From assembly GCF_963921235.1 (NCBI RefSeq), contig NC_086108.1, positions 29,948,001-30,012,000 of the forward strand: a DNA stretch of 64,000 nucleotides, written 5' to 3'. Shown piece after piece: positions 1 to 64,000 of this stretch (the stretch's first letter is position 1; the number at the start of each line of letters is the position of its first letter). Origin of the DNA: Mobula hypostoma (lineage: Eukaryota). The notes under the pieces were generated by a model, which did no database searches, had not been told where the DNA came from, and worked only from the letters and a program-made list of their open reading frames with translations. The translations under genes and the position numbers were made by a program.

Positions 1-1177
1 GTTCTGAGCATTTGCAAGGCATTGTGAAAGGAAGTTATTTCCACGCAGAATTGCCTGTGAGATATTCTGATGCTGCTTTTGTCATTTTGAGTAGGTTCAA
101 AACTAGTGCCTGTACTGTTTTTTTTTGAAGATTTTGTGTCATGTTTAATTGAGATACCCAGAAGCTTCTGTAGATCCCTTCTGAAGCTGAGTTCAGACTT
201 TCAAGAACTCTGAGAATCTGTTGTGTAAAATACATTCTTAACAGTACAACGTGTGACTCTCGAATCAAAGTGATTTGTTTTCTATACAAACTTGAGGTTG
301 CCTGACTCATATGATGTTATGAACTTTTAGTAATGTAGTGGGGGGAGGGGTAGATAAAAGGAAGTTGCTCATAGGTAAATTTTATGCTGAAGCTGTCTAG
401 TCTCCCCTTTTTTCCTTTGGGATCATAAAAAGATAGATAAAATACTGTAAGGCCCAGAGATGGTCTGTTACTGTGAAATGGTCATGTTTGAGCCAACATC
501 TTCAGTATCAGCAGGCTGTTTGATCTTGGACATCACTGCAAGCCATTTTGATCTTGCCCTTCACAAATATTGGCTACTAGGTGGCCATCAAGAGGCCCCT
601 CTTTGTAACCAGTTCTGCCTTGGTTAACACTGAAGGCTAACTTGGCATGGAGTCGAATAACCAAATCTCAGCCCAAGTCAGCAAATTGCAGTTCACTCCT
701 TTGCTTTTTCAGCTGTGTACCATTTCAACATGAGGTCAAGCCTGAATAGCTTTTTGTTATTGTGGAATCTTATTTTGCATCATTTGAATATGATGTTTTT
801 CTGGTAAATGGTGAACACATGTTCAAGCTTTCGGCGTTTGGTTCCAGCTAAATAATGTGAGTGATCTGACAGTCGAAGTGAGCAGTTGCATGTTCCTTTC
901 ATCCTACAATTGCTTGGTGCGTAATGAGCTTGTGGGCATTTTTATTCTGCAGATGTCTATTTTAGTTCGTTTTTTTTAAACCGTGGACTGTAAAGTGAGA
1001 TTGTTTGTGAAGTGATAAAAATCTGGAGCTAAACAATGAGCAGTTGGGAGTATTTGAATGAAAAATCCACAAAATACCCAGAAAGTCATGCAAGCTATGT
1101 AGAATAAGTCACCTAGATTTAACTTTCAACTTAAGTTTCTTATTACATGCAATTTTTGATTTTCATTTTTATTTACT

Positions 1178-1452
1178 GAGATACAGCACCAAATAGGCCC
1201 TTCCGGCCCTTTGAGTTGTGCTGCCTGGTCATCCCCTGATTTAATCCCAGCCAAATCATGAGACAGTTTACAATGACCAATTAACCTATCAACTGGTACA
1301 TCTTTGGACTGGAAGGAAACTGGAGCACCAGGAGGAAATCCCCATGGCTGCAGGGCAAACATACAAACTCTTTACAGACTGCAGCGGGAACTGAACACCA
1401 GGGTCACTGGTACTTCAAAGCATTGTGCTAACCACTACGCTACCATGCGGCC
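1178..1452 (-). mobile_element. tRNA-derived V-SINE (HE1-like)
   Basis: The minus strand carries a tRNA-like head and the V-domain-like core (tttcctcc..gtgctcc.gtttcct..cagtccaaaga); a T/A-rich tail lies at the left end. Confidence 0.75.
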
Positions 1453-4400
1453 TGAATTGTTTGTTTTCCTTTGGTTTTCATGTCATAATAACAAACATCA
1501 AATTCTGAGTTGGCCAAATGCTGGAGAAATCCAGGCACGTTACACGATTATGTTAAACAACTCTAACTGATTTCCATACTGGATGTTCCATCTGCTCAAT
1601 TAATCAGGTTGCACCTCTGTGAATTGTAGTTGAATAATACTAAAGCATTTTCCTTCTTTTGCAACTTGCCTGTTTCTCTTCTTCCAGTTCTGAGGAACTT
1701 GGTTCCTTGACTGCATGTGATCCAATTGAGGGCCTTGTACTAATGCCATAACCAACTTTTTAAAGGCAAGCTTCTGCCAAGGATGACCGTAGCTTCACTT
1801 GATATCCGTGTGGTTTTTGCATTCTAACATTTAAGCCTTTGAATTGTATTTCCCATGATTATACAGTCCTTAACTTTGGCAGTCAAAGGATGGTATGGCA
1901 AAGTTGAAAGATGTTGTGTTGCGACATGACACTGCGCAAAATTGGGCAGGCCTTCTAGCAAACATGCAATGGATATATGTAAATACCAACTAGGCCCACT
2001 TTCCCTGTTAAATGCTAAAGTATTGAGCGCCCTTGTTATTGGCCCTCCATAGCCCTAATACTTACTTATCTGATCCTGGTGGCTCAGTACACTGAATGGA
2101 ATTGCTGAAATCTTGTTAGGAAGTAAAAGGAAGGAAGATGAGTGGGCTTTTCTGTTCCACCTGGTATCCCTGCTATTCTGTTAGCTTATTTTCAATCTGT
2201 ACCTGAACCCCATTTACCCTTGGTTCCTTGTTGCCTGCATTAGGAAATTTAAAATATTTCCCTATCTCCGGCTGCATTTCTGTACCATCAACATTGTTTT
2301 GGGGGAGAAAATCCCAAAAAGGAAGGGGGAGCTGGTTTTCTGAAGGATAATTTTGAATTTGTGTCAGGCACATCTGGTACTATCATTGTATATGCCAAGG
2401 TAAAAAAGGCAGACGAACATTTAAAATCAGTATTCAATTGTGGTTGCCTTTTTCATTATTTATATCAAAACTATCCTGTGCAGTAGCTGTAGTAATTGTT
2501 TACTGTTTAAGCAGTTCAGATTGAAATCTCTGTTCACGTTATACAGTGTGGAGGGAGAATCTATGTTAATTAGTTCAGTCTTCCTGCAGAGAAGCAAGAC
2601 ACGACTGCCTGATTAGATTCTTTTTTGCTGCATGCATTTTCCGATAGGTTTACCATTGACAGAAGCTATTTGCTATCAGCTTTCTTGTACAGGGGTCTGT
2701 ATTTTTTTTTGGTTTTCTTACGCCTCTCTCCCCCTGCCACACCTCTCTCTCTCCTAAAACGCGCACACACACACTTTGAATTGTGGAATCCAGCTCTTGA
2801 AATGTAAAACAGATGTGAAAATATCAAGGATTAAAAAGCATGCCTGCAGCAGCAATCACCCACACAGATGAGCAGCAGCCAGCCAAAGTGGATAGGCTAT
2901 AATTAAGAAGGAACACGCAATTCCGTCTTCCAGTGAGGCGGTGCTTCGAAAAGCCGGTTGTGTAAATTATGGTTTTATATTTATTCAATTTACCTTAACA
3001 CTTTAATCAAGCTTCCCTTAAGGTGACACTGGAAATGATTTTAAATTATAACAAAGGCAAGTACAGCACTGGCTGTGACGTGACATGTAAATTAGTGGAG
3101 CCGCGTCACTACTCTGCCGGTAATCGTGGCAGGAAAACATTGCCAACTGGTGCATTAGTTACAGTTGCATCCAGCTGTCATTCTGAAGTACAATCAGTTG
3201 GAAACTTGATCCCCACATGGGAGAGATCTCATCCTCCCAGCACTTGGAATGAAATGTCTCCTCCTGTCGAGGTCAAGGGAAGAGACAGGAGGCTGAGAAA
3301 GATTGATGGTTGGATGTGAAAAGTGATCCAGCTTTCCACCGTCCAGCTGAGCAACGTCTCCTTTTCCCATTAACTCTTGCTATAATTTCTTTACAAGATC
3401 AATTGAGATCGTTCTGGGTTTACAGTTGTAGTTTTGGTGTGATAGTGCTGCATTTGTGGCCTGAGTATTTAATAATGCACCAAATTTAATTAAGTTTTTA
3501 AACTTGCCACAGAGCAGCACTTTGAATCAGGATTCCTGTGGTTATGGGCTATTGGTCCCAGTAAGCATGTGGGCCAAGATAGCAGAGTAGCTGGCAAAAT
3601 TTGCAAGTGATTTGTGCTTTACATCTAAGCTAAAGCTGGCTTGTGTAAAGAGGTTTAAAAGTTCCCTTCCCCCTCCCCCTTCCTCAAAGACAATTTATGT
3701 TCCAGCTGGGCACTTTCTTGTGTGGAAGAGATGAAATTTAATACAGGAATGTGTGCTGACATCTGAGCTTTAAAAAGTCTTTGATGTCTTGTGTTCAGGC
3801 CCTCTGTGGTCTCTAAAATAATCATTATATGAAGCACCGTGCCAAGTAATCTCTAAGCCAGTATAAAGCAGCAACCTTGACGAACACCGTGGGGTTTATA
3901 AACTGTGGTTTGCTTTCTGCTCCCCCACCTCCCACATTTTGTTAGCTCAGCAAATGTTTCATAATTCAACTCTGTTCTAGCCAAGTTAAACTGGCTTTCA
4001 AGTACAGTAATTTTTTAAAAAACAATATTGTTGGGAAATGGGAGGTCTGTGACAATGTAACAGAGTTCAGACATGATTGAAGCCAGACTGATCAACTTCC
4101 TGTTGCGTGCTGTGGCCCAGGAGAACAGAGCTTTCTGCACTCCATCCCACTGTGCTTCATCTGGAAACTTACTACATTGAGTTTGATGCTGTTTACTGCC
4201 ATGGAGCTTCGTAAGGCTTCAGATACCTTGACTGAGACAGAAATTCTCAATCCACGAGCAGACAAAAAGATGAAGACTGGAATCTCTAGTTTACTTTGTT
4301 ATGGATTGCTGATCCCCAGCAGGTTTTAAAAACGTGCCTGAGTGCAGCACAATATAGGCCCATCAGCCCACGTTTTTATCTTTTTTCTTCCACGATTTAA

Positions 4401-4751
4401 GAACCTGCATAACAATTGGCTAGGATCCGAACTTGTTGCCCAGGACAATAATGGAAATAGAGGTGGTTATGGTTTCCTGAAATATACCGGATAGAACCTT
4501 GTAGGAAATGTGCTATTTGGCTGCTACTTGGGCACTGTGGAATAACAGATGACTTTCAGTCTAATTTTGTGGGTCCTGAAGAAACTAATGTAGGAGCCAC
4601 AGACTTCCCTGTAACTTGGGGGGGGGGGGGTTGCAAAGTTGGTGGCTGACACGGTAGGTGGGTAGTTGCTTTCAGATGGTATGTTTCTTTGATGTGTAGA
4701 GATTGTTTATACTCGCCGTCCATGGGCTTGATTCTCAATACCATTCCAAAT

Positions 4752-4975
4752 ACTCACAAAATGCCAGAGGAACTCAGGAGGCCAGGCAGCATCTATGGAA
4801 AAGAGTAAACAGTCGATGCTTCAGGTTGAGACCTTTTATCAGGCCTGGTGTTTAATTCTAAGTCCTGATGAAGGTTCTGAGCCTGAAACATCGACTGATT
4901 ACTCTTTTCCATAGATGCTGCCTGGCATTTTGCGTGTGTTGCTTGGATTTCCTACATCAGATTTTCTCTTGTTTT
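4752..4975. mobile_element. Short palindromic Penelope-derived element
   Basis: Inverted arms ggcagcatctatggaaaagagtaaacagtcga / tcgactgattactcttttccatagatgctgcc; same terminus as the PLE at 33170-33306. Confidence 0.8.
4861..4896 (+). ncRNA. Minimal type I hammerhead ribozyme motif (helix III palindrome decayed to ACAT)
   Basis: AGTC-CTGATGA-AGGttctgagCCT-GAA-ACAT-C-GACT. Confidence 0.6.
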
Positions 4976-5541
4976 TGATTGGACTGTTCCAGATACTATT
5001 CCATTTAGAGGTGTCATGGGCTAAAGGTTCCCAGGGGTCATTGGAGAAAGAATGTTTTGAGCACCTCCTTGAATCTTTTCCGCGATCACCTTGTAAACTC
5101 TTCACGTGACAATAACCTCATAGGAGTGTGGAGGTAGGGCAGGCCAACGAAGGACAACGGGATCATGTGTAGCATTGATGTGATGCCTCCTCTGACTCAG
5201 GCCTCCACTGTTTGATTGGGAGAGGTTAGCTTTTTCAATTTGATTCAGAATTGAGAGAAAATGTTAAAGAGCTGCCTCTCCTTCAAGCTCAGTTTCCATT
5301 CTTAGAATTTTATTTTTGTTTCAAAGGATTCTTGTCTAGAGTTGGAATGGGAAGGCCTTGGAAAATTCTGGTGATGCATAATCAAGAAGTTTTGGAGCAG
5401 AGATGATGTGACCAAATAAATCTCTGTCTCTGGTACTATTCTGACTTTCTGATCTTATTCAAGCTATGATGTTTGCCTATGGACAGAGCTGAGAGGGTGG
5501 ATGGATGTACTGTATGTGGTTTAAATGCTGTTGCTAATGGC

Positions 5542-7990
5542 ACATAGAAAAACATAGAAAATAGGTGCAGGAGTAGGCCATTCGGCCCTTCGAGCCTGCA
5601 CCGCTATTCAGTATGATCATGGCTGATCATCCAACTCAGAACCCTGTATCAGCCTTCCCTCCATACCCCCTGATCCCTTTAGCCACAAGGGCCATATCTA
5701 ACTCCCTCTTAAATATAGCCAATGAACTGGCCTCAACTGTTTCCTGTGGCAGAGAATTCCACAGATTCACCAATCTCTGTGTGAAGAAGTTTTTCCTCAT
5801 CTCGGTCCTAGAAGGCTTCCCCTTTATCCTCAAACTGTGACCCCTCGTTCTGGACTTCCCCAACATCGGGAACAATCTTCCTGCATCTAGCATGTCCAAT
5901 CCCTTTAGGATTTTATATGTTTCAATAAGATCCCCCCTCAATCTTCTAAATTCCAATGAGTATTAGCTTAGTCGATCCAGTCTTTCATCATATGAAAGTC
6001 CTGCCATCCCAGAAATCAATCTGGTGAACCTTCTTTGTACTCCCTCTATGGCAAGGATGTCCTTCCTCAGATTAGGGGACCAAAACTGCACACAATACTC
6101 CAGGTGTGGTCTCACCAAGGCCTTGTACAACTGCAGTAGTACCTCCCTGCTCCTGTACTCGAATCCTCTTGCTATAAATGCCAGCATACCATTCGCCTTT
6201 TTCATCGCCTGCTGTACCTGCATGCCCACTTTCAATGACTGGTGTATAATGACACCCAGGTCTCGTTGCACCTCCCCTTTTCCTAATTGGCCACCATTCA
6301 GATAATAATCTGTTTTCCACCAGAGTGGATAACCTCACATTTATCCATATTAACTTGCATCTGCCATGAATTTGCCCACTCACCTAACCTATCCAAGTCA
6401 CCCTGCATCCTCTTAACATCCTCCTCACAGCTAACACTGCCGCCCAGCTTCGTGTCATCCGCAGACTTGGAGATGCTGCATTTAATTCCCTCATCTAAGT
6501 CATTAATATATATTGTAAACAACTGGGGTCCCAGCACTGAGCCTTGAGGTACCCCACTAGTCACTGCCTGCCATTCTGAAAAGGTCCCGTTTATTCCCAC
6601 TCTTTGCTCCCTGTCTGCCAACCAATTCTCTATCCACACCAATACCTTACCCCCAATACCGTGTGCTTTAAATTTGCACACTAATCTCCTGTGTGGGACC
6701 TTGTCAAAAGCCTTTTGAAAATCCAAATATACCACATCCACTGGTTCTCCCCTATCCACTCTACTAGTTACATCCTCAAAAAATTCTATGAGATTCGTCA
6801 GACATGAGTTTCCTTTTACAAATCCATCTTGACTTTGTCCGATGATTTCACTGCTTTCCAAATGTGCTGTTATCACATCTTTGATAACTGACTCTAACAG
6901 TTTCCCCACCACCGATGTTAGGCTAACCTGTCTATAATTCCCTGGTTTCTCTCTCCCTCCTTTTTTAAAAAGTGGGGTTACATTAGCCACCCTCCAATCC
7001 TCAGGAACTAGTCCAGAATCTAACGAGTTTTGAAAAATTATCACTAATGCATCCACTATTTCTTGGGCTACTTCCTTAAGCACTCTGGGATGCAGACCCT
7101 GGGGATTTATCTGCCTTTAATCCCTTCAATTTAACTAACACCACTTCCCTACTAACTTGTGTTTCCCTCAGTTCCTCCATCTCACTAGACCCTCTGTCCC
7201 CTACTATTTCTGGAAGATTATTTATGTCCTGCTTAGTGAAGACAGAAGCAAAGTAGTTATTCAATTGGTCTGCCATGTCCTTGTTCCCCATAAACAATTC
7301 ACCTGTTTCTGTCTGTAGGGGACCTACATTTGTCTTAACCAATCTTTTTCTTTTCACATAGCTATAAAAGCTTTTACAGTCAGTTTTTATGTTCCCTGCC
7401 AGTTTTCTCTTATAAACTTTTTTTTTTCCCTTTCCTAATTAAGCCCTTTGTCCTCCTCTGCTGGACTCTGAATTTCTCTCAGTCCTCAGGTGAGCTGCTT
7501 TTTCTGGCTAATTTGTATGCTTCTTCTTTGGAATTGATACTATCCCTAATTTCCCTTGTCAGCCACAGGTGCAGTACCTTCCCTGATTTATTCTTTTGCC
7601 AAACTGGGATGAACAATTGTTGTAGTTCATCCATGCGATCCTTAAATGCTTGCCATTGCATATCCACCGTCAACCTTTTAAGTATCATTTTCCAGTCTAT
7701 CTTAGCTAATTCACGTCTCATACCTTCAAAGTTACCCTTCTTTAAGTTCAGAACCTTTGTTACTGAATTAACTATGTCACTCTCCATCTTAGTGAAGAAT
7801 TCCACCATATTATGGTCACTCTTACCCAAGGGGCCTCTCACGACAAGATTGCTAATTACCCCTTCCTCATTGCTCAATACCCAGTCTAGGATAGCCTGCT
7901 CCCTGGTTGGTTCCTCGACATGTTGATTCAAAAAACCATCCCGTATACATTCCAAGAAATCCTCTTCCTCAGCGCCCTTACCAATTTGGT
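5542..7990 (-). mobile_element. CR1-clade LINE, 5'-truncated, frameshifted ORF2 (EN end, RT, C-terminus)
   Basis: ORFs 7479-8006 (SDHNMVEF), 6298-7083 (YLDFQKAFDKVPH, SGVPQGSVLGP, SADDTKLGG), 5963-6271 and 5636-5956; (CATAGAAA)n tail at the left end. Confidence 0.95.
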
Positions 7991-8161
7991 CTACATCACA
8001 CATCACAGTGTGATCTACATCACACTGGGGAAATGGGGACGATGTGGGGGTTATACATTCAGGGAGTATACTTTAACCTTATCATTGCAAAATGAATAGC
8101 TGCTTATTGAGAGGCATAAGTTTTTATATCTGGAATCGAAACTGTATGATTCTGCTTTTCT

Positions 8162-10101
8162 TTTTTTTTAATACTTTATTTTCAAAATTTTCAACAAAAA
8201 AAAATGAAATCAACAAAAACATACCAGCTCAGACATATATAAAAATTAAGCCAAAAAAAGACATAACATTCGAGGGATGCCTATTGTACAAAGTGCTCAA
8301 AAATGCTAAACATTAAATCTCAAATGAGGGCCATGAGAAATCAGCTGGGGGGAAATTGCTCATCCGCCCCCGGCCTCGTCCAGGTAGGCAAGAAGTGGAT
8401 CCCAGATAGCTGAAAATTTTTTAATTGAATTGGTTCTCAAGAACCTAAGTTTCTCCATCTGTATGACTGAGATCATATCAGTCATCCATCTCCGAAAGGA
8501 AGGGGGAGAAGGTGATTTCCATTCCCTCAAGATAAGTCTTTTGGCAACAATCATCCCCAGCATCAGAGACAGTTGTACGGCTGCAGGGAAACAAATAGTA
8601 GATTGTGAGCAGCCAAAGATGGCGAGACCAGCTTCCAAGGGGAAGGATCTTTTATAGGCCTTTGAGTACCCGTTGAATATTTTGGACCAAAATCCAGTCA
8701 GGAAAGGGCAAAACCAAATGTGTGTGACAATGTAGCCTCCGTCCCTTGGCATCTATCACTCATTGGCGAGACAGAAGGGTAAATCCTGTGCAATCGAAGT
8801 TTAGAGTAGTGGAGACGGTGGACAACTTTAAACTGGGTCAGTTGGTGTCTGCTGTTAAGCCTGTATCATAGACAAACACTTATCCCAGGCAGCTTCAGAT
8901 AATTCAATACCCAACTCCCCTCTCCAGGCGTCTCTAATCTTCACAGTAGATGCTGCAGTGCAATTATCAAACAAACGTACAAACTTAGAAACAAGATGCC
9001 TGGAGTCAGGAGGGTTCTTTAAAATATCAAAAAATATATGTTTCCCTGGAAGGATTTCAAAATTACAAATCTTAGATTGAATGTAGTGTCTAATTTGTAC
9101 GTTTGTAAATAACGAAAAAATTGCGAATGAGGCAGCTCAAATTTCTCTTTCAGCAGACTAAATGTTGCAAACTGTCCCCCTATGTACAGGTCTTCAATAG
9201 AAACTAGACACTTCTCCCTCCAAGCATGGTAGGTTTTATCTGACCATGAGGGTAGAAAAGAGTGATTGAAACAGATTGGTGTTTTTACAGAGGTCTCTGG
9301 TAAATTCAGCATGTTCCTAATCTGATTTAGAATTCTGACAGAATTTTTCAAAACAAAACTCAAGCTTTTTGAAGTCCCAGGCTTCTCTAACTTGGAGAAC
9401 AGCATGGCTGGCAAGGAGGAATTGACAACAGAGTTGGACTCCATAGACTCCATACAAGGGAGCCCCAGGGACTAGGTTATCCTGAGCCCCCTGTTGCCAA
9501 AACATTAAATCCCTAGCATTGACAGCCCAATAATAGTGTCTAAATAAAGGTAATCCCAGCCCTCCTTCAGACTTGGGCTTTTGTAAATGAATTTTTGAGA
9601 TCCTGTGATTCTTATAATTCCAGATATAAGACAATATATGGAGTCCAACACTTTAAAGAAAGCTGATGTAAGAAAAATGGGGAGATTTTGACAAAGATAG
9701 AGAAACCTAGGAAGGGAAACCATTTCAATTGAATTTATATGACCAATCATGGACAGAGGTAGGGTTTTCCAACTTTGTATATTCTGTTTAAGTTTTGAAA
9801 TAAACTCCGTGAAGTTTAATTTGAATATTAATTTAGGATCTTTGGGGATTGTCAAGCTGAGATAAGTAAAGTGATCTTTAACTACTTTGAACAGGACACT
9901 TTATTAAAAAAAAACCCGCGTGTAGACGTTGGAGAGGGGCACAAAGTCACTTTTTGTCCAATTGATTGAGTATCCTGATAGTCTGCCAAAAGTAGTGATT
10001 AAATCTAGAAGAAGAGGGACTGACTTTTCTGAGTTTTGTAAGTAGAATATCACATCGTCAGCATATAAACTAATAAGTGTTTCAATACCTCCCACAATAC
10101 C
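8162..10101 (-). mobile_element. L1-clade LINE, 5'-truncated, degenerate ORF2, with 16-bp TSD
   Basis: YADD in ORF 9904-10095; SWKTLPLSMIG, GGLGLP and AKRLILREWK motifs; poly(T) tail on + strand; ATGATTCTGCTTTTCT repeated at 8146-8161 and 10102-10117. Confidence 0.92.
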
Positions 10102-12171
10102 ATGATTCTGCTTTTCTGATTAAATAGTTTAGGCCAAAACGAGCATAACTTTAAGGGCAGCAGGAACAGCAGCAGAAGACGAGGGAGCGGAGGGACCCAG
10201 GGATTTGGATAATTGTTCTACTTCCTTGCAGATCTTCCAGTCCGAGGGCTGAGGGGTGGAGACCATTCTAATCTGCGTGTACCCAACAAAGGTACACTGG
10301 GTAACTTCTTCCCTCCCAAAGAGAATAACCTTGAGCATGTGTCCCTGACATCCTGAGGTGACTCAACAGGAAGTGCCTGGTTGAATTTCACAATTGATGA
10401 GATTTAATCCAGAAATGGTTGCACATTCAGTGATAAATCAGTTTTAGACTACGCACTGAAGCAAAGTTGCATGACCAAAGGAAGAGTTAATTTGGTAAAT
10501 AGTTGGCTGCTTTTGAGTTTACAGTGTGCAGTGTACATAATGTACTGTTGATTTAGTAAACAGAATAAAGCTTTTAGTATTGATACCTTAATGAAAACAT
10601 TGAGAGGCAATATCCCAGAGGTGGCAAATCATTTGCTGGAGAGAACAATTGAATGTTTAAGTTTTTTAAAATGGTACAGAGTATAACTGGATCAATGTTG
10701 TAGTGCTGCAACGTGGGCTCTTCTGTCCAATTTAATGTGTACGTAGCTACAGAGGTCATGGCCAGTCCTCAATCAAAGTTGCACCACAAAAGCTTTATTT
10801 ATGATAGCAAACAGCTCAAGCAGGAGGTACTTCAGAAATCACCATTTTCCTGCTCTGGATTGCTGATGCTAAGGGCCCTAGATGGGAAAATGTAGTGGTA
10901 CAAAAGGTGAGTATACTTTCCAGTGTTGTGGTTGGTTAATGCCAGTGATCCATCACGTTCTTAGAGTACCATCTACAAAAGCCCAGCCAGAATCAAAATC
11001 ATTATTATTACTGACTTGTATGATATATTTCTTGTTATGTGGCAACAGTTCTGTACAAATCACTCAATCATTGGGCAAAGAAAAACATTAGATTTGTAAG
11101 GGACTGAGAGGATGATTGTGATTTTTGAAATACTCTTCTATGGCTATTATTCCACTGGCACTTGATTCCTTAGTGTTTGTGTGCATTGAGCTAGATAGGC
11201 CGTCCAAGTGACAGCAGGAGCAGGAAACATTGAAGCTGATCCAGTCATCTGCCTGTCTGATCTAAACGTCTACTTTTCAGAGAGCATTGCCCAGTTACAA
11301 TCATTTGTTGTGACCATTTCTCTGCCCCACCCCTGTGCTTAATTGTATTCTCTCCCTCTGCCTGCTTAGTTGAGTTTTGTGCCTGGCACAGTTACTGCTT
11401 TTCTCTTGATAATTCCTGCGAGTTTATTTCGATATCTGACTGACTCATTGATGACCGCATTTCTTTGGACCAAGTCATAACTACTCCTACAGGTTTTAAC
11501 TGTTAAAGTATCTTAATATTTTAATTAATATATTATACTTTGAAGGGAGATTACCTCTTCATACCTCCTCTTGAGCTCTGCAACTCCTTGAAGATTTTGA
11601 CACGACCTGAAGCAAATTCATTTCCTTCTCCTTGCACAGGCCTGGTGTTTAATTTCAACATTATTGGCAGCTGAGCTTGTTGCCTTGTTCCCTGTTTCTG
11701 GAGTTCCCACCACAGTTGTTGTTGCCATGAAGTACCATGAACTTGGAGTTGAACATAACAGAAATGGGCTCTTTGGCCCACCAGTTCTGGACTGACCAAT
11801 AACTACTCACTTGCATTCATCCCACACTGGTCCCATTTGTATTTTTTCCATCAACTCCTCCCCTCCTCTCCCCCAACCCCCCAATTCTACTGTTTGCCCA
11901 CATTTTGGGGGCAATTTAAAGTGGCTATATAAAATATCAACACCCACTTTGGGGAGCACCGGATGGTAGCCTGTGGAATCGAGGTGAAGGTACGGACTGT
12001 ATTGCTAGCACTGAGGTCAGGATTGAACCCAATGCGAACTGTCTGCTAGTACTGCTGGGCAACTGCTCCACTAGCTGCGCCACTGCTGCCTCTGTCACTC
12101 TGAAAATGCTGCAATTGTTGGTGTTGTTCTGGTTGCTGCATTGTTCAACAACTTCTTTTTGATACCCACAG

Positions 12172-12380
12172 GTGGAAGGAGATCAGGTACCCCCAGGTCA
12201 CACCATCAGCCAGTACGAAACATGTAAAATTCGCACTATTAAAGCCGGAACCCTGGAAAAACTAGTCGAAAATTTATTAACTGCCTTTGGAGACAATGAT
12301 TTTACATATATCAGCATATTTCTATCAACATACAGAGCGTTTGCTTCAACGGAGCAAGTTTTGGAACTGCTGCTGGACAG
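12172..12380 (+). CDS. RGL1: RGL1 exon (209 nt), REM domain start
   Basis: cccacag|GTGGAAGGA...CTGGACAG|gtaaaa; VEGDQ...LELLLDR. Confidence 0.95.
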
Positions 12381-15300
12381 GTAAAAGAGCAAACAAGTGC
12401 CACCTATTTAAATAGACAATGGAATGGTTGGCTCTTCAACTGGGTTGTATCTTTTATGCAGATATTCATTTGGAACGATCAATGTTCTTGGGCTGAGATT
12501 GTAATGAGTTCACCAGAAGGGGTGGTGGTGCTTGACCAAGTGCTTTGCCAGCTTAGTGTGTTGTGTACTATCACTAGAAGTTTTTATTCTATTCCTTTCA
12601 GCTGCTTCAGTTTTTGTTTCAGATTCTACAATCTGCGGTTTTAATTTATTTTTTCTGATACCTCTACAGCTTTCATTACACATGAATAAATTCAGTGGAG
12701 CTATCTCTGTTCTTAAAGGTTGAAAAAATGTACTTATTAAGATCCAGTGAGGAATAGGTCCTTCTGGCCCTTCAACCCATGCTGTCTTCCCCAATTGAAT
12801 CTTGCCTAACCATGGGACAATTTACAATAACCGATTAACCTACCAAGCTGGTGTGTCTTCGAACTGCGGGAAGAAACTGGAGCACCCAGAGGAAACCCAT
12901 GCAGTCAGGGGAAAACATACAAACTCCATACAGACAGTGGTGGAAATTATTTTTGCTGAAACCTTGACAGCTGTCATTACATGTGAATTAATTCCATGGG
13001 ATATTTTTGTTCTTAGCAGTTGAAGTATTTTCTGTGGTTTCCTCTAAGGAGTGTCTTCCAATAATGATGTAAATATACTGATCAGTATATTCAAAGTTCA
13101 AAGTAAATTTATTATCCAAGTACATATATATGTCACCATATACAAGCCCGAGGTTCATTTTCTTGCGGGTATATTCAATAAATCCATAATAGAATAATAA
13201 CAGAGTCAGTGAAAGACGGCACCAACTTGGGCCTGTGATGATTGAATTGATTGATAGGCTGTGGACTGATGGACAAAGCTTGTGAAGTGTTTCCTGTCCC
13301 TTTTTGTTTTCCTCCTTGCTGCTGAACACCCAAGTGGAGTATGCAACAGAGTAATGCACTCCACCTGCTGGTTTGGTGTAGAACCTTGGAAATTAAATGC
13401 AAACCAGATGACTTAAGCACAATTCAGTATCTTGGATTTTCTGGCTAATTTTTTTTCGATGGCAGCCCTGAGCCTGTCATTTAACAATTTGATTTTTTTT
13501 TTGTTAGTCTTTAGCTCATTTTATACAATTGTTCACATTTAAATATTATGATCTCATGTTGGCACTGAATGCACAATATCCAATATCCTGAAAGGATAAT
13601 CCGGCAGCTGCATTAAATTTAACACTGTTGTGATTTTTCTGTTGGAGACTTTATTTGTGTGTATGTGGGCAGATTGCAGATGTATTGCAAGCACTTGTAC
13701 CCTGGGTGGTAAACTGTCTCTAAGGGTTTAAGGTTATTTTCTTCAATGGAGACTGTTAGAATGGACTTAATGAGTGAAAGTTGTAAATGGAGCACAAAAG
13801 AAGAAACTTCCATGGGAAATCTGCTGACCAGATGTTGGATTTTTAAAAACCGTATTTAAAAAAATCATACATGTCTGCTTATTGCTGATTGAATCTGAAA
13901 AATATTTTCATTCACTCTTGCAAAATTATTTATGGAAACTTGCATATTTCATTGGTTTCTCCTTTTCATTTCTTTACATTCCTTACATTTCTGTGTCTTA
14001 GGTGCTGGTGAATTGTTTACAAGCTTGTCTGTTTCCCAGAACAGTTAAATAGAAACACTGTCCTGAACCAAAGCAGGAAGTGCGAATTTGCATCACTTGA
14101 CTGACTGACAAATTTGTGTTGATGGCTCAGATAGTATTGACTAAAGAATTGTATACCAGATTCTCCAATTCACAGGAGTACAGAGGGAATATTTTGTTCT
14201 GAACTGTGGTTTGGAATGAACTAAAACTGAGGGAAATGAATTCCACTGAAGTTTTAAACAAAATTTTGAACTTTTACATGAAAATAAAAAAAATACAAAG
14301 CAAGAGTATAAACTAATTGAACAACACGCGTAAAAATTGCTGGGGGAACGCAGCAGGCCAGGCAGCATCTCTAGGAAGAGGACCCTGACGAAGGGTCTCG
14401 GCCCGAAACTTCGACTGTACCTCTTCCTAGAGATGCTGCCTGGCCTACTGCGTTCCCCCAGTAACTTTTATGTGTGTTGCTTGAAATTCCAGCATCTGCA
14501 GATTTCCTCGTGTTTGTGTTTGTAAACTAATAGAACAACTGTTTGAAAGAGCCACTTTGCATATATTAGGCTTAAAACATTTTGTCATGTGCTATTGATA
14601 GAATTGCAAGAAATGGACTGATACATATTTTCAGAAGTTTTTGAAAGTCACTCATGAATATTTCCCCTGAACTAACAATGGCATTAGTGACATGTATGTA
14701 CTTTGTGAGAGTGTTCTAAAATGCTAGTGAGAGTTATCAGCTTGATTGAAGCTTAAGACATTGAATCCAGAGTGCTTTCTTAAATTATTTCTTCAGCTAG
14801 AGAAGCAAAGGCTTGTCTAAGCTTGTTTAACTTATTTTTATGACTGATTGCAGGTACGGAAACTTTGAGTGTCAAAGCTGTGGGGAAGATGGCAGTCAAA
14901 GTACATCAGAAATGAGAGCCGTAATTAGGAAGTAAGTGGATCGAATTCATCCCCCCCATCCCTCCCCACTGATCTCCCTCCTGGTACTTATCCTTGTAAG
15001 TGGAACAAGTGCCACACATGCCCTTACACTTCCTCCCTCACCACCATTCAGGGCCCCAGACAGTCCTTCCAGGTGAGGCGACACTTCACCTGTGGGTCGG
15101 CTGGGGTGATATACTGCGTCCGGTGCTCCCGATGTGGCCTCCTATATATTGGCAAGACCCGACGCAGATTGGGAGATCGTTTTGCTGAACACCTACGCTC
15201 TGTCTGCCAGAGAAAGCAGGATCTCCCAGTGGCCGCACATTTTAATTCCACATCCCATTCCCATTCTGATATGTCTATCCTCGGCCTCCTCTACTGTAAA

Positions 15301-18300
15301 GATGAAGCCACACTCAGGTTGGAGGAACAACACCTTATATTTCGTCTGGGTAGCCTCCAACCTGATGGCATGAACATCGACTTCTCTAACTTCCGCTAAT
15401 GCCCCACCTCCCCCTCGTCCCCCATCTGTTATTTATTTATATACACACATTCTTTCTTTCTCTCTCTCTCTCTCTCCTTTTTCTCCCTCTGTCCCTCTCA
15501 CTATACCCCTTGCCCATCTTCTGGGTTCCCCCCCCCCCTTTCCTTCTCCCTGGGCCTCCTGTCCCATGATCCTCTCATATCCCTTCTGCCAATCACCTGT
15601 CCAGCTCTTGGCTCCATCCCTCCCCCTCCTGGCTTCTCCTATCATTTCGGATCTCCCTCTCCCCCTCCCACTTTCAAATCTCTTACTAGCTCTTCCTTCA
15701 GTTAGTCCTGACGAAGGGTCTTGACCCTAAACGTCGACTGTACCTCTTCCTAGAGATGCTGCTTGGCCTGCTGCGTTCACCAGCAACTTTGATGTGTGTT
15801 GCTTGAATTTCCAGCATCTGCAGAATTCCTCGTGTTTGCGAATGAGTATCTAAATGTTTTTTATTCAGAACAGAATAGCATGAAAGAAAATTGTTGGAGT
15901 TCCTGCAAGATTACACAGATGTTCTTGCAGTGTGGTGAATATCAGTTCATAGGAAACAGCTGCTACTGGAGTTCTTAAGAAGAATCTTCCACGTATAAAA
16001 CACAACAATGAGAAAATGCCTGCCCTTCAGCATAAATAAATAGCTTTGGTTGACAATTCAGGGCTATCCAGCAAGGTTAAAGTGATGTGAGATTTTCTCT
16101 TCCAGGGCGTTCAACTCTGCTCACTTCCACCCCCCGCCTCACTATTTAAAAAAATTGCTGTGAAAATTCAGGGACTGGGAGTGGGGCAATGAAAGATCGA
16201 GCTCAAGGTTTCTCAACTGGGTTTCTGCGAGTGATCGTGATTTAAACAAATAACCATCGTTCTTTTAACCGCGCAGCGTACGATGCTAATGCTCGCAGAG
16301 GTGGGCAGTGACTAAGCAGCCCCGTTAACAATCTCGATAGAAGTCTCTCAGCCCAGTATGGCAGTGCACAGTAGGACAGTGTTTATTTGCTTGAGTCCGT
16401 TCTCAGTTTCCACGTGAGATAGGGAAGGGCGGTGGGTTGATGATTGGTGAGCAGTGTATTGCTATTAAGCATGAAATACAGTTCCTGAGCATTGAATGGA
16501 CTCGACCAACTTGGGCTTGGCCTCTCCCTCCCCATTACTTCCCCCAGCTTTTCGTTACGCACCACCGACTGACTTATGGGAGTGAACAAACTATTGGTGG
16601 TGTAGAAATTGGATGGAAATTACATTCTAAAGACAGTCCAGTGTGGCAATTTTTGAAGAGGAGGTGTGAGACGGAAGAGGAAGACTTGAGGCCTAGGCCT
16701 AAGGACAATTCTGATAAAGTTAATGATGGAGAATTACAATCTTCTGAGTCATTTCACTGCACAAGTGCAACAATGGACATAAAAGTCTGTCTTTTACAAA
16801 ACTACAAATGTTTGTAAATGTTTACTTACACAACCAATACACAAAGTATACATAAATTTGATTGCTACTGTCGATAAAACAGTCAATTCCCTGGGGAGCC
16901 CATCGCTCTCAGAAATCACCCACTGTACCCAGTGTGACTGCATGCTCCCTTTCCAGGGACAGTCGGGCACAAGCATATCCTTGGCAGAGGGACAGGCAGT
17001 TGGCCCTGGCAGAGTTTTGACTTTCCGCTGCCTAGACCCGTGAATGGCCAGGCCCAGAAGCGAGCCCACCAGTAAATCCTCCAAGCGACTCGCCCCCTTC
17101 CGTACACGAGGAGCGCGGGGCTGAAGTGCAAACAGAACCTGAGCAGCAGCCCCTTCAGATACTCAAACCGACTGCAACCTCTCTCACTCCACAAAAGCGT
17201 GGTACACTGACTCCTGGCCACGGAATGGACAGGAGTGCTGGGTTTCAGTGAACCTGCTTAAAAACCTGATGCACAGTACTGCCCTGTGCAACACCTTCCA
17301 CCCCTGGTCCCCAGAGTACAGGGGAAGGACCCCAGCATAAAGAGATTTCCACTGGGGACGACCTCCACTACCAGATGGTACAACAGACCATCAAGGCGAG
17401 TCAGGTCGGCAGCAAAGGCAAGGAAGTCAAAAGTGTGCGAGAGCAGCCTGTTCAAGGGCATCACGGAAGGGCACGGTGGGCATCCCCACGATGCCACTAT
17501 TATATGGGGGGATCCCGCATGCTATGCAGGACCCCCTGCTGGTGGTATCCCGGGGCCTGGGTCTGAGAGGCAATTCTGGCCAATCAGGTGGTGGTGCAGC
17601 CAAATCCCCTCCACTTCCCCAAGTCTCCTCGACATCCACCCTGATAGGATGGGTACTAGTCCCCCTCGCAGTTAGGGCACAGTACCCCACCTATGCAGGA
17701 GCACCCTGTCTGGATGAGTCTATACCCCATATCCTCAACAGATCTCTGTAAAAGCGAGGCAGGTCCCTCAAAGTGGCAGTAGCTGATGCTGTCCTGGAAG
17801 CCACATGCCTTCCTGCAGGCAGTGTCTCCGGTGGTGAAAGTGCGTCACCAGCACATGCCATCCCGGAGGGTAGTCGCTGTACAGGTATCTCTGCAGGGTC
17901 CTGAGGTGGAGAGCCGGCAGCTGGGTGCACACACACCAACAACTGACTGCCCTCTATGTTCGGAAGACTAGGACCGCAGCAGAGACCCAATGCCTCTTGT
18001 TGCCGCAGAAGTCATCCACCTGCCTCTTCGATGTCCTGGAGGCAAAAGCAGTGGGTGGGACTAAAGTAATTAGCCGGTACCATTGCAATGAAAACTACTT
18101 ATCACTAGGTTTTACAGGGACTGGTAATCAAGTTGTCCTATTCCATTGTGCCTAGTCTGTGGCAAACAACTTAGAAATGCAGCAATGGCTCCAGCAAAAT
18201 TGAACAGACACTTAACTACAAATCACAGCCACATGACACTTAAAAGTGCTGATTATTTGCCACCTCCCTTGTGCCATTTTGCTAGCTTAGTTACTTGCTG

Positions 18301-21300
18301 CACCGACATACTAGCCTTAACTCAGATGGTGACAAGAGGGTGTAGAGGAATGAGATACACCAGCTAGTTGAGTGATGTCAGAGCAACAAAATGTTGCTTT
18401 CAACATCATTTAAGACCCAAGAGCTGATTGTGGACTTCAGAAAGGGTAAGACGAGGGAACACAAATTAAGTGTTCCCAGTGATTCAGCAACAGTTTCTTC
18501 CCCTTTGCCATCCAATTTCTAAATGGAAATTGAACCCATGAACACTACCTGACTACTTTTTTTAAAATTTCTATTTTAGTACTACTTAATTTAACTATTT
18601 AATATACATATACATGTATACTTATTGTACTTCAGTTTTTCTATATTATCATGTACTGCATTGTACTACTGCTGCAAAGTTAACAAATTTCACAACATAT
18701 GCCAGTGATATTAAATCTGATTCTAATTAACTTTCATGCACAAGAACATCTAGATTCCTCTGTATTTCGTGCTGCAATCTTGGTTTAGTTAGATAATCCA
18801 ATTATTAATTCCTTATACTAGTGTACAGGATTTCAGTTCTGAGTTTAAATACCATTTGGCAAGTTTCTCCACACTCACTAAACCTATCAATATCCTGTTG
18901 CAGTTCACATATTCTCATTACAGCATGCTTACACCTGTTTTCACCTCCTCTGCAAACCTATATGTCTCTTCACCCTTCTTCAATTAATTAATATTGATAA
19001 ATAAAGGGAAAGACTGATGCTTGAGTCAATGGTGCATTCAGACTAATCTTCAATCCATGTTAATGCACTTTTCCTCTTCTGAGCTCTTGTGCACAAGCCT
19101 CTTATTAATGCCTTCTAGAAATCCTACTGGGCTACATTTATTATCCTCTATTGATTCCATTTGTTACATCCTTGAAGTGCCCCAGCAGCTTTGAGAAACA
19201 TTATATTCATTTCATAAACAATCTTAACTTGGTTTAGTTAAACCTTTCTAAATGAGTGGCTATTTCTTCTTTGCTTAAGATTGCAGCATCTTCCCAACAA
19301 AGATTAAAGATTAGCTTTATTTGCCACATGTACAGTACATTGAAACATACAGTGAAATGTATTGAAATGTGATCTTTGCGGCAAACTGGCATTTATGCCC
19401 ATCATTGCCCATGAAATAAGAAGGTAGTCTTGAAACAACTGCATTGGTCTGGAGTTACACATAGACCACTATAGCTAAGAGCATCAGATTCCTTCTCCCA
19501 AAAAAGCATCAGTGCACCAGGCATGATTTTAATAACCATCTGAAAATTTTGTGCTTATTTTTACCACAATTAGTTTAAAATTCATGTTGTATTATTAAAC
19601 ATGAAACCCCCCCACCCAGTGATTTTGAAAATGTATCAGATTAGTAGAAATCTGGCTATTAGTCTAGTAGTCACAATAGTGCTGAATATTATTTCTAAGC
19701 ATATATCACCCTTAACATAACTGCTGACTTCTTTCATGTTAATTTCTAGCGCAATAGCCTCAATTCTGCGAGCCTGGCTGGACCAGTGCTCTGAAGACTT
19801 CCGGGAAACTCCAAATTACACGTGCCTCCACAAGTTACTCTGCTACCTGAGACAGACGATGCCAGGCTCCGATCCTGAGCGAAGGGCTCAGAACCTCTTG
19901 GAGCAGTTTCAGAATCAAGAGCTGACAGAACAGGAGCTGGACAGTAAGATAAACCTTTGAGCTGCAAGTAATGAGTTGGGAAATGTATGTAGGGGTTGTG
20001 AAGAAGTGTTGATAAAGGCTGTACAAGCAACACTGAATCATGAAGTTACAGATCTGCATTGTAGATTTGGAACAAGGTTGGGTCTGAAGCCTCTTTTTCG
20101 AATTCTGTTCCTTCAATAAATATATACTGTCTTTATTTTGATAGTTGTATTTCAAACTTACTCAAGTTGTGCCATTATTCTTTTTGTTTTAGAAATTATT
20201 TAAAGGGGGAAGTAAGAAAATTTCTTTATTCCTCTGGTTATTTGAGGATTCTGCCCCCAATTTTCAGTGTCATTTAAAAGGGAAACTGATCATTTGAACA
20301 AAACATAAAAGTTTATTGGGGAAATGGAGATGAAATTACAATAGATGGATATAGATAGAGGCATCAAACAAATACAGAAATCTTTAACGAAATTGGCTGA
20401 CTCCTCTTAAGATTTCCCAGATTGCTTCACTTTATATATAAAAAAATAATAGTTTGAATTGCTGCCAGCTCTGTTGCAAGCTCTGGGGTTCAAAGGTAAT
20501 CTGAAAACATGAGCCTGGACTTTACAGTAGTTACCATGGCTAGGCTACCAGCCTTTCATGTGACTAAAGTAAACTGGCAGTAACTGCTGCGACACAAACT
20601 GGAGCACAAGTCCACTGTCAGCAAATCCTTGCTCCTCCAAACTTCACCTATTTAATCACAAGGAATTAATGAACATGTGGAAGCTTCTGATATTTACAGA
20701 CAATTTTCAATGTAAAATACCCAGAAAATTTTGTGCTTTGTTGCATGAGGTATGCTTTACTGTTGAGCCATAATAACCCTTTAGTAACCTGACATTTCCA
20801 CCCCCCCTCTCAAAAAAAACCTTATGGGTTACGGTTTGCTCAGATAATAGGTTTTAAATTTTAAAACCTTTTTGATTTTTATATTTCAGCTTCTGTCCTA
20901 TTTTATAGGTTCCAAACACAATGCTCTGCATAGTATTAGCATTCCCTTTAAAACAAACATACCTCTCACATTCTCCTTTGATGCTTCCGGAAATACCTCA
21001 GCTGGCTTGGTAACACACAGCCGCTGGGCAAGGAATTGCTCCTGAACTGATGCTGATAGGTTACCACTGTCACTGTGTGGGAAACCCATACCACAGTTGT
21101 TGCCAGATCTGTGCCAGCTTTCACTCAGTGCAAACATGAGAAAATCTGCAGATGCTGGAAATACAAAGCAACACACGCACAAAGTGCTGGAGGAACTCAA
21201 CAGGTCAGGCAGCCCTCATGAGTCCTGAAGAAGGGTCTCAACTCGAAACATAACTGTTTACTCTTTTCTATAGGCGCTACCTGGCCTGCTGAGTTCCTCC

Positions 21301-24300
21301 AGCATTGTGTGTGTGTCATTCAGTGCAAGGCTGCTGTTTCACTGCTAATTGCAAAATTGGTAACATTTCATGTAATCTGAGGGGCAAGTGTGTTTAATAA
21401 CACAATGGATGACAAATTAGTCAAATTCGTATGATGACATATGCCATAGTTCACCGGTGACTGCTTAGTGTTGACCAATAAAAATTGATGTCTTGTTTCT
21501 CCCCACTTGCCCCTATCCAGTATCCCGCTACCACCGACTGACACTATTTTGGGCAAGTGCAATAATGTTACTGGAACACATCCAGCTAATTCCTGGTTTG
21601 TTAATTGCCTATTTGCCAAAATTAGAATGCTATAGCAATGCATTCATAAATTTGATAATATGCTTGACTCATTCATTTCTAATGGAATGGTGAAGGAACT
21701 CATTGCAATAGAGGCTTTGCAGTTGTCTACGGTAGTGGATTTATACAATCCTGTACTGGATTTTAGATTTAAACAATATTTACCATTAATCTTATAGGAA
21801 TTGTAAGATAAAGCAAAACAAATACTGATCTGTCAGTAATTGGAAGAGACAACATTTTATTTTCCACTCAACCTCTCTACCAAGAAGTTGTTAAGAATTG
21901 TATAGCACTCAGGAATAATTCTGTTGAACTTCAACGCAATCCAGCAAATGTTTGGCTGTCCTCCTTGCCTCCTTTCAGTAACTTTCCTCTAAACTCCCCC
22001 TCAATTAAAGCGTGTATGGTTTCTTGTTGCATATTTCCTGCATGGTGCATCTTTTCCTTGAGCTTAATGGGTGAATTATACAAAACAGCTTTTTTTGTGC
22101 GTTTTCCTGGCTGTTATTGTTAATGAATGTTTGTTGCATTGTCACTTAAAAGTAATGCTGGCTTACTTTAAAACCAGAATTATTCAGTTGGTGGGAAGAT
22201 TGACTCAGACACAGATTAGCTCTTTGTTCATCACTGCTCTTTAATGGGAACATATCAAGAAAACGTTTTTTCTTGCCGGTTGAGTGCTCTATTTAAGTGA
22301 CTTTGATTGTAATGTAATATAATTTTATCAAAGTCGTTTATGGATGTGAGAAAATTGATTACTTTTTTCAAATAATTTATTTTAAAATCAGTACAAATTG
22401 TATTTGTGCAAGTTTGACCTTGTTCTTTTTTAGATCTTAGTTAAGTGTTGTGAACCTTGGGCACAAACAAGTGTCTTGTCAATTGTACAGATGGTTACCA
22501 TGGAAACATCACTTTCAGCCTGGGAGAGGAAGGGGATGTAGAGATAGATGGAATTGAAGAAAAACAGGATTTCCTCTCCTTCTCATCAGATAAAGTGGCA
22601 GAGCAGTTGACTTACATGGATGCTGTAAGTAAACAAGAATTTGGGCCATTATGTCTGTATGATTGCCTGGTTACCATTAATGCCATATATTAAGTAAGCG
22701 TCCTAATCTTTCTGCACATTGCTAATGCTGTTAATGCTGTGTCAGTCAGTATTGCTCAAAGTTCACTTCATAGAACAGCATTTTAAAGCTTCAGAACATG
22801 TGACTTCAGTATCAACATTGGAATGTCAGTGCTGTCAAAAACCTCAACAATCCTTTTGTCTTTCTGAACAGGATGTTATGTGAGAGAACACTAAAAAGCT
22901 CATACTGTAATGTCAGATCTTGGGCATTGACACAGTGAATTAGGATCAATCCACAATAAAGGCTGCAATCTCCAGAACTAAAGTACAATTTTTATCACAA
23001 ATTGTTCGGGGGGAAAAAAAAGATGTTGATCCAGCTTAGTGGTGCAAAGCCTTGGCAAATGCTATATTATGATAGAATAGGTTTAAAAAAACTAATTTGA
23101 GTGGGATATTGCTGGGATGATGTTTCAGTGAAGCACAGTTGGGCACAATGTGAAGCCAGCTTTATATGCTGTTTTGACTATAGTCTGTTAGTTTGAACTA
23201 AAATTGCCATTTGTGTGTTCTTTCTCAAAATAAAAATATGTTTGACACTGCCTTTGATTCTATTAGATATACATTTTAATTGCACGCATTCTCACTTAAA
23301 TATTGTTGCACTCAATATTTCCACCTCTAATTTCTTCAGACTAATGGAGCATGCACAATCTACCTGTGCAAGCTGAAAGTCATAGCCTTGGGCTTCTGTT
23401 AGACCAAGTGTCTGTGCGCTCAACATTCTTTTCCATGGTTTTATAAGGAACATTTACTTTCCTCAACATAACTCTCTATCAAATTTCATTCTGTACTTCA
23501 GTCAACTAAAATCTCAATCATGTCTTTTTGTTACCTGGATTTCATTGTCCAAAATTTCCTCAAGAATCTTCTGTCTATATATTACCTTACACCAGGATCT
23601 CAATCTTCATGGATCACAGTTAGCTCCCTTCCTCCCTATACCTTTGGTTTGAAATGAATCCTGTTGGAGTCCTACTATATAAAAATGGGACATTCAACCC
23701 ACCATGTCCATGTTGACCATTGGGCACTCAGTTCCATTATTATTTTTGTTTAGCTTTATTATTCTATTAGAAGGTGTTAGAGTGATTTTTGGGTTGAGGA
23801 CATATACATTTAGCAATTGGCTACCAGTCTTCACATCTGAAAATGTATTGTGCATTTCGTTTGGGGTGTAGCTCTGAACAATGGTCCCCAAAAGCTGTGA
23901 TTCCCGGTCCAGACAATGTGGATTAAAATTCATTTGGATGTCTGTTTAGTTGGCTACTTACAAGTCTTGTGCTTAATTTTATGTTTGATTTTAGGAATTG
24001 TTCAAGAAAGTTGTTCCACATCACTGCTTAGGCTGTATATGGTCCAGAAGGGACAAAAAGGGAAATAAGCACCTGGCTCCCACCATTCGGGCCACCATCA
24101 CCCAGTTCAATGTCCTCACAAAATGTGTCATCAGCACTATATTGAGGGATGTGCAGCTGAAGCCACAGCAGAGAGCCAGAATCATCGAGAAGTGGATTGA
24201 TGTTGCCCAGGTAACACACGACTGAGAATCGGGTTTATTATCACCGGCATGAGACATGAAATTTATTAACTTAGCAGCAGCAGTTCAATGCAATACATAA

Positions 24301-27300
24301 TCTAGCCGAGACGAAAAAAAAATAAGTAAAATAAAAATAATAATAATAAGTAAATCAATTAAATATATTCAATAGATTTTTTAAAAATGTGCAAAATCAG
24401 AAATACTGTATATTTAAAAAAAAAAGTGAGGTAGTGTCCAAAGATTCAATGTCCATATAGGGATAGGATGGCGGAGGGGAAGAAACTGTTCTTGAATTGC
24501 TAAGTGCGTGCCTTCAGGCTTCTGTATCTCCTACCTGATGTAACAGTGAGAAAAGGGCATGTCCTGGGTACTGGAGGTCCTTAGTAATGAACGCTGCCTT
24601 TCTGAGACACCGCTCCCTGAAGATGTCCTGGATACCTTGTAGGCTAGTACCCAAGATGGAGCTGACTAGATTTACAATCTTCTGCAGCTTCTTTCAGTCC
24701 TGTGCAGTAGCCCCTCCATACCAGAGAGTGATGCAGCCTGTCAGAATGCTCTCCACAGTACAACTATAGAAGTTTTTGAGTGTATTTGTTGACTTGTCTG
24801 TTTTCACAATGTGAAAGGTCAGAGGTCATGGTGCGAGTATCAATCAGGGTAGTAGAGGACTTTTAAAACTGAAAGCAGATCAAGTCTAGTCATTTTCTGT
24901 TGTCAGGTTTGGAAGCTTATTGGGTTGTGGTATTTAGATGTTGCGATATCTGAATTTGAAAGCCTGTAAAATTATAGGAAGAAGTGACCTGAGGTTGAGG
25001 TGGGTGTCTAAGAAGCATTTCTGAAGTATAGTGAGTTTTGGTTGTGCATCATTCTGAGACTTTGGAAAGTTGTATCGGCGTAACTTCTGCATCCTTAACT
25101 GTAACCATGAGCTGGAAATTGTATCCATTAAACTGAGAATATAATGAATAACTAGCACTCTTTTCTCCCTTTAAAGTATTTGCTTTGCTGTGTCTTGTGC
25201 AGTAGAGACGTTGTGGTTGCTTTGTTCTTGTGGTTCACTTAATTATACAAGATTTGCGGCGTCCATGTGTCTGCTTTTTACTTAAGTTCTTCCATAATCA
25301 TCTTACAATTTTACAAATAGACAGCCTTATTAACTTCCCTCTGGGTCATGACCTCTGCCCCATATAGCTGAGTTGAATCTTTATTCACTTCTTTCTTCAA
25401 ATAAATCTACAAGTCTTCAAAAGAGAAAGTTACTGGACTTTTGTGCTTCTGTAGGTGGCTGCATTTGAATATTAGCATTAAAAACGGTAATGCTATTTAT
25501 ATGAAGCATTAAAGCAGCATGTTCTTAATTTTTAATTACACTTGGAAAAATTAAGTTGGTTATTTGATCTAAAACAATTTCTCTCCCTCCTTAGTGCAAG
25601 ATCTTTAAATATTTTAATTTTTATTTTGCTTGGGCACATGCCCATGAGGCTGCATTCCAATGTCTGGTTGAAGTTGCTGTCACCGAGTTTTGATGAATGA
25701 ACAATCATTTGAGGAACGGGGGCACAGTGGAAGAGGAGGAGGTTGGCTTTGTCCTCACTCCATTATCAGAAATCGATAATTTGCATCAGGTTCCACTGTA
25801 CACATTTCTGAGCGAGTCCTGGAATGGGAACCTTGCCTCCCTGGATCTCTGTAGAACAAAGAATATAGAAGATATTTCCACCATAATTCTGGCTGAGGCT
25901 AGCTAGCCTGGCATCAGCAATTGTATATTAGTTTACTTGTAGCTAATAAAAATGCATCAGTTTTAGTTCTAGTATGTCTGAGGTTATTGTATGCAGTGGG
26001 TCTTCAACATGAGGATTTTATCTCAGCCATTGTTGCCACTTTTAATCCAATTATTGGCAGAAAGGCTTCCCTTTTCTGTTTGTTCCCCCCCACCCCGCAA
26101 AACAGTTTTAGAAGAAAAGTTTGTATTTGATCACTTCTGAAGTTTCCTTTGGTGTCCTTGACCTCATTTGTGACCGGTGTCTGAAGTTGTTAGGCAATGA
26201 AGTGAGGAGGTGGTTGTACAGAAAATGTGAATAACAAGCTTTAAGCTGCCAAGTATAAATGTTTTCCACAAAACCTTAATGCTGTGGTATTTTCACAGCT
26301 GACTCTTGGTAGCTATGTTCAAAACACTGAGGTATCAGGAATTCGGCAACCTCTCATAGTTAAACAAAAAATCTCTTGTTTTACCATTAGGAATGCAGGA
26401 TCATGAAGAATTTCTCCTCACTGCGTGCCATTCTCTCAGCCATGCAGTCAAATCCCATCTACAGACTGAAGAGGGTTTGGGCTACTGTATCAAAGTAAGT
26501 CTATTACCAAGATGGCTGTATGCATTTTCTTTAACACGTATGAGGTGACGTGGATCGCAGATTCTTCCCTGAGTTTGATTTCAAGATGGGCAGATCTCAA
26601 AGATTTTGACAGGGTTTTCATTGTTGTACCCAATTCCCTAAAAAGATCTGTCTTTACTGAAGAATGAGCATTTGCTGAGTAATTGTATCTGGAGCAGGGG
26701 TTCCCAACCCTTTTTTTTATGCCATTAAGCGAGAGGTCTATAGACCTCAATTTGGGAACCCCTGCAATGGGTGAGCTGGGGGGTTGGGGAAAGAAAATAT
26801 TATCCCAATATAGATCTGCTACTAGTTGTGAATTGCCATCAAAATATTTACTCTGGGCATATATTTCCCTGGTGAAGTAAGAGTGTTCACTAACAACGTA
26901 GAGAATTTGCAATCCTTCGTCACTCAATGAAATGTGTTAAATCTTTCCAAAGCAATTGCCTGAGATTGGAATTCAATGTCAGAGACAACTTGATCCTATC
27001 CTGATTTTTTTTTTAATTTTAAGCTGCTTGAGTATTTGTCTGGCTACCATAATGTTTGATAAAGATCTCCATTCTGGTTCTGTGAAAATCTAAAGTTCCG
27101 CAGAGCTGTCCATTATTTATTTCGTCAGACACCTTGACGGCAGGTGATTAATCTGTTTCTTATAATTGTGTCTCACTCTTTTGATTAGAGACAGCATGTT
27201 GATGTTTGAAGAGCTTTCAGAAATATTCTCTGATCAAAATAACCATCTGACAAGTAGAGAGCTTCTAATGAGGGTAAGGTTAATGCTGTGGCTGAATGCT

Positions 27301-30300
27301 TTCCTATTGGTGGGGCATTAAATAGTTATAAAAAGTTCTTGCAATGGGTTAAGTCAGTTGCTGACAGCTAATGAATACTGTACACCAATCTCAGATCCAT
27401 TTTGTACCAGTTAGTTTGGTTTGGTCAAAATTTTTAATGGAAATGATAAGTACAATTTTTCATAAACTGGCTTTAAACTTGTGCTGCCATTCCAAGTGAT
27501 GGAAGTTTATCTTGGAATATCTTCTAATGAATTGCAAAGTGAAATTTGTGTTAATTATGTTCCTTTTGCTTCATGCACTGAGCTCCCCGTAATTTAAAAA
27601 CCAGGCAAAATGCTTGTGTGTCATTTTCTGTGTGTAATTGATGCGTCTAATTACCACCCATTTCTTACACTTTGTTATTTTATTGATAAGGATTACTGGC
27701 TGCATGGGACCCAGGCCACATTTATAATCCACATACTTTGTTCAATCTTTTTGACTGTAGCTACTAAATTTAAAGAAAATTACAAAATTAAATCAGCTGT
27801 CATCTTATTCAACAGGTTTCTGTGACTTGATAGAGCAATATGCTTTTAAAATACTGAATATGTTCAAAGTGCTAAGATAATCACTCCTGTGTATGAGTAA
27901 CCCTATTAACGTTGCAATCTTTTGTGTCACCATATTTTGAAAGTTTATCAAAGATAAGAGCATTGTAAGGAAATCTCATCAAATGCACAGTCATCTCATT
28001 TTGGGCGGCATATCAATGCTTGCTGTCTTAGTGGGGGGGAGAGAAAGCAAATCGTATTCAGTTGAAAAATTGGAGGAGTGCGTGTAATAGCATATGAAAA
28101 ATGCTCTTTTATCTTGCTGGTACAATCAGTATGGCAGTAATTCAGTTCAGCTGAGCTAATTTGTTTGTAAGAATAAGTAACATGATTCAAATCAAGATGT
28201 TAGGAATTGCAACTAGATCTTTTTCCATGTCTTTCCACAAAGCTCACACATCCTTCCCAGCTCATTGATTATTTGCCAAGATGTTTTCTTGACCGCCCCT
28301 TCACCCTGAACAAAAAGATCTTACAGCCAGCACATGTCACCCTAGGCCTCCAATGTTTAAACAAGCTGCTCACCCTCAGTTTAGATTAGGGTTAATTCAG
28401 CATTGGTATTGAAAAACTGGGTTAATAAAAACTGCTTATATTTAGGGATAGGAAATTTAGACTAATACTGTAACTGTAAATACTTGGTGCTTATGAACAT
28501 TCGAAGGAATGTGGTATCAATTCCTCAGATGTCCCTTTTCCTATTTGTTTCTGATTTATTTTTCTCGATCCTGAAGTTTTGCTTGCTTAACTAAATTAAC
28601 AGGCAGCAAAATACACTGAGCTGAGCCAAGATTGACCTCTTCTAGAATATTTGTGCTTATTTAAAACTGAATGATAGTCAGGACAGTGAGCACAATAGTT
28701 CAGTTCTTGAAGCATCAATTCAAAATCCATTTAGGAAACAGTCTTTTCACACCTTAAGCAAATGCACACAAAATGCTGGAGGAACTCAGCAGGTCAGGCA
28801 GCATCTGTGGGAATGAATAAAGAGTCGATGTTTCAGGCTGCAACTGTTCTTCAGGACTAACCTTCTTCCCCTCCCCTACATTTTTTTTCTGGCGTCTTCC
28901 CCTTCCTTTTCAGCCCTGATGAAGGGTCTCGGTCCAAAACATCGACTATTTGTTTATTTCCATAGATGCTGGCTGGTCTGCTGAGTTCCTTCAGCATTTT
29001 GTGTGTGTTGCTTTGGATTTCCAGTATCTGTAGACTTTCCCGTTTTCACATTTTAGTCAGTCAGTTGCCATTGTGGAACATTAGCAGACAATTTGTGACT
29101 TCAGAACTGTCCACTGTATCACTTACTATCTTTCCTTATCAGTATAATACTCTGAGCACTCATTTATTAATGGTACCTCAGACAAATTCCCTCCATTGCT
29201 TGGATTGAAGTAATCCATGCAGAAACTTTGACAGCCAGTTTCATAGAAAGCTGCATCTGAACTATTGTGTTTGTGCATTTGCACGTTTTTACCCCCTTCA
29301 TTTCAGCTACCTGGTGTTCTTGCTATCCTGACTCTATTTCCTCTGTTTGCCTTCCATAAATTTTAAAACAAAATTGAAAAGTTCACAGGTCTGGTTGTTG
29401 AAAGGTCATCCACCTATAATATTGACTCTTTCTTTCACCAGACAAGCATTTTCTGTTTTTCCAAATTCCCAGCGCTGCGGCAGTTTCCATTTCCATAAAA
29501 TTAAGTGGTTCACAGTCAGCAGTCGAGCTCAAAAACTATTCTGTCAATGACATGGGCTTCCTTTTCTCAAATCTGCTGAGTATCTCCCACTTTATCCTGC
29601 TTGTCACTCTGGCCTTCTTTGTTTGTATGGTCTTGCAACTTTTCACCCAGCCGTTCACTTTTATCATTCTGACTCATCCTGTTCCTTTTCTATTTCACTC
29701 TTCTACTTGCTTAGTTACTTGTCAGTCATGGTGTTAGCTACTTACAAACTTATTGCTGAGTTACCATACCACTTCAAGTTGTTCACAGGGTAAGAGAGAG
29801 TCAAAGTAAGGGTTCCTTGTTAAATCCCTCTTCTGTTTTGAATAGAGTTGTGAGTTTCTGTCTGCTCAAAGAGAACTAAATGCAGAACAGTCTTCTGTAA
29901 TATTCTTTCTGCACAGAGGTCCTCGAGTCCCATAGTTCTCAAGATGCTTGCCTCAAAGTTTCCCTGATCTTATGCTGTGTTAGTCCATTGTAACCCATCC
30001 ACCTTTTGTTGTCAATTGGCCGTTCTCTGATTGAAATCAAAATTGGGTGAACAAAGATTGTTATTCACATGCCTCATACTGAATACCTAACTATTCTTTA
30101 ATCGGAGAGTCTAAAAACAGTTGTTTTTGTAGTTATAAATATGGACCATGGATGATGCCTTAGCTTGTGCTTTCTTTAGAGATATAGCTGTCCCATATAT
30201 AATTCACTTTTATAATTTACTTCCTTTAATCTGTAGAAGTCATATAGATGCATGATTACCTTTAGTTTTATATTTAGTTACCTTTCTGTCGTCAATTGCA

Positions 30301-33300
30301 AGGTGAGTATTGATTACCAGTTTCCATTTTATGTTGGAGCTTGCATTGTGGGACCCATCTTGTGTGGCTGCTGTCTGTATCATCTACTAGTTCTGTGAGA
30401 TTATGAACTGAGCATACTTTGACACAATCCTAGTTATCTTCATCTCTGATACCCATTGAAGCAACATTTTTCATAGAGCATCTTTTCCGTGCACGTCTGA
30501 GCTTCACCATTTATTGTCCATCAATGTGACCAGCAATCCAAGTTTGGAAGCTTGCAGAAAGTCTGAACTAGTTCCCATTATGACAGTATATGAAACTTCT
30601 CCACCTTCCAACAAATAGTTCAAAGTATATTTATTATCAAAGTATGTGTACATTATACAACCTTCAGATTCGTCTCCTAGCAGGTAGCCACGAAACAAAG
30701 AACCCCAAAAGAACCCATATAAAGAAAGGAAACGAAGACTGTCGGACACCCAATATGCAGAGAGAAACAAAAAAACATTATGCCCATTTAAAAAGAATTT
30801 AAAACTAAAAAATCATAAAATAAAGAAGACCGTTAAACACCCAATGTGCAGAGAGAAAGAAAGTAGGATTAGAAAGTATTGAGATGTAAATACCCAATGA
30901 GATTATACCTATATAGTAAGGAGCAATGATTGTTCTTGTGCATAACAGGTCGATCAGTGTTTCCGCAGCAGGTTAACCCCTTCCAATTTCTAGTGATGTA
31001 AATTGTGTGTACTTGGGTGTAGGTTGTTAACAATCTGGTACGATACTGTTCTCTGTATGGCTGCCTAGAATTTTCACTCTAAATAAAGCACTGTACTGCT
31101 TATCACAGATGGAAATATCTTAGCTGAATCAAATTTATTCTTTGCAAGAGCCTCGAATGGAATAAATTTGATTCAGCTGGAATGCAAAACATTGCGGGAA
31201 AGTATCGGCAGGGTGCTAATTGCCTTTTATTTCCGTCCTTTCAGGAAGGCACTTCAAAATTTGCAAATTTGGACAGCAGTGTGAAAGAAAACCAGAAACG
31301 GACTCAGAAACGGCTGCAGTTGCAGAAAGATATGGTAGGTTACTCCTTTATATTCACCACCAGGTGTGCAGTATTTTACTCAAAAGAAAAAAATTGCCTG
31401 GAAATTGGCCTCATATTTGTACAATGCAGCTGTTCTAAATCTGGCTATTTACCAGTACTTAGAATTAAATAGAACACTAGTATTACTGATTGCTCTTTAA
31501 AAGTGTTCAGATTAGTTGCAAACTTAAACTATTTGTACTGAAAATGAGATATTGCTCTATTTTGACATAATTTCAATCAAAATATTCTACATTTCATATG
31601 ATTATGATTGAATGCCTGGACCAGTAAGCCAGGAATATGCCTCTAGGCCTTAGTAGGTAAGGTCTTGACAATAGTTGATTTTGTTCATTCATTGGGGCAT
31701 GGGTGTCACTTGGAAGGGTAGCAATTAATCGCCTCAAAGGTGGGGAGAAATAGCTACAGTCTTTATGCCTTGTGTTGGAAGTAATCACAGAACTGGTAGA
31801 AAGGTATTGGATTTCTACAATTTTCCTACACTATATTCCTACAACTACATTGGTGCTGTTTCCTGCACCCAGGCCGACCTTGTCGACTTCATCAACTTGA
31901 CCTCCAACTTCCACCCTGCCTTCAAATTTACCTGATCCATTTCTGACACCTCCCTCCCCTTTCTCGATCTTTCTGTCTGTTTCTCTGGAAACAGCTTATC
32001 CACTGATGTCTATTCCAAACCCAATGACTCTCACAGCTACCTGGACTATACCTCTTCCCACCCTGTTACTTGTAAAAGTGCCATCCCCTTCTCTCAATTC
32101 TTCTGTGTCCGCCGTATCTGTTCTCAGGGTGAGGCTTTCCATTCCAGAACAAAGGAGATGTCCTCTTTCTTCAACGAAAGGGGTTTCCCTTCTTCCACCA
32201 TCAATGCTGCCCTCAACCGCATCTCTTCCAATTAGCGCATATCTGCCCTCACCCCATCCTCCCGCCTTTCCACCAGTGTTAGGATTCCTCTTGTCCTCAC
32301 CTACCACCCCACCAGCCTCCAGGTCCAGCACATAATTCTCTGTAACTTTTACCATCTCCAACAGGATCCCACCACCAAGCACATCTTTCCCTTCCCCCAC
32401 TTTCTGGTTTCTGCAGGGATTGCTCCCTCCACAACTCCCTTGTCCATCCCTTCCCACTGATCTCCCTTCTGACACTTACCCTTGCAAGCGGAACAACTGC
32501 TACACCTGCCCTTACACCTCCTCCCTCACTACGATTCAGGGCCCCAAACAGTCCTTCCAGGTGGGGTGACTCTTCACCTGTGAGTCTTTTGGGGTCATCT
32601 ATTGTATCTGGTGCTCCTGGTGTGGCATCTTGTATATTGGTGAGACCCAACATAGATTGGGAGACCGCTTCGCCGACTACCTACACTCCGTCCACTAGAA
32701 AAAGTGGGATCTCCCATTTTAATCCCTCTTCCTAATACCCATTCCGGCATGTCTATTCATGCCTTCCTCCACTGTCGTGATGAGACCACACTCAAGTTGG
32801 AGGAGCAACAACTTGTATTCCATCTGGATAGCCTCCAACCTGATGGCATGAACATTGATTTCTCAAATTTCCAGTAATGGCCTCCTCGCCTCCTCCCCCC
32901 CCCCCGCACCTTCTCTATTCCCCATCCCCTTTTTCTTCTCTCACCTTATCTCCTTGCCTGCCCATTGCCTCCCTCTGGTGTTCCTCCCCCTTCTTATCTT
33001 CCAAGGCCTTCTGCCCTCTCCTGTCAGACTCTCCCTTCTCCAGCCCGGTATCCCTTTCACCAATCAACTTCCCAGCTCTTTACTTCACCCCTCCCCCTCC
33101 AGGTTTCACCTGTCAACATGTGTTTCTCCGACACCTTACCCCACCTTTTAACTCCTCAACTCTTTTTTCCCCAGTCTTGCTGAAGGGTCTCAGCCCAAAA
33201 CCCCGACTACTCTTTTCCATCGATGCTGCCTGGCCTGCTGAGTTCCTCCAGCATTTTGTGTGTGTTACTTTGATTTCCAGCATCTGTAGATTTTCTCTTG

Positions 33301-36300
33301 TTTGTGATTGGATTTTGACAATGATGGGTTGGTGGTGTATTTCCAAAGAGTATTGTTCTGTTTCATTGCCGTCCTTGTCTTTCAAGATATTAGAGGTGGT
33401 GGGCTTTTGGAAGGTGCTGAGAAGGAAGCCTTGATGAGTTGTTACAGTGTGTTTTGTTGATTGTTTGTATTGTGAATGACGATGGAGCGAGTAAGTGCTC
33501 AGTGGAAGATGGGAAGCCAGTCTAGCCGGCTTCCATGTTCTGGTGGTGTGAAGCTTCTAAAAGGTCAACTTCCATTCAATGGAGAGAATTCCCTGATGCT
33601 CCTGACTTCTCCCATAGATTAGGGAATCCACAGATGAATCTCTCAGCCAGAGTACAGACAAGACTTGTAATCTTTTGTTCTAAATGTTCCCCTTGGCCAT
33701 TTCTTTGTATCATCTAAACTGAATTGAAGTGTCTGGAGATTGGTTTGTGTAATACTTGGGACTTCTGTTTCTGGATGAAGATATTTGCAAGCACTTCAGC
33801 ATTGTCTTTGGTACTTGTGTCCTAGGCTGTGTAGTACATAAGAATAAGGACACTTATGGAACGTGCTTCCGCTAACTTGTTGCATTGTCCAACACCAGAA
33901 TCACATGGCAATGATGTACAGCTTTGATCTGGACCACTCCTACCAATCATTACAAGTTTGTCTCAATTTGTTGGAATTGTGCAAATGAGGCCAAATAGAT
34001 GCCACCCTTATCCACCTCTCTCCACCTTTGTTCTCACTACCTGCTTCAACCAACTTTGACCTTCAGGACTTGGCCAGATAGCTGTGGTGTTACTGAGAGG
34101 TCCTTGGTGATGGAAGTTGAAATCTTGCAGCTAAATGCATTAATGCCCTGTGATCCTTTCAAATATACCTTAACACGAAGCACTGATTCTTGCATGAGAT
34201 GGGATACACCAGGATGTCAAGTCTATGTTTTGTTAAAAGTGCTGATGATCACCTGGGCGATGAAAACTATCAAATAGGCTCATCAGTGGTGCTTGATTGG
34301 GAAAGAATGCTGTATTTGACCTTGCTACTTCTGTGATACTTGCTAATACTAAGCTACGAAATAGCTTCTATTCATCTTTCCAATAGTATTGATGTGAACA
34401 ATAAACAGAAAGGTTATATCTTTTATGGGCCCTATAATGTGGGAGAGCTATCAAATTCAAATAACAAATATTCCACAAAGCTTGGCATGGTTATCTTGGC
34501 GCAAAGTCCCAGGTCTTCCTAGACTGTGCCCTGGCTTTGTGTCTGAACTATTAACCTGTTTAATTCCAAATTGATTTAGTAGGATAAGAAGAGAATGTAA
34601 TGTGTGGACAGGATGTTTGAGAAGCTCACGCCATCCAGTATGTTCAAAGTTGAACTAATTTGCCTCTTCCCCAGGGTGTGATGCAAGGGACTGTGCCATA
34701 CCTTGGTACCTTCTTGACTGATCTGACAATGCTGGACACTGCACTCCCAGATTATGTTGATGTAAGTATTACTGTGTGTTGTGATTCCTTCTTTGGTTAC
34801 TGTTGTTCAAAGTTCAAAGTAAATTTATTATCAGAGTATATCTATGTCACCATATACACCCCTGAAATTCATTTTCTTGTGGGCCTACTTCAGTAAATCC
34901 GTAATAGAATAATGACCATAATAGAATCAATGAAAGACCACACCAATTTATGCAGCGATATTAAACCTGATTCTAAGCTGGGCATTCAACCAGTGTGCAA
35001 AAGACAACAAACTTTGCAAATACAAAAATAAAGAAATAACGACAACAAATAAATAAGCAATGAATAGCAAGAGCATGAGATGAAGAATACTTGAAGTGAG
35101 TCCATAGGTTATAAGAATAGCTCAATGATGGGGTGAGTGAAGTTCAGTGAAGTTATCCCCTTTGGTTCGAGAGCCTGATGATTGAGGGATAATAACTGTT
35201 TCTGAACCTGGTAGTGTGAGTCCTGAGGCTCCTGTACCACCATCCAGATGGCAGCAGTGAGAACAGAGCATGCCCTGGGTGTTGGGAGACCATGATGATG
35301 GATGCTGCTTTCCTGTGACAACGCTCCTTGTAAATGTGCTCAATGATGGATTGGGCCATATCCACTACCTTTTGTAGGATTTTCCACTCTAGTGTTACCG
35401 TACTAGGCCATGATGTAACCAGTCAATATACTCTCCATTGCACATCTATACAATCTCGTCAGAGTTTTAGATATCATGTCAAATCTTCACAAACCCCTAA
35501 GGAAGTAGTGGCGTTGTTGTCCTTTCTTCGTAATTGCATCTACTTGGTGGGCCCAGAAGTTAGAGCATCAATGAAAGTTGTTCGAAGGTAATCATCATGA
35601 AAATGAAACCATTTAAGGGATAGATTTAGAATACATTAAAGAATCTGAATGCATATGTTCAATAATTTAATGTACTGTGAAATTAACTCTGAAGTTGAAT
35701 GAAAATAGCTAAGCAGATCCTCTAAGTGCTGTCCTTCTTAACTGTGGTCCAAAATGTTGTGTATTGCACAGTTCATGCAGCTTTGTTACTTGGACGTCAT
35801 GCAACCTTTCATTCTTTGCTGCCAGTTTTGTTGTGTCGTATAAATTACGTTGCACAAAGACCACATCTTAAGCAAATTAAAAGCTATTAATGCACAATCT
35901 ACCTTCACATTATTGCAGTTTGGGTCATGGAAATTTTCAAATTACTTCTAAAAATTTTGAGGTACAGAATTAAAATTCACTCTATTATGTAGGGTTATGA
36001 GGCAAAATGATGAACAAAAATGAACAAGTGCTTTATTGAGGACAAACAAAGGTCAAGTTTTATTGCAGGTTGCTTGTTCAGAGTGAGTGGGCACAATGGA
36101 GTTGCCTTGGACGGACAAGATAATCTCTTGGATTGATACTTGTATAGTAATACTTCAAATAATCAGAATTCCCTTACCTATGGATTGCTCTTTGCTTTTG
36201 AGAGAAGAACTTGTTAGGGGTGCATCTCCTCTTGAAACATGGGTTTCACTGAGCTAAAATAAGTACTTGCATGGCAGAAAATCACATTAGAAGTAGTTTT

Positions 36301-39300
36301 CAAGGCACCCAAACCCTATGTAATGGAGAGGGTTATAAGTTGTCCTGCTTCTGAATTTTGGCCTCCTATTTTGGAAGCCAGTTAAATTGTATTCAATTTT
36401 GGCCTTTCCAAGTCTATAATCCTGCAGTGCATTCATCCAGGCAATGCTCTCTTTTTGCTACTACCACTGGGCAGGAAGTACAGGAGCCCTACGCGCCACA
36501 CACCAACCAAATTCAGGAACAGTTATTACCCTACAACCATCAGGCTCTTGAACCAGTGTGGATAACTTCACTCACCTGAACTCTGAACTCATTCCACAAC
36601 CTATGGACTCATTTTCAATGACTTAACAACCCATAGTCTCAGTGTTATGTTTTTATTTATACAATCTGTCTTTTTCACAATGGTTGTTTGTCAGTCTTTA
36701 TAGATTTTCATAAATTGTATTGTATATCTGTCTGTAAATGCCTGACTTTGCCTTTATTTGCAAGTTAAATTAATGCTTATCACCTCTTGTATTTCCTAGG
36801 GTGGTTTGATCAACTTTGAAAAGAGGAGAAGGGTTAGTATTAATTATTATATGTCGCACAATTTTCTGAAATGTATGAAGGCAAAGTGTTATTAAATCTT
36901 ATTAGGCTTTACTTTCACCAAAGTTAATGGCTTTAAATTATGTCACGAAAATCTAGTAAATGATTCCAAAGCTTGCTAGAAGCAGATTAAAGGGAATTGC
37001 ATAATTATTTAAAGAGGCAACACGATTATACACGAGTGAATAGAATAGAAATATCTTCAGTTGCATGAAGTGAAGTGAATTGATCACGAGTACAAGTATA
37101 GATCGATTGGGCTAAATAAATATTCTGTAATTTCTATGTAGTCACTGTCAGCAACTGCCTGTATCCGTATGGGATGCAGGTTAGAGGTTTGTTATTGAAT
37201 GATCCTAAGTGTGACTTTTTTTCCCAAATACTCACCATGTACTCCAGTTGCTCATAATCTTTTTAAACCTTCTGTTGGGAATGTGGTTGAGTTTTAATGT
37301 AGTACTTGAGGTAGAAATGATTCTGTCATTTTATTTTTGAAAGATATATTTTTCCCAGGATGGTGGGGTGGAGATGCATCTCTACTAAAGGAGGTGTAAA
37401 GTGCTTCTTCTCACTGCTAACCTGCAGGTCACCCTTGGACAAGGTGTAGCACTTGCATTTTCCCCTGATCAGGGTTGCGTGAAGCCATGGGAGCTGGTGA
37501 TGGATGACCGTATGAGCAGCCAGTGCATATCACAAGGTCTGATCATGTGACCACTGATGCCAGGCAGACAATCTCTGAAGAACATTGATAATGGCTGGGG
37601 TCACCCGTCTTGTAAAGACAGTGCCCAGGAGAAGGCACTTCTGTAGCAAAATTGCCAAGAGCAATCATTGTCATGGAAAGATCATGATCGCCTACATTGT
37701 ACAGTGTGGCACATAATGAATGAACAGGCAATATTTTCCCAGTTCAGATTTTGTTAGGCGGAAGGATGCAGTAAACATGATATCCAGTTTCTGGGCAAAG
37801 CTGTTTTCAAATTTGGACCTAGAAAAGTCCTTCACTTTTCATTTGATAGATAAAATGGTGATTTTGCAGAGAACCCAGAACTGATTGAAAGAAAACAATT
37901 CAGATTTCACAGCTTTCCAGCATTTCACTTCTCCCAGTCACTACCTTCTTTAAAAAAAACCCTATTAGTCTAACCATTGATACTGATGTTATACTCAGGA
38001 ATTTTTTGGAATAAACTAACATCCATCCAGAATGCTTGTCCACAAATCCTTTAGGAGTTTTTATGACTGTATAAATATTGAGTCATTTTAATTACCTGGA
38101 AAAGAATTTAGATATAAAGGAATCTTGGGATAAAATTCTATACTGGTTGTTCTTCAGGGAGTTGCACAATGTACTTCAAATCCATAGGTCTTTGATTGAA
38201 GTGCATTAAGTGAGCAGCAATTTAAAATTTTTAATGTGGTTTTTGAATTAAAAGTTTTTACAAGTTCTACCAACATGATTAGAGATAGGGATACTGGGAT
38301 ATTTCAGGGAAAGAAAACACTAAAATTTTCCTTTTAACTTCTGACAGGAGTTTGAGGTGATTGCACAGATTAAATTGCTGCAGTCTGCCTGTAACAGTTA
38401 CTGCATCAGTCCTGTCCAAAGTTTTCTCAAGTGGTTCCACAGTCAGCAGTACTTAACAGATGAAGAAAGGTAAGAAGCTTTGCAGGATTTTTTTTTTCAG
38501 TAGAATAACAAGTGTGGTTGTGATCATGTTAGACTTTTGAACTTTCAGAGTTTGAGACCAGTTCATTTACTCCTTCCATCTCTGGTTCAAGTATCACCAA
38601 TGGGACATGTTACTTCAGCCAGGTGTTGCTCACCATTCAACCAAGAATGGTGTTGTTCTTAGTACATGATAAAAGGCAACTAACATCAGCAGTTACTCTA
38701 AATGAATGATAACGACCAGAATGTGCCAGCTCTGGGATCCCATTTCAGGTTGCTTTACCACATTTTACTAGTCAACAGGATTGGCTGCACCATTTTAGTG
38801 AGGCTAGAGATGACACTGAAATATCAGTTGGCTCAGAGAACTGCTCCAGGTTCACTTGAGGTGCTGTCCATTGACTTCAGTGTGAGATCTCACAGGAATA
38901 TAGCTGAGGTCTGGAGTTCATTGGTTGTAACTCTGCATCTCCTTTGTTGCACTGAGCACTGGAAATTTAACTCGAGTGTCTGCTATTGCTAAGAGTCTTG
39001 CTAAATTGAATTTTCTTCAATCAAAGTGCAGTTTGCAACATTTTTGTTCTTCTGCTCTAAGTGTCCTGCTGAAAGGTGGTGTTAGATCATGGTGGCTCTT
39101 CTCTGAATTTCCCACAGAAGCTCCATTCCTTCCCATTTGCTTTTCATGTGGAAAGCATTGTGCTTCAGGAAATGCCAACCACTCCAGATTGCCGCACCTG
39201 TCAACCATTAATCAAAGTAATGAGCCATGTTCTCTAGCCAGAGAAATAAATGGCCCCGAACAAAATAATCATTTGCGCAAGCTGAGTTTGTGAAAATAAC

Positions 39301-42300
39301 AGCGTTGAAAATCTCCATTTGAGCCTTGTCTAAATCATACTCATTTGCCATCCTGCAGCTATAGTGTGTCCTGTGAAATAGAGGCAACATCCGATACCAG
39401 TCCCACATCTCCAAAGCCCCGGAAAAGTATGGTGAAGCGGCTCAGTCTGTGAGTATAATAAAATAATGTACTGCATCTGTTTATCTCAAAGGGCACTGTC
39501 CTTAATTGACTTTCATATTGTGTCCAAAGGCACCATCATAAATAGAGCCATATAATGCATAGCCCTCGTTTCCTTGAATCTAAAAGTTGCCTAATACAAT
39601 GAGTAAATTTAAATATGACTAGGTATGTGTAGCATACGTGTGAAGATTAGGTACCTTTGACCTCTGGACTTTGACTACCATGTGTTTGGGCAGGTTGAAA
39701 ATATAATTAGTCTATTGCTGTAGGATGATATACAGTGCCTTGAAAAATTATTCAGCTCCCACAACTACTTTCACATTTTGCTGTCTCTTTTTCGAAATAT
39801 AAAATGTAGCAGGATTCTTTTAGCTAATCTGCAAAACATTGTGCATCATGTCAAATCAAAAGAAAAATAATAAAGCCTGTCAATAATTTAGTAAAAATTT
39901 AAAACGAAAATTGTGAGGCTGGAAAGGTATTCATTCCCATTGTAATTTACTATGCTTACTTTCTTCAGGTGAAGTATTACCTTACCAACTCACCTGATTT
40001 GTTGATGTAGAAAATTGGAGGATCATCTGCTTTCAATGAATTCGTAAGAATAAATATCCCTGCTCCTTCTAAGGTCCAACAGTATTTTAAATTTTCAGCA
40101 GACCAAACCAAAATGTAGACAGAATAGCATTCAAGGCAAGTCAGGGAAATGATAATGGAGAAGCAGAAATCTGGGGAGGGTACAAAACCATCTCAGAGGC
40201 ATTGAATATACTGTAGTCTATGGTGAAAAAAGTATGAAACCACAGCCGCACTGCCTAGGTCAGGCGGCCTTTCTAGACTTAGTCACTGGAGAAGAGTACA
40301 CTTGTAAGAGAGACTACTGTGATGCCAACAGTCATTCTGAGTGAGCTGCAGAAGTCAGTGGCTACAACTGGAGATGAAGTTCATGGCTGCACAATCTCAA
40401 AGGCCTTGCACAAAAGGGGTATTTATAGAGGAGCGGAAAGGAAGAAGCCTTGGCTAAAAAAAAAAACATATCCTTGCCCATAAAGGCTGAGAAGATGCTG
40501 TAAAGATGTGGAAGAAGGTCTTGTGGTCGGATGAGACTAAAGTGGAACTTTTTGGCCTCGGCACTAAGCGGTACATGCGGCATAAATCTAATACTGCATA
40601 TCAGCCTGGTCTCACCATCCCAGCTGTAAACTATGATGGAAGTAGCATCATGCTATGCGGATGCTTTTCAGAGGCTGGGACTGGAAATCTGATCAGGACT
40701 GATGGGAAGATGAATGCTGCTAAATACAGAGAGATCCTGAATAAAAACCTGTTGGCCTCTGCTGGAAAGCTTGGACTGGGGAGTAAGTTTGTCTTTCAGC
40801 AGGACAATAATCCAGAGCAACCATAGAGTGGCTTCAAATGAAGAAAATTGATGTCCTTGTGTGGCCCAGCCAGAGTCCTAACCTTAAGTGAGGGAGGAGA
40901 AGATGGCGGCGCGACACAGCGTGCACTGCCTCTCCGGTGAAATGATATCATTTTTGTTAAATAGGGGCCGTGCACAATTCTGATTTGATGGAGACAGCCG
41001 TGAGAAGCACGGAGGAACACCTGGAGAAATTTCTAAAGTGCCCGGTTCACTGCTGCTGCTACTGTGTGATCGAGAATCTCCGGAGGGAAGGCCCCAAGTC
41101 CTCGGCTTTGCCTGTTGCTGGCGGCCGGGGCTGGGGTCGAAGCGCTCAGCGGAGATGGTGCTTGGTGCTCGGTGTCAGAGGGCTGGTCAGAGGCTCGAAG
41201 TTTTCGGAGGGACTGAGAGTCGGACTGTGGTTGGGTGCTTCCAGGATGCTGCATCGGCAAGTTTGCAGCGCTGGAAGCTTATGGCAGGGAGAGTTTTCTT
41301 CCTTCTACCGTCTGCGTGAGATGTTGGGGCTTTCGAGAGACTTTGAGACTTTTTTTTTACCGTGCCCATGGTCTGTTCTTCTATCAAATTACCGTATTGC
41401 TTGCACTGTTGTAACTATATGTTATATTTATGTGGTTTTTGTCAGTTTTTCAGTCTTAGTTTGTCTTGTGTTTCTGTGATATCACACTGGAGGAACATTG
41501 TATCATTTCTTAATGCATGCATTACTAAATGACAATAAAAGAGGACTGCGTGTCCTCATAATCTTAAAATAAAGCGATCAAACATCTCTGGTAAGACCTC
41601 AAGATTACTATCCACTGCCGCTCCTCAACTAACCTGGTACCACTTGAGCAATTTTGGAGGGAGGAATGCACAAGGCTTGCGCTATTGCATTGTGCAAAGC
41701 TAATATAGACTTGGCTGAAAAGACTATTGGCTGTAATAGCTGGGAAAGCTGGTTCAACTAAGTACTGAGCAAAGAGGGATGAATATTTTTGAACTGTTGG
41801 CATTTCACCTCTAAGAGGACCACAACCTCTTTGTGGTTTGAAGGCTTGTGTGCCTCAATGACCCAGAGGGCTATGTTTGCTGGAGTCAAGGCTTTGTGCT
41901 TTGGCTCTTGGTAGGGTCACCCATGCCAAACAGATGAAAGGATAGAGGCTGGACTAAGATTGGTCCACAGGTCTTCCATTTGCGGGTTCAGCTCAAGGCT
42001 AACCAGCCTGACTGTTTTTTAAAAAACAAAAAAATTGTTACAGAAACAGCAGTGAAGAAGCCTTCGACATCTTGGTACAACGGTATCCCTGAGTCTCAGC
42101 CCAGAACTTGCATGACTGACAGTAGTGAAAACCAAGAGGAAGTTACTGACACGATGAAGGGGGTCCTGAACGCCACCAGAGATGGAGGCCCTTCACGCTA
42201 GTGGCATTATGAGCATCAGAGAGATGGTAGACATTTCAGTTTCTAAATTTTTAATTTTGTCATGTTTTATAATATCCCTTTTTTTAGGTCTAGTATGAAA

Positions 42301-45300
42301 AAAGGAAGCATGTGATTCACAAATAAAAATTCACAGTTAAATTGATCGCAGTTCCTGGTTGTAATACTCATTTATGTGAATGAAGGGTTGGTGAGGACTG
42401 AATACTTTTACAAGGCACTATAAATTTGCAGAGCAGCTCATTCTGACACTCTAAGATGGATCTGTTTGGGTTACTCCTGCGTGTGAGATGCTGGATCATT
42501 ACTCGCAGGTCACATAATTTGTGCACCCAGGGCTTTTATCTCTACCATTTCCTGAGCAGTCCCAACCTGACTATTCTTTAAAGGGAATAGGTGAGGTTGG
42601 AAACCTCCACAGCCCCTAATTATAGCAATTATGCTCTATCTCTGTCCCCTGATCATTGGTAGCTACGACTGATTGTGGATAATGATTAACTCCATTATTA
42701 TTATCATATGATATCAGAATTAGAGAAGCAAACTGTTTTGTCTTGCGTTATCTGCATTCCCCTTTTCCCCTCCCCCAGCATTCTTTTGTCACAACATTTC
42801 CACTTTGCAAAATTGGATTTAATCAGTGAGCAGTAAGAATGGACTTAAGTAAGACAGTACAGCACACAAAATTATGAGCTTGTAGATGGAAACTGAAGTA
42901 ATTTGGATCACTGAAAATAACCAGCTTGACATTCTGCCTTTTATAGATGGGTTTCATATGGCAAAATATCCTCCAGTTTTCTAGAATTTCAATCATTGTG
43001 TCTGAAGCTATGGCCCACATTCTGAAGTGCTTCCATGTACATTGTGGATTGTTTATGTACCTACCCTGGTATTCGAGTTTGAGGTACTTCTTCTGAAGCC
43101 GAGATGAATAGCCTCCAATGAATATGATCAAGCAGTATATTTCGACATACAGTACATGTACTTTGATGATAAATTTACTTCAAACTTCGATGACTTATCT
43201 ATGCTTCTTGATGCTTAATATATGAACAACAGGGATGTTTGAGTTGTAAATAGCCTTTGCTTGCATCAAGCCATCTCTGTGAAAACCCCAGTTTACTATT
43301 TTCGCTTATTTTAGTTGATTGCACTGCAGGGCAGAAAGCAAAGCTGGAGCAGTGGGTGGGCTAATCAATTATTCCCCCTATGCTGCAGATTCTTGAAGTT
43401 ATTATCTGATGTTCTACTTTATTATGTGACTAGAATGCATGAGCTATTTTTAACTTTGCTGCTTCATAGGTAGTGACTGCTCTGTGTATTTGCTGAAGGT
43501 TTCCTGCCGCAGCATTAATTGTACCCTGCCACTTCACATCCAAAATACCTAATTAAACATTGGGGCTTAGCTGATTTGTACAATTTGAGTTTGTATATTG
43601 AGGTTGCTATTGGAAGCCACTCTACATTAGTTTTTTTTCTACTGAATATTATTTTATTTAGTTATCAATTATTTAATTACATTTGTCTCATTTTCCTCAC
43701 ATCATGCCTTGCTATAAGTAGGACATTGCATTTTATAATGACAGTGTGAATTTTAGTGGATAATGTATGAATGGGGTTTGCTTGTGTTCCAGTGGTTAAT
43801 TGCTCAGAAGTTCCAATGTTCAGAAGTTAATATAGCAATCAGAGCTAACATAACCTCAACAGGACCCGACAAATTCTTCATGGAATACTGCGCGAGTGTT
43901 GAACATAAAGTTGTATGGACATTAAAAATAAAATATGTCACCCTTCTTGGCAGATGTACATTTCCATTTCAAACCTTTATGAGGAGCTGAGCAGTTTCTT
44001 CTTTCACAAGTAACAACATGAAAGCAATTTCTTTGTCAGAAATTGCTGTCAATGTATATTAACAAAATCTTTTCTTAGAATACATGACTGATTACACTTC
44101 AAAGTGTGTCCCTGGCAAGAATTGTTAGGGTGAAGGATAATACCAGTCCTGTTGGTAATTTCCAACTGCTGCAATCTGCAGGAAGTTAGATATGTGCAGC
44201 AACACACCACTGCTCTATTTCAAGTCGTGGATGAAGTCATCAATAAAGCTGACTCCCATGCTGAATTATAGCCTTGTTCTGCTGTCCCCCTTTTCGGGAG
44301 AATCAACCACTGTGTCATTTCACCACATTGAGCATCAATCTCCCTCTTTTGTACCTCACCGTGATTATCTTCACTTTTCCCCATCATCGCGAGTTACTGT
44401 CACACTGAAACCTTCTATGGCTTCCATTCTTGCCACTTCCAAGGTTTCACAGCCTTGCTAAACTCCAGTATTTTAAAACCCTGCTTATCATTCGTATGCA
44501 GATGAAAAGAGGTTTCCGATATTCTGAGATTTATGTGATTATTGGACTATATTCTATATGAGTTTCCTTCAGTCTTACTGTGTTTTCTTTCTTCGGGCTG
44601 ATTGACGGGTGGGTGATCTGTTAATTTTTTGTGTGTAAGGGGGATTTAGGGGTTTTCATGTGACTGTCGCTGTTCTTTTCTGTGAGTGAGGGGGTTGGGG
44701 ATTATTGTTGTCAGTTTTTCTCCTGAAGGTGAGGGGGTCGGGGATTGTATTTGTTGCTTTTTTTTCTGTGAGTGAGGGGCTTTGGGATTGTTATTGTCGC
44801 AGTTTTTTTTTGTGGGTGAGGGGTTGGGGGATTGCTATTGTCACTTTTTTTCTACAGGGGAGGGGTGGGGGATTTGATGCTATTGCCGCTATTTTCTTTC
44901 TGTGGAGGAGGGGTTGGGGTGTGCAAGTTTTGTTTCTTTTCCTTTCATTGCCGGAGGTGGGGGGGTGGGGTTGATGTCTTTTCTTTCATCAACACCCGTG
45001 GCCTTTCTGTATTTAATGGCTATCTGGAGAAGACAAATATCAGAGTTGTATTGTGCATTCATACTTTGACAATAAAAAGAACCTTTGAACCTTTCTTCCA
45101 ATTGATTTATTCTGGCCGCATTAATCTCAACCCATGCCCAGTGAAGTCTTCCATGTTCTTGCTCCTCTAACTTTGCAATATCTTCTGGTCCCATGTTTAG
45201 TGCGCAATCTCTGTTAAAGTGATTCTGTCCCTTGAGAAAGCAGGATTTCCCAGTGGCCATCTACGCTCTGTCTGCCAGAGAAAGCAGAATCTCCCAGTGG

Positions 45301-48300
45301 TCATCTACGCTCTGTCCGCCAGAGAAAGCAGGATCTCCCAGTGGCCACACATTTTAATTCCACATCCCATTCCCATTCTGACATGTCTATCCACGGCCTC
45401 CTCTACTGTAAAGATGAAACCACACTCAAGTTGGAGGAACAACACCTTATATTCCGTCTGGGTAGCCTCTAACCTGATGGCATGAACTTCTGCTGATGCC
45501 CCACCTCCCCCTCGTACCCCATTTGTTAGTTATTTTTAAGCACACATTCTTTCTCTCACTCTCCTTTTTCTCCCTCTGTCCCTCTGAATATACCTCTTGC
45601 CCATCCTCTGGGTCCCCCCCCGCCCCCTTGTCTTTCTTCCCGGACCTCCTGTCCCATGATCCTCTCGTATCCCCTTTTGCCTATCACCTGTCCAGCTCTT
45701 GGCTCTATCCCTCCCCCTCCTGTCTTCTCCTATCATTTTGGATCTCCCCCTCCCCCTCCAACTTTCAAATCCCTTACTCACTCTTCCTTCAGTTAGTCCT
45801 GACGAAGGGTCTCGGCCTGAAACGTCGACTGTACCTCTTCCTAGAGATGCTGCTTGGCCTGCTGCGTTCACCAGCAACTTTGATGTGTGTTGCTTGAATT
45901 TTCAGCATCTGCAGAATTCCTGATGTTTGCTGTCCCTTGTATTTCCTATTTGTTCACCACCTTTAATGAATGGTTGTTCTGTTCAGATAAATGTAAGTTA
46001 ATAAAGCAGCAGCCATTAAATGCACCCAAATTTTGAAGACTAAATTCAGGTGTACTTTTTAAAGTTGTTTGTACATTGCAGCAAAGTGTCACTGGTTTTG
46101 TTTTTCTCTTGACACAAGTGTTATTAGCAGCATGGATAGTGTAAATTCTGATTTGGTTAATCATGTCATGAAACATACTGTGAAATTAGGAGCTTTGGTT
46201 TTCCAGACATTTAAAAAAAAGCTGAAATTCTGAAGTAAAACCATAAAATTCAGAACAGTCAGCAGGTCAAGAAGCATCTGAAGTGATAGTGTTGATGTTT
46301 CAGGCCAAAGACCCTCTCAGGTAGGGTCAGGACCATTTCTCTATTCTTGGATATGGCTTGACCTGATGACTGATACATAAATACTGATTATTAACAAGTC
46401 AGCTTGGATAGTACCAAGAAAGAATTGCTTACATTCCAATTAATTTAAATATTACTTCTCTACTGTGGAATTTCCTTTGATCTATTGTCCAAAGTGAGCA
46501 GGATCAATGGGATAAAGAAAACTGATTATTAACAAGTCAGATTCCACGCTGTACTTGGTTTCTAGATTGAGAGAAATGCAGCTTTTTAGGCTCCCAGTTT
46601 GGACAGTATCAAGAAATAATTGCTTACATTCAAATTTATTTTTAATATTACTACTTTAATGCGGAATTTCTTTTGATCTGTTGTCCAAAGTGAGCAGGGT
46701 CAACGGGGTTAGGAAAATCGTCACTTTTTTTTCACTAGTGACTTGAAAATTTGGAAACACCAATAAGGGAGCAATGTGGACGGGGTACTAGGTACTCTAG
46801 GCATAAGTGGATTATGCAATGAGTTTCACCCAAGGGTAGGAATACAGATGCTATGAACTGCTTCAGTGAAGTATTTTGACACAAAATATTGTGTGCATAA
46901 AAGTAATTAGTATTGGCAACAAGCATTCTTTTTTTCTTTTACCTTGTGAACATAACATAAGAAATAGGAGCAGAAGTAGGTTATCTGGCCTATCGAGCCT
47001 GCTCCACCATTCAATAAGATCATCTCCATCTACCTGCCTTTTCCCCATAACCTTTAATTCCCCTACTAAGCAAAAATCTACCCAACTTGGTCTTAAATAT
47101 ATTTACTGCGGTAGCTTTCACTGCTTCATTGGGCAGAGAACTCCATAGATTCGCCACTCTCTGGGAAAAGCAGTTCCTCCTCATCTCCGTCCTAAATCCA
47201 CTCCCCCAAATCTTTAGGCTATGTCCCTTAGTTCTAGTCTCACCTGCCAGTGGAAACTACTTTCCTGCTTCTCTTATCATGCCTTTCTTAGTTTTATGTT
47301 TATGTAAGATCTCCATTCATTCTTCTTGATTCCAGCAAGAACAGTCCCAGACAACTCAATCTGTCTTTATCATCTAACCCCCTCATCTCTGGAATCAACT
47401 TGGTGAACCTCCTCCGCACCATCTCCAAAACCACTATATCCTTCTTCAAGTAAGGAAACCAGAACTGCACACAGTATTCCAGGTGCGGGCTCACCAGTAC
47501 CTTGTACAGTTGCAGCATAACCTCCCTGCTCTTAAATTCAATCCCTCTAGCAATGAAGGCCAACAGTCCATTTGCCTTCTTGATAGCTTGCTGCACCTGC
47601 AAACCAACCTTTTGTGATTCATGCACAAGCACTCCCAAGTCCGTCTGCACAGCAACGTGCTGCAATTTTTTACCATTTAAATAATAAACTGCTCTTTTAT
47701 TTTTCCTTCCAAAGTGATGACCTCGCATTTATCAACATTGTACTCCATCTGCCAGACCCTTACCTACTAACTTAACCTATCTATATCTCTCTGCAGACTC
47801 TCGGAATCTTCTGCTTTCCCACTCAATTTAGTATCAGCAGCAAACTTAGAAACACTACGCTTGGTCCGTCTTCCAGTTCATTAATGCATATCGTGAACAG
47901 TTGCAGGTCCAGCACTGACCCCAGCAGCAGACTGCTCACTACTGATTGCCAACCAGAGAAACACCCATGTATTCCAACTCTGCTTTCTATTCGTTAACCA
48001 ATCTTTGATCCATGCTATTACATCACCCCCAACTCTATGCATCCTTATCTTTTGGATAAGTCTTTTATGCGGCTCTTTATCAAACACCTTCTGGAAATCC
48101 AAGTAAATAACGTCCATCTGTTCCCCTCTATCCACTGTGCTTGTTATATCCTCAATGAACTCCAGTAAGTTTGGCAAACAGGACCTGCCTTTGCTGAATC
48201 TATGCTGCGTCTGCCTGATGGATCCATTTCTTTCCAGATGCCCCATTTTTTCTTCTTTAATGATAGTTTCAAGCGTTTTCCCAACTACAGATGTTAAACT

Positions 48301-51300
48301 AACTGGCCTATTATTACCTGCCTTTTGCCTACGTCCTTTTTTGAGCAGTGGGATGGCATTTGCCATCATCCAATCTGCTGGGATCTGCCCAGCGTCCAGA
48401 GGATTTTGGTAAATCATCACCAAAGCCTCTACTATAACTTCTGCCATTTCTTTCAGTACCCTGGGATGCATTCCGTCATGACCAGGGGACTTATCTATCT
48501 TCAGGCCCACAAGTTTTCTCAGCACTACCTCTTTAGTGATAACCATTGTATCGAAGTCCTCACCTCCCATTGTATCCATAGCATCTCCCTTTAGCATGTT
48601 AGGTGCATCCTTCACCATGAGACCAATTGGTGTTTCCCAATCTTCCAGTTTCCCACTAATCTTGGCGACTTTGTCTGCATGAGCTTTTAGTTTGATGCTG
48701 CCTTTTATTTTCTTAGTTATCCAAAGCTGGCTCTCCCCACCCTTACTGTCCTTGCTTTTAACTGAAATATACTGGAGCACTGTGAAAAATCTCTTTGAAA
48801 GTCTTCCACAGTTCCTCAACCGTCCCACCATTGACCCTGTGTTCCCAGTCTATACAAGCCAAATCCTCCCTCATCCTATTGTAGTCTCCATTGTTTAGGC
48901 ATAATACACTGTGAATGTGATATAAACTGGCTAAAAACAGCAAACCGAACTCCGGCACATGTGCTTCAAGTATCTATCATGGAATTCCTCCATAGGACTA
49001 TTGTGATATCCCACTGTTAAGTCCAATTTAAATGTTTTTCAGAATGTACCTACTTCTGATTTCTGTTTTGGTCTGTTTGCTAATTAATCCCTTTCCCTCG
49101 TGCAGGCTCTTTCTAGGGTCTGATGTCATCACGAACAGTACTCCAACGAAGAGCTGTGAGCAGCCCAAATCCCCTCCAAGTGGGAGTTCTGGGGAAAGCA
49201 TGGACTCTGTCAGTGTTTCATCATCCGATTCCAACAACTCCGAAATTGAAGAGACCTCCACAACTCCCACTGACACTCCAGAAGGACCACAGCAAAAGGT
49301 GACTGAAGGGCATGACCTCTTAAACATGTTACACCAACCTAATTCATTCCAATAAAGCTTAGTTTTTAAGCTGTGTTTTGTTGAATTAGATAAAATGTAC
49401 AAGTGAAGCTTCTCAGTGTATCAATAATATCCAATCATCATAAGCTGTTTCCTGTAACTTATGTACGACAGAGGATTTAAGCCAGTCAGCACATGACAAC
49501 ACAGCAGGAGATAAAGGTGCACCATCCCTTTGGCTTTGCGTTTCTGCAAATTGTTATATAGCTGGTCTCTGCATAGTCATTAGGTTCCCTCATTTGTTTT
49601 TGCGAATTAACGTTGTAGTTCATCATCTTCTATGTAGAAGGATATTGTTTCATGGGAGGTTATTGGTGATTTAATTGGTTTTAGTAGAAAGTGCATTTAA
49701 CCTGTTTCTAAGAAAATTCAGCCTCTCAGCAGTTGAGTTGACCTTTATCTCTTAGGATCTGTCTTCAGTTTCAAAGTTCCCTTTCTATTAATGGACTTCT
49801 TCCTTTCCTCTTCCCAAGGTTTTAGTGCGAGATTACTGAAACTTGTGACCAATATATGTTATGATTACTTGCTGAAAGGTACCCTAGAGTAACTGGAAAT
49901 TTAAAAGAGATTAAGAGATTAGTTTTCTTTGTCACATGCCCATCAAGACATAACAGTGAACTGCATCATTTGGCATAAATCATTGAGGGTTGAGCGGGGT
50001 TTGGCCCCATTTGAGGATGGTGCTGGGCAGCCCGTAAGTGTCATGCTTCCAGTGCCAACATAGTATGCCCACAACTCACTAACCAAACCATAGGTCTTTG
50101 GAATGTGGGAGAAAACCAGATCACACAGAGGAAACCCACAGACACGGAGAGAACATACGAACTCTGATAGTGTTCTCATTTGTTCTGCTTTTCATTTAAA
50201 TACATAATTTGATACTCGAACTAGTTTGTCTTTTTTGTACCTTTTGAACCATTTCCATCAAACATTGGCTAATCGGGACAGCCACTTAATTGGGCCAACT
50301 TGTAATGGTCCAGATGTTCCCAATTAATTAGAATCCACTGTATAATGAATGATCAGTATTTGTTTAACGCTGATGGGTGTTGTGTTGATTGGTGGTAACA
50401 ACAAGGCGGACAGACAGATGTCAAGGTACTTGAGTATTTAGATGTGGCTTTTATAGCTGTGTTTGGAGGGTTGGGACTGCATTGCATAATGGTAGAACAG
50501 GAAATTTGGAACTATTCGAACTGTACTCATTAATAGATATCTTGCTGTTTTCCAGTCATCTGAATCTTTATCATCATGCTCGTCCATACACTCAATGGAC
50601 ACGGCCTCTTCAGGAGTCTCATCATTAATCAGTACTGTTTCATCATCGCCTTCATTCCCCCACAATCCTAAGATCCACAAGCGCTCTATCTCAGTGACTT
50701 CCTGCGGTTCAACATTATCACTTCCTGTGTACAACCAGCAGAACGAAGATAGCTGCATCATCCGGGTCAGCCTCGAGGATGACAACGGAAATCTGTACAA
50801 AAGCATCTTGGTAAGTGCATGGAACTTTTCCATGGTCAGTTTTGTCCTGATAATAGATGTGAGTCTTTGAGTATAAAGTAATTGCTGACTTTTGTTTAAA
50901 ATAATGTCACAGCAACTACTTGTTGGCAGATGAGTTCAAAATGGCTGTGTGGTTGCAGTCAATGCTACTCCATGTATTTGAGTTTTGGGCTGTAATCTCC
51001 TGTTCTGCATTAAATTTGCAATCTGCTCCCTTTCTGATGTGTGGGTAGAATAAAGTGGGATTAGTGAAACTCAGGGGTTCCCAAACTGAGCCCTTGAACC
51101 CCTTGCTGAATAGTATTGGTCTATGGCATTAAAGAGGTTGGGAACCCCTGTTGCAATGGGTGCTTGACACCTGGTGTCATCTCAGAGGCCGATTCCATGC
51201 AATATGACTGGAATGCCGTAAGTGACTCAAGCATCAAGGAGATTCTGGTTTCTCTACGAAGTGTTCTGCTGTTTTGAAGTTCTGCATTTAGTTTCTGGTG

Positions 51301-54300
51301 CATAATATTGGGGGCACTCTGTTATTCTTTGATTTGAACTCCCTTGTTTTGTTGGGAAAAGCAAATGAGCATTATGTTAATTTGATTTGATTATTTGTTC
51401 AAAATATCCCTTGTATGTAGTCAAAACTGTTGCAAACGTCAGAAAAATTGACCTGAATGACAATGTTTTAAAATTGATGGGACTTCGAGCTGCTGCAGTA
51501 GTTGTAACATTTCCTTCCTTTGCCTGCCGTGTGGCTTTTCGAGGGATTGCTGACACACTATTTACTTTCAAGCAAACCAAATTTTCAGTGCCATTTCTGG
51601 AGAAGATATGGGGCTTTTTTTAAATTTAAAAGCCTATTTGATTGGCATGCTCAGCCCCCTTCTCCCCCACCCCTCAGGGTAGGTGAAAAATAATAAATTT
51701 GAGGGCAAAGGTTACTGTTTCTCTATTCGGAAAAACTCCCCAATTCTGTTGCAGTAAACAATATATTTACCTCCTGGGGCCAGTTGCTAGCTGTTTAATC
51801 TGTGGACATGTTCCTACCAACATGTCGTGGAATTATCGTCGCCACCACCCAGGAAGCACAATGCACACCAATAAGCTGGTACATTCTGTCATTTCAGTAT
51901 CCTGTTTTCCTTGTATAATTCCAGAGTGTTTTGCAACTGAGGTTAAGATCTTGCACTCCATTCAGGAACTGAATATTGCTAACAGTTTTTACTTTAATCA
52001 GCTCCTCTGAGCTATCTTTTATGTAAACAAGAAACACTTACTGGGACACATTGCGAAAACAGTATTTAAAATCTACTGCAACACACATCAAAGTTGCTGG
52101 TGAACGCAGTAGGCCAGGCAGCATCTCTTGGAAGAGGTACCGTCAACTATTCCAGCTGAGACCCTTCGTCAGGACACAAAATCTACTGCTGTCTTACTGA
52201 TAAAGTTTTAAAACACAGTGTATTTAGAAAGAAACTGGTCTGGTGAAGTTGAATTCTTTGTACAATTTACTTGCTGAAAGAAGTAGCTGGATAAAAACTT
52301 CCATTAACCCAGGTCTGGGAGGTGATGGCATTAAAACCAGTCATTACTACTTAGCATTTTTCTAAACACTACTTGTACAATGTTCACTGACTGGTTTTGT
52401 CGTTGGATAACAAGCAGTTGTCTTTTAATCCCTGTTGAAGAATCCCCAGTCTCTTTCTAGCATCCCCCCACCCCAACTAAAACTGCAATCTACTAACATA
52501 TAAGATAAAGAGAAACATAGAAACATAGAAAATAGGTGCAGGAGTAGGCCATTCGGCCCTTCGAGCCTGCACCGCCATTTATTATGATCATGGCTGATCC
52601 TCCAACTCAGAACCCCGCCCCAGCCTTCCCTCCATACCCCCTGACCCCCGTAGCCACAAGGGCCATATCTAACTCCCTCTTAAATATAGCCAATGAACTG
52701 GCCTCAACTGTTTCCTGTGGCAGAGAATTCCACAGATTCACCACTCTCTGTGTGAAGAAGTTTTTCCTAATCTCGGTCCTAAAAGGCTTCCCCTCTATCC
52801 TCAAACTGTGGCTCCTCGTTCTGGACTTCCCCAACATCGGGAACAATCTTCCTGCATCTAGCCTGTCCAATCCCTTTAGGATTTTATACGTTTCAATCAG
52901 ATCCCCCCTCAATCTTCTAAATTCCAACGAGTACAAGCCCAGTTCATCCAGTCTTTCTTCATATGAAAGTCCTGCCATCCCAGGAATCAATCTGGTGAAC
53001 CTTCTTTGTACTCCCTCTATGGCAAGTATGTCTTTCCTCAGATTAGGGGACCAAAACTGCACACAATACTCCAGGTGTGGTCTCACCAAGGCCTTGTACA
53101 ACTGCAGTAGTACCTCCCTGCTCCTGTACTCGAATCCTCTCGCTATAAATGCCAGCATACCATTCACCTTTTTCACCGCCGGCTGTACCTGCATCCCCAC
53201 TTTCAATGACTGGTGATGCTTTTTCTCTTCCTGTCTAGCTGACCAGCCAAGACAAGACGCCTGTTGTAATCCAGAGAGCCATGTCCAAGCACAATCTGGA
53301 AGGAGAGCATTCAGAGGAATATCAGCTTGTCCAGGTCATCTCAGAAGATAGAGGTGAGGAATGAAAATCAAGGTTCTACAATGCTTAAAAAAAGGCAGTC
53401 TTCTGACTGATTTCCTTTGAATACTGGAGAAATCAAATTTCTTGAACTAAATTCACATTGACCCAGAATTACTTACATGATCCTGTCTGGAGTAATTCTG
53501 TTTTGTTGGCATATTAGAGATGCTGCCACAGAACTCTTAAGAACCCAAGTTTGATCCTGACCTTCACTGCTGTCTGTGAGGTTCTGTCTGTGATTGTGTA
53601 AATTTCCATAAGACCATAAGAAATAGCATCATTTGATTTCATGTCTGATTTATAACCCCTTTCAACCCCATTCTTCTGCCTTCTGCCCATGATCTTAGAT
53701 GCCCTTACTAACAAGACCTCCACTTTCAGTATATCTAACGACTTGTCCTCCACTGCCAGCTGTGGCAATGAATTCTATAGATTCACCACCATGACTAAAG
53801 AAATTCCTCCTCTTCTCTTTTCTAAAGGGACAACCTCCTCTCCTGACACTGTGCAGTCTGGTTCTAGGCTCTCCCACTATTTGAAAAATCCTCCTTTTAA
53901 TATTTGGTAGATTAAAATGAGATTTTCCTGCCCCCCCCCCCCCACCATTCTTCTAAACCTTAGCAAGTACAGGCCCAAAGCCATCAGACGCTCTTCATTC
54001 CCAGGATAATTCTTGTAAATCTCCTGGGCCCTCTCCAATGCCAGCGCATCCTTTCTTGGATATGGGCCCCTATTTCCTCTGGGTGCTCCAATTTTTTCCT
54101 GTATTTAAGGATATGTCAATAAATGAATGGGCCCTGCTCTAGGTGGGCGGCAGGGGTATTAATAGAGTTGATAAGCATGTGTACAAGAATAGGTTGTACG
54201 GGAATATGGGTGGGATTCCAGACTCAATGGTTCTGAATAGCAATCTCTTTTGTCACAAGTAATCATGATAAATGATTTGGATAATACAGAGTATACCAAA

Positions 54301-55425
54301 TTTATTTGGTTTTAATTTATTCCTTTAAAAATTGGTTTGCAGAAGTTTAAAAAATTTGACTTTACTCCTTGCTCAAGGCAAGAAAATTTGGTTGTTTCAG
54401 TGCTTGTAATTCATGATGCCCTCTGCTATTACCATCTGAAAAGTGAATATATAAGCCAAATGAAATTCGGCTTCACATTTCATGTCTTTTGATGTGTTCA
54501 TGGGTAAAATTCTTGCAGCTCTGAGTCTAAAATTAGCTAAGTAGAATTCTCCCCAAAAAACTGAAAATTAATGGCAGAACTCACAGTTACATTGCGTTCT
54601 TATTTCTTCTATAAAGGCACTGATGGTGAGCCTTCTCGTATAGTGTTGCTGACATTTTGGTGCTTTTTCTGTCTGGTGTTTATAGATATCCAGTTTATAT
54701 TTCCTGCAACAGAAATTCCTGTAATTGTTTTTTTTTAAGCGATGATGTAGTAGTATCTTTCAGTCTTCATTACTGAGATCAGTAAAATAGCCCTTGATGT
54801 TGAATTGTCTTAAAATGCATTTGGTTTATTTCTTGTTCTTCTGGAGTGAAAGCTAGAAGATATTTCCCACTCTTTTCTTGATTTGACTTCAGACCGGTAT
54901 CAGTCCTGTTGCCTCTGATCAGGCTGCTGAAGTTGCCAAATTTTTTCCATTTTATCAAAAGAAAAACATGTTAAAGAAAGTGGCATATACAAATCTGTGG
55001 AGGAATGATAGTGGCAATAAATGTGTCTAAACAAAGATGTATTTTTTAAAAAATTCATGTTGAACCTATTCAAAATGAAGTACAGTAGATACTGGTATTT
55101 CAGCTGTAGATTCTAATCCAAACCCTTGCTTAAACTAAGTCCGACTGGTGAGCTACTCTTAATTCTATATCTAGTTCTGTAGACTTGTACTCACATAACA
55201 AGATAGTCATGTAAATATATATCACCTTTTTTTTTTCCAGAACTGGTAATTCCAGACAATGCCAATGTGTTTTATGCAATGAACACCTCTGTGAATTTTG
55301 ACTTTATTCTGAGAAAGCGGAGCCTAAATCGACAGGTTAAACTGCGGAGTCGATCCAGCTCTACGCTACCGAGAACTGCCAAAAAAGGAATAATGACAAA
55401 CAGACTGAGCAAAGTTACGCTGTGA
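12172..55425 (+). CDS. RGL1: Ral guanine nucleotide dissociation stimulator-like 1, spliced 5'-partial CDS (16 exons, 2190 nt incl. TGA)
   Basis: The joined exons read [55 protein letters not shown]...[19 protein letters not shown]...[25 protein letters not shown]...[15 protein letters not shown]...SKVTL*. This closely matches vertebrate RGL1 as I recall it, rather than RALGDS, RGL2 or RGL3. All introns are GT-AG with consistent phases. Confidence 0.95.
12740..12945 (-). mobile_element. V-SINE (HE1-like) fragment
   Basis: gaaactggagcacccagaggaaacccatgcagtc...acaaactccatacagacag; same family as 1178-1452. Confidence 0.7.
13088..13232 (-). mobile_element. LINE 3'-end fragment (Rex/Babar-like) with (TTCAAAG)n tail
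   Basis: ttcaaagttcaaagtaaatttattatc... motif also at about 30618, 34805 and 58025; at 34805 it is contiguous with Rex-type ORF2 sequence. Confidence 0.6.
14326..14522. mobile_element. Short palindromic Penelope-derived element with ~17-bp TSD
   Basis: Inverted arms around CTGACGA-AGGGTCTCGGCCC-GAAA (14385-14408); flanked by taaactaat(t/a)gaacaac at 14309-14325 and 14523-14539. Confidence 0.85.
14854..14931 (+). CDS. RGL1: RGL1 exon (78 nt)
   Basis: ttgcag|GTACGGAAAC...ATTAGGAA|gtaagt; [26 protein letters not shown]; too short for the ORF track. Confidence 0.92.
14950..15840 (+). mobile_element. Penelope-like retroelement, 5'-truncated, with GIY-YIG endonuclease and 3' pLTR
   Basis: ORF 15073-15399 [29 protein letters not shown]...[19 protein letters not shown]; pyrimidine-rich 3'UTR; hammerhead motif at 15704-15739 (G12 replaced by T). 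Confidence 0.9.
16204..18260 (+). mobile_element. hAT (Charlie/Buster-type) transposon relic, interrupted by a Tx1 element
   Basis: TIR-like start caaggtttctcaac; after the insert the sequence encodes YLSLGFT...[25 protein letters not shown] (BED zinc finger of Buster/Charlie transposases). Confidence 0.75.
16785..18040 (-). mobile_element. Tx1-like (L1 clade) retrotransposon fragment
   Basis: GC-rich; minus-strand peptides [15 protein letters not shown], [15 protein letters not shown](C)ERLQ (zinc knuckle) and [17 protein letters not shown]. Confidence 0.75.
18320..18725 (+). mobile_element. Rex/Babar-like LINE fragment, internally deleted
   Basis: gagctgattgtggacttcagaaagggtaag (ELIVDFRKG) and a 3' end homologous to 58610-59650. 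Confidence 0.7.
19750..19943 (+). CDS. RGL1: RGL1 exon (194 nt), REM domain end
   Basis: ttctag|CGCAATAGCC...CTGGACA|gtaaga; [17 protein letters not shown]...[10 protein letters not shown]. Confidence 0.95.
21134..21315. mobile_element. Short palindromic Penelope-derived element with 13-bp TSD
   Basis: Inverted arms tgctggaggaactca / tgagttcctccagca around a degenerate hammerhead at 21221-21255; tca(c/t)tcagtgcaa at 21121-21133 and 21316-21328. Confidence 0.8.
22491..22624 (+). CDS. RGL1: RGL1 exon (134 nt)
   Basis: gtacag|ATGGTTAC...GATGCT|gtaagt; ends [10 protein letters not shown]. Confidence 0.93.
23995..24210 (+). CDS. RGL1: RGL1 exon (216 nt), RasGEF domain
   Basis: ttttag|GAATTGTTC...GCCCAG|gtaaca; [22 protein letters not shown]...[10 protein letters not shown]. 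Confidence 0.95.
24222..24795 (-). mobile_element. Rex/Babar-like LINE 3' fragment
   Basis: Reverse-complement homolog of 59090-59650. Confidence 0.85.
26391..26494 (+). CDS. RGL1: RGL1 exon (104 nt), RasGEF domain
   Basis: cattag|GAATGCAGG...TCAAA|gtaagt; [34 protein letters not shown]. Confidence 0.95.
26695..26764. mobile_element. hAT-Charlie-type MITE
   Basis: TIRs CAGGGGTTCCCAA...TTGGGAACCCCTG; related copy at 51072-51150. Confidence 0.75.
27189..27273 (+). CDS. RGL1: RGL1 exon (85 nt)
   Basis: gattag|AGACAGC...ATGAGG|gtaagg; [28 protein letters not shown]. Confidence 0.94.
28760..29042. mobile_element. Palindromic Penelope-derived element
   Basis: cacacaaaatgctggaggaactcagcag / ctgctgagttccttcagcattttgtgtg arms; hammerhead remnants on both strands (28822-28858 minus, 28912-28947 plus). 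Confidence 0.8.
31245..31334 (+). CDS. RGL1: RGL1 exon (90 nt)
   Basis: tttcag|GAAGGCACT...GATATG|gtaggt; [30 protein letters not shown]. Confidence 0.95.
31838..33306 (+). mobile_element. Penelope-like retroelement, degenerate RT C-terminus, GIY-YIG and pLTR
   Basis: Encodes [28 protein letters not shown] and [15 protein letters not shown] remnants; hammerhead relic at 33173-33208. Confidence 0.88.
34675..34761 (+). CDS. RGL1: RGL1 exon (87 nt)
   Basis: ccccag|GGTGTG...GTTGAT|gtaagt; [29 protein letters not shown]. Confidence 0.95.
34805..35560 (-). mobile_element. Rex/Babar-like LINE 3' fragment
   Basis: ORF 35153-35365 [36 protein letters not shown]; (TTCAAAG)n tail. Confidence 0.8.
36432..36745 (+). 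mobile_element. Rex/Babar-like LINE 3' fragment
   Basis: catccaggcaatgctctc...ttcaggaacagttattaccc, homologous to the 35153 ORF. Confidence 0.65.
36800..36832 (+). CDS. RGL1: RGL1 short exon (33 nt)
   Basis: tcctag|GGTGGTTTGATCAACTTTGAAAAGAGGAGAAGG|gttagt; [11 protein letters not shown]. Confidence 0.93.
37359..37730 (+). mobile_element. RTE/BovB-related SINE-like element with ~12-bp TSD
   Basis: 3' part resembles the BovB/Sauria tail (gagaaggc...ttgccaag); flanked by atattt(t)tcccag; inverted copy at 61440-61818. Confidence 0.7.
38348..38469 (+). CDS. RGL1: RGL1 exon (122 nt)
   Basis: tgacag|GAGTTTGAG...GAAAG|gtaaga; [19 protein letters not shown]...LTDEE. Confidence 0.95.
39359..39448 (+). 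CDS. RGL1: RGL1 exon (90 nt)
   Basis: ctgcag|CTATAGT...AGTCT|gtgagt; [29 protein letters not shown]. Confidence 0.94.
40888..41562 (+). mobile_element. CpG-rich non-autonomous retroelement nested in Tc1
   Basis: Starts gagggaggagAAGATGGCGGc; ends ...gacAATAAAagaggactgcgtgtcctcataat; flanked by cttaa. Confidence 0.7.
41808..42231 (+). mobile_element. RTE-derived non-autonomous element nested in Tc1
   Basis: RTE-like 5' motif tggtagggtcacccatgccaaacag and 3' agatggaggccctt; flanked by catttca (41801-41807, 42232-42238). Confidence 0.6.
44560..45092 (+). repeat. Retroelement 3' region with degenerate ~40-bp G-rich minisatellite
   Basis: About 8 units like ttttctgtgagtgagggggttggggattattgttg; ends tactttgacaataaa...ctttgaac. 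Confidence 0.6.
45234..45930 (+). mobile_element. Penelope-like retroelement 3' fragment with tandemly reiterated 5' junction
   Basis: Highly similar to 15192-15840; 44-bp unit repeated about 2.6 times at 45234-45348. Confidence 0.9.
45795..45830 (+). ncRNA. Minimal type I hammerhead ribozyme, intact core
   Basis: Helix I AGTC/GACT; core CTGACGA; helix II AGGGTCTCGGCCT; GAA plus palindromic ACGT; GTC cleavage triplet ending at 45826. Confidence 0.8.
46383..46718. repeat. Diverged local tandem duplication (~120-140 bp)
   Basis: aattgcttacatt...ttgtccaaagtgagcagg occurs twice; actgattattaacaagtcag at 46383 and 46521. Confidence 0.75.
46948..48905 (-). mobile_element. CR1-clade LINE, older subfamily, degenerate
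   Basis: ORFs 47881-48831 ([13 protein letters not shown]) and 47300-47728 (HLEYCVQFW); cataag-type tail. Confidence 0.9.
49106..49298 (+). CDS. RGL1: RGL1 exon (193 nt), Ser-rich linker
   Basis: gtgcag|GCTCTTT...CAAAAG|gtgact; LFLGSDVIT...[14 protein letters not shown]...PQQK. Confidence 0.92.
49912..50165 (-). mobile_element. V-SINE-related fragment
   Basis: gtctttggaatgtgggagaaaaccag...gaggaaacccacagacacggagagaacatacgaact. Confidence 0.6.
50556..50810 (+). CDS. RGL1: RGL1 exon (255 nt), linker and RA domain start
   Basis: ttccag|TCATCTGAA...ATCTTG|gtaagt; [16 protein letters not shown]...HKRSISV...[19 protein letters not shown]. Confidence 0.95.
51072..51150. mobile_element. hAT-Charlie-type MITE
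   Basis: TIRs CAGGGGTTCCCAA...TTGGGAACCCCTG. Confidence 0.75.
52080..52177 (-). mobile_element. Solo Penelope terminus (antisense) with 12-bp TSD
   Basis: Reverse complement of 45796-45891; aaaatctactgc at 52068-52079 and 52178-52189. Confidence 0.8.
52511..53215 (-). mobile_element. CR1-clade LINE 3' fragment, young
   Basis: Uninterrupted ORF2 C-terminus 52607-53206; near-identical to 5550-6245; (AGAAACAT)n tail. Confidence 0.95.
53239..53353 (+). CDS. RGL1: RGL1 exon (115 nt), RA domain
   Basis: gtctag|CTGACCAGC...GATAGAG|gtgagg; [20 protein letters not shown]...[11 protein letters not shown]. Confidence 0.95.
53550..54070 (-). mobile_element. Composite of SINE and CR1 3' relics
   Basis: tgtggcaatgaattctatagattcaccac and related CR1 3' motifs, diverged. 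Confidence 0.6.
55241..55425 (+). CDS. RGL1: RGL1 terminal coding exon (to TGA 55423-55425)
   Basis: ttccag|AACTGGTAATT...[35 protein letters not shown]...LSKVTL*. Confidence 0.95.
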
Positions 55426-56850
55426 GGGAGACCGACTTCAGTGCATTCATCTCCGCCAGAGATGGACACTACCACTCAGTATTGAGAGCCCTGGAATGTA
55501 TGTGAATAAATATCACCTAGGCAGTATTTTACTTAATTTACCCAACAACATGAATGGCATTGACCAAACTTTAAACTTTTGAGAATAGTGCTTGTTCATT
55601 GTTGAAATGTTTTGCACATCAGCCTTGTTTAGAATAGGCTGAGTTTTATTCAGGCTGGAGGATCATTGGCAGGCTTGTCACAGCCCCAGTGAAGATCAAG
55701 TGAATCAATTCAAAGAAGGGGAGGAAAAACTTTATTTACTAACCCTGTTGACTAATTGTGGTTGTTGGCTCTGTTTCCTGCAAGGTCACATTAGAACTAG
55801 TGACTGCACTCCAGTCATTGGCCGGATGATGAATACTTTTAGAAAGTGTTTGGATTGGCCTTTAAACCCTTCAGCAGATGTTTCCTGCCTTTCACCCCTC
55901 CCTGCCTAATGATTTAATCACTTCTGGATGTACAGAATTAAACCTGCCTTCAACGAAGGACAACTGCAAGAAATGATGAAAGGAGGGCGTATTGTGCCAA
56001 TAATGTTGCACTTGTCTTGAAATGCTGGTCAGCTTTATACTGAACTGTTATTTTGTATGTACATTTGTAAATGTAAGCTGTTTAGGAGGGGCTGGGGGAT
56101 CTTTACAAGATGCAGAGGGGACCAAATTATCTGGATTATGAACATTATGACCATTTTTGTCCATCATTTTATCTGTTTTACGACTAGAACTGCCATTATC
56201 TTGTGGGCTCTGCCTGCTGTAACCTATCAAGCAAGCAATTCCCTTGTGCAGGATTTGACAGTCAAGAACCTAATCTTACGTTTGCTCATTGATCTTTTAA
56301 CTTCAGTGCAATCATTTCTCAGGTGTAGGGCATGTTCACTCCTCAGATACTTCCCAACCAAAAAAAACTTCAAAATAGCTTAAATGTGAAGAATGTCTCA
56401 ACAGTATTTAGTTTGTTTCAAATTTGGTTTTGCACTATGTATAAATTAAATGACACAAGTGCTTGATGCACTTTTACAGTTTCGGTATCTTTTTGCGCAA
56501 TTCCCACAGTTTTGGTATCCATGTGCCTATGAGCTGTGATGACACTTTGGGGAGCTCTCAGTCCTAGATTTGGAGCCCTTTGTTTTCTCTTTCCTCATCC
56601 TATTGATCTAGTAGATCCCTGTCAATGATTTGGTCATCAGATGCAATCACCCCAAACCACCAACTACTTAGATTAAAAATCTGGGCCATGTTTGTCAGCA
56701 CTGGGCATAGACATTATGATAAAATTGTCTAAGGTATTGGTGTAACTCCTGAATGTATACTTTTGTAAATATTTTTCCATATTCCTTGTATAATTGTATA
56801 ATTTGTTTTAAAATAGTTACTAAAAATAAATTTCATTGCATCAGCTTACT
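55426..56850 (+). other. RGL1: RGL1 3'UTR (putative)
   Basis: Repeat-poor sequence after the stop, ending in a U-rich block with several TGTA motifs followed by AATAAA. Confidence 0.6.
56825..56830 (+). terminator. Polyadenylation signal AATAAA (distal, likely major)
   Basis: AATAAA preceded by multiple TGTA elements and followed by a CA dinucleotide and a U-rich tract. Confidence 0.65.
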
Positions 56851-57354
56851 CTTTTCAATTTTTGAAGTGGAATGAATGTCTGGGATACTTAAGGTATTAG
56901 GTTTTGTTTGTAGTTATTTGTGCATCTCCGATCATAACTGCTACTCCCTGTTTATCTTGGATGTTGAGACCTCGGCTCCCTGAAATGTCATCTAGGCCAA
57001 GTTGTGGACTGGCCATCTGCATCATTGCCATCTTTAAAATATTTGATCTAACCACATACCAGATTCTCCAATGATCCACTGGCTGGCTGGGAAATGGTTG
57101 TGAGCTGTTCACACACTAAGATAACTCCGTTCTTTTTGTTCTACCCCACGCCCTCTCCCTTTGCACCTTTCCCCAATTTGTAATATCACATCCCAGTCCA
57201 TATTAAAACTGCATACAGACACTTGGATTTAAGTCCTGTCTGCTGACTATCTGCTGAGTGTGATTTCCCATTCTAATTCTCTGTCATCAAAGGCATTCAC
57301 TGAAATGTTCTAAACAACTGGATTTAAACTTTCTATATAACCAATTTACATATA

Positions 57355-57885
57355 GTAGAACATAAAACAGTACAGCACAGGAACAGGCCACTCAGCCAAA
57401 ATGTTGCGCTGAATCAGCTAAAAAGCAAATCAAAAACACCCAAACACTGATTACTCCTATCTATACCACATCCATGACCCTCCATCTTCCTCACATCCAT
57501 GCGTCTACCCAAAAGGCTCTTAAAAGCCTCTAATATATTTGCCTCTACCACCATACCAGGTAGCACGTTCCAGGCATCCACCATTCTCTGAGTAAAAAAA
57601 ACTTAGCCCTCACATCCCCCTTGAACCTACACCTTCTCACCTTCAATGTATGCCCTAGATTTCAACCCTGGGGAACAGATACTCTCTGTCCACTCGCTCT
57701 ATGCCTCTCGTAATCTTGTAAACCTCAGAGGGATTTAACCTCACCCTCCAGTGCTCCAGAGAAAACAACTCAAGTTTCTCCAGCCTCTCATGTTAGCATA
57801 CTGTGTGCCCTCTAAACCAGGCAGCATCCTGGTAAGCCTCTTCAACACCCTCTCCAAAGCCCCAACATCCATCCTGTAGTGGGCT
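57355..57885 (-). mobile_element. CR1/L2-type LINE 3' relic
   Basis: agaacataaaacagtacagcacaggaacaggcc tail; ccaggcagcatcctggtaa...ccctctccaaagc motif. Confidence 0.65.
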
Positions 57886-58609
57886 TCATTACTTTCCCTG
57901 AGTGGGCTCCTAGCTTACCTGCCATTTCCTCTTAATCTCTGTTCAGCATTCCTTGTCTCTCCATTTGCCGTCCTTTTCTAAGGTTGCTTTGAGTTCTTGA
58001 GCCCAGATCATGGTGGATGAGGTTTTAAAGTGCAAAGTAAATTTTTTTTATCAAAGTACATACATGTCACCATATACAAGCCTGAGATTCATTAAAGAAT
58101 CCAAACAAAGTTTAAAAGTTTCAAAATGTGCAGAGTTCAGTAAATAAATAAATTGGTTTTGTAGCACTAAATCATTTATTATGTTTCATCTATTACTGAT
58201 TTTCCACCCTAATTAAGTTTCTTTAAAATTAAACCTATCATCTATAATTCTGTGCTTCTCCTGGTATTAAATGAAATCATGTTGGAGTAGTACCTAAACA
58301 GTTCAATGAATCAGTCTTGACATTTTTCTGTTAAAGAACGTAAAATTGCCACCACTGCATAAAATGTGACTTCACTTGCACAAGCAATGGGTTCCTTTTA
58401 AAGCACAATCACTAAAGCAGTGACTCATTTGCATAAAATGTGCCCAAATAGATTTTCTTTTGGTAGAATTGACTGGAAGGAATATTAATCAGGGCACACA
58501 GTCGCTTACTGTTCAAGTGTGTTGGCTCTCTGCTCATCTCAATAAGCAAAAAAGGCTTTTAACATCTTCACCCAAAGACTACACCTATGTTCCTTAATGT
58601 TCAACTGGA

Positions 58610-59650
58610 AGACCACAATCTGTGAAGATTGGTGACGGTATCTCCTCCTTACTGATGATCAACACTGGCGCACCTCGGGTGTGTACTGAACCCACTGCTC
58701 TACTCTCTATACCCATGACGGTGTGGCTAGGCATAGCTCAAATACCATCTATGAATTTGCTGATGATACAACCATTGTTGTAGAATCTCAAATGGAGATG
58801 GGAGGGTTTACAGGAGTGAGATATACCGACTAGTGGAGTGGTATCGCAGCAACAACCTGGCACTCAACGTCAGTAAGATGGAAGAACTTATTGTGGACTT
58901 CAGGAAGGGTAAGATGAAGGAACACATAACAATCCTGATAGGGGGTCAGAAGTGGAGAGAGTGAGCAGTTTTTCAAGTTCCTGGGTGTGAAAATCTCTGA
59001 GGACTTAACTTGGTCCCAACATATCAATGTAACCGTAAAGAAGGCAAGACAGTGACCATACTTCATTAGGAGTTTGAAGAGATTTGGTATGCCAAGAAAA
59101 ACACTCAAAAACTTCTATAGATGTACTGTATTGTGGAGAGCATTTTGACAAGCTGCGTCACTGTCTGGTATGAGGGGAGAGCTACTGCACAGGACCGAAA
59201 GAAGCTGCAGAAGGTCGTAAATTTAGTTGGCTCCATCTTGGCTAATTGCCTACAAAGTACCCAGGACATCTTCAAGGAACAGTGTCTCAGAAAGGCAGTG
59301 TCTATTACTAAGGACCCCCAGCACCCAGGGCATGCACTTTTCTCACTGTTACCATCAGGTAGGAGGGACAGAAGCCTGAAGGCACACACTCAGCGATTCA
59401 GGAACAGCTTCTTCCCCTCTGCAATCTGATTCCTAAATAGACATTGAACCCATGAACACTACCTCACTTTTTTAATGTATATTATTTCTGTTTTTGCATG
59501 ATTTTTAATCTATTCAATATACATATACTGTAATTGATTTACTTATTTATTTTTACTTTCTTTCTTCTATATTATGCATTGTATTGAACTGCTGCTGCTA
59601 AGTTAACAAATTTCACGACACGCTGGTGATAATAAACCTGACTCTGATTC
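58610..59650 (+). mobile_element. Rex/Babar-clade LINE, 5'-truncated
   Basis: NTGAP, PLLYSLY and FADDT RT motifs; ORF 59121-59429 ESILTSCVTVWY...[18 protein letters not shown]; aataaacctgactctgatt tail. Confidence 0.88.
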
Positions 59651-61439
59651 ACAAATACCCACCTGGAGCATGAATGAAGTTATCTTACTGGGGTAGAACA
59701 TGCTGAGAAGCTGTTCCAAGTGTGGCAAAATATCAGGGTTATCTTTGTTAATCACGTTTCTTTGTATATACAATTAACATGTCAAACCGAGGTGCCAATT
59801 AATGAAAGACTATCCCAATAAATTTAAACAATGGAGTAAAAAAAGAATTTTCCTTGTAAGAAGCAGACTGTTATCCAAAGATACTTGGTATCTTCACAAA
59901 TAATATTCTTAGATCTAGCATTCTGATGGTCTGGAATTGTCACAGAAATTGGTTTTTATTTCAATCAGTAAATGTCAAATTAGTATCATAATGTTTGGAA
60001 ACAAAACATTATTCAATGATGTTATTTCATCCCACGCTGAGTGGAATGGAAGATCAATCACTTATGGCTTATTTTCCTCACTCCAGAAGTTGGTCTTGGC
60101 ATTATTGATCAGCCTTCTTCCTTGAGCCCCAACATTATTTCCATGTAGTGAATGATATAATTTCACACTCAATTTTGCTGAATCATTCCAAAAGTACTTG
60201 GATCATATAGTCCTATGGGTGGCCATTGCTCGTCACTCCCAGGCCAGCAGTGTGCCTGCCTCTGTAGAGATGAATAAATGCACTAGGTTGTGCTTCTGGT
60301 AAGATGGCAGTGCATTCAGTCGCAGCTGCTTCTAATAGGTCAACCAAAGGTATGACTGTCTTTTTTTTAAACTTTTTTTTATGATTGCAAGACCCTGCTG
60401 GATGTTTAAAAAGTTAAAGTTCTGCTGGTCTACCCAGTCAGCGAGTTTCTTATTGGCTGAGCTGGACTTAGTGCAGGTAGTGCTGCTGCCTGTGTTAAAG
60501 AGGAGTCTGTGGGTGAAGGAGGTATGCAGTCTAACAGCAAGTGATTGGCTTCGTTGTTTTGCACCTTGGCTTCAGAGTAAAAATGTTTTGTTTGGCTATA
60601 CTTAATGGGTATTCATGAATGACAATTAAACTTGGTAGATTACCTCTTCATTCAGAGGCTCAAATTTTTGACTATTGTTGTTTGAGTCCAAGATTCAAAT
60701 GTGACACCCCTGAAAAATGCCACGGTCTCCAAATTTCTCACCTCTCGCCTGTCAAACCTGTCTACTGACATAGGTTAGTCCTAATGTGATTGCTTTTTAA
60801 TTTTGTTCTGTGCCCCTCCACTACTCCAAAATATGGCAAAATCCGAACCTCAGTTCTGCATCTTCCACACCTGTAAGCTCCAAAGTTTTCTCCCCCTCTT
60901 CCCAGTCACAACACAGGGCCAGTTAAATCTGAGATCTATGAAAGCAGAAATTCATAATTTCTGCTGGAACTGGAAGTGGAAATTCGTGTGCCGGTGAAGA
61001 TGATGTGCTAATGAAGTATACATTATTACTAATATACGTATGTAACACTTCCAGATTGTGATGTTTCAAAATTCATTTGCAAATACTATATTGGGATGCA
61101 AAATAAGTTTCACATACTTTGTGCATTATGTGATTCATCATCTTTTATCAATACGCATTGATAGTTAATCTGGGATGTGAGCATTTGCAAGGCCATCACT
61201 ATTTCCTTTTAGAAGATAGTGGTGCACTGATATAGCCTGTCTATTGATTCTTCCACTGTGGTAGCTAGTTATAACCAGTCTCGTGAAGACTCCTAATGCA
61301 ATCTTCAATCATACTTTATGTAGGTTTATCTGTGTTTCAGAAAAGTACTGCTACTCAGCATGAACTTTTAGTCTGCCACCCAAGTTTGCTTTGTAACATC
61401 AGTTAAGTCCTTGTTGCTGATGACTCCATTTCACATTCT

Positions 61440-61818
61440 TTGTTTGTTATATACTATGTTGTATGACTTGAGTGATCACGGTCTTTCCCATGATTATCAC
61501 TGTTCTTGGCAAATGTTTCTACAGAGATGGTTTGCTATTCGCCTTCTTCTGGGCAGTGTCTTAACAAGACCTCAGCCATCATCAATACTCTTCAGAGAGT
61601 GTCTGCCTGACGTTAGTGGTCACATAACCAGGACTTGTGATATGCACCGGCTGCTCATAACGACCGTCCACCACTTGCTCCCATGGTTTCATGTAACCCT
61701 GATTGGGGGCTAAACAGGTGCTATACCTTCCTTGCCCAAGGGTGATCTGCAGGCTAGTGGAGGAAAGGAGTGCCTTACACCTCCTTCAGTAGAGACGCAT
61801 CTCCACCCCACCACCCAT
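61440..61818 (-). mobile_element. RTE/BovB-related SINE-like element
   Basis: Reverse complement of 37359-37730. Confidence 0.7.
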
Positions 61819-62264
61819 TTATTTCCTTAGTTAATTTAAATACCTATCAATATTTGGAAGAGGTTTTTTTTTGTCCAATGATCTCGTTATGAAATATAAG
61901 GCTGGATGCCTCACATCAAGAATCGTTAAAAATGCCCTGTTTAGGCACCTTCTATAGGGAGAGAAGATCTTCTCATTTTGAGCAGATGTCCTACCATTGG
62001 AATCTTTCCACTGTAGGTCCCATAGTCTGAAATGTTATCTGTTTGTTCACCGTAGATAATACCTAACCAATGAAGTGTTAGCAATGCTTTCTGTCATTAA
62101 GAATAAAGGCCAATGAGAATTTAATCAAATGCATGCATTTTACTACTTAATCTCTTTCTGAGTACATTATTGTGATATAGCCTCTATCTATATTCCATAT
62201 TCTAGAGTTTAGTTTCCAATTTTATAATTGCAAATCAACATGTTATAACTGGTTACATTTTTCG

Positions 62265-62630
62265 TAGGGGTGTGATTAGTAGAGCTGCTACTTACCAGCT
62301 CCAGCCACTCCTGTTTGATCATGATATCTGGTGGACTCTGTGTGGTTTGTCCATGGGTTTCCTCTGGGTGTTCTGGTCCTAAGGACATGTTGGCTGACAG
62401 GCTAAATGGTCACTGTAAACTTCCCCTAGTGTGCAGGAGGTGAGTGATAGAATGTGGGGACAATTATGGGAATATGGGGCAAATAAATAGAAATGGGATT
62501 TGTGTAGGACTGGTAAATTGTGTTTGGTTAGCACATTTGCCTGAAGAACATGTTTGATTTATATTAGTATAAAGTGTTTGGTTAGTAGGGGGACCCATCT
62601 GCCTGATGGACCCGTTTCTATGCTGTCTCT
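62265..62630 (+). mobile_element. Degenerate V-SINE
   Basis: gtagagctgct...ccatgggtttcctctgggtgttctgg...gtttctatgctgtctct. Confidence 0.55.
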
Positions 62631-63149
62631 TTAATTTCATGAAGCAATCTTAGCCTTTTTGTATTAAATATTGCCCTAAAATGAAGTCATTTAAATATTT
62701 AAGATTTTGAAAATCAGGAACAGTGAGACAAAGATGCCAGTTTCTCATCCATGTGAATCTGTTTCAATAAAACCAGAGAAATGTCCTCAAATTAATAACC
62801 TAACTAAACTGTGGGAATAAGCACCTTTCCAAAGTATCAACTATTTCTCAGGAGGCTGTTAACTCAAATGAATAGTTGATTTGTTAAGATGGAGACCCTT
62901 CCACTAGATAAAGTTATGTTGCTCCAGATTCCAGCATCTGAGGTCTCCTTTTGGAGGACATGATTTCTCTCTAGGTGACCTGTGTCCAGGCTGGACATAC
63001 AAATGAGTATTTGGGGCATCAGTGGGATGAATTTGCAAGCTGCTAAAAAAATTAAAGTGTCATTTATGATCCTGCTATTAAATTCGAAAAGACTTGGAGG
63101 CCATTTATTCAACACTTCCATATGATGTAATTTGACCTTTTCCAAAACT

Positions 63150-63520
63150 ATTCTATTACTTTCAAATATATGGAGAGAGGAGCGGAGTTAATGACGCTAA
63201 TGGTCCTATTTGACGTAACATAACAGCCCATGTCTTTTTCTTTTCTTAGTTTAGTTGCCTAGTATTGTTTAGTTTAGTTTTTCTGGGGGGGTATTTTGGT
63301 TTTTTTTTTCTTTTTTTTCAATGCTACTTCTACATTTTTTTCTTATATTATTTTCGTATTCTTATTTTGTAAGATTTTGGGAGGTTTAATATCAGTGTGT
63401 TAACTGAGTTTATATTTTTATATGCTAATCACTAATAATGTAATCCCAATAGCTTTGTATTAATATTATGTTATGTTTAACGTTTTGATATCAATAAAAA
63501 GATTGGAAAAGAAAGAAAGA
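63150..63520 (+). mobile_element. Retroelement (L1-like) 3'UTR fragment
   Basis: T-rich 3'UTR ending tcAATAAAaagattggaaaagaaagaaag. Confidence 0.5.
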
Positions 63521-63863
63521 CTTTACAAGCTGCTGCTAGCATTTCTTGCCACGTGAGAACTTGGTTTGCAGTAACATTGCGTCTTGCAGAGAAATGTTTG
63601 AGTCAAACATGATATTTTAATTACCCCCAATACCCTTTGTTGGTCTTTGTTATTGTATTGCCAACTTCCAACTTTCAAATTATGGAGTTATAAACAGTTT
63701 GGGGAACAGAACTCTGCATAACTTGGAGGGCCTACATTCACTTGAGGTCCCATGGATTGAAATATATCAAAATACAGCGCGTACAGGCTAATTATCCTCC
63801 ATGTTTAAGGTGATCATGATACCAAATGAAACTAATCCTGCCCACCTGAACATGGATTTGTGT

Positions 63864-63875
63864 ATTTATTTATTT

Positions 63876-63912
<37 letters not shown>
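63864..63912. repeat. Compound (ATTT)n(GATT)n microsatellite at the tail of a V-SINE that runs off the window end
   Basis: Direct reading; 63915-64000 matches the 1178 SINE end. Confidence 0.85.
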
Positions 63913-63913
<1 letters not shown>

Positions 63914-64000
63914 AGACATACAGCACAGAATAGGCTCTTCTTACTCTTCAAGCTGTGCCGTCCAGCAATCCCTCGATTTAACCCTAGCCTAAACATGGGA

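Follow-up and report, generated by a model that had tools for sequence, protein, structure and literature searches.

Transposable elements that supply or displace splicing branch points are already known, from mammals and from minigenes, and the closest systems are summarized here. In OGDH intron 4a, MIR insertions introduce or eliminate branch-point competitors (PMC7969005), and new URA branch points can come from a retroelement lodged between the acceptor and an older branch site if no AG follows, which resembles the locus described below. That system, however, was engineered as a minigene, its branch points are distant and its lariats have been mapped, whereas the present case in RGL1 is a natural insertion before an ordinary acceptor, with candidates taken from sequence. 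At NUP160 and SLC2A9, polymorphic Alus 31–41 bp from exons (PMC6326789) likewise place a young retroelement where branch sites usually lie, and filled alleles can be compared with empty ones; one Alu locus of that kind showed no effect. Their exons are alternative or near-constitutive and are skipped more, while RGL1 carries a LINE, its alleles are compared between species, and no skipping was seen in assembled contigs. The intronic underrepresentation zones (PMC3088655) include an antisense bias of LINEs near exons, and the RGL1 insert is of the short antisense kind that survives; in contrast to our single locus, that result is a mammalian genome-wide statistic, and the word 'branch' is absent from the main text. 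At BLOC1S2, a MIR and an AluSp contain predicted, lineage-specific transposon branch points (PMC6822395), as at RGL1, but BLOC1S2 gains a new exon whereas RGL1 keeps an old one. Finally, 5′-truncated inserts of the CR1/L2 clade (PMC4245944) are described with truncation at microhomology, as found here, and with short target-site truncations, as is probable here; the latter occurred in 6 of 30 ZfL2-1 inserts in HeLa-RC cells. Such inserts usually leave a 3–5 bp duplication, while the RGL1 insert has none.

Our literature search, which was thin on subscription journals, found no report of an insertion at the RGL1 locus or of a CR1 case of this kind in cartilaginous fish, and the accessible text of PMC13343379 holds no passage on tails or Mobula. 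Two closely related rays that stand one insertion apart represent a dated natural experiment on branch-point redundancy. The pair bears on the question of whether, in a vertebrate intron, a weak branch site from a transposon can take over from a perfect one without penalty; no phenotype is implied by the insertion.

Here, we analysed a stretch of 64,000 nucleotides from Mobula hypostoma (the window; NC_086108.1), which holds most of an RGL1 gene on its + strand. The ray RGL1 protein aligned in 15 tblastn segments across 12172–55422. The last three exons agree with annotated RGL1 of Mobula birostris at 184 of 184 residues, and with the annotated proteins of Hypanus and Hemitrygon at 181 and 180, respectively. 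For the exon at 53239, the 115 nt and the RA domain named in an initial annotation of this DNA were both borne out; the exon matches solved RGL/RGL1 RA domains (E 4e-15) as well as Pfam RA. RNA contigs fix the penultimate intron at 50811–53238 and the last at 53354–55240. The features of this region are collected in Table 1.

Table 1. Features around the penultimate RGL1 intron (window positions; negative distances are to the exon at 53239)
Feature	Position	Strand	Basis or remark
Longer copy of the insert's LINE family, taken as reference	5542–7990	−	RVT_1 at 6298–7116, E 9.7e-32
Upstream RGL1 coding exon	50556–50810	+	Donor GT 50811; spliced contigs of two organisms, tblastn with ray RGL1
Second ACTAA motif, possible QKI half-site (speculative)	52476–52480	+	First base at −62 in the model of the empty allele
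Perfect TACTAAC branch motif, branch A 52496	52491–52497	+	−42 in the empty allele, −743 now
Host spacer	52498–52509	+	One AG at branch+7/+8; organism B contig matches through 52509
5′-truncated LINE, CR1-type (candidate label), antisense to RGL1	52510–53212	−	703 nt, 706 with microhomology; absent in organism B
3′ tandem-repeat tail, 8-nt unit	52510–52531	−	About 2.6 copies; identical unit in the copy at 5542
C-terminal 202 codons of element ORF2, uninterrupted	52607–53215	−	Translation; matches to reverse-transcriptase proteins
AG-free zone before the acceptor	53156–53236	+	81 nt, 57 nt from the element
Element-supplied branch candidate CAATGAC, A 53209	53204–53210	+	−30; 3 Watson-Crick pairs and 1 wobble pair to the U2 motif
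Branch candidate TGGTGAT, A 53216	53211–53217	+	−23; last five bases host, predating the insert; 2 Watson-Crick and 3 wobble pairs
Microhomology GTG common to element and host, 5′ junction	53213–53215	+	3 nt; organism B contig and 5542 copy both match
Host polypyrimidine tract and acceptor AG	53217–53238	+	94% pyrimidine at −20 to −3, highest of 14 acceptors listed
Penultimate RGL1 coding exon, part of the RA domain	53239–53353	+	115 nt; structure and Pfam matches, RNA contigs, ray proteins
Last RGL1 coding exon	55241–55426	+	RNA contigs

The initial annotation had proposed that a young CR1 separates a perfect TACTAAC from the pyrimidine tract. The core of this claim holds, and an empty orthologous allele was found in a close relative. 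The insert sits 26 nt before the 115-nt exon in the penultimate RGL1 intron. Read on the − strand, it comprises the end of ORF2, a short 3′ untranslated part and then the tandem-repeat tail. Positions 52515–53215 are 94.6% identical to 5542–6244 over 703 nt (36 substitutions), and the similarity stops at 53215. The loose ends of other family copies run on past 53215 with element sequence, so that the insert is 5′-truncated; both young LINE copies in the window are truncated within ORF2.

CR1 LINEs carry a short tandem-repeat 3′ tail in place of poly(A), and the clade has an ORF1 with esterase/PHD domains. With its 202-residue frame, the insert matched 1404 proteins at E ≤ 1e-40. Most of those listed possess PF00078 and some PF14529 or PF03372; the listed matches, on which no clade names appear, include bird (Mycteria, ~42–54%) and ray or shark (68–85%) proteins, and we take the bird LINE to be a CR1. 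An ORF2 of the endonuclease plus reverse-transcriptase type, the repeat tail and 5′ truncation with microhomology are all present, while the usual CR1 target-site duplication (typically 3–5 bp, not obligatory) is missing and the empty allele has two extra letters instead. CR1 type is therefore a candidate label, based on the protein matches, the tail and general features of the clade. As judged from the open 202-codon frame, the copy-private letters and the empty allele in a close relative that differs at 11 of 963 flanking nt, the insertion is young. At three or more letters (52600, 52813 and 53181; 40 of 205 rows listed) the copy stands apart from nearly the entire depth of its family, which fits an insertion younger than the split from that relative.

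Several further observations concern the insert and its family. Self-comparison of the window revealed three related LINE copies (5542–7990, 46954–48850 and 52510–53215), with ORF2 on the − strand in all of them, antisense to RGL1. A stop-free frame of 242 codons (52607–53335, − strand) extends the element ORF2 over the opposite strand of the pyrimidine tract and of most of the RGL1 exon, probably by chance. Folding of the element 3′ end gave z = −2.10 (6 of 200 shuffles as good). A search for a cryptic exon in the insert returned one pyrimidine run with AG (53031–53046) and zero GTRAG donors, and no such joint occurs among the 15 of 352 joints listed.

Comparison with the orthologous intron of related species, which had been suggested as a check, was carried out by querying public runs with the element-free right flank. 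The listing comprised 24 runs, all as contigs, and four were compared over 50450–55650. One of these four, from organism E, has zero depth in the bin 53234–53407 and no listed piece at the junction, and no listed piece of organism C or E covers TACTAAC; such gaps in cover count neither for nor against the insertion. In organism B, a close relative, one unbroken 965-nt DNA contig (depth 6.5) spans the insertion site without the insert. Its letters 1–391 correspond to 52119–52509 and letters 394–965 to 53213–53784 (flanks of 391 and 572 nt); 52510–53212 is absent, and two letters of its own stand at that point. Over the flanks, 11 of 963 nt are not the same in contig and window, 8 of them in the 391-nt left piece. 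Organism B thus carries an empty allele, and the insertion is real. The extra DNA is built like a LINE insertion, and the empty state is therefore inferred to be ancestral. An exact-pattern scan of metagenome contigs for this acceptor gave 0 matches.

The junctions can now be placed more closely. Similarity to the 5542 copy does end at 53215, where the initial annotation had set the CR1 5′ junction, but 53213–53215 is equally host sequence. At the other end, 52498–52509 had been removed as CR1 tail; the organism B contig refutes this and shows host DNA there. The contig also shows two letters rather than an overlap at the site, in keeping with the missing target-site duplication. Loss of two target bases would be the simplest reading, the alternative being a change in organism B's lineage. 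In the proposed course of events, target-primed reverse transcription would have placed the element here once the lineage had separated from that of organism B, the element's 5′ end being joined through the 3-nt microhomology with loss of the two bases.

TACTAAC is present in the sequence where the initial annotation had reported it. With the window's letters taken for the motif, 13 + 2 + 26 nt follow the branch A in the empty-allele model, which places it at −42 instead of the earlier estimate of about −25, and the displacement comes to 701 nt, not ~720 nt. That reading had been tied to a motif some 20–40 nt from the acceptor, and the heptamer of the empty allele ends 40 nt before the exon, at the very edge of this range. 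If the 8 differences of the left piece fall evenly, organism B has a ~87% chance of keeping TACTAAC unchanged. Branch pairing was scored against a U2 motif that we presumed from general knowledge. On the window's letters, TACTAAC is the sole 6/6 match within 70 nt of the empty-allele acceptor, while 0 of 14 present RGL1 acceptors have such a match at −15 to −50. The heptamer occurs five times on the + strand, compared with ~2.5–2.8 expected in 64 kb; its probability in one given 25-nt slot is ~0.001.

The rules applied to this ray intron are mammalian ones. About 90% of human branch points fall in a zone of 19–37 nt (PMC7969005), and the A at −42 lies just outside it. In the same work, a UACUAAC at −41 favoured the splicing of a minigene, and in RAI14 an ACUAAC at 34 or 43 nt was usable in either position (PMC13004596). 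AGs very close to a branch point are bypassed (PMC1431707; PMC10655562); the sole known AG after TACTAAC in the empty allele, at branch+7/+8, stands at the edge of the tolerated range given there. If the letter of organism B next to 53213 were A, an AG would arise at branch+15/16, which would argue against TACTAAC as the sole site. Since the heptamer is so rare by chance in a slot of 25 nt, it is more likely than not that TACTAAC served as an ancestral branch site. At present, the orphan motif has nine AGs but no pyrimidine tract on its downstream side (the AGs within 50 nt), which makes its use for a new acceptor unlikely; ahead of this purine-rich and AG-rich tail, it is likely silent.

Elsewhere in the gene, a further TACTAAC (53706–53712) lies in the next intron, in an old repeat-rich stretch (~53600–54050) far from acceptors. 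Near-perfect motifs occur at other RGL1 acceptors, TACTCAC at −48 (55241) and TACTTAC at −35 (23995), where strong motifs also stand rather far from the AG.

We give an even chance to the reading that the insert moved a likely ancestral TACTAAC site from −42 to −743, and that the exon is still included, likely through CAATGAC at −30 with the host A at −23 in second place. Branching would then have shifted from TACTAAC to −30 and/or −23 without visible cost. Such tolerance would be explained by the strong tract and AG being intact, the antisense element end being free of AG for 57 nt, and the presence of two TGA-type adenosines in the usual zone. The A at 53209 is element sequence within that zone, and no AG follows it before the acceptor. 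From their pairing, neither CAATGAC nor TGGTGAT appears to be a strong site. CAATGAC is an ordinary match; at 8 of the 13 other acceptors the best candidate is stronger, with 4 or 5 Watson-Crick pairs (the comparison covers 14 RGL1 acceptors, one near 38340 being excluded).

It counts against this reading that −42 lies beyond the usual zone and that the host A at −23 adjoined the tract before the insertion. TACTAAC may thus have been secondary. In the corresponding alternative, which is plausible although on balance doubtful, branching took place mainly at the host A at 53216 all along, TACTAAC was secondary or incidental, and the insertion upstream of a complete acceptor unit changed nothing. 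This A adjoins the tract, within the usual zone, in the empty allele too, the window holds more + strand copies of TACTAAC (five) than the ~2.7 expected, splicing looks intact in the contigs, and 68% of human introns contain several branch points (PMC10655562). Against it, the −23 heptamer makes just 2 Watson-Crick pairs, chance would seldom place a perfect heptamer within 25 nt of the zone, and perfect motifs function at −41 to −43 (PMC7969005, PMC13004596). The initial annotation had held that a replacement branch was needed, such as the tgAc at 53209 or a junction-made tgAt at 53216. The need for one follows only if TACTAAC was the main site, as it probably was; the host candidate at −23 predates the insert. 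The site at 53216 is not a product of the junction; the A with its GTG..T context is host sequence already present in organism B's empty allele, and the insertion changed only heptamer positions −5 and −4.

Two further ideas about the element end were set aside. Among 2345 simulated truncation points, 8.4% give at least 57 nt free of AG (median 16) and 27% would give such a branch candidate, and neither the AG-free end nor the supply of a candidate can be called special. The antisense strand of the family has 43 AG per kb, compared with 100 on the sense strand. A hairpin predicted to span the junction of element and host (53191–53219) pairs both candidate adenosines, but it is not significant (z = −1.17; 26 of 200 shuffles as good); it uses 53195, where the insert and the 5542 copy differ.

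Splicing of the exon was followed in the assembled contigs. A contig of the window organism (depth 188.7) aligned in blocks at 50554–50809, 53238–53351 and 55239–55650 with GT..AG ends and 0 differing letters; none of the 24 listed runs is recorded as RNA, and this one is RNA by the program's guess, with joins that have GT..AG ends. The contig of another species, organism C, has the same joints and includes the 115-nt exon. No exon-skipping or cryptic joint was found among the 15 of 352 joints listed, in contigs that drop rare forms and give no inclusion rate. The skipping check proposed earlier, run here on contigs, therefore found the exon included across both junctions. Inclusion is the main form seen, and splicing looks intact. 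A transcript whose stop codon lies in the last exon escapes nonsense-mediated decay. Without the 115-nt exon, translation would run for 2 codons before a stop within the last exon (55241–55426), so a skip product would not be hidden by decay. Another contig of the presumed RNA run crosses the left junction of the insert by 29 letters (the program's rule asks for 31), which suggests, if weakly, that the RNA came from a carrier of the insert. Joints between 52740–52770 and 53790–53930 were set aside: they stem from further repeat copies, which match two repeats in the window.

These contigs bear on a second alternative, in which the insertion makes the allele mildly hypomorphic: a part of the transcripts would skip the exon or retain the intron and encode RGL1 without most of the RA domain, and the allele may still segregate. 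The insert is young, a minor form would be compatible with the contig data, and Alu insertions 41 and 31–34 bp upstream raised skipping at NUP160 and SLC2A9 (PMC6326789). However, one unbroken spliced contig covers both junctions without a skip or cryptic joint among the 15 of 352 listed, and annotated RGL1 of Mobula birostris is identical to the last three exons of the window (184 of 184). We regard this alternative as improbable; the hypomorphic allele considered in the initial annotation has left no sign in the contigs within the same set of joints.

A third alternative concerns regulation. The ancestral intron may have held an element of two ACUAA motifs (starting at −62 and −46) that was contested between Quaking and SF1, with tissue-specific skipping as the result, and the insertion would have removed it and made the exon constitutive. 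Both ACTAA motifs lie on the host side of the junction, and RAI14 provides a case of QKI repression through tandem ACUAAC motifs at 34 and 43 nt (PMC13004596). ACTAA pairs within 25 nt are not enriched on the + strand, however (3 compared with 1.7 expected), and the upstream motif reads ACTAAA, not ACTAAC. The exon is present in 123 of 123 retrieved proteins of at least 600 aa, in a retrieval that was blind to the exon but from annotation that favours full forms, and the organism C contig likewise includes it. RGL1 is absent from the main text of PMC13004596, and our search for literature on RGL1, Quaking and splicing found nothing evidently related. We consider this alternative very improbable. 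The same holds for the regulatory rewiring it would entail, hardly to be expected, in which the lineage lost a Quaking-repressed ACUAA site, dropped a decay-immune RGL1 without the Ras-binding domain, and gained a constitutive exon with a CR1-derived branch.

The window contains other repeats in addition to the LINE family of the insert. Another family is represented by three + strand copies (14929–15850, 32000–33310 and 45236–45930) that are 71–89% alike, and their open frames recall what we presume to be Penelope-like GIY-YIG elements. Intronic fragments at 8360–10120 (− strand) and 16900–18010 contain ORF2-like pieces, presumably of the L1/Tx1 type, and a frame at 40491–40826 (+ strand) resembles a transposase fragment, which we take to be Tc1-like. 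Finally, two short local duplications or tandem repeats were observed at 44665–44919 and 46400–46717, 76% and 85% alike, respectively.
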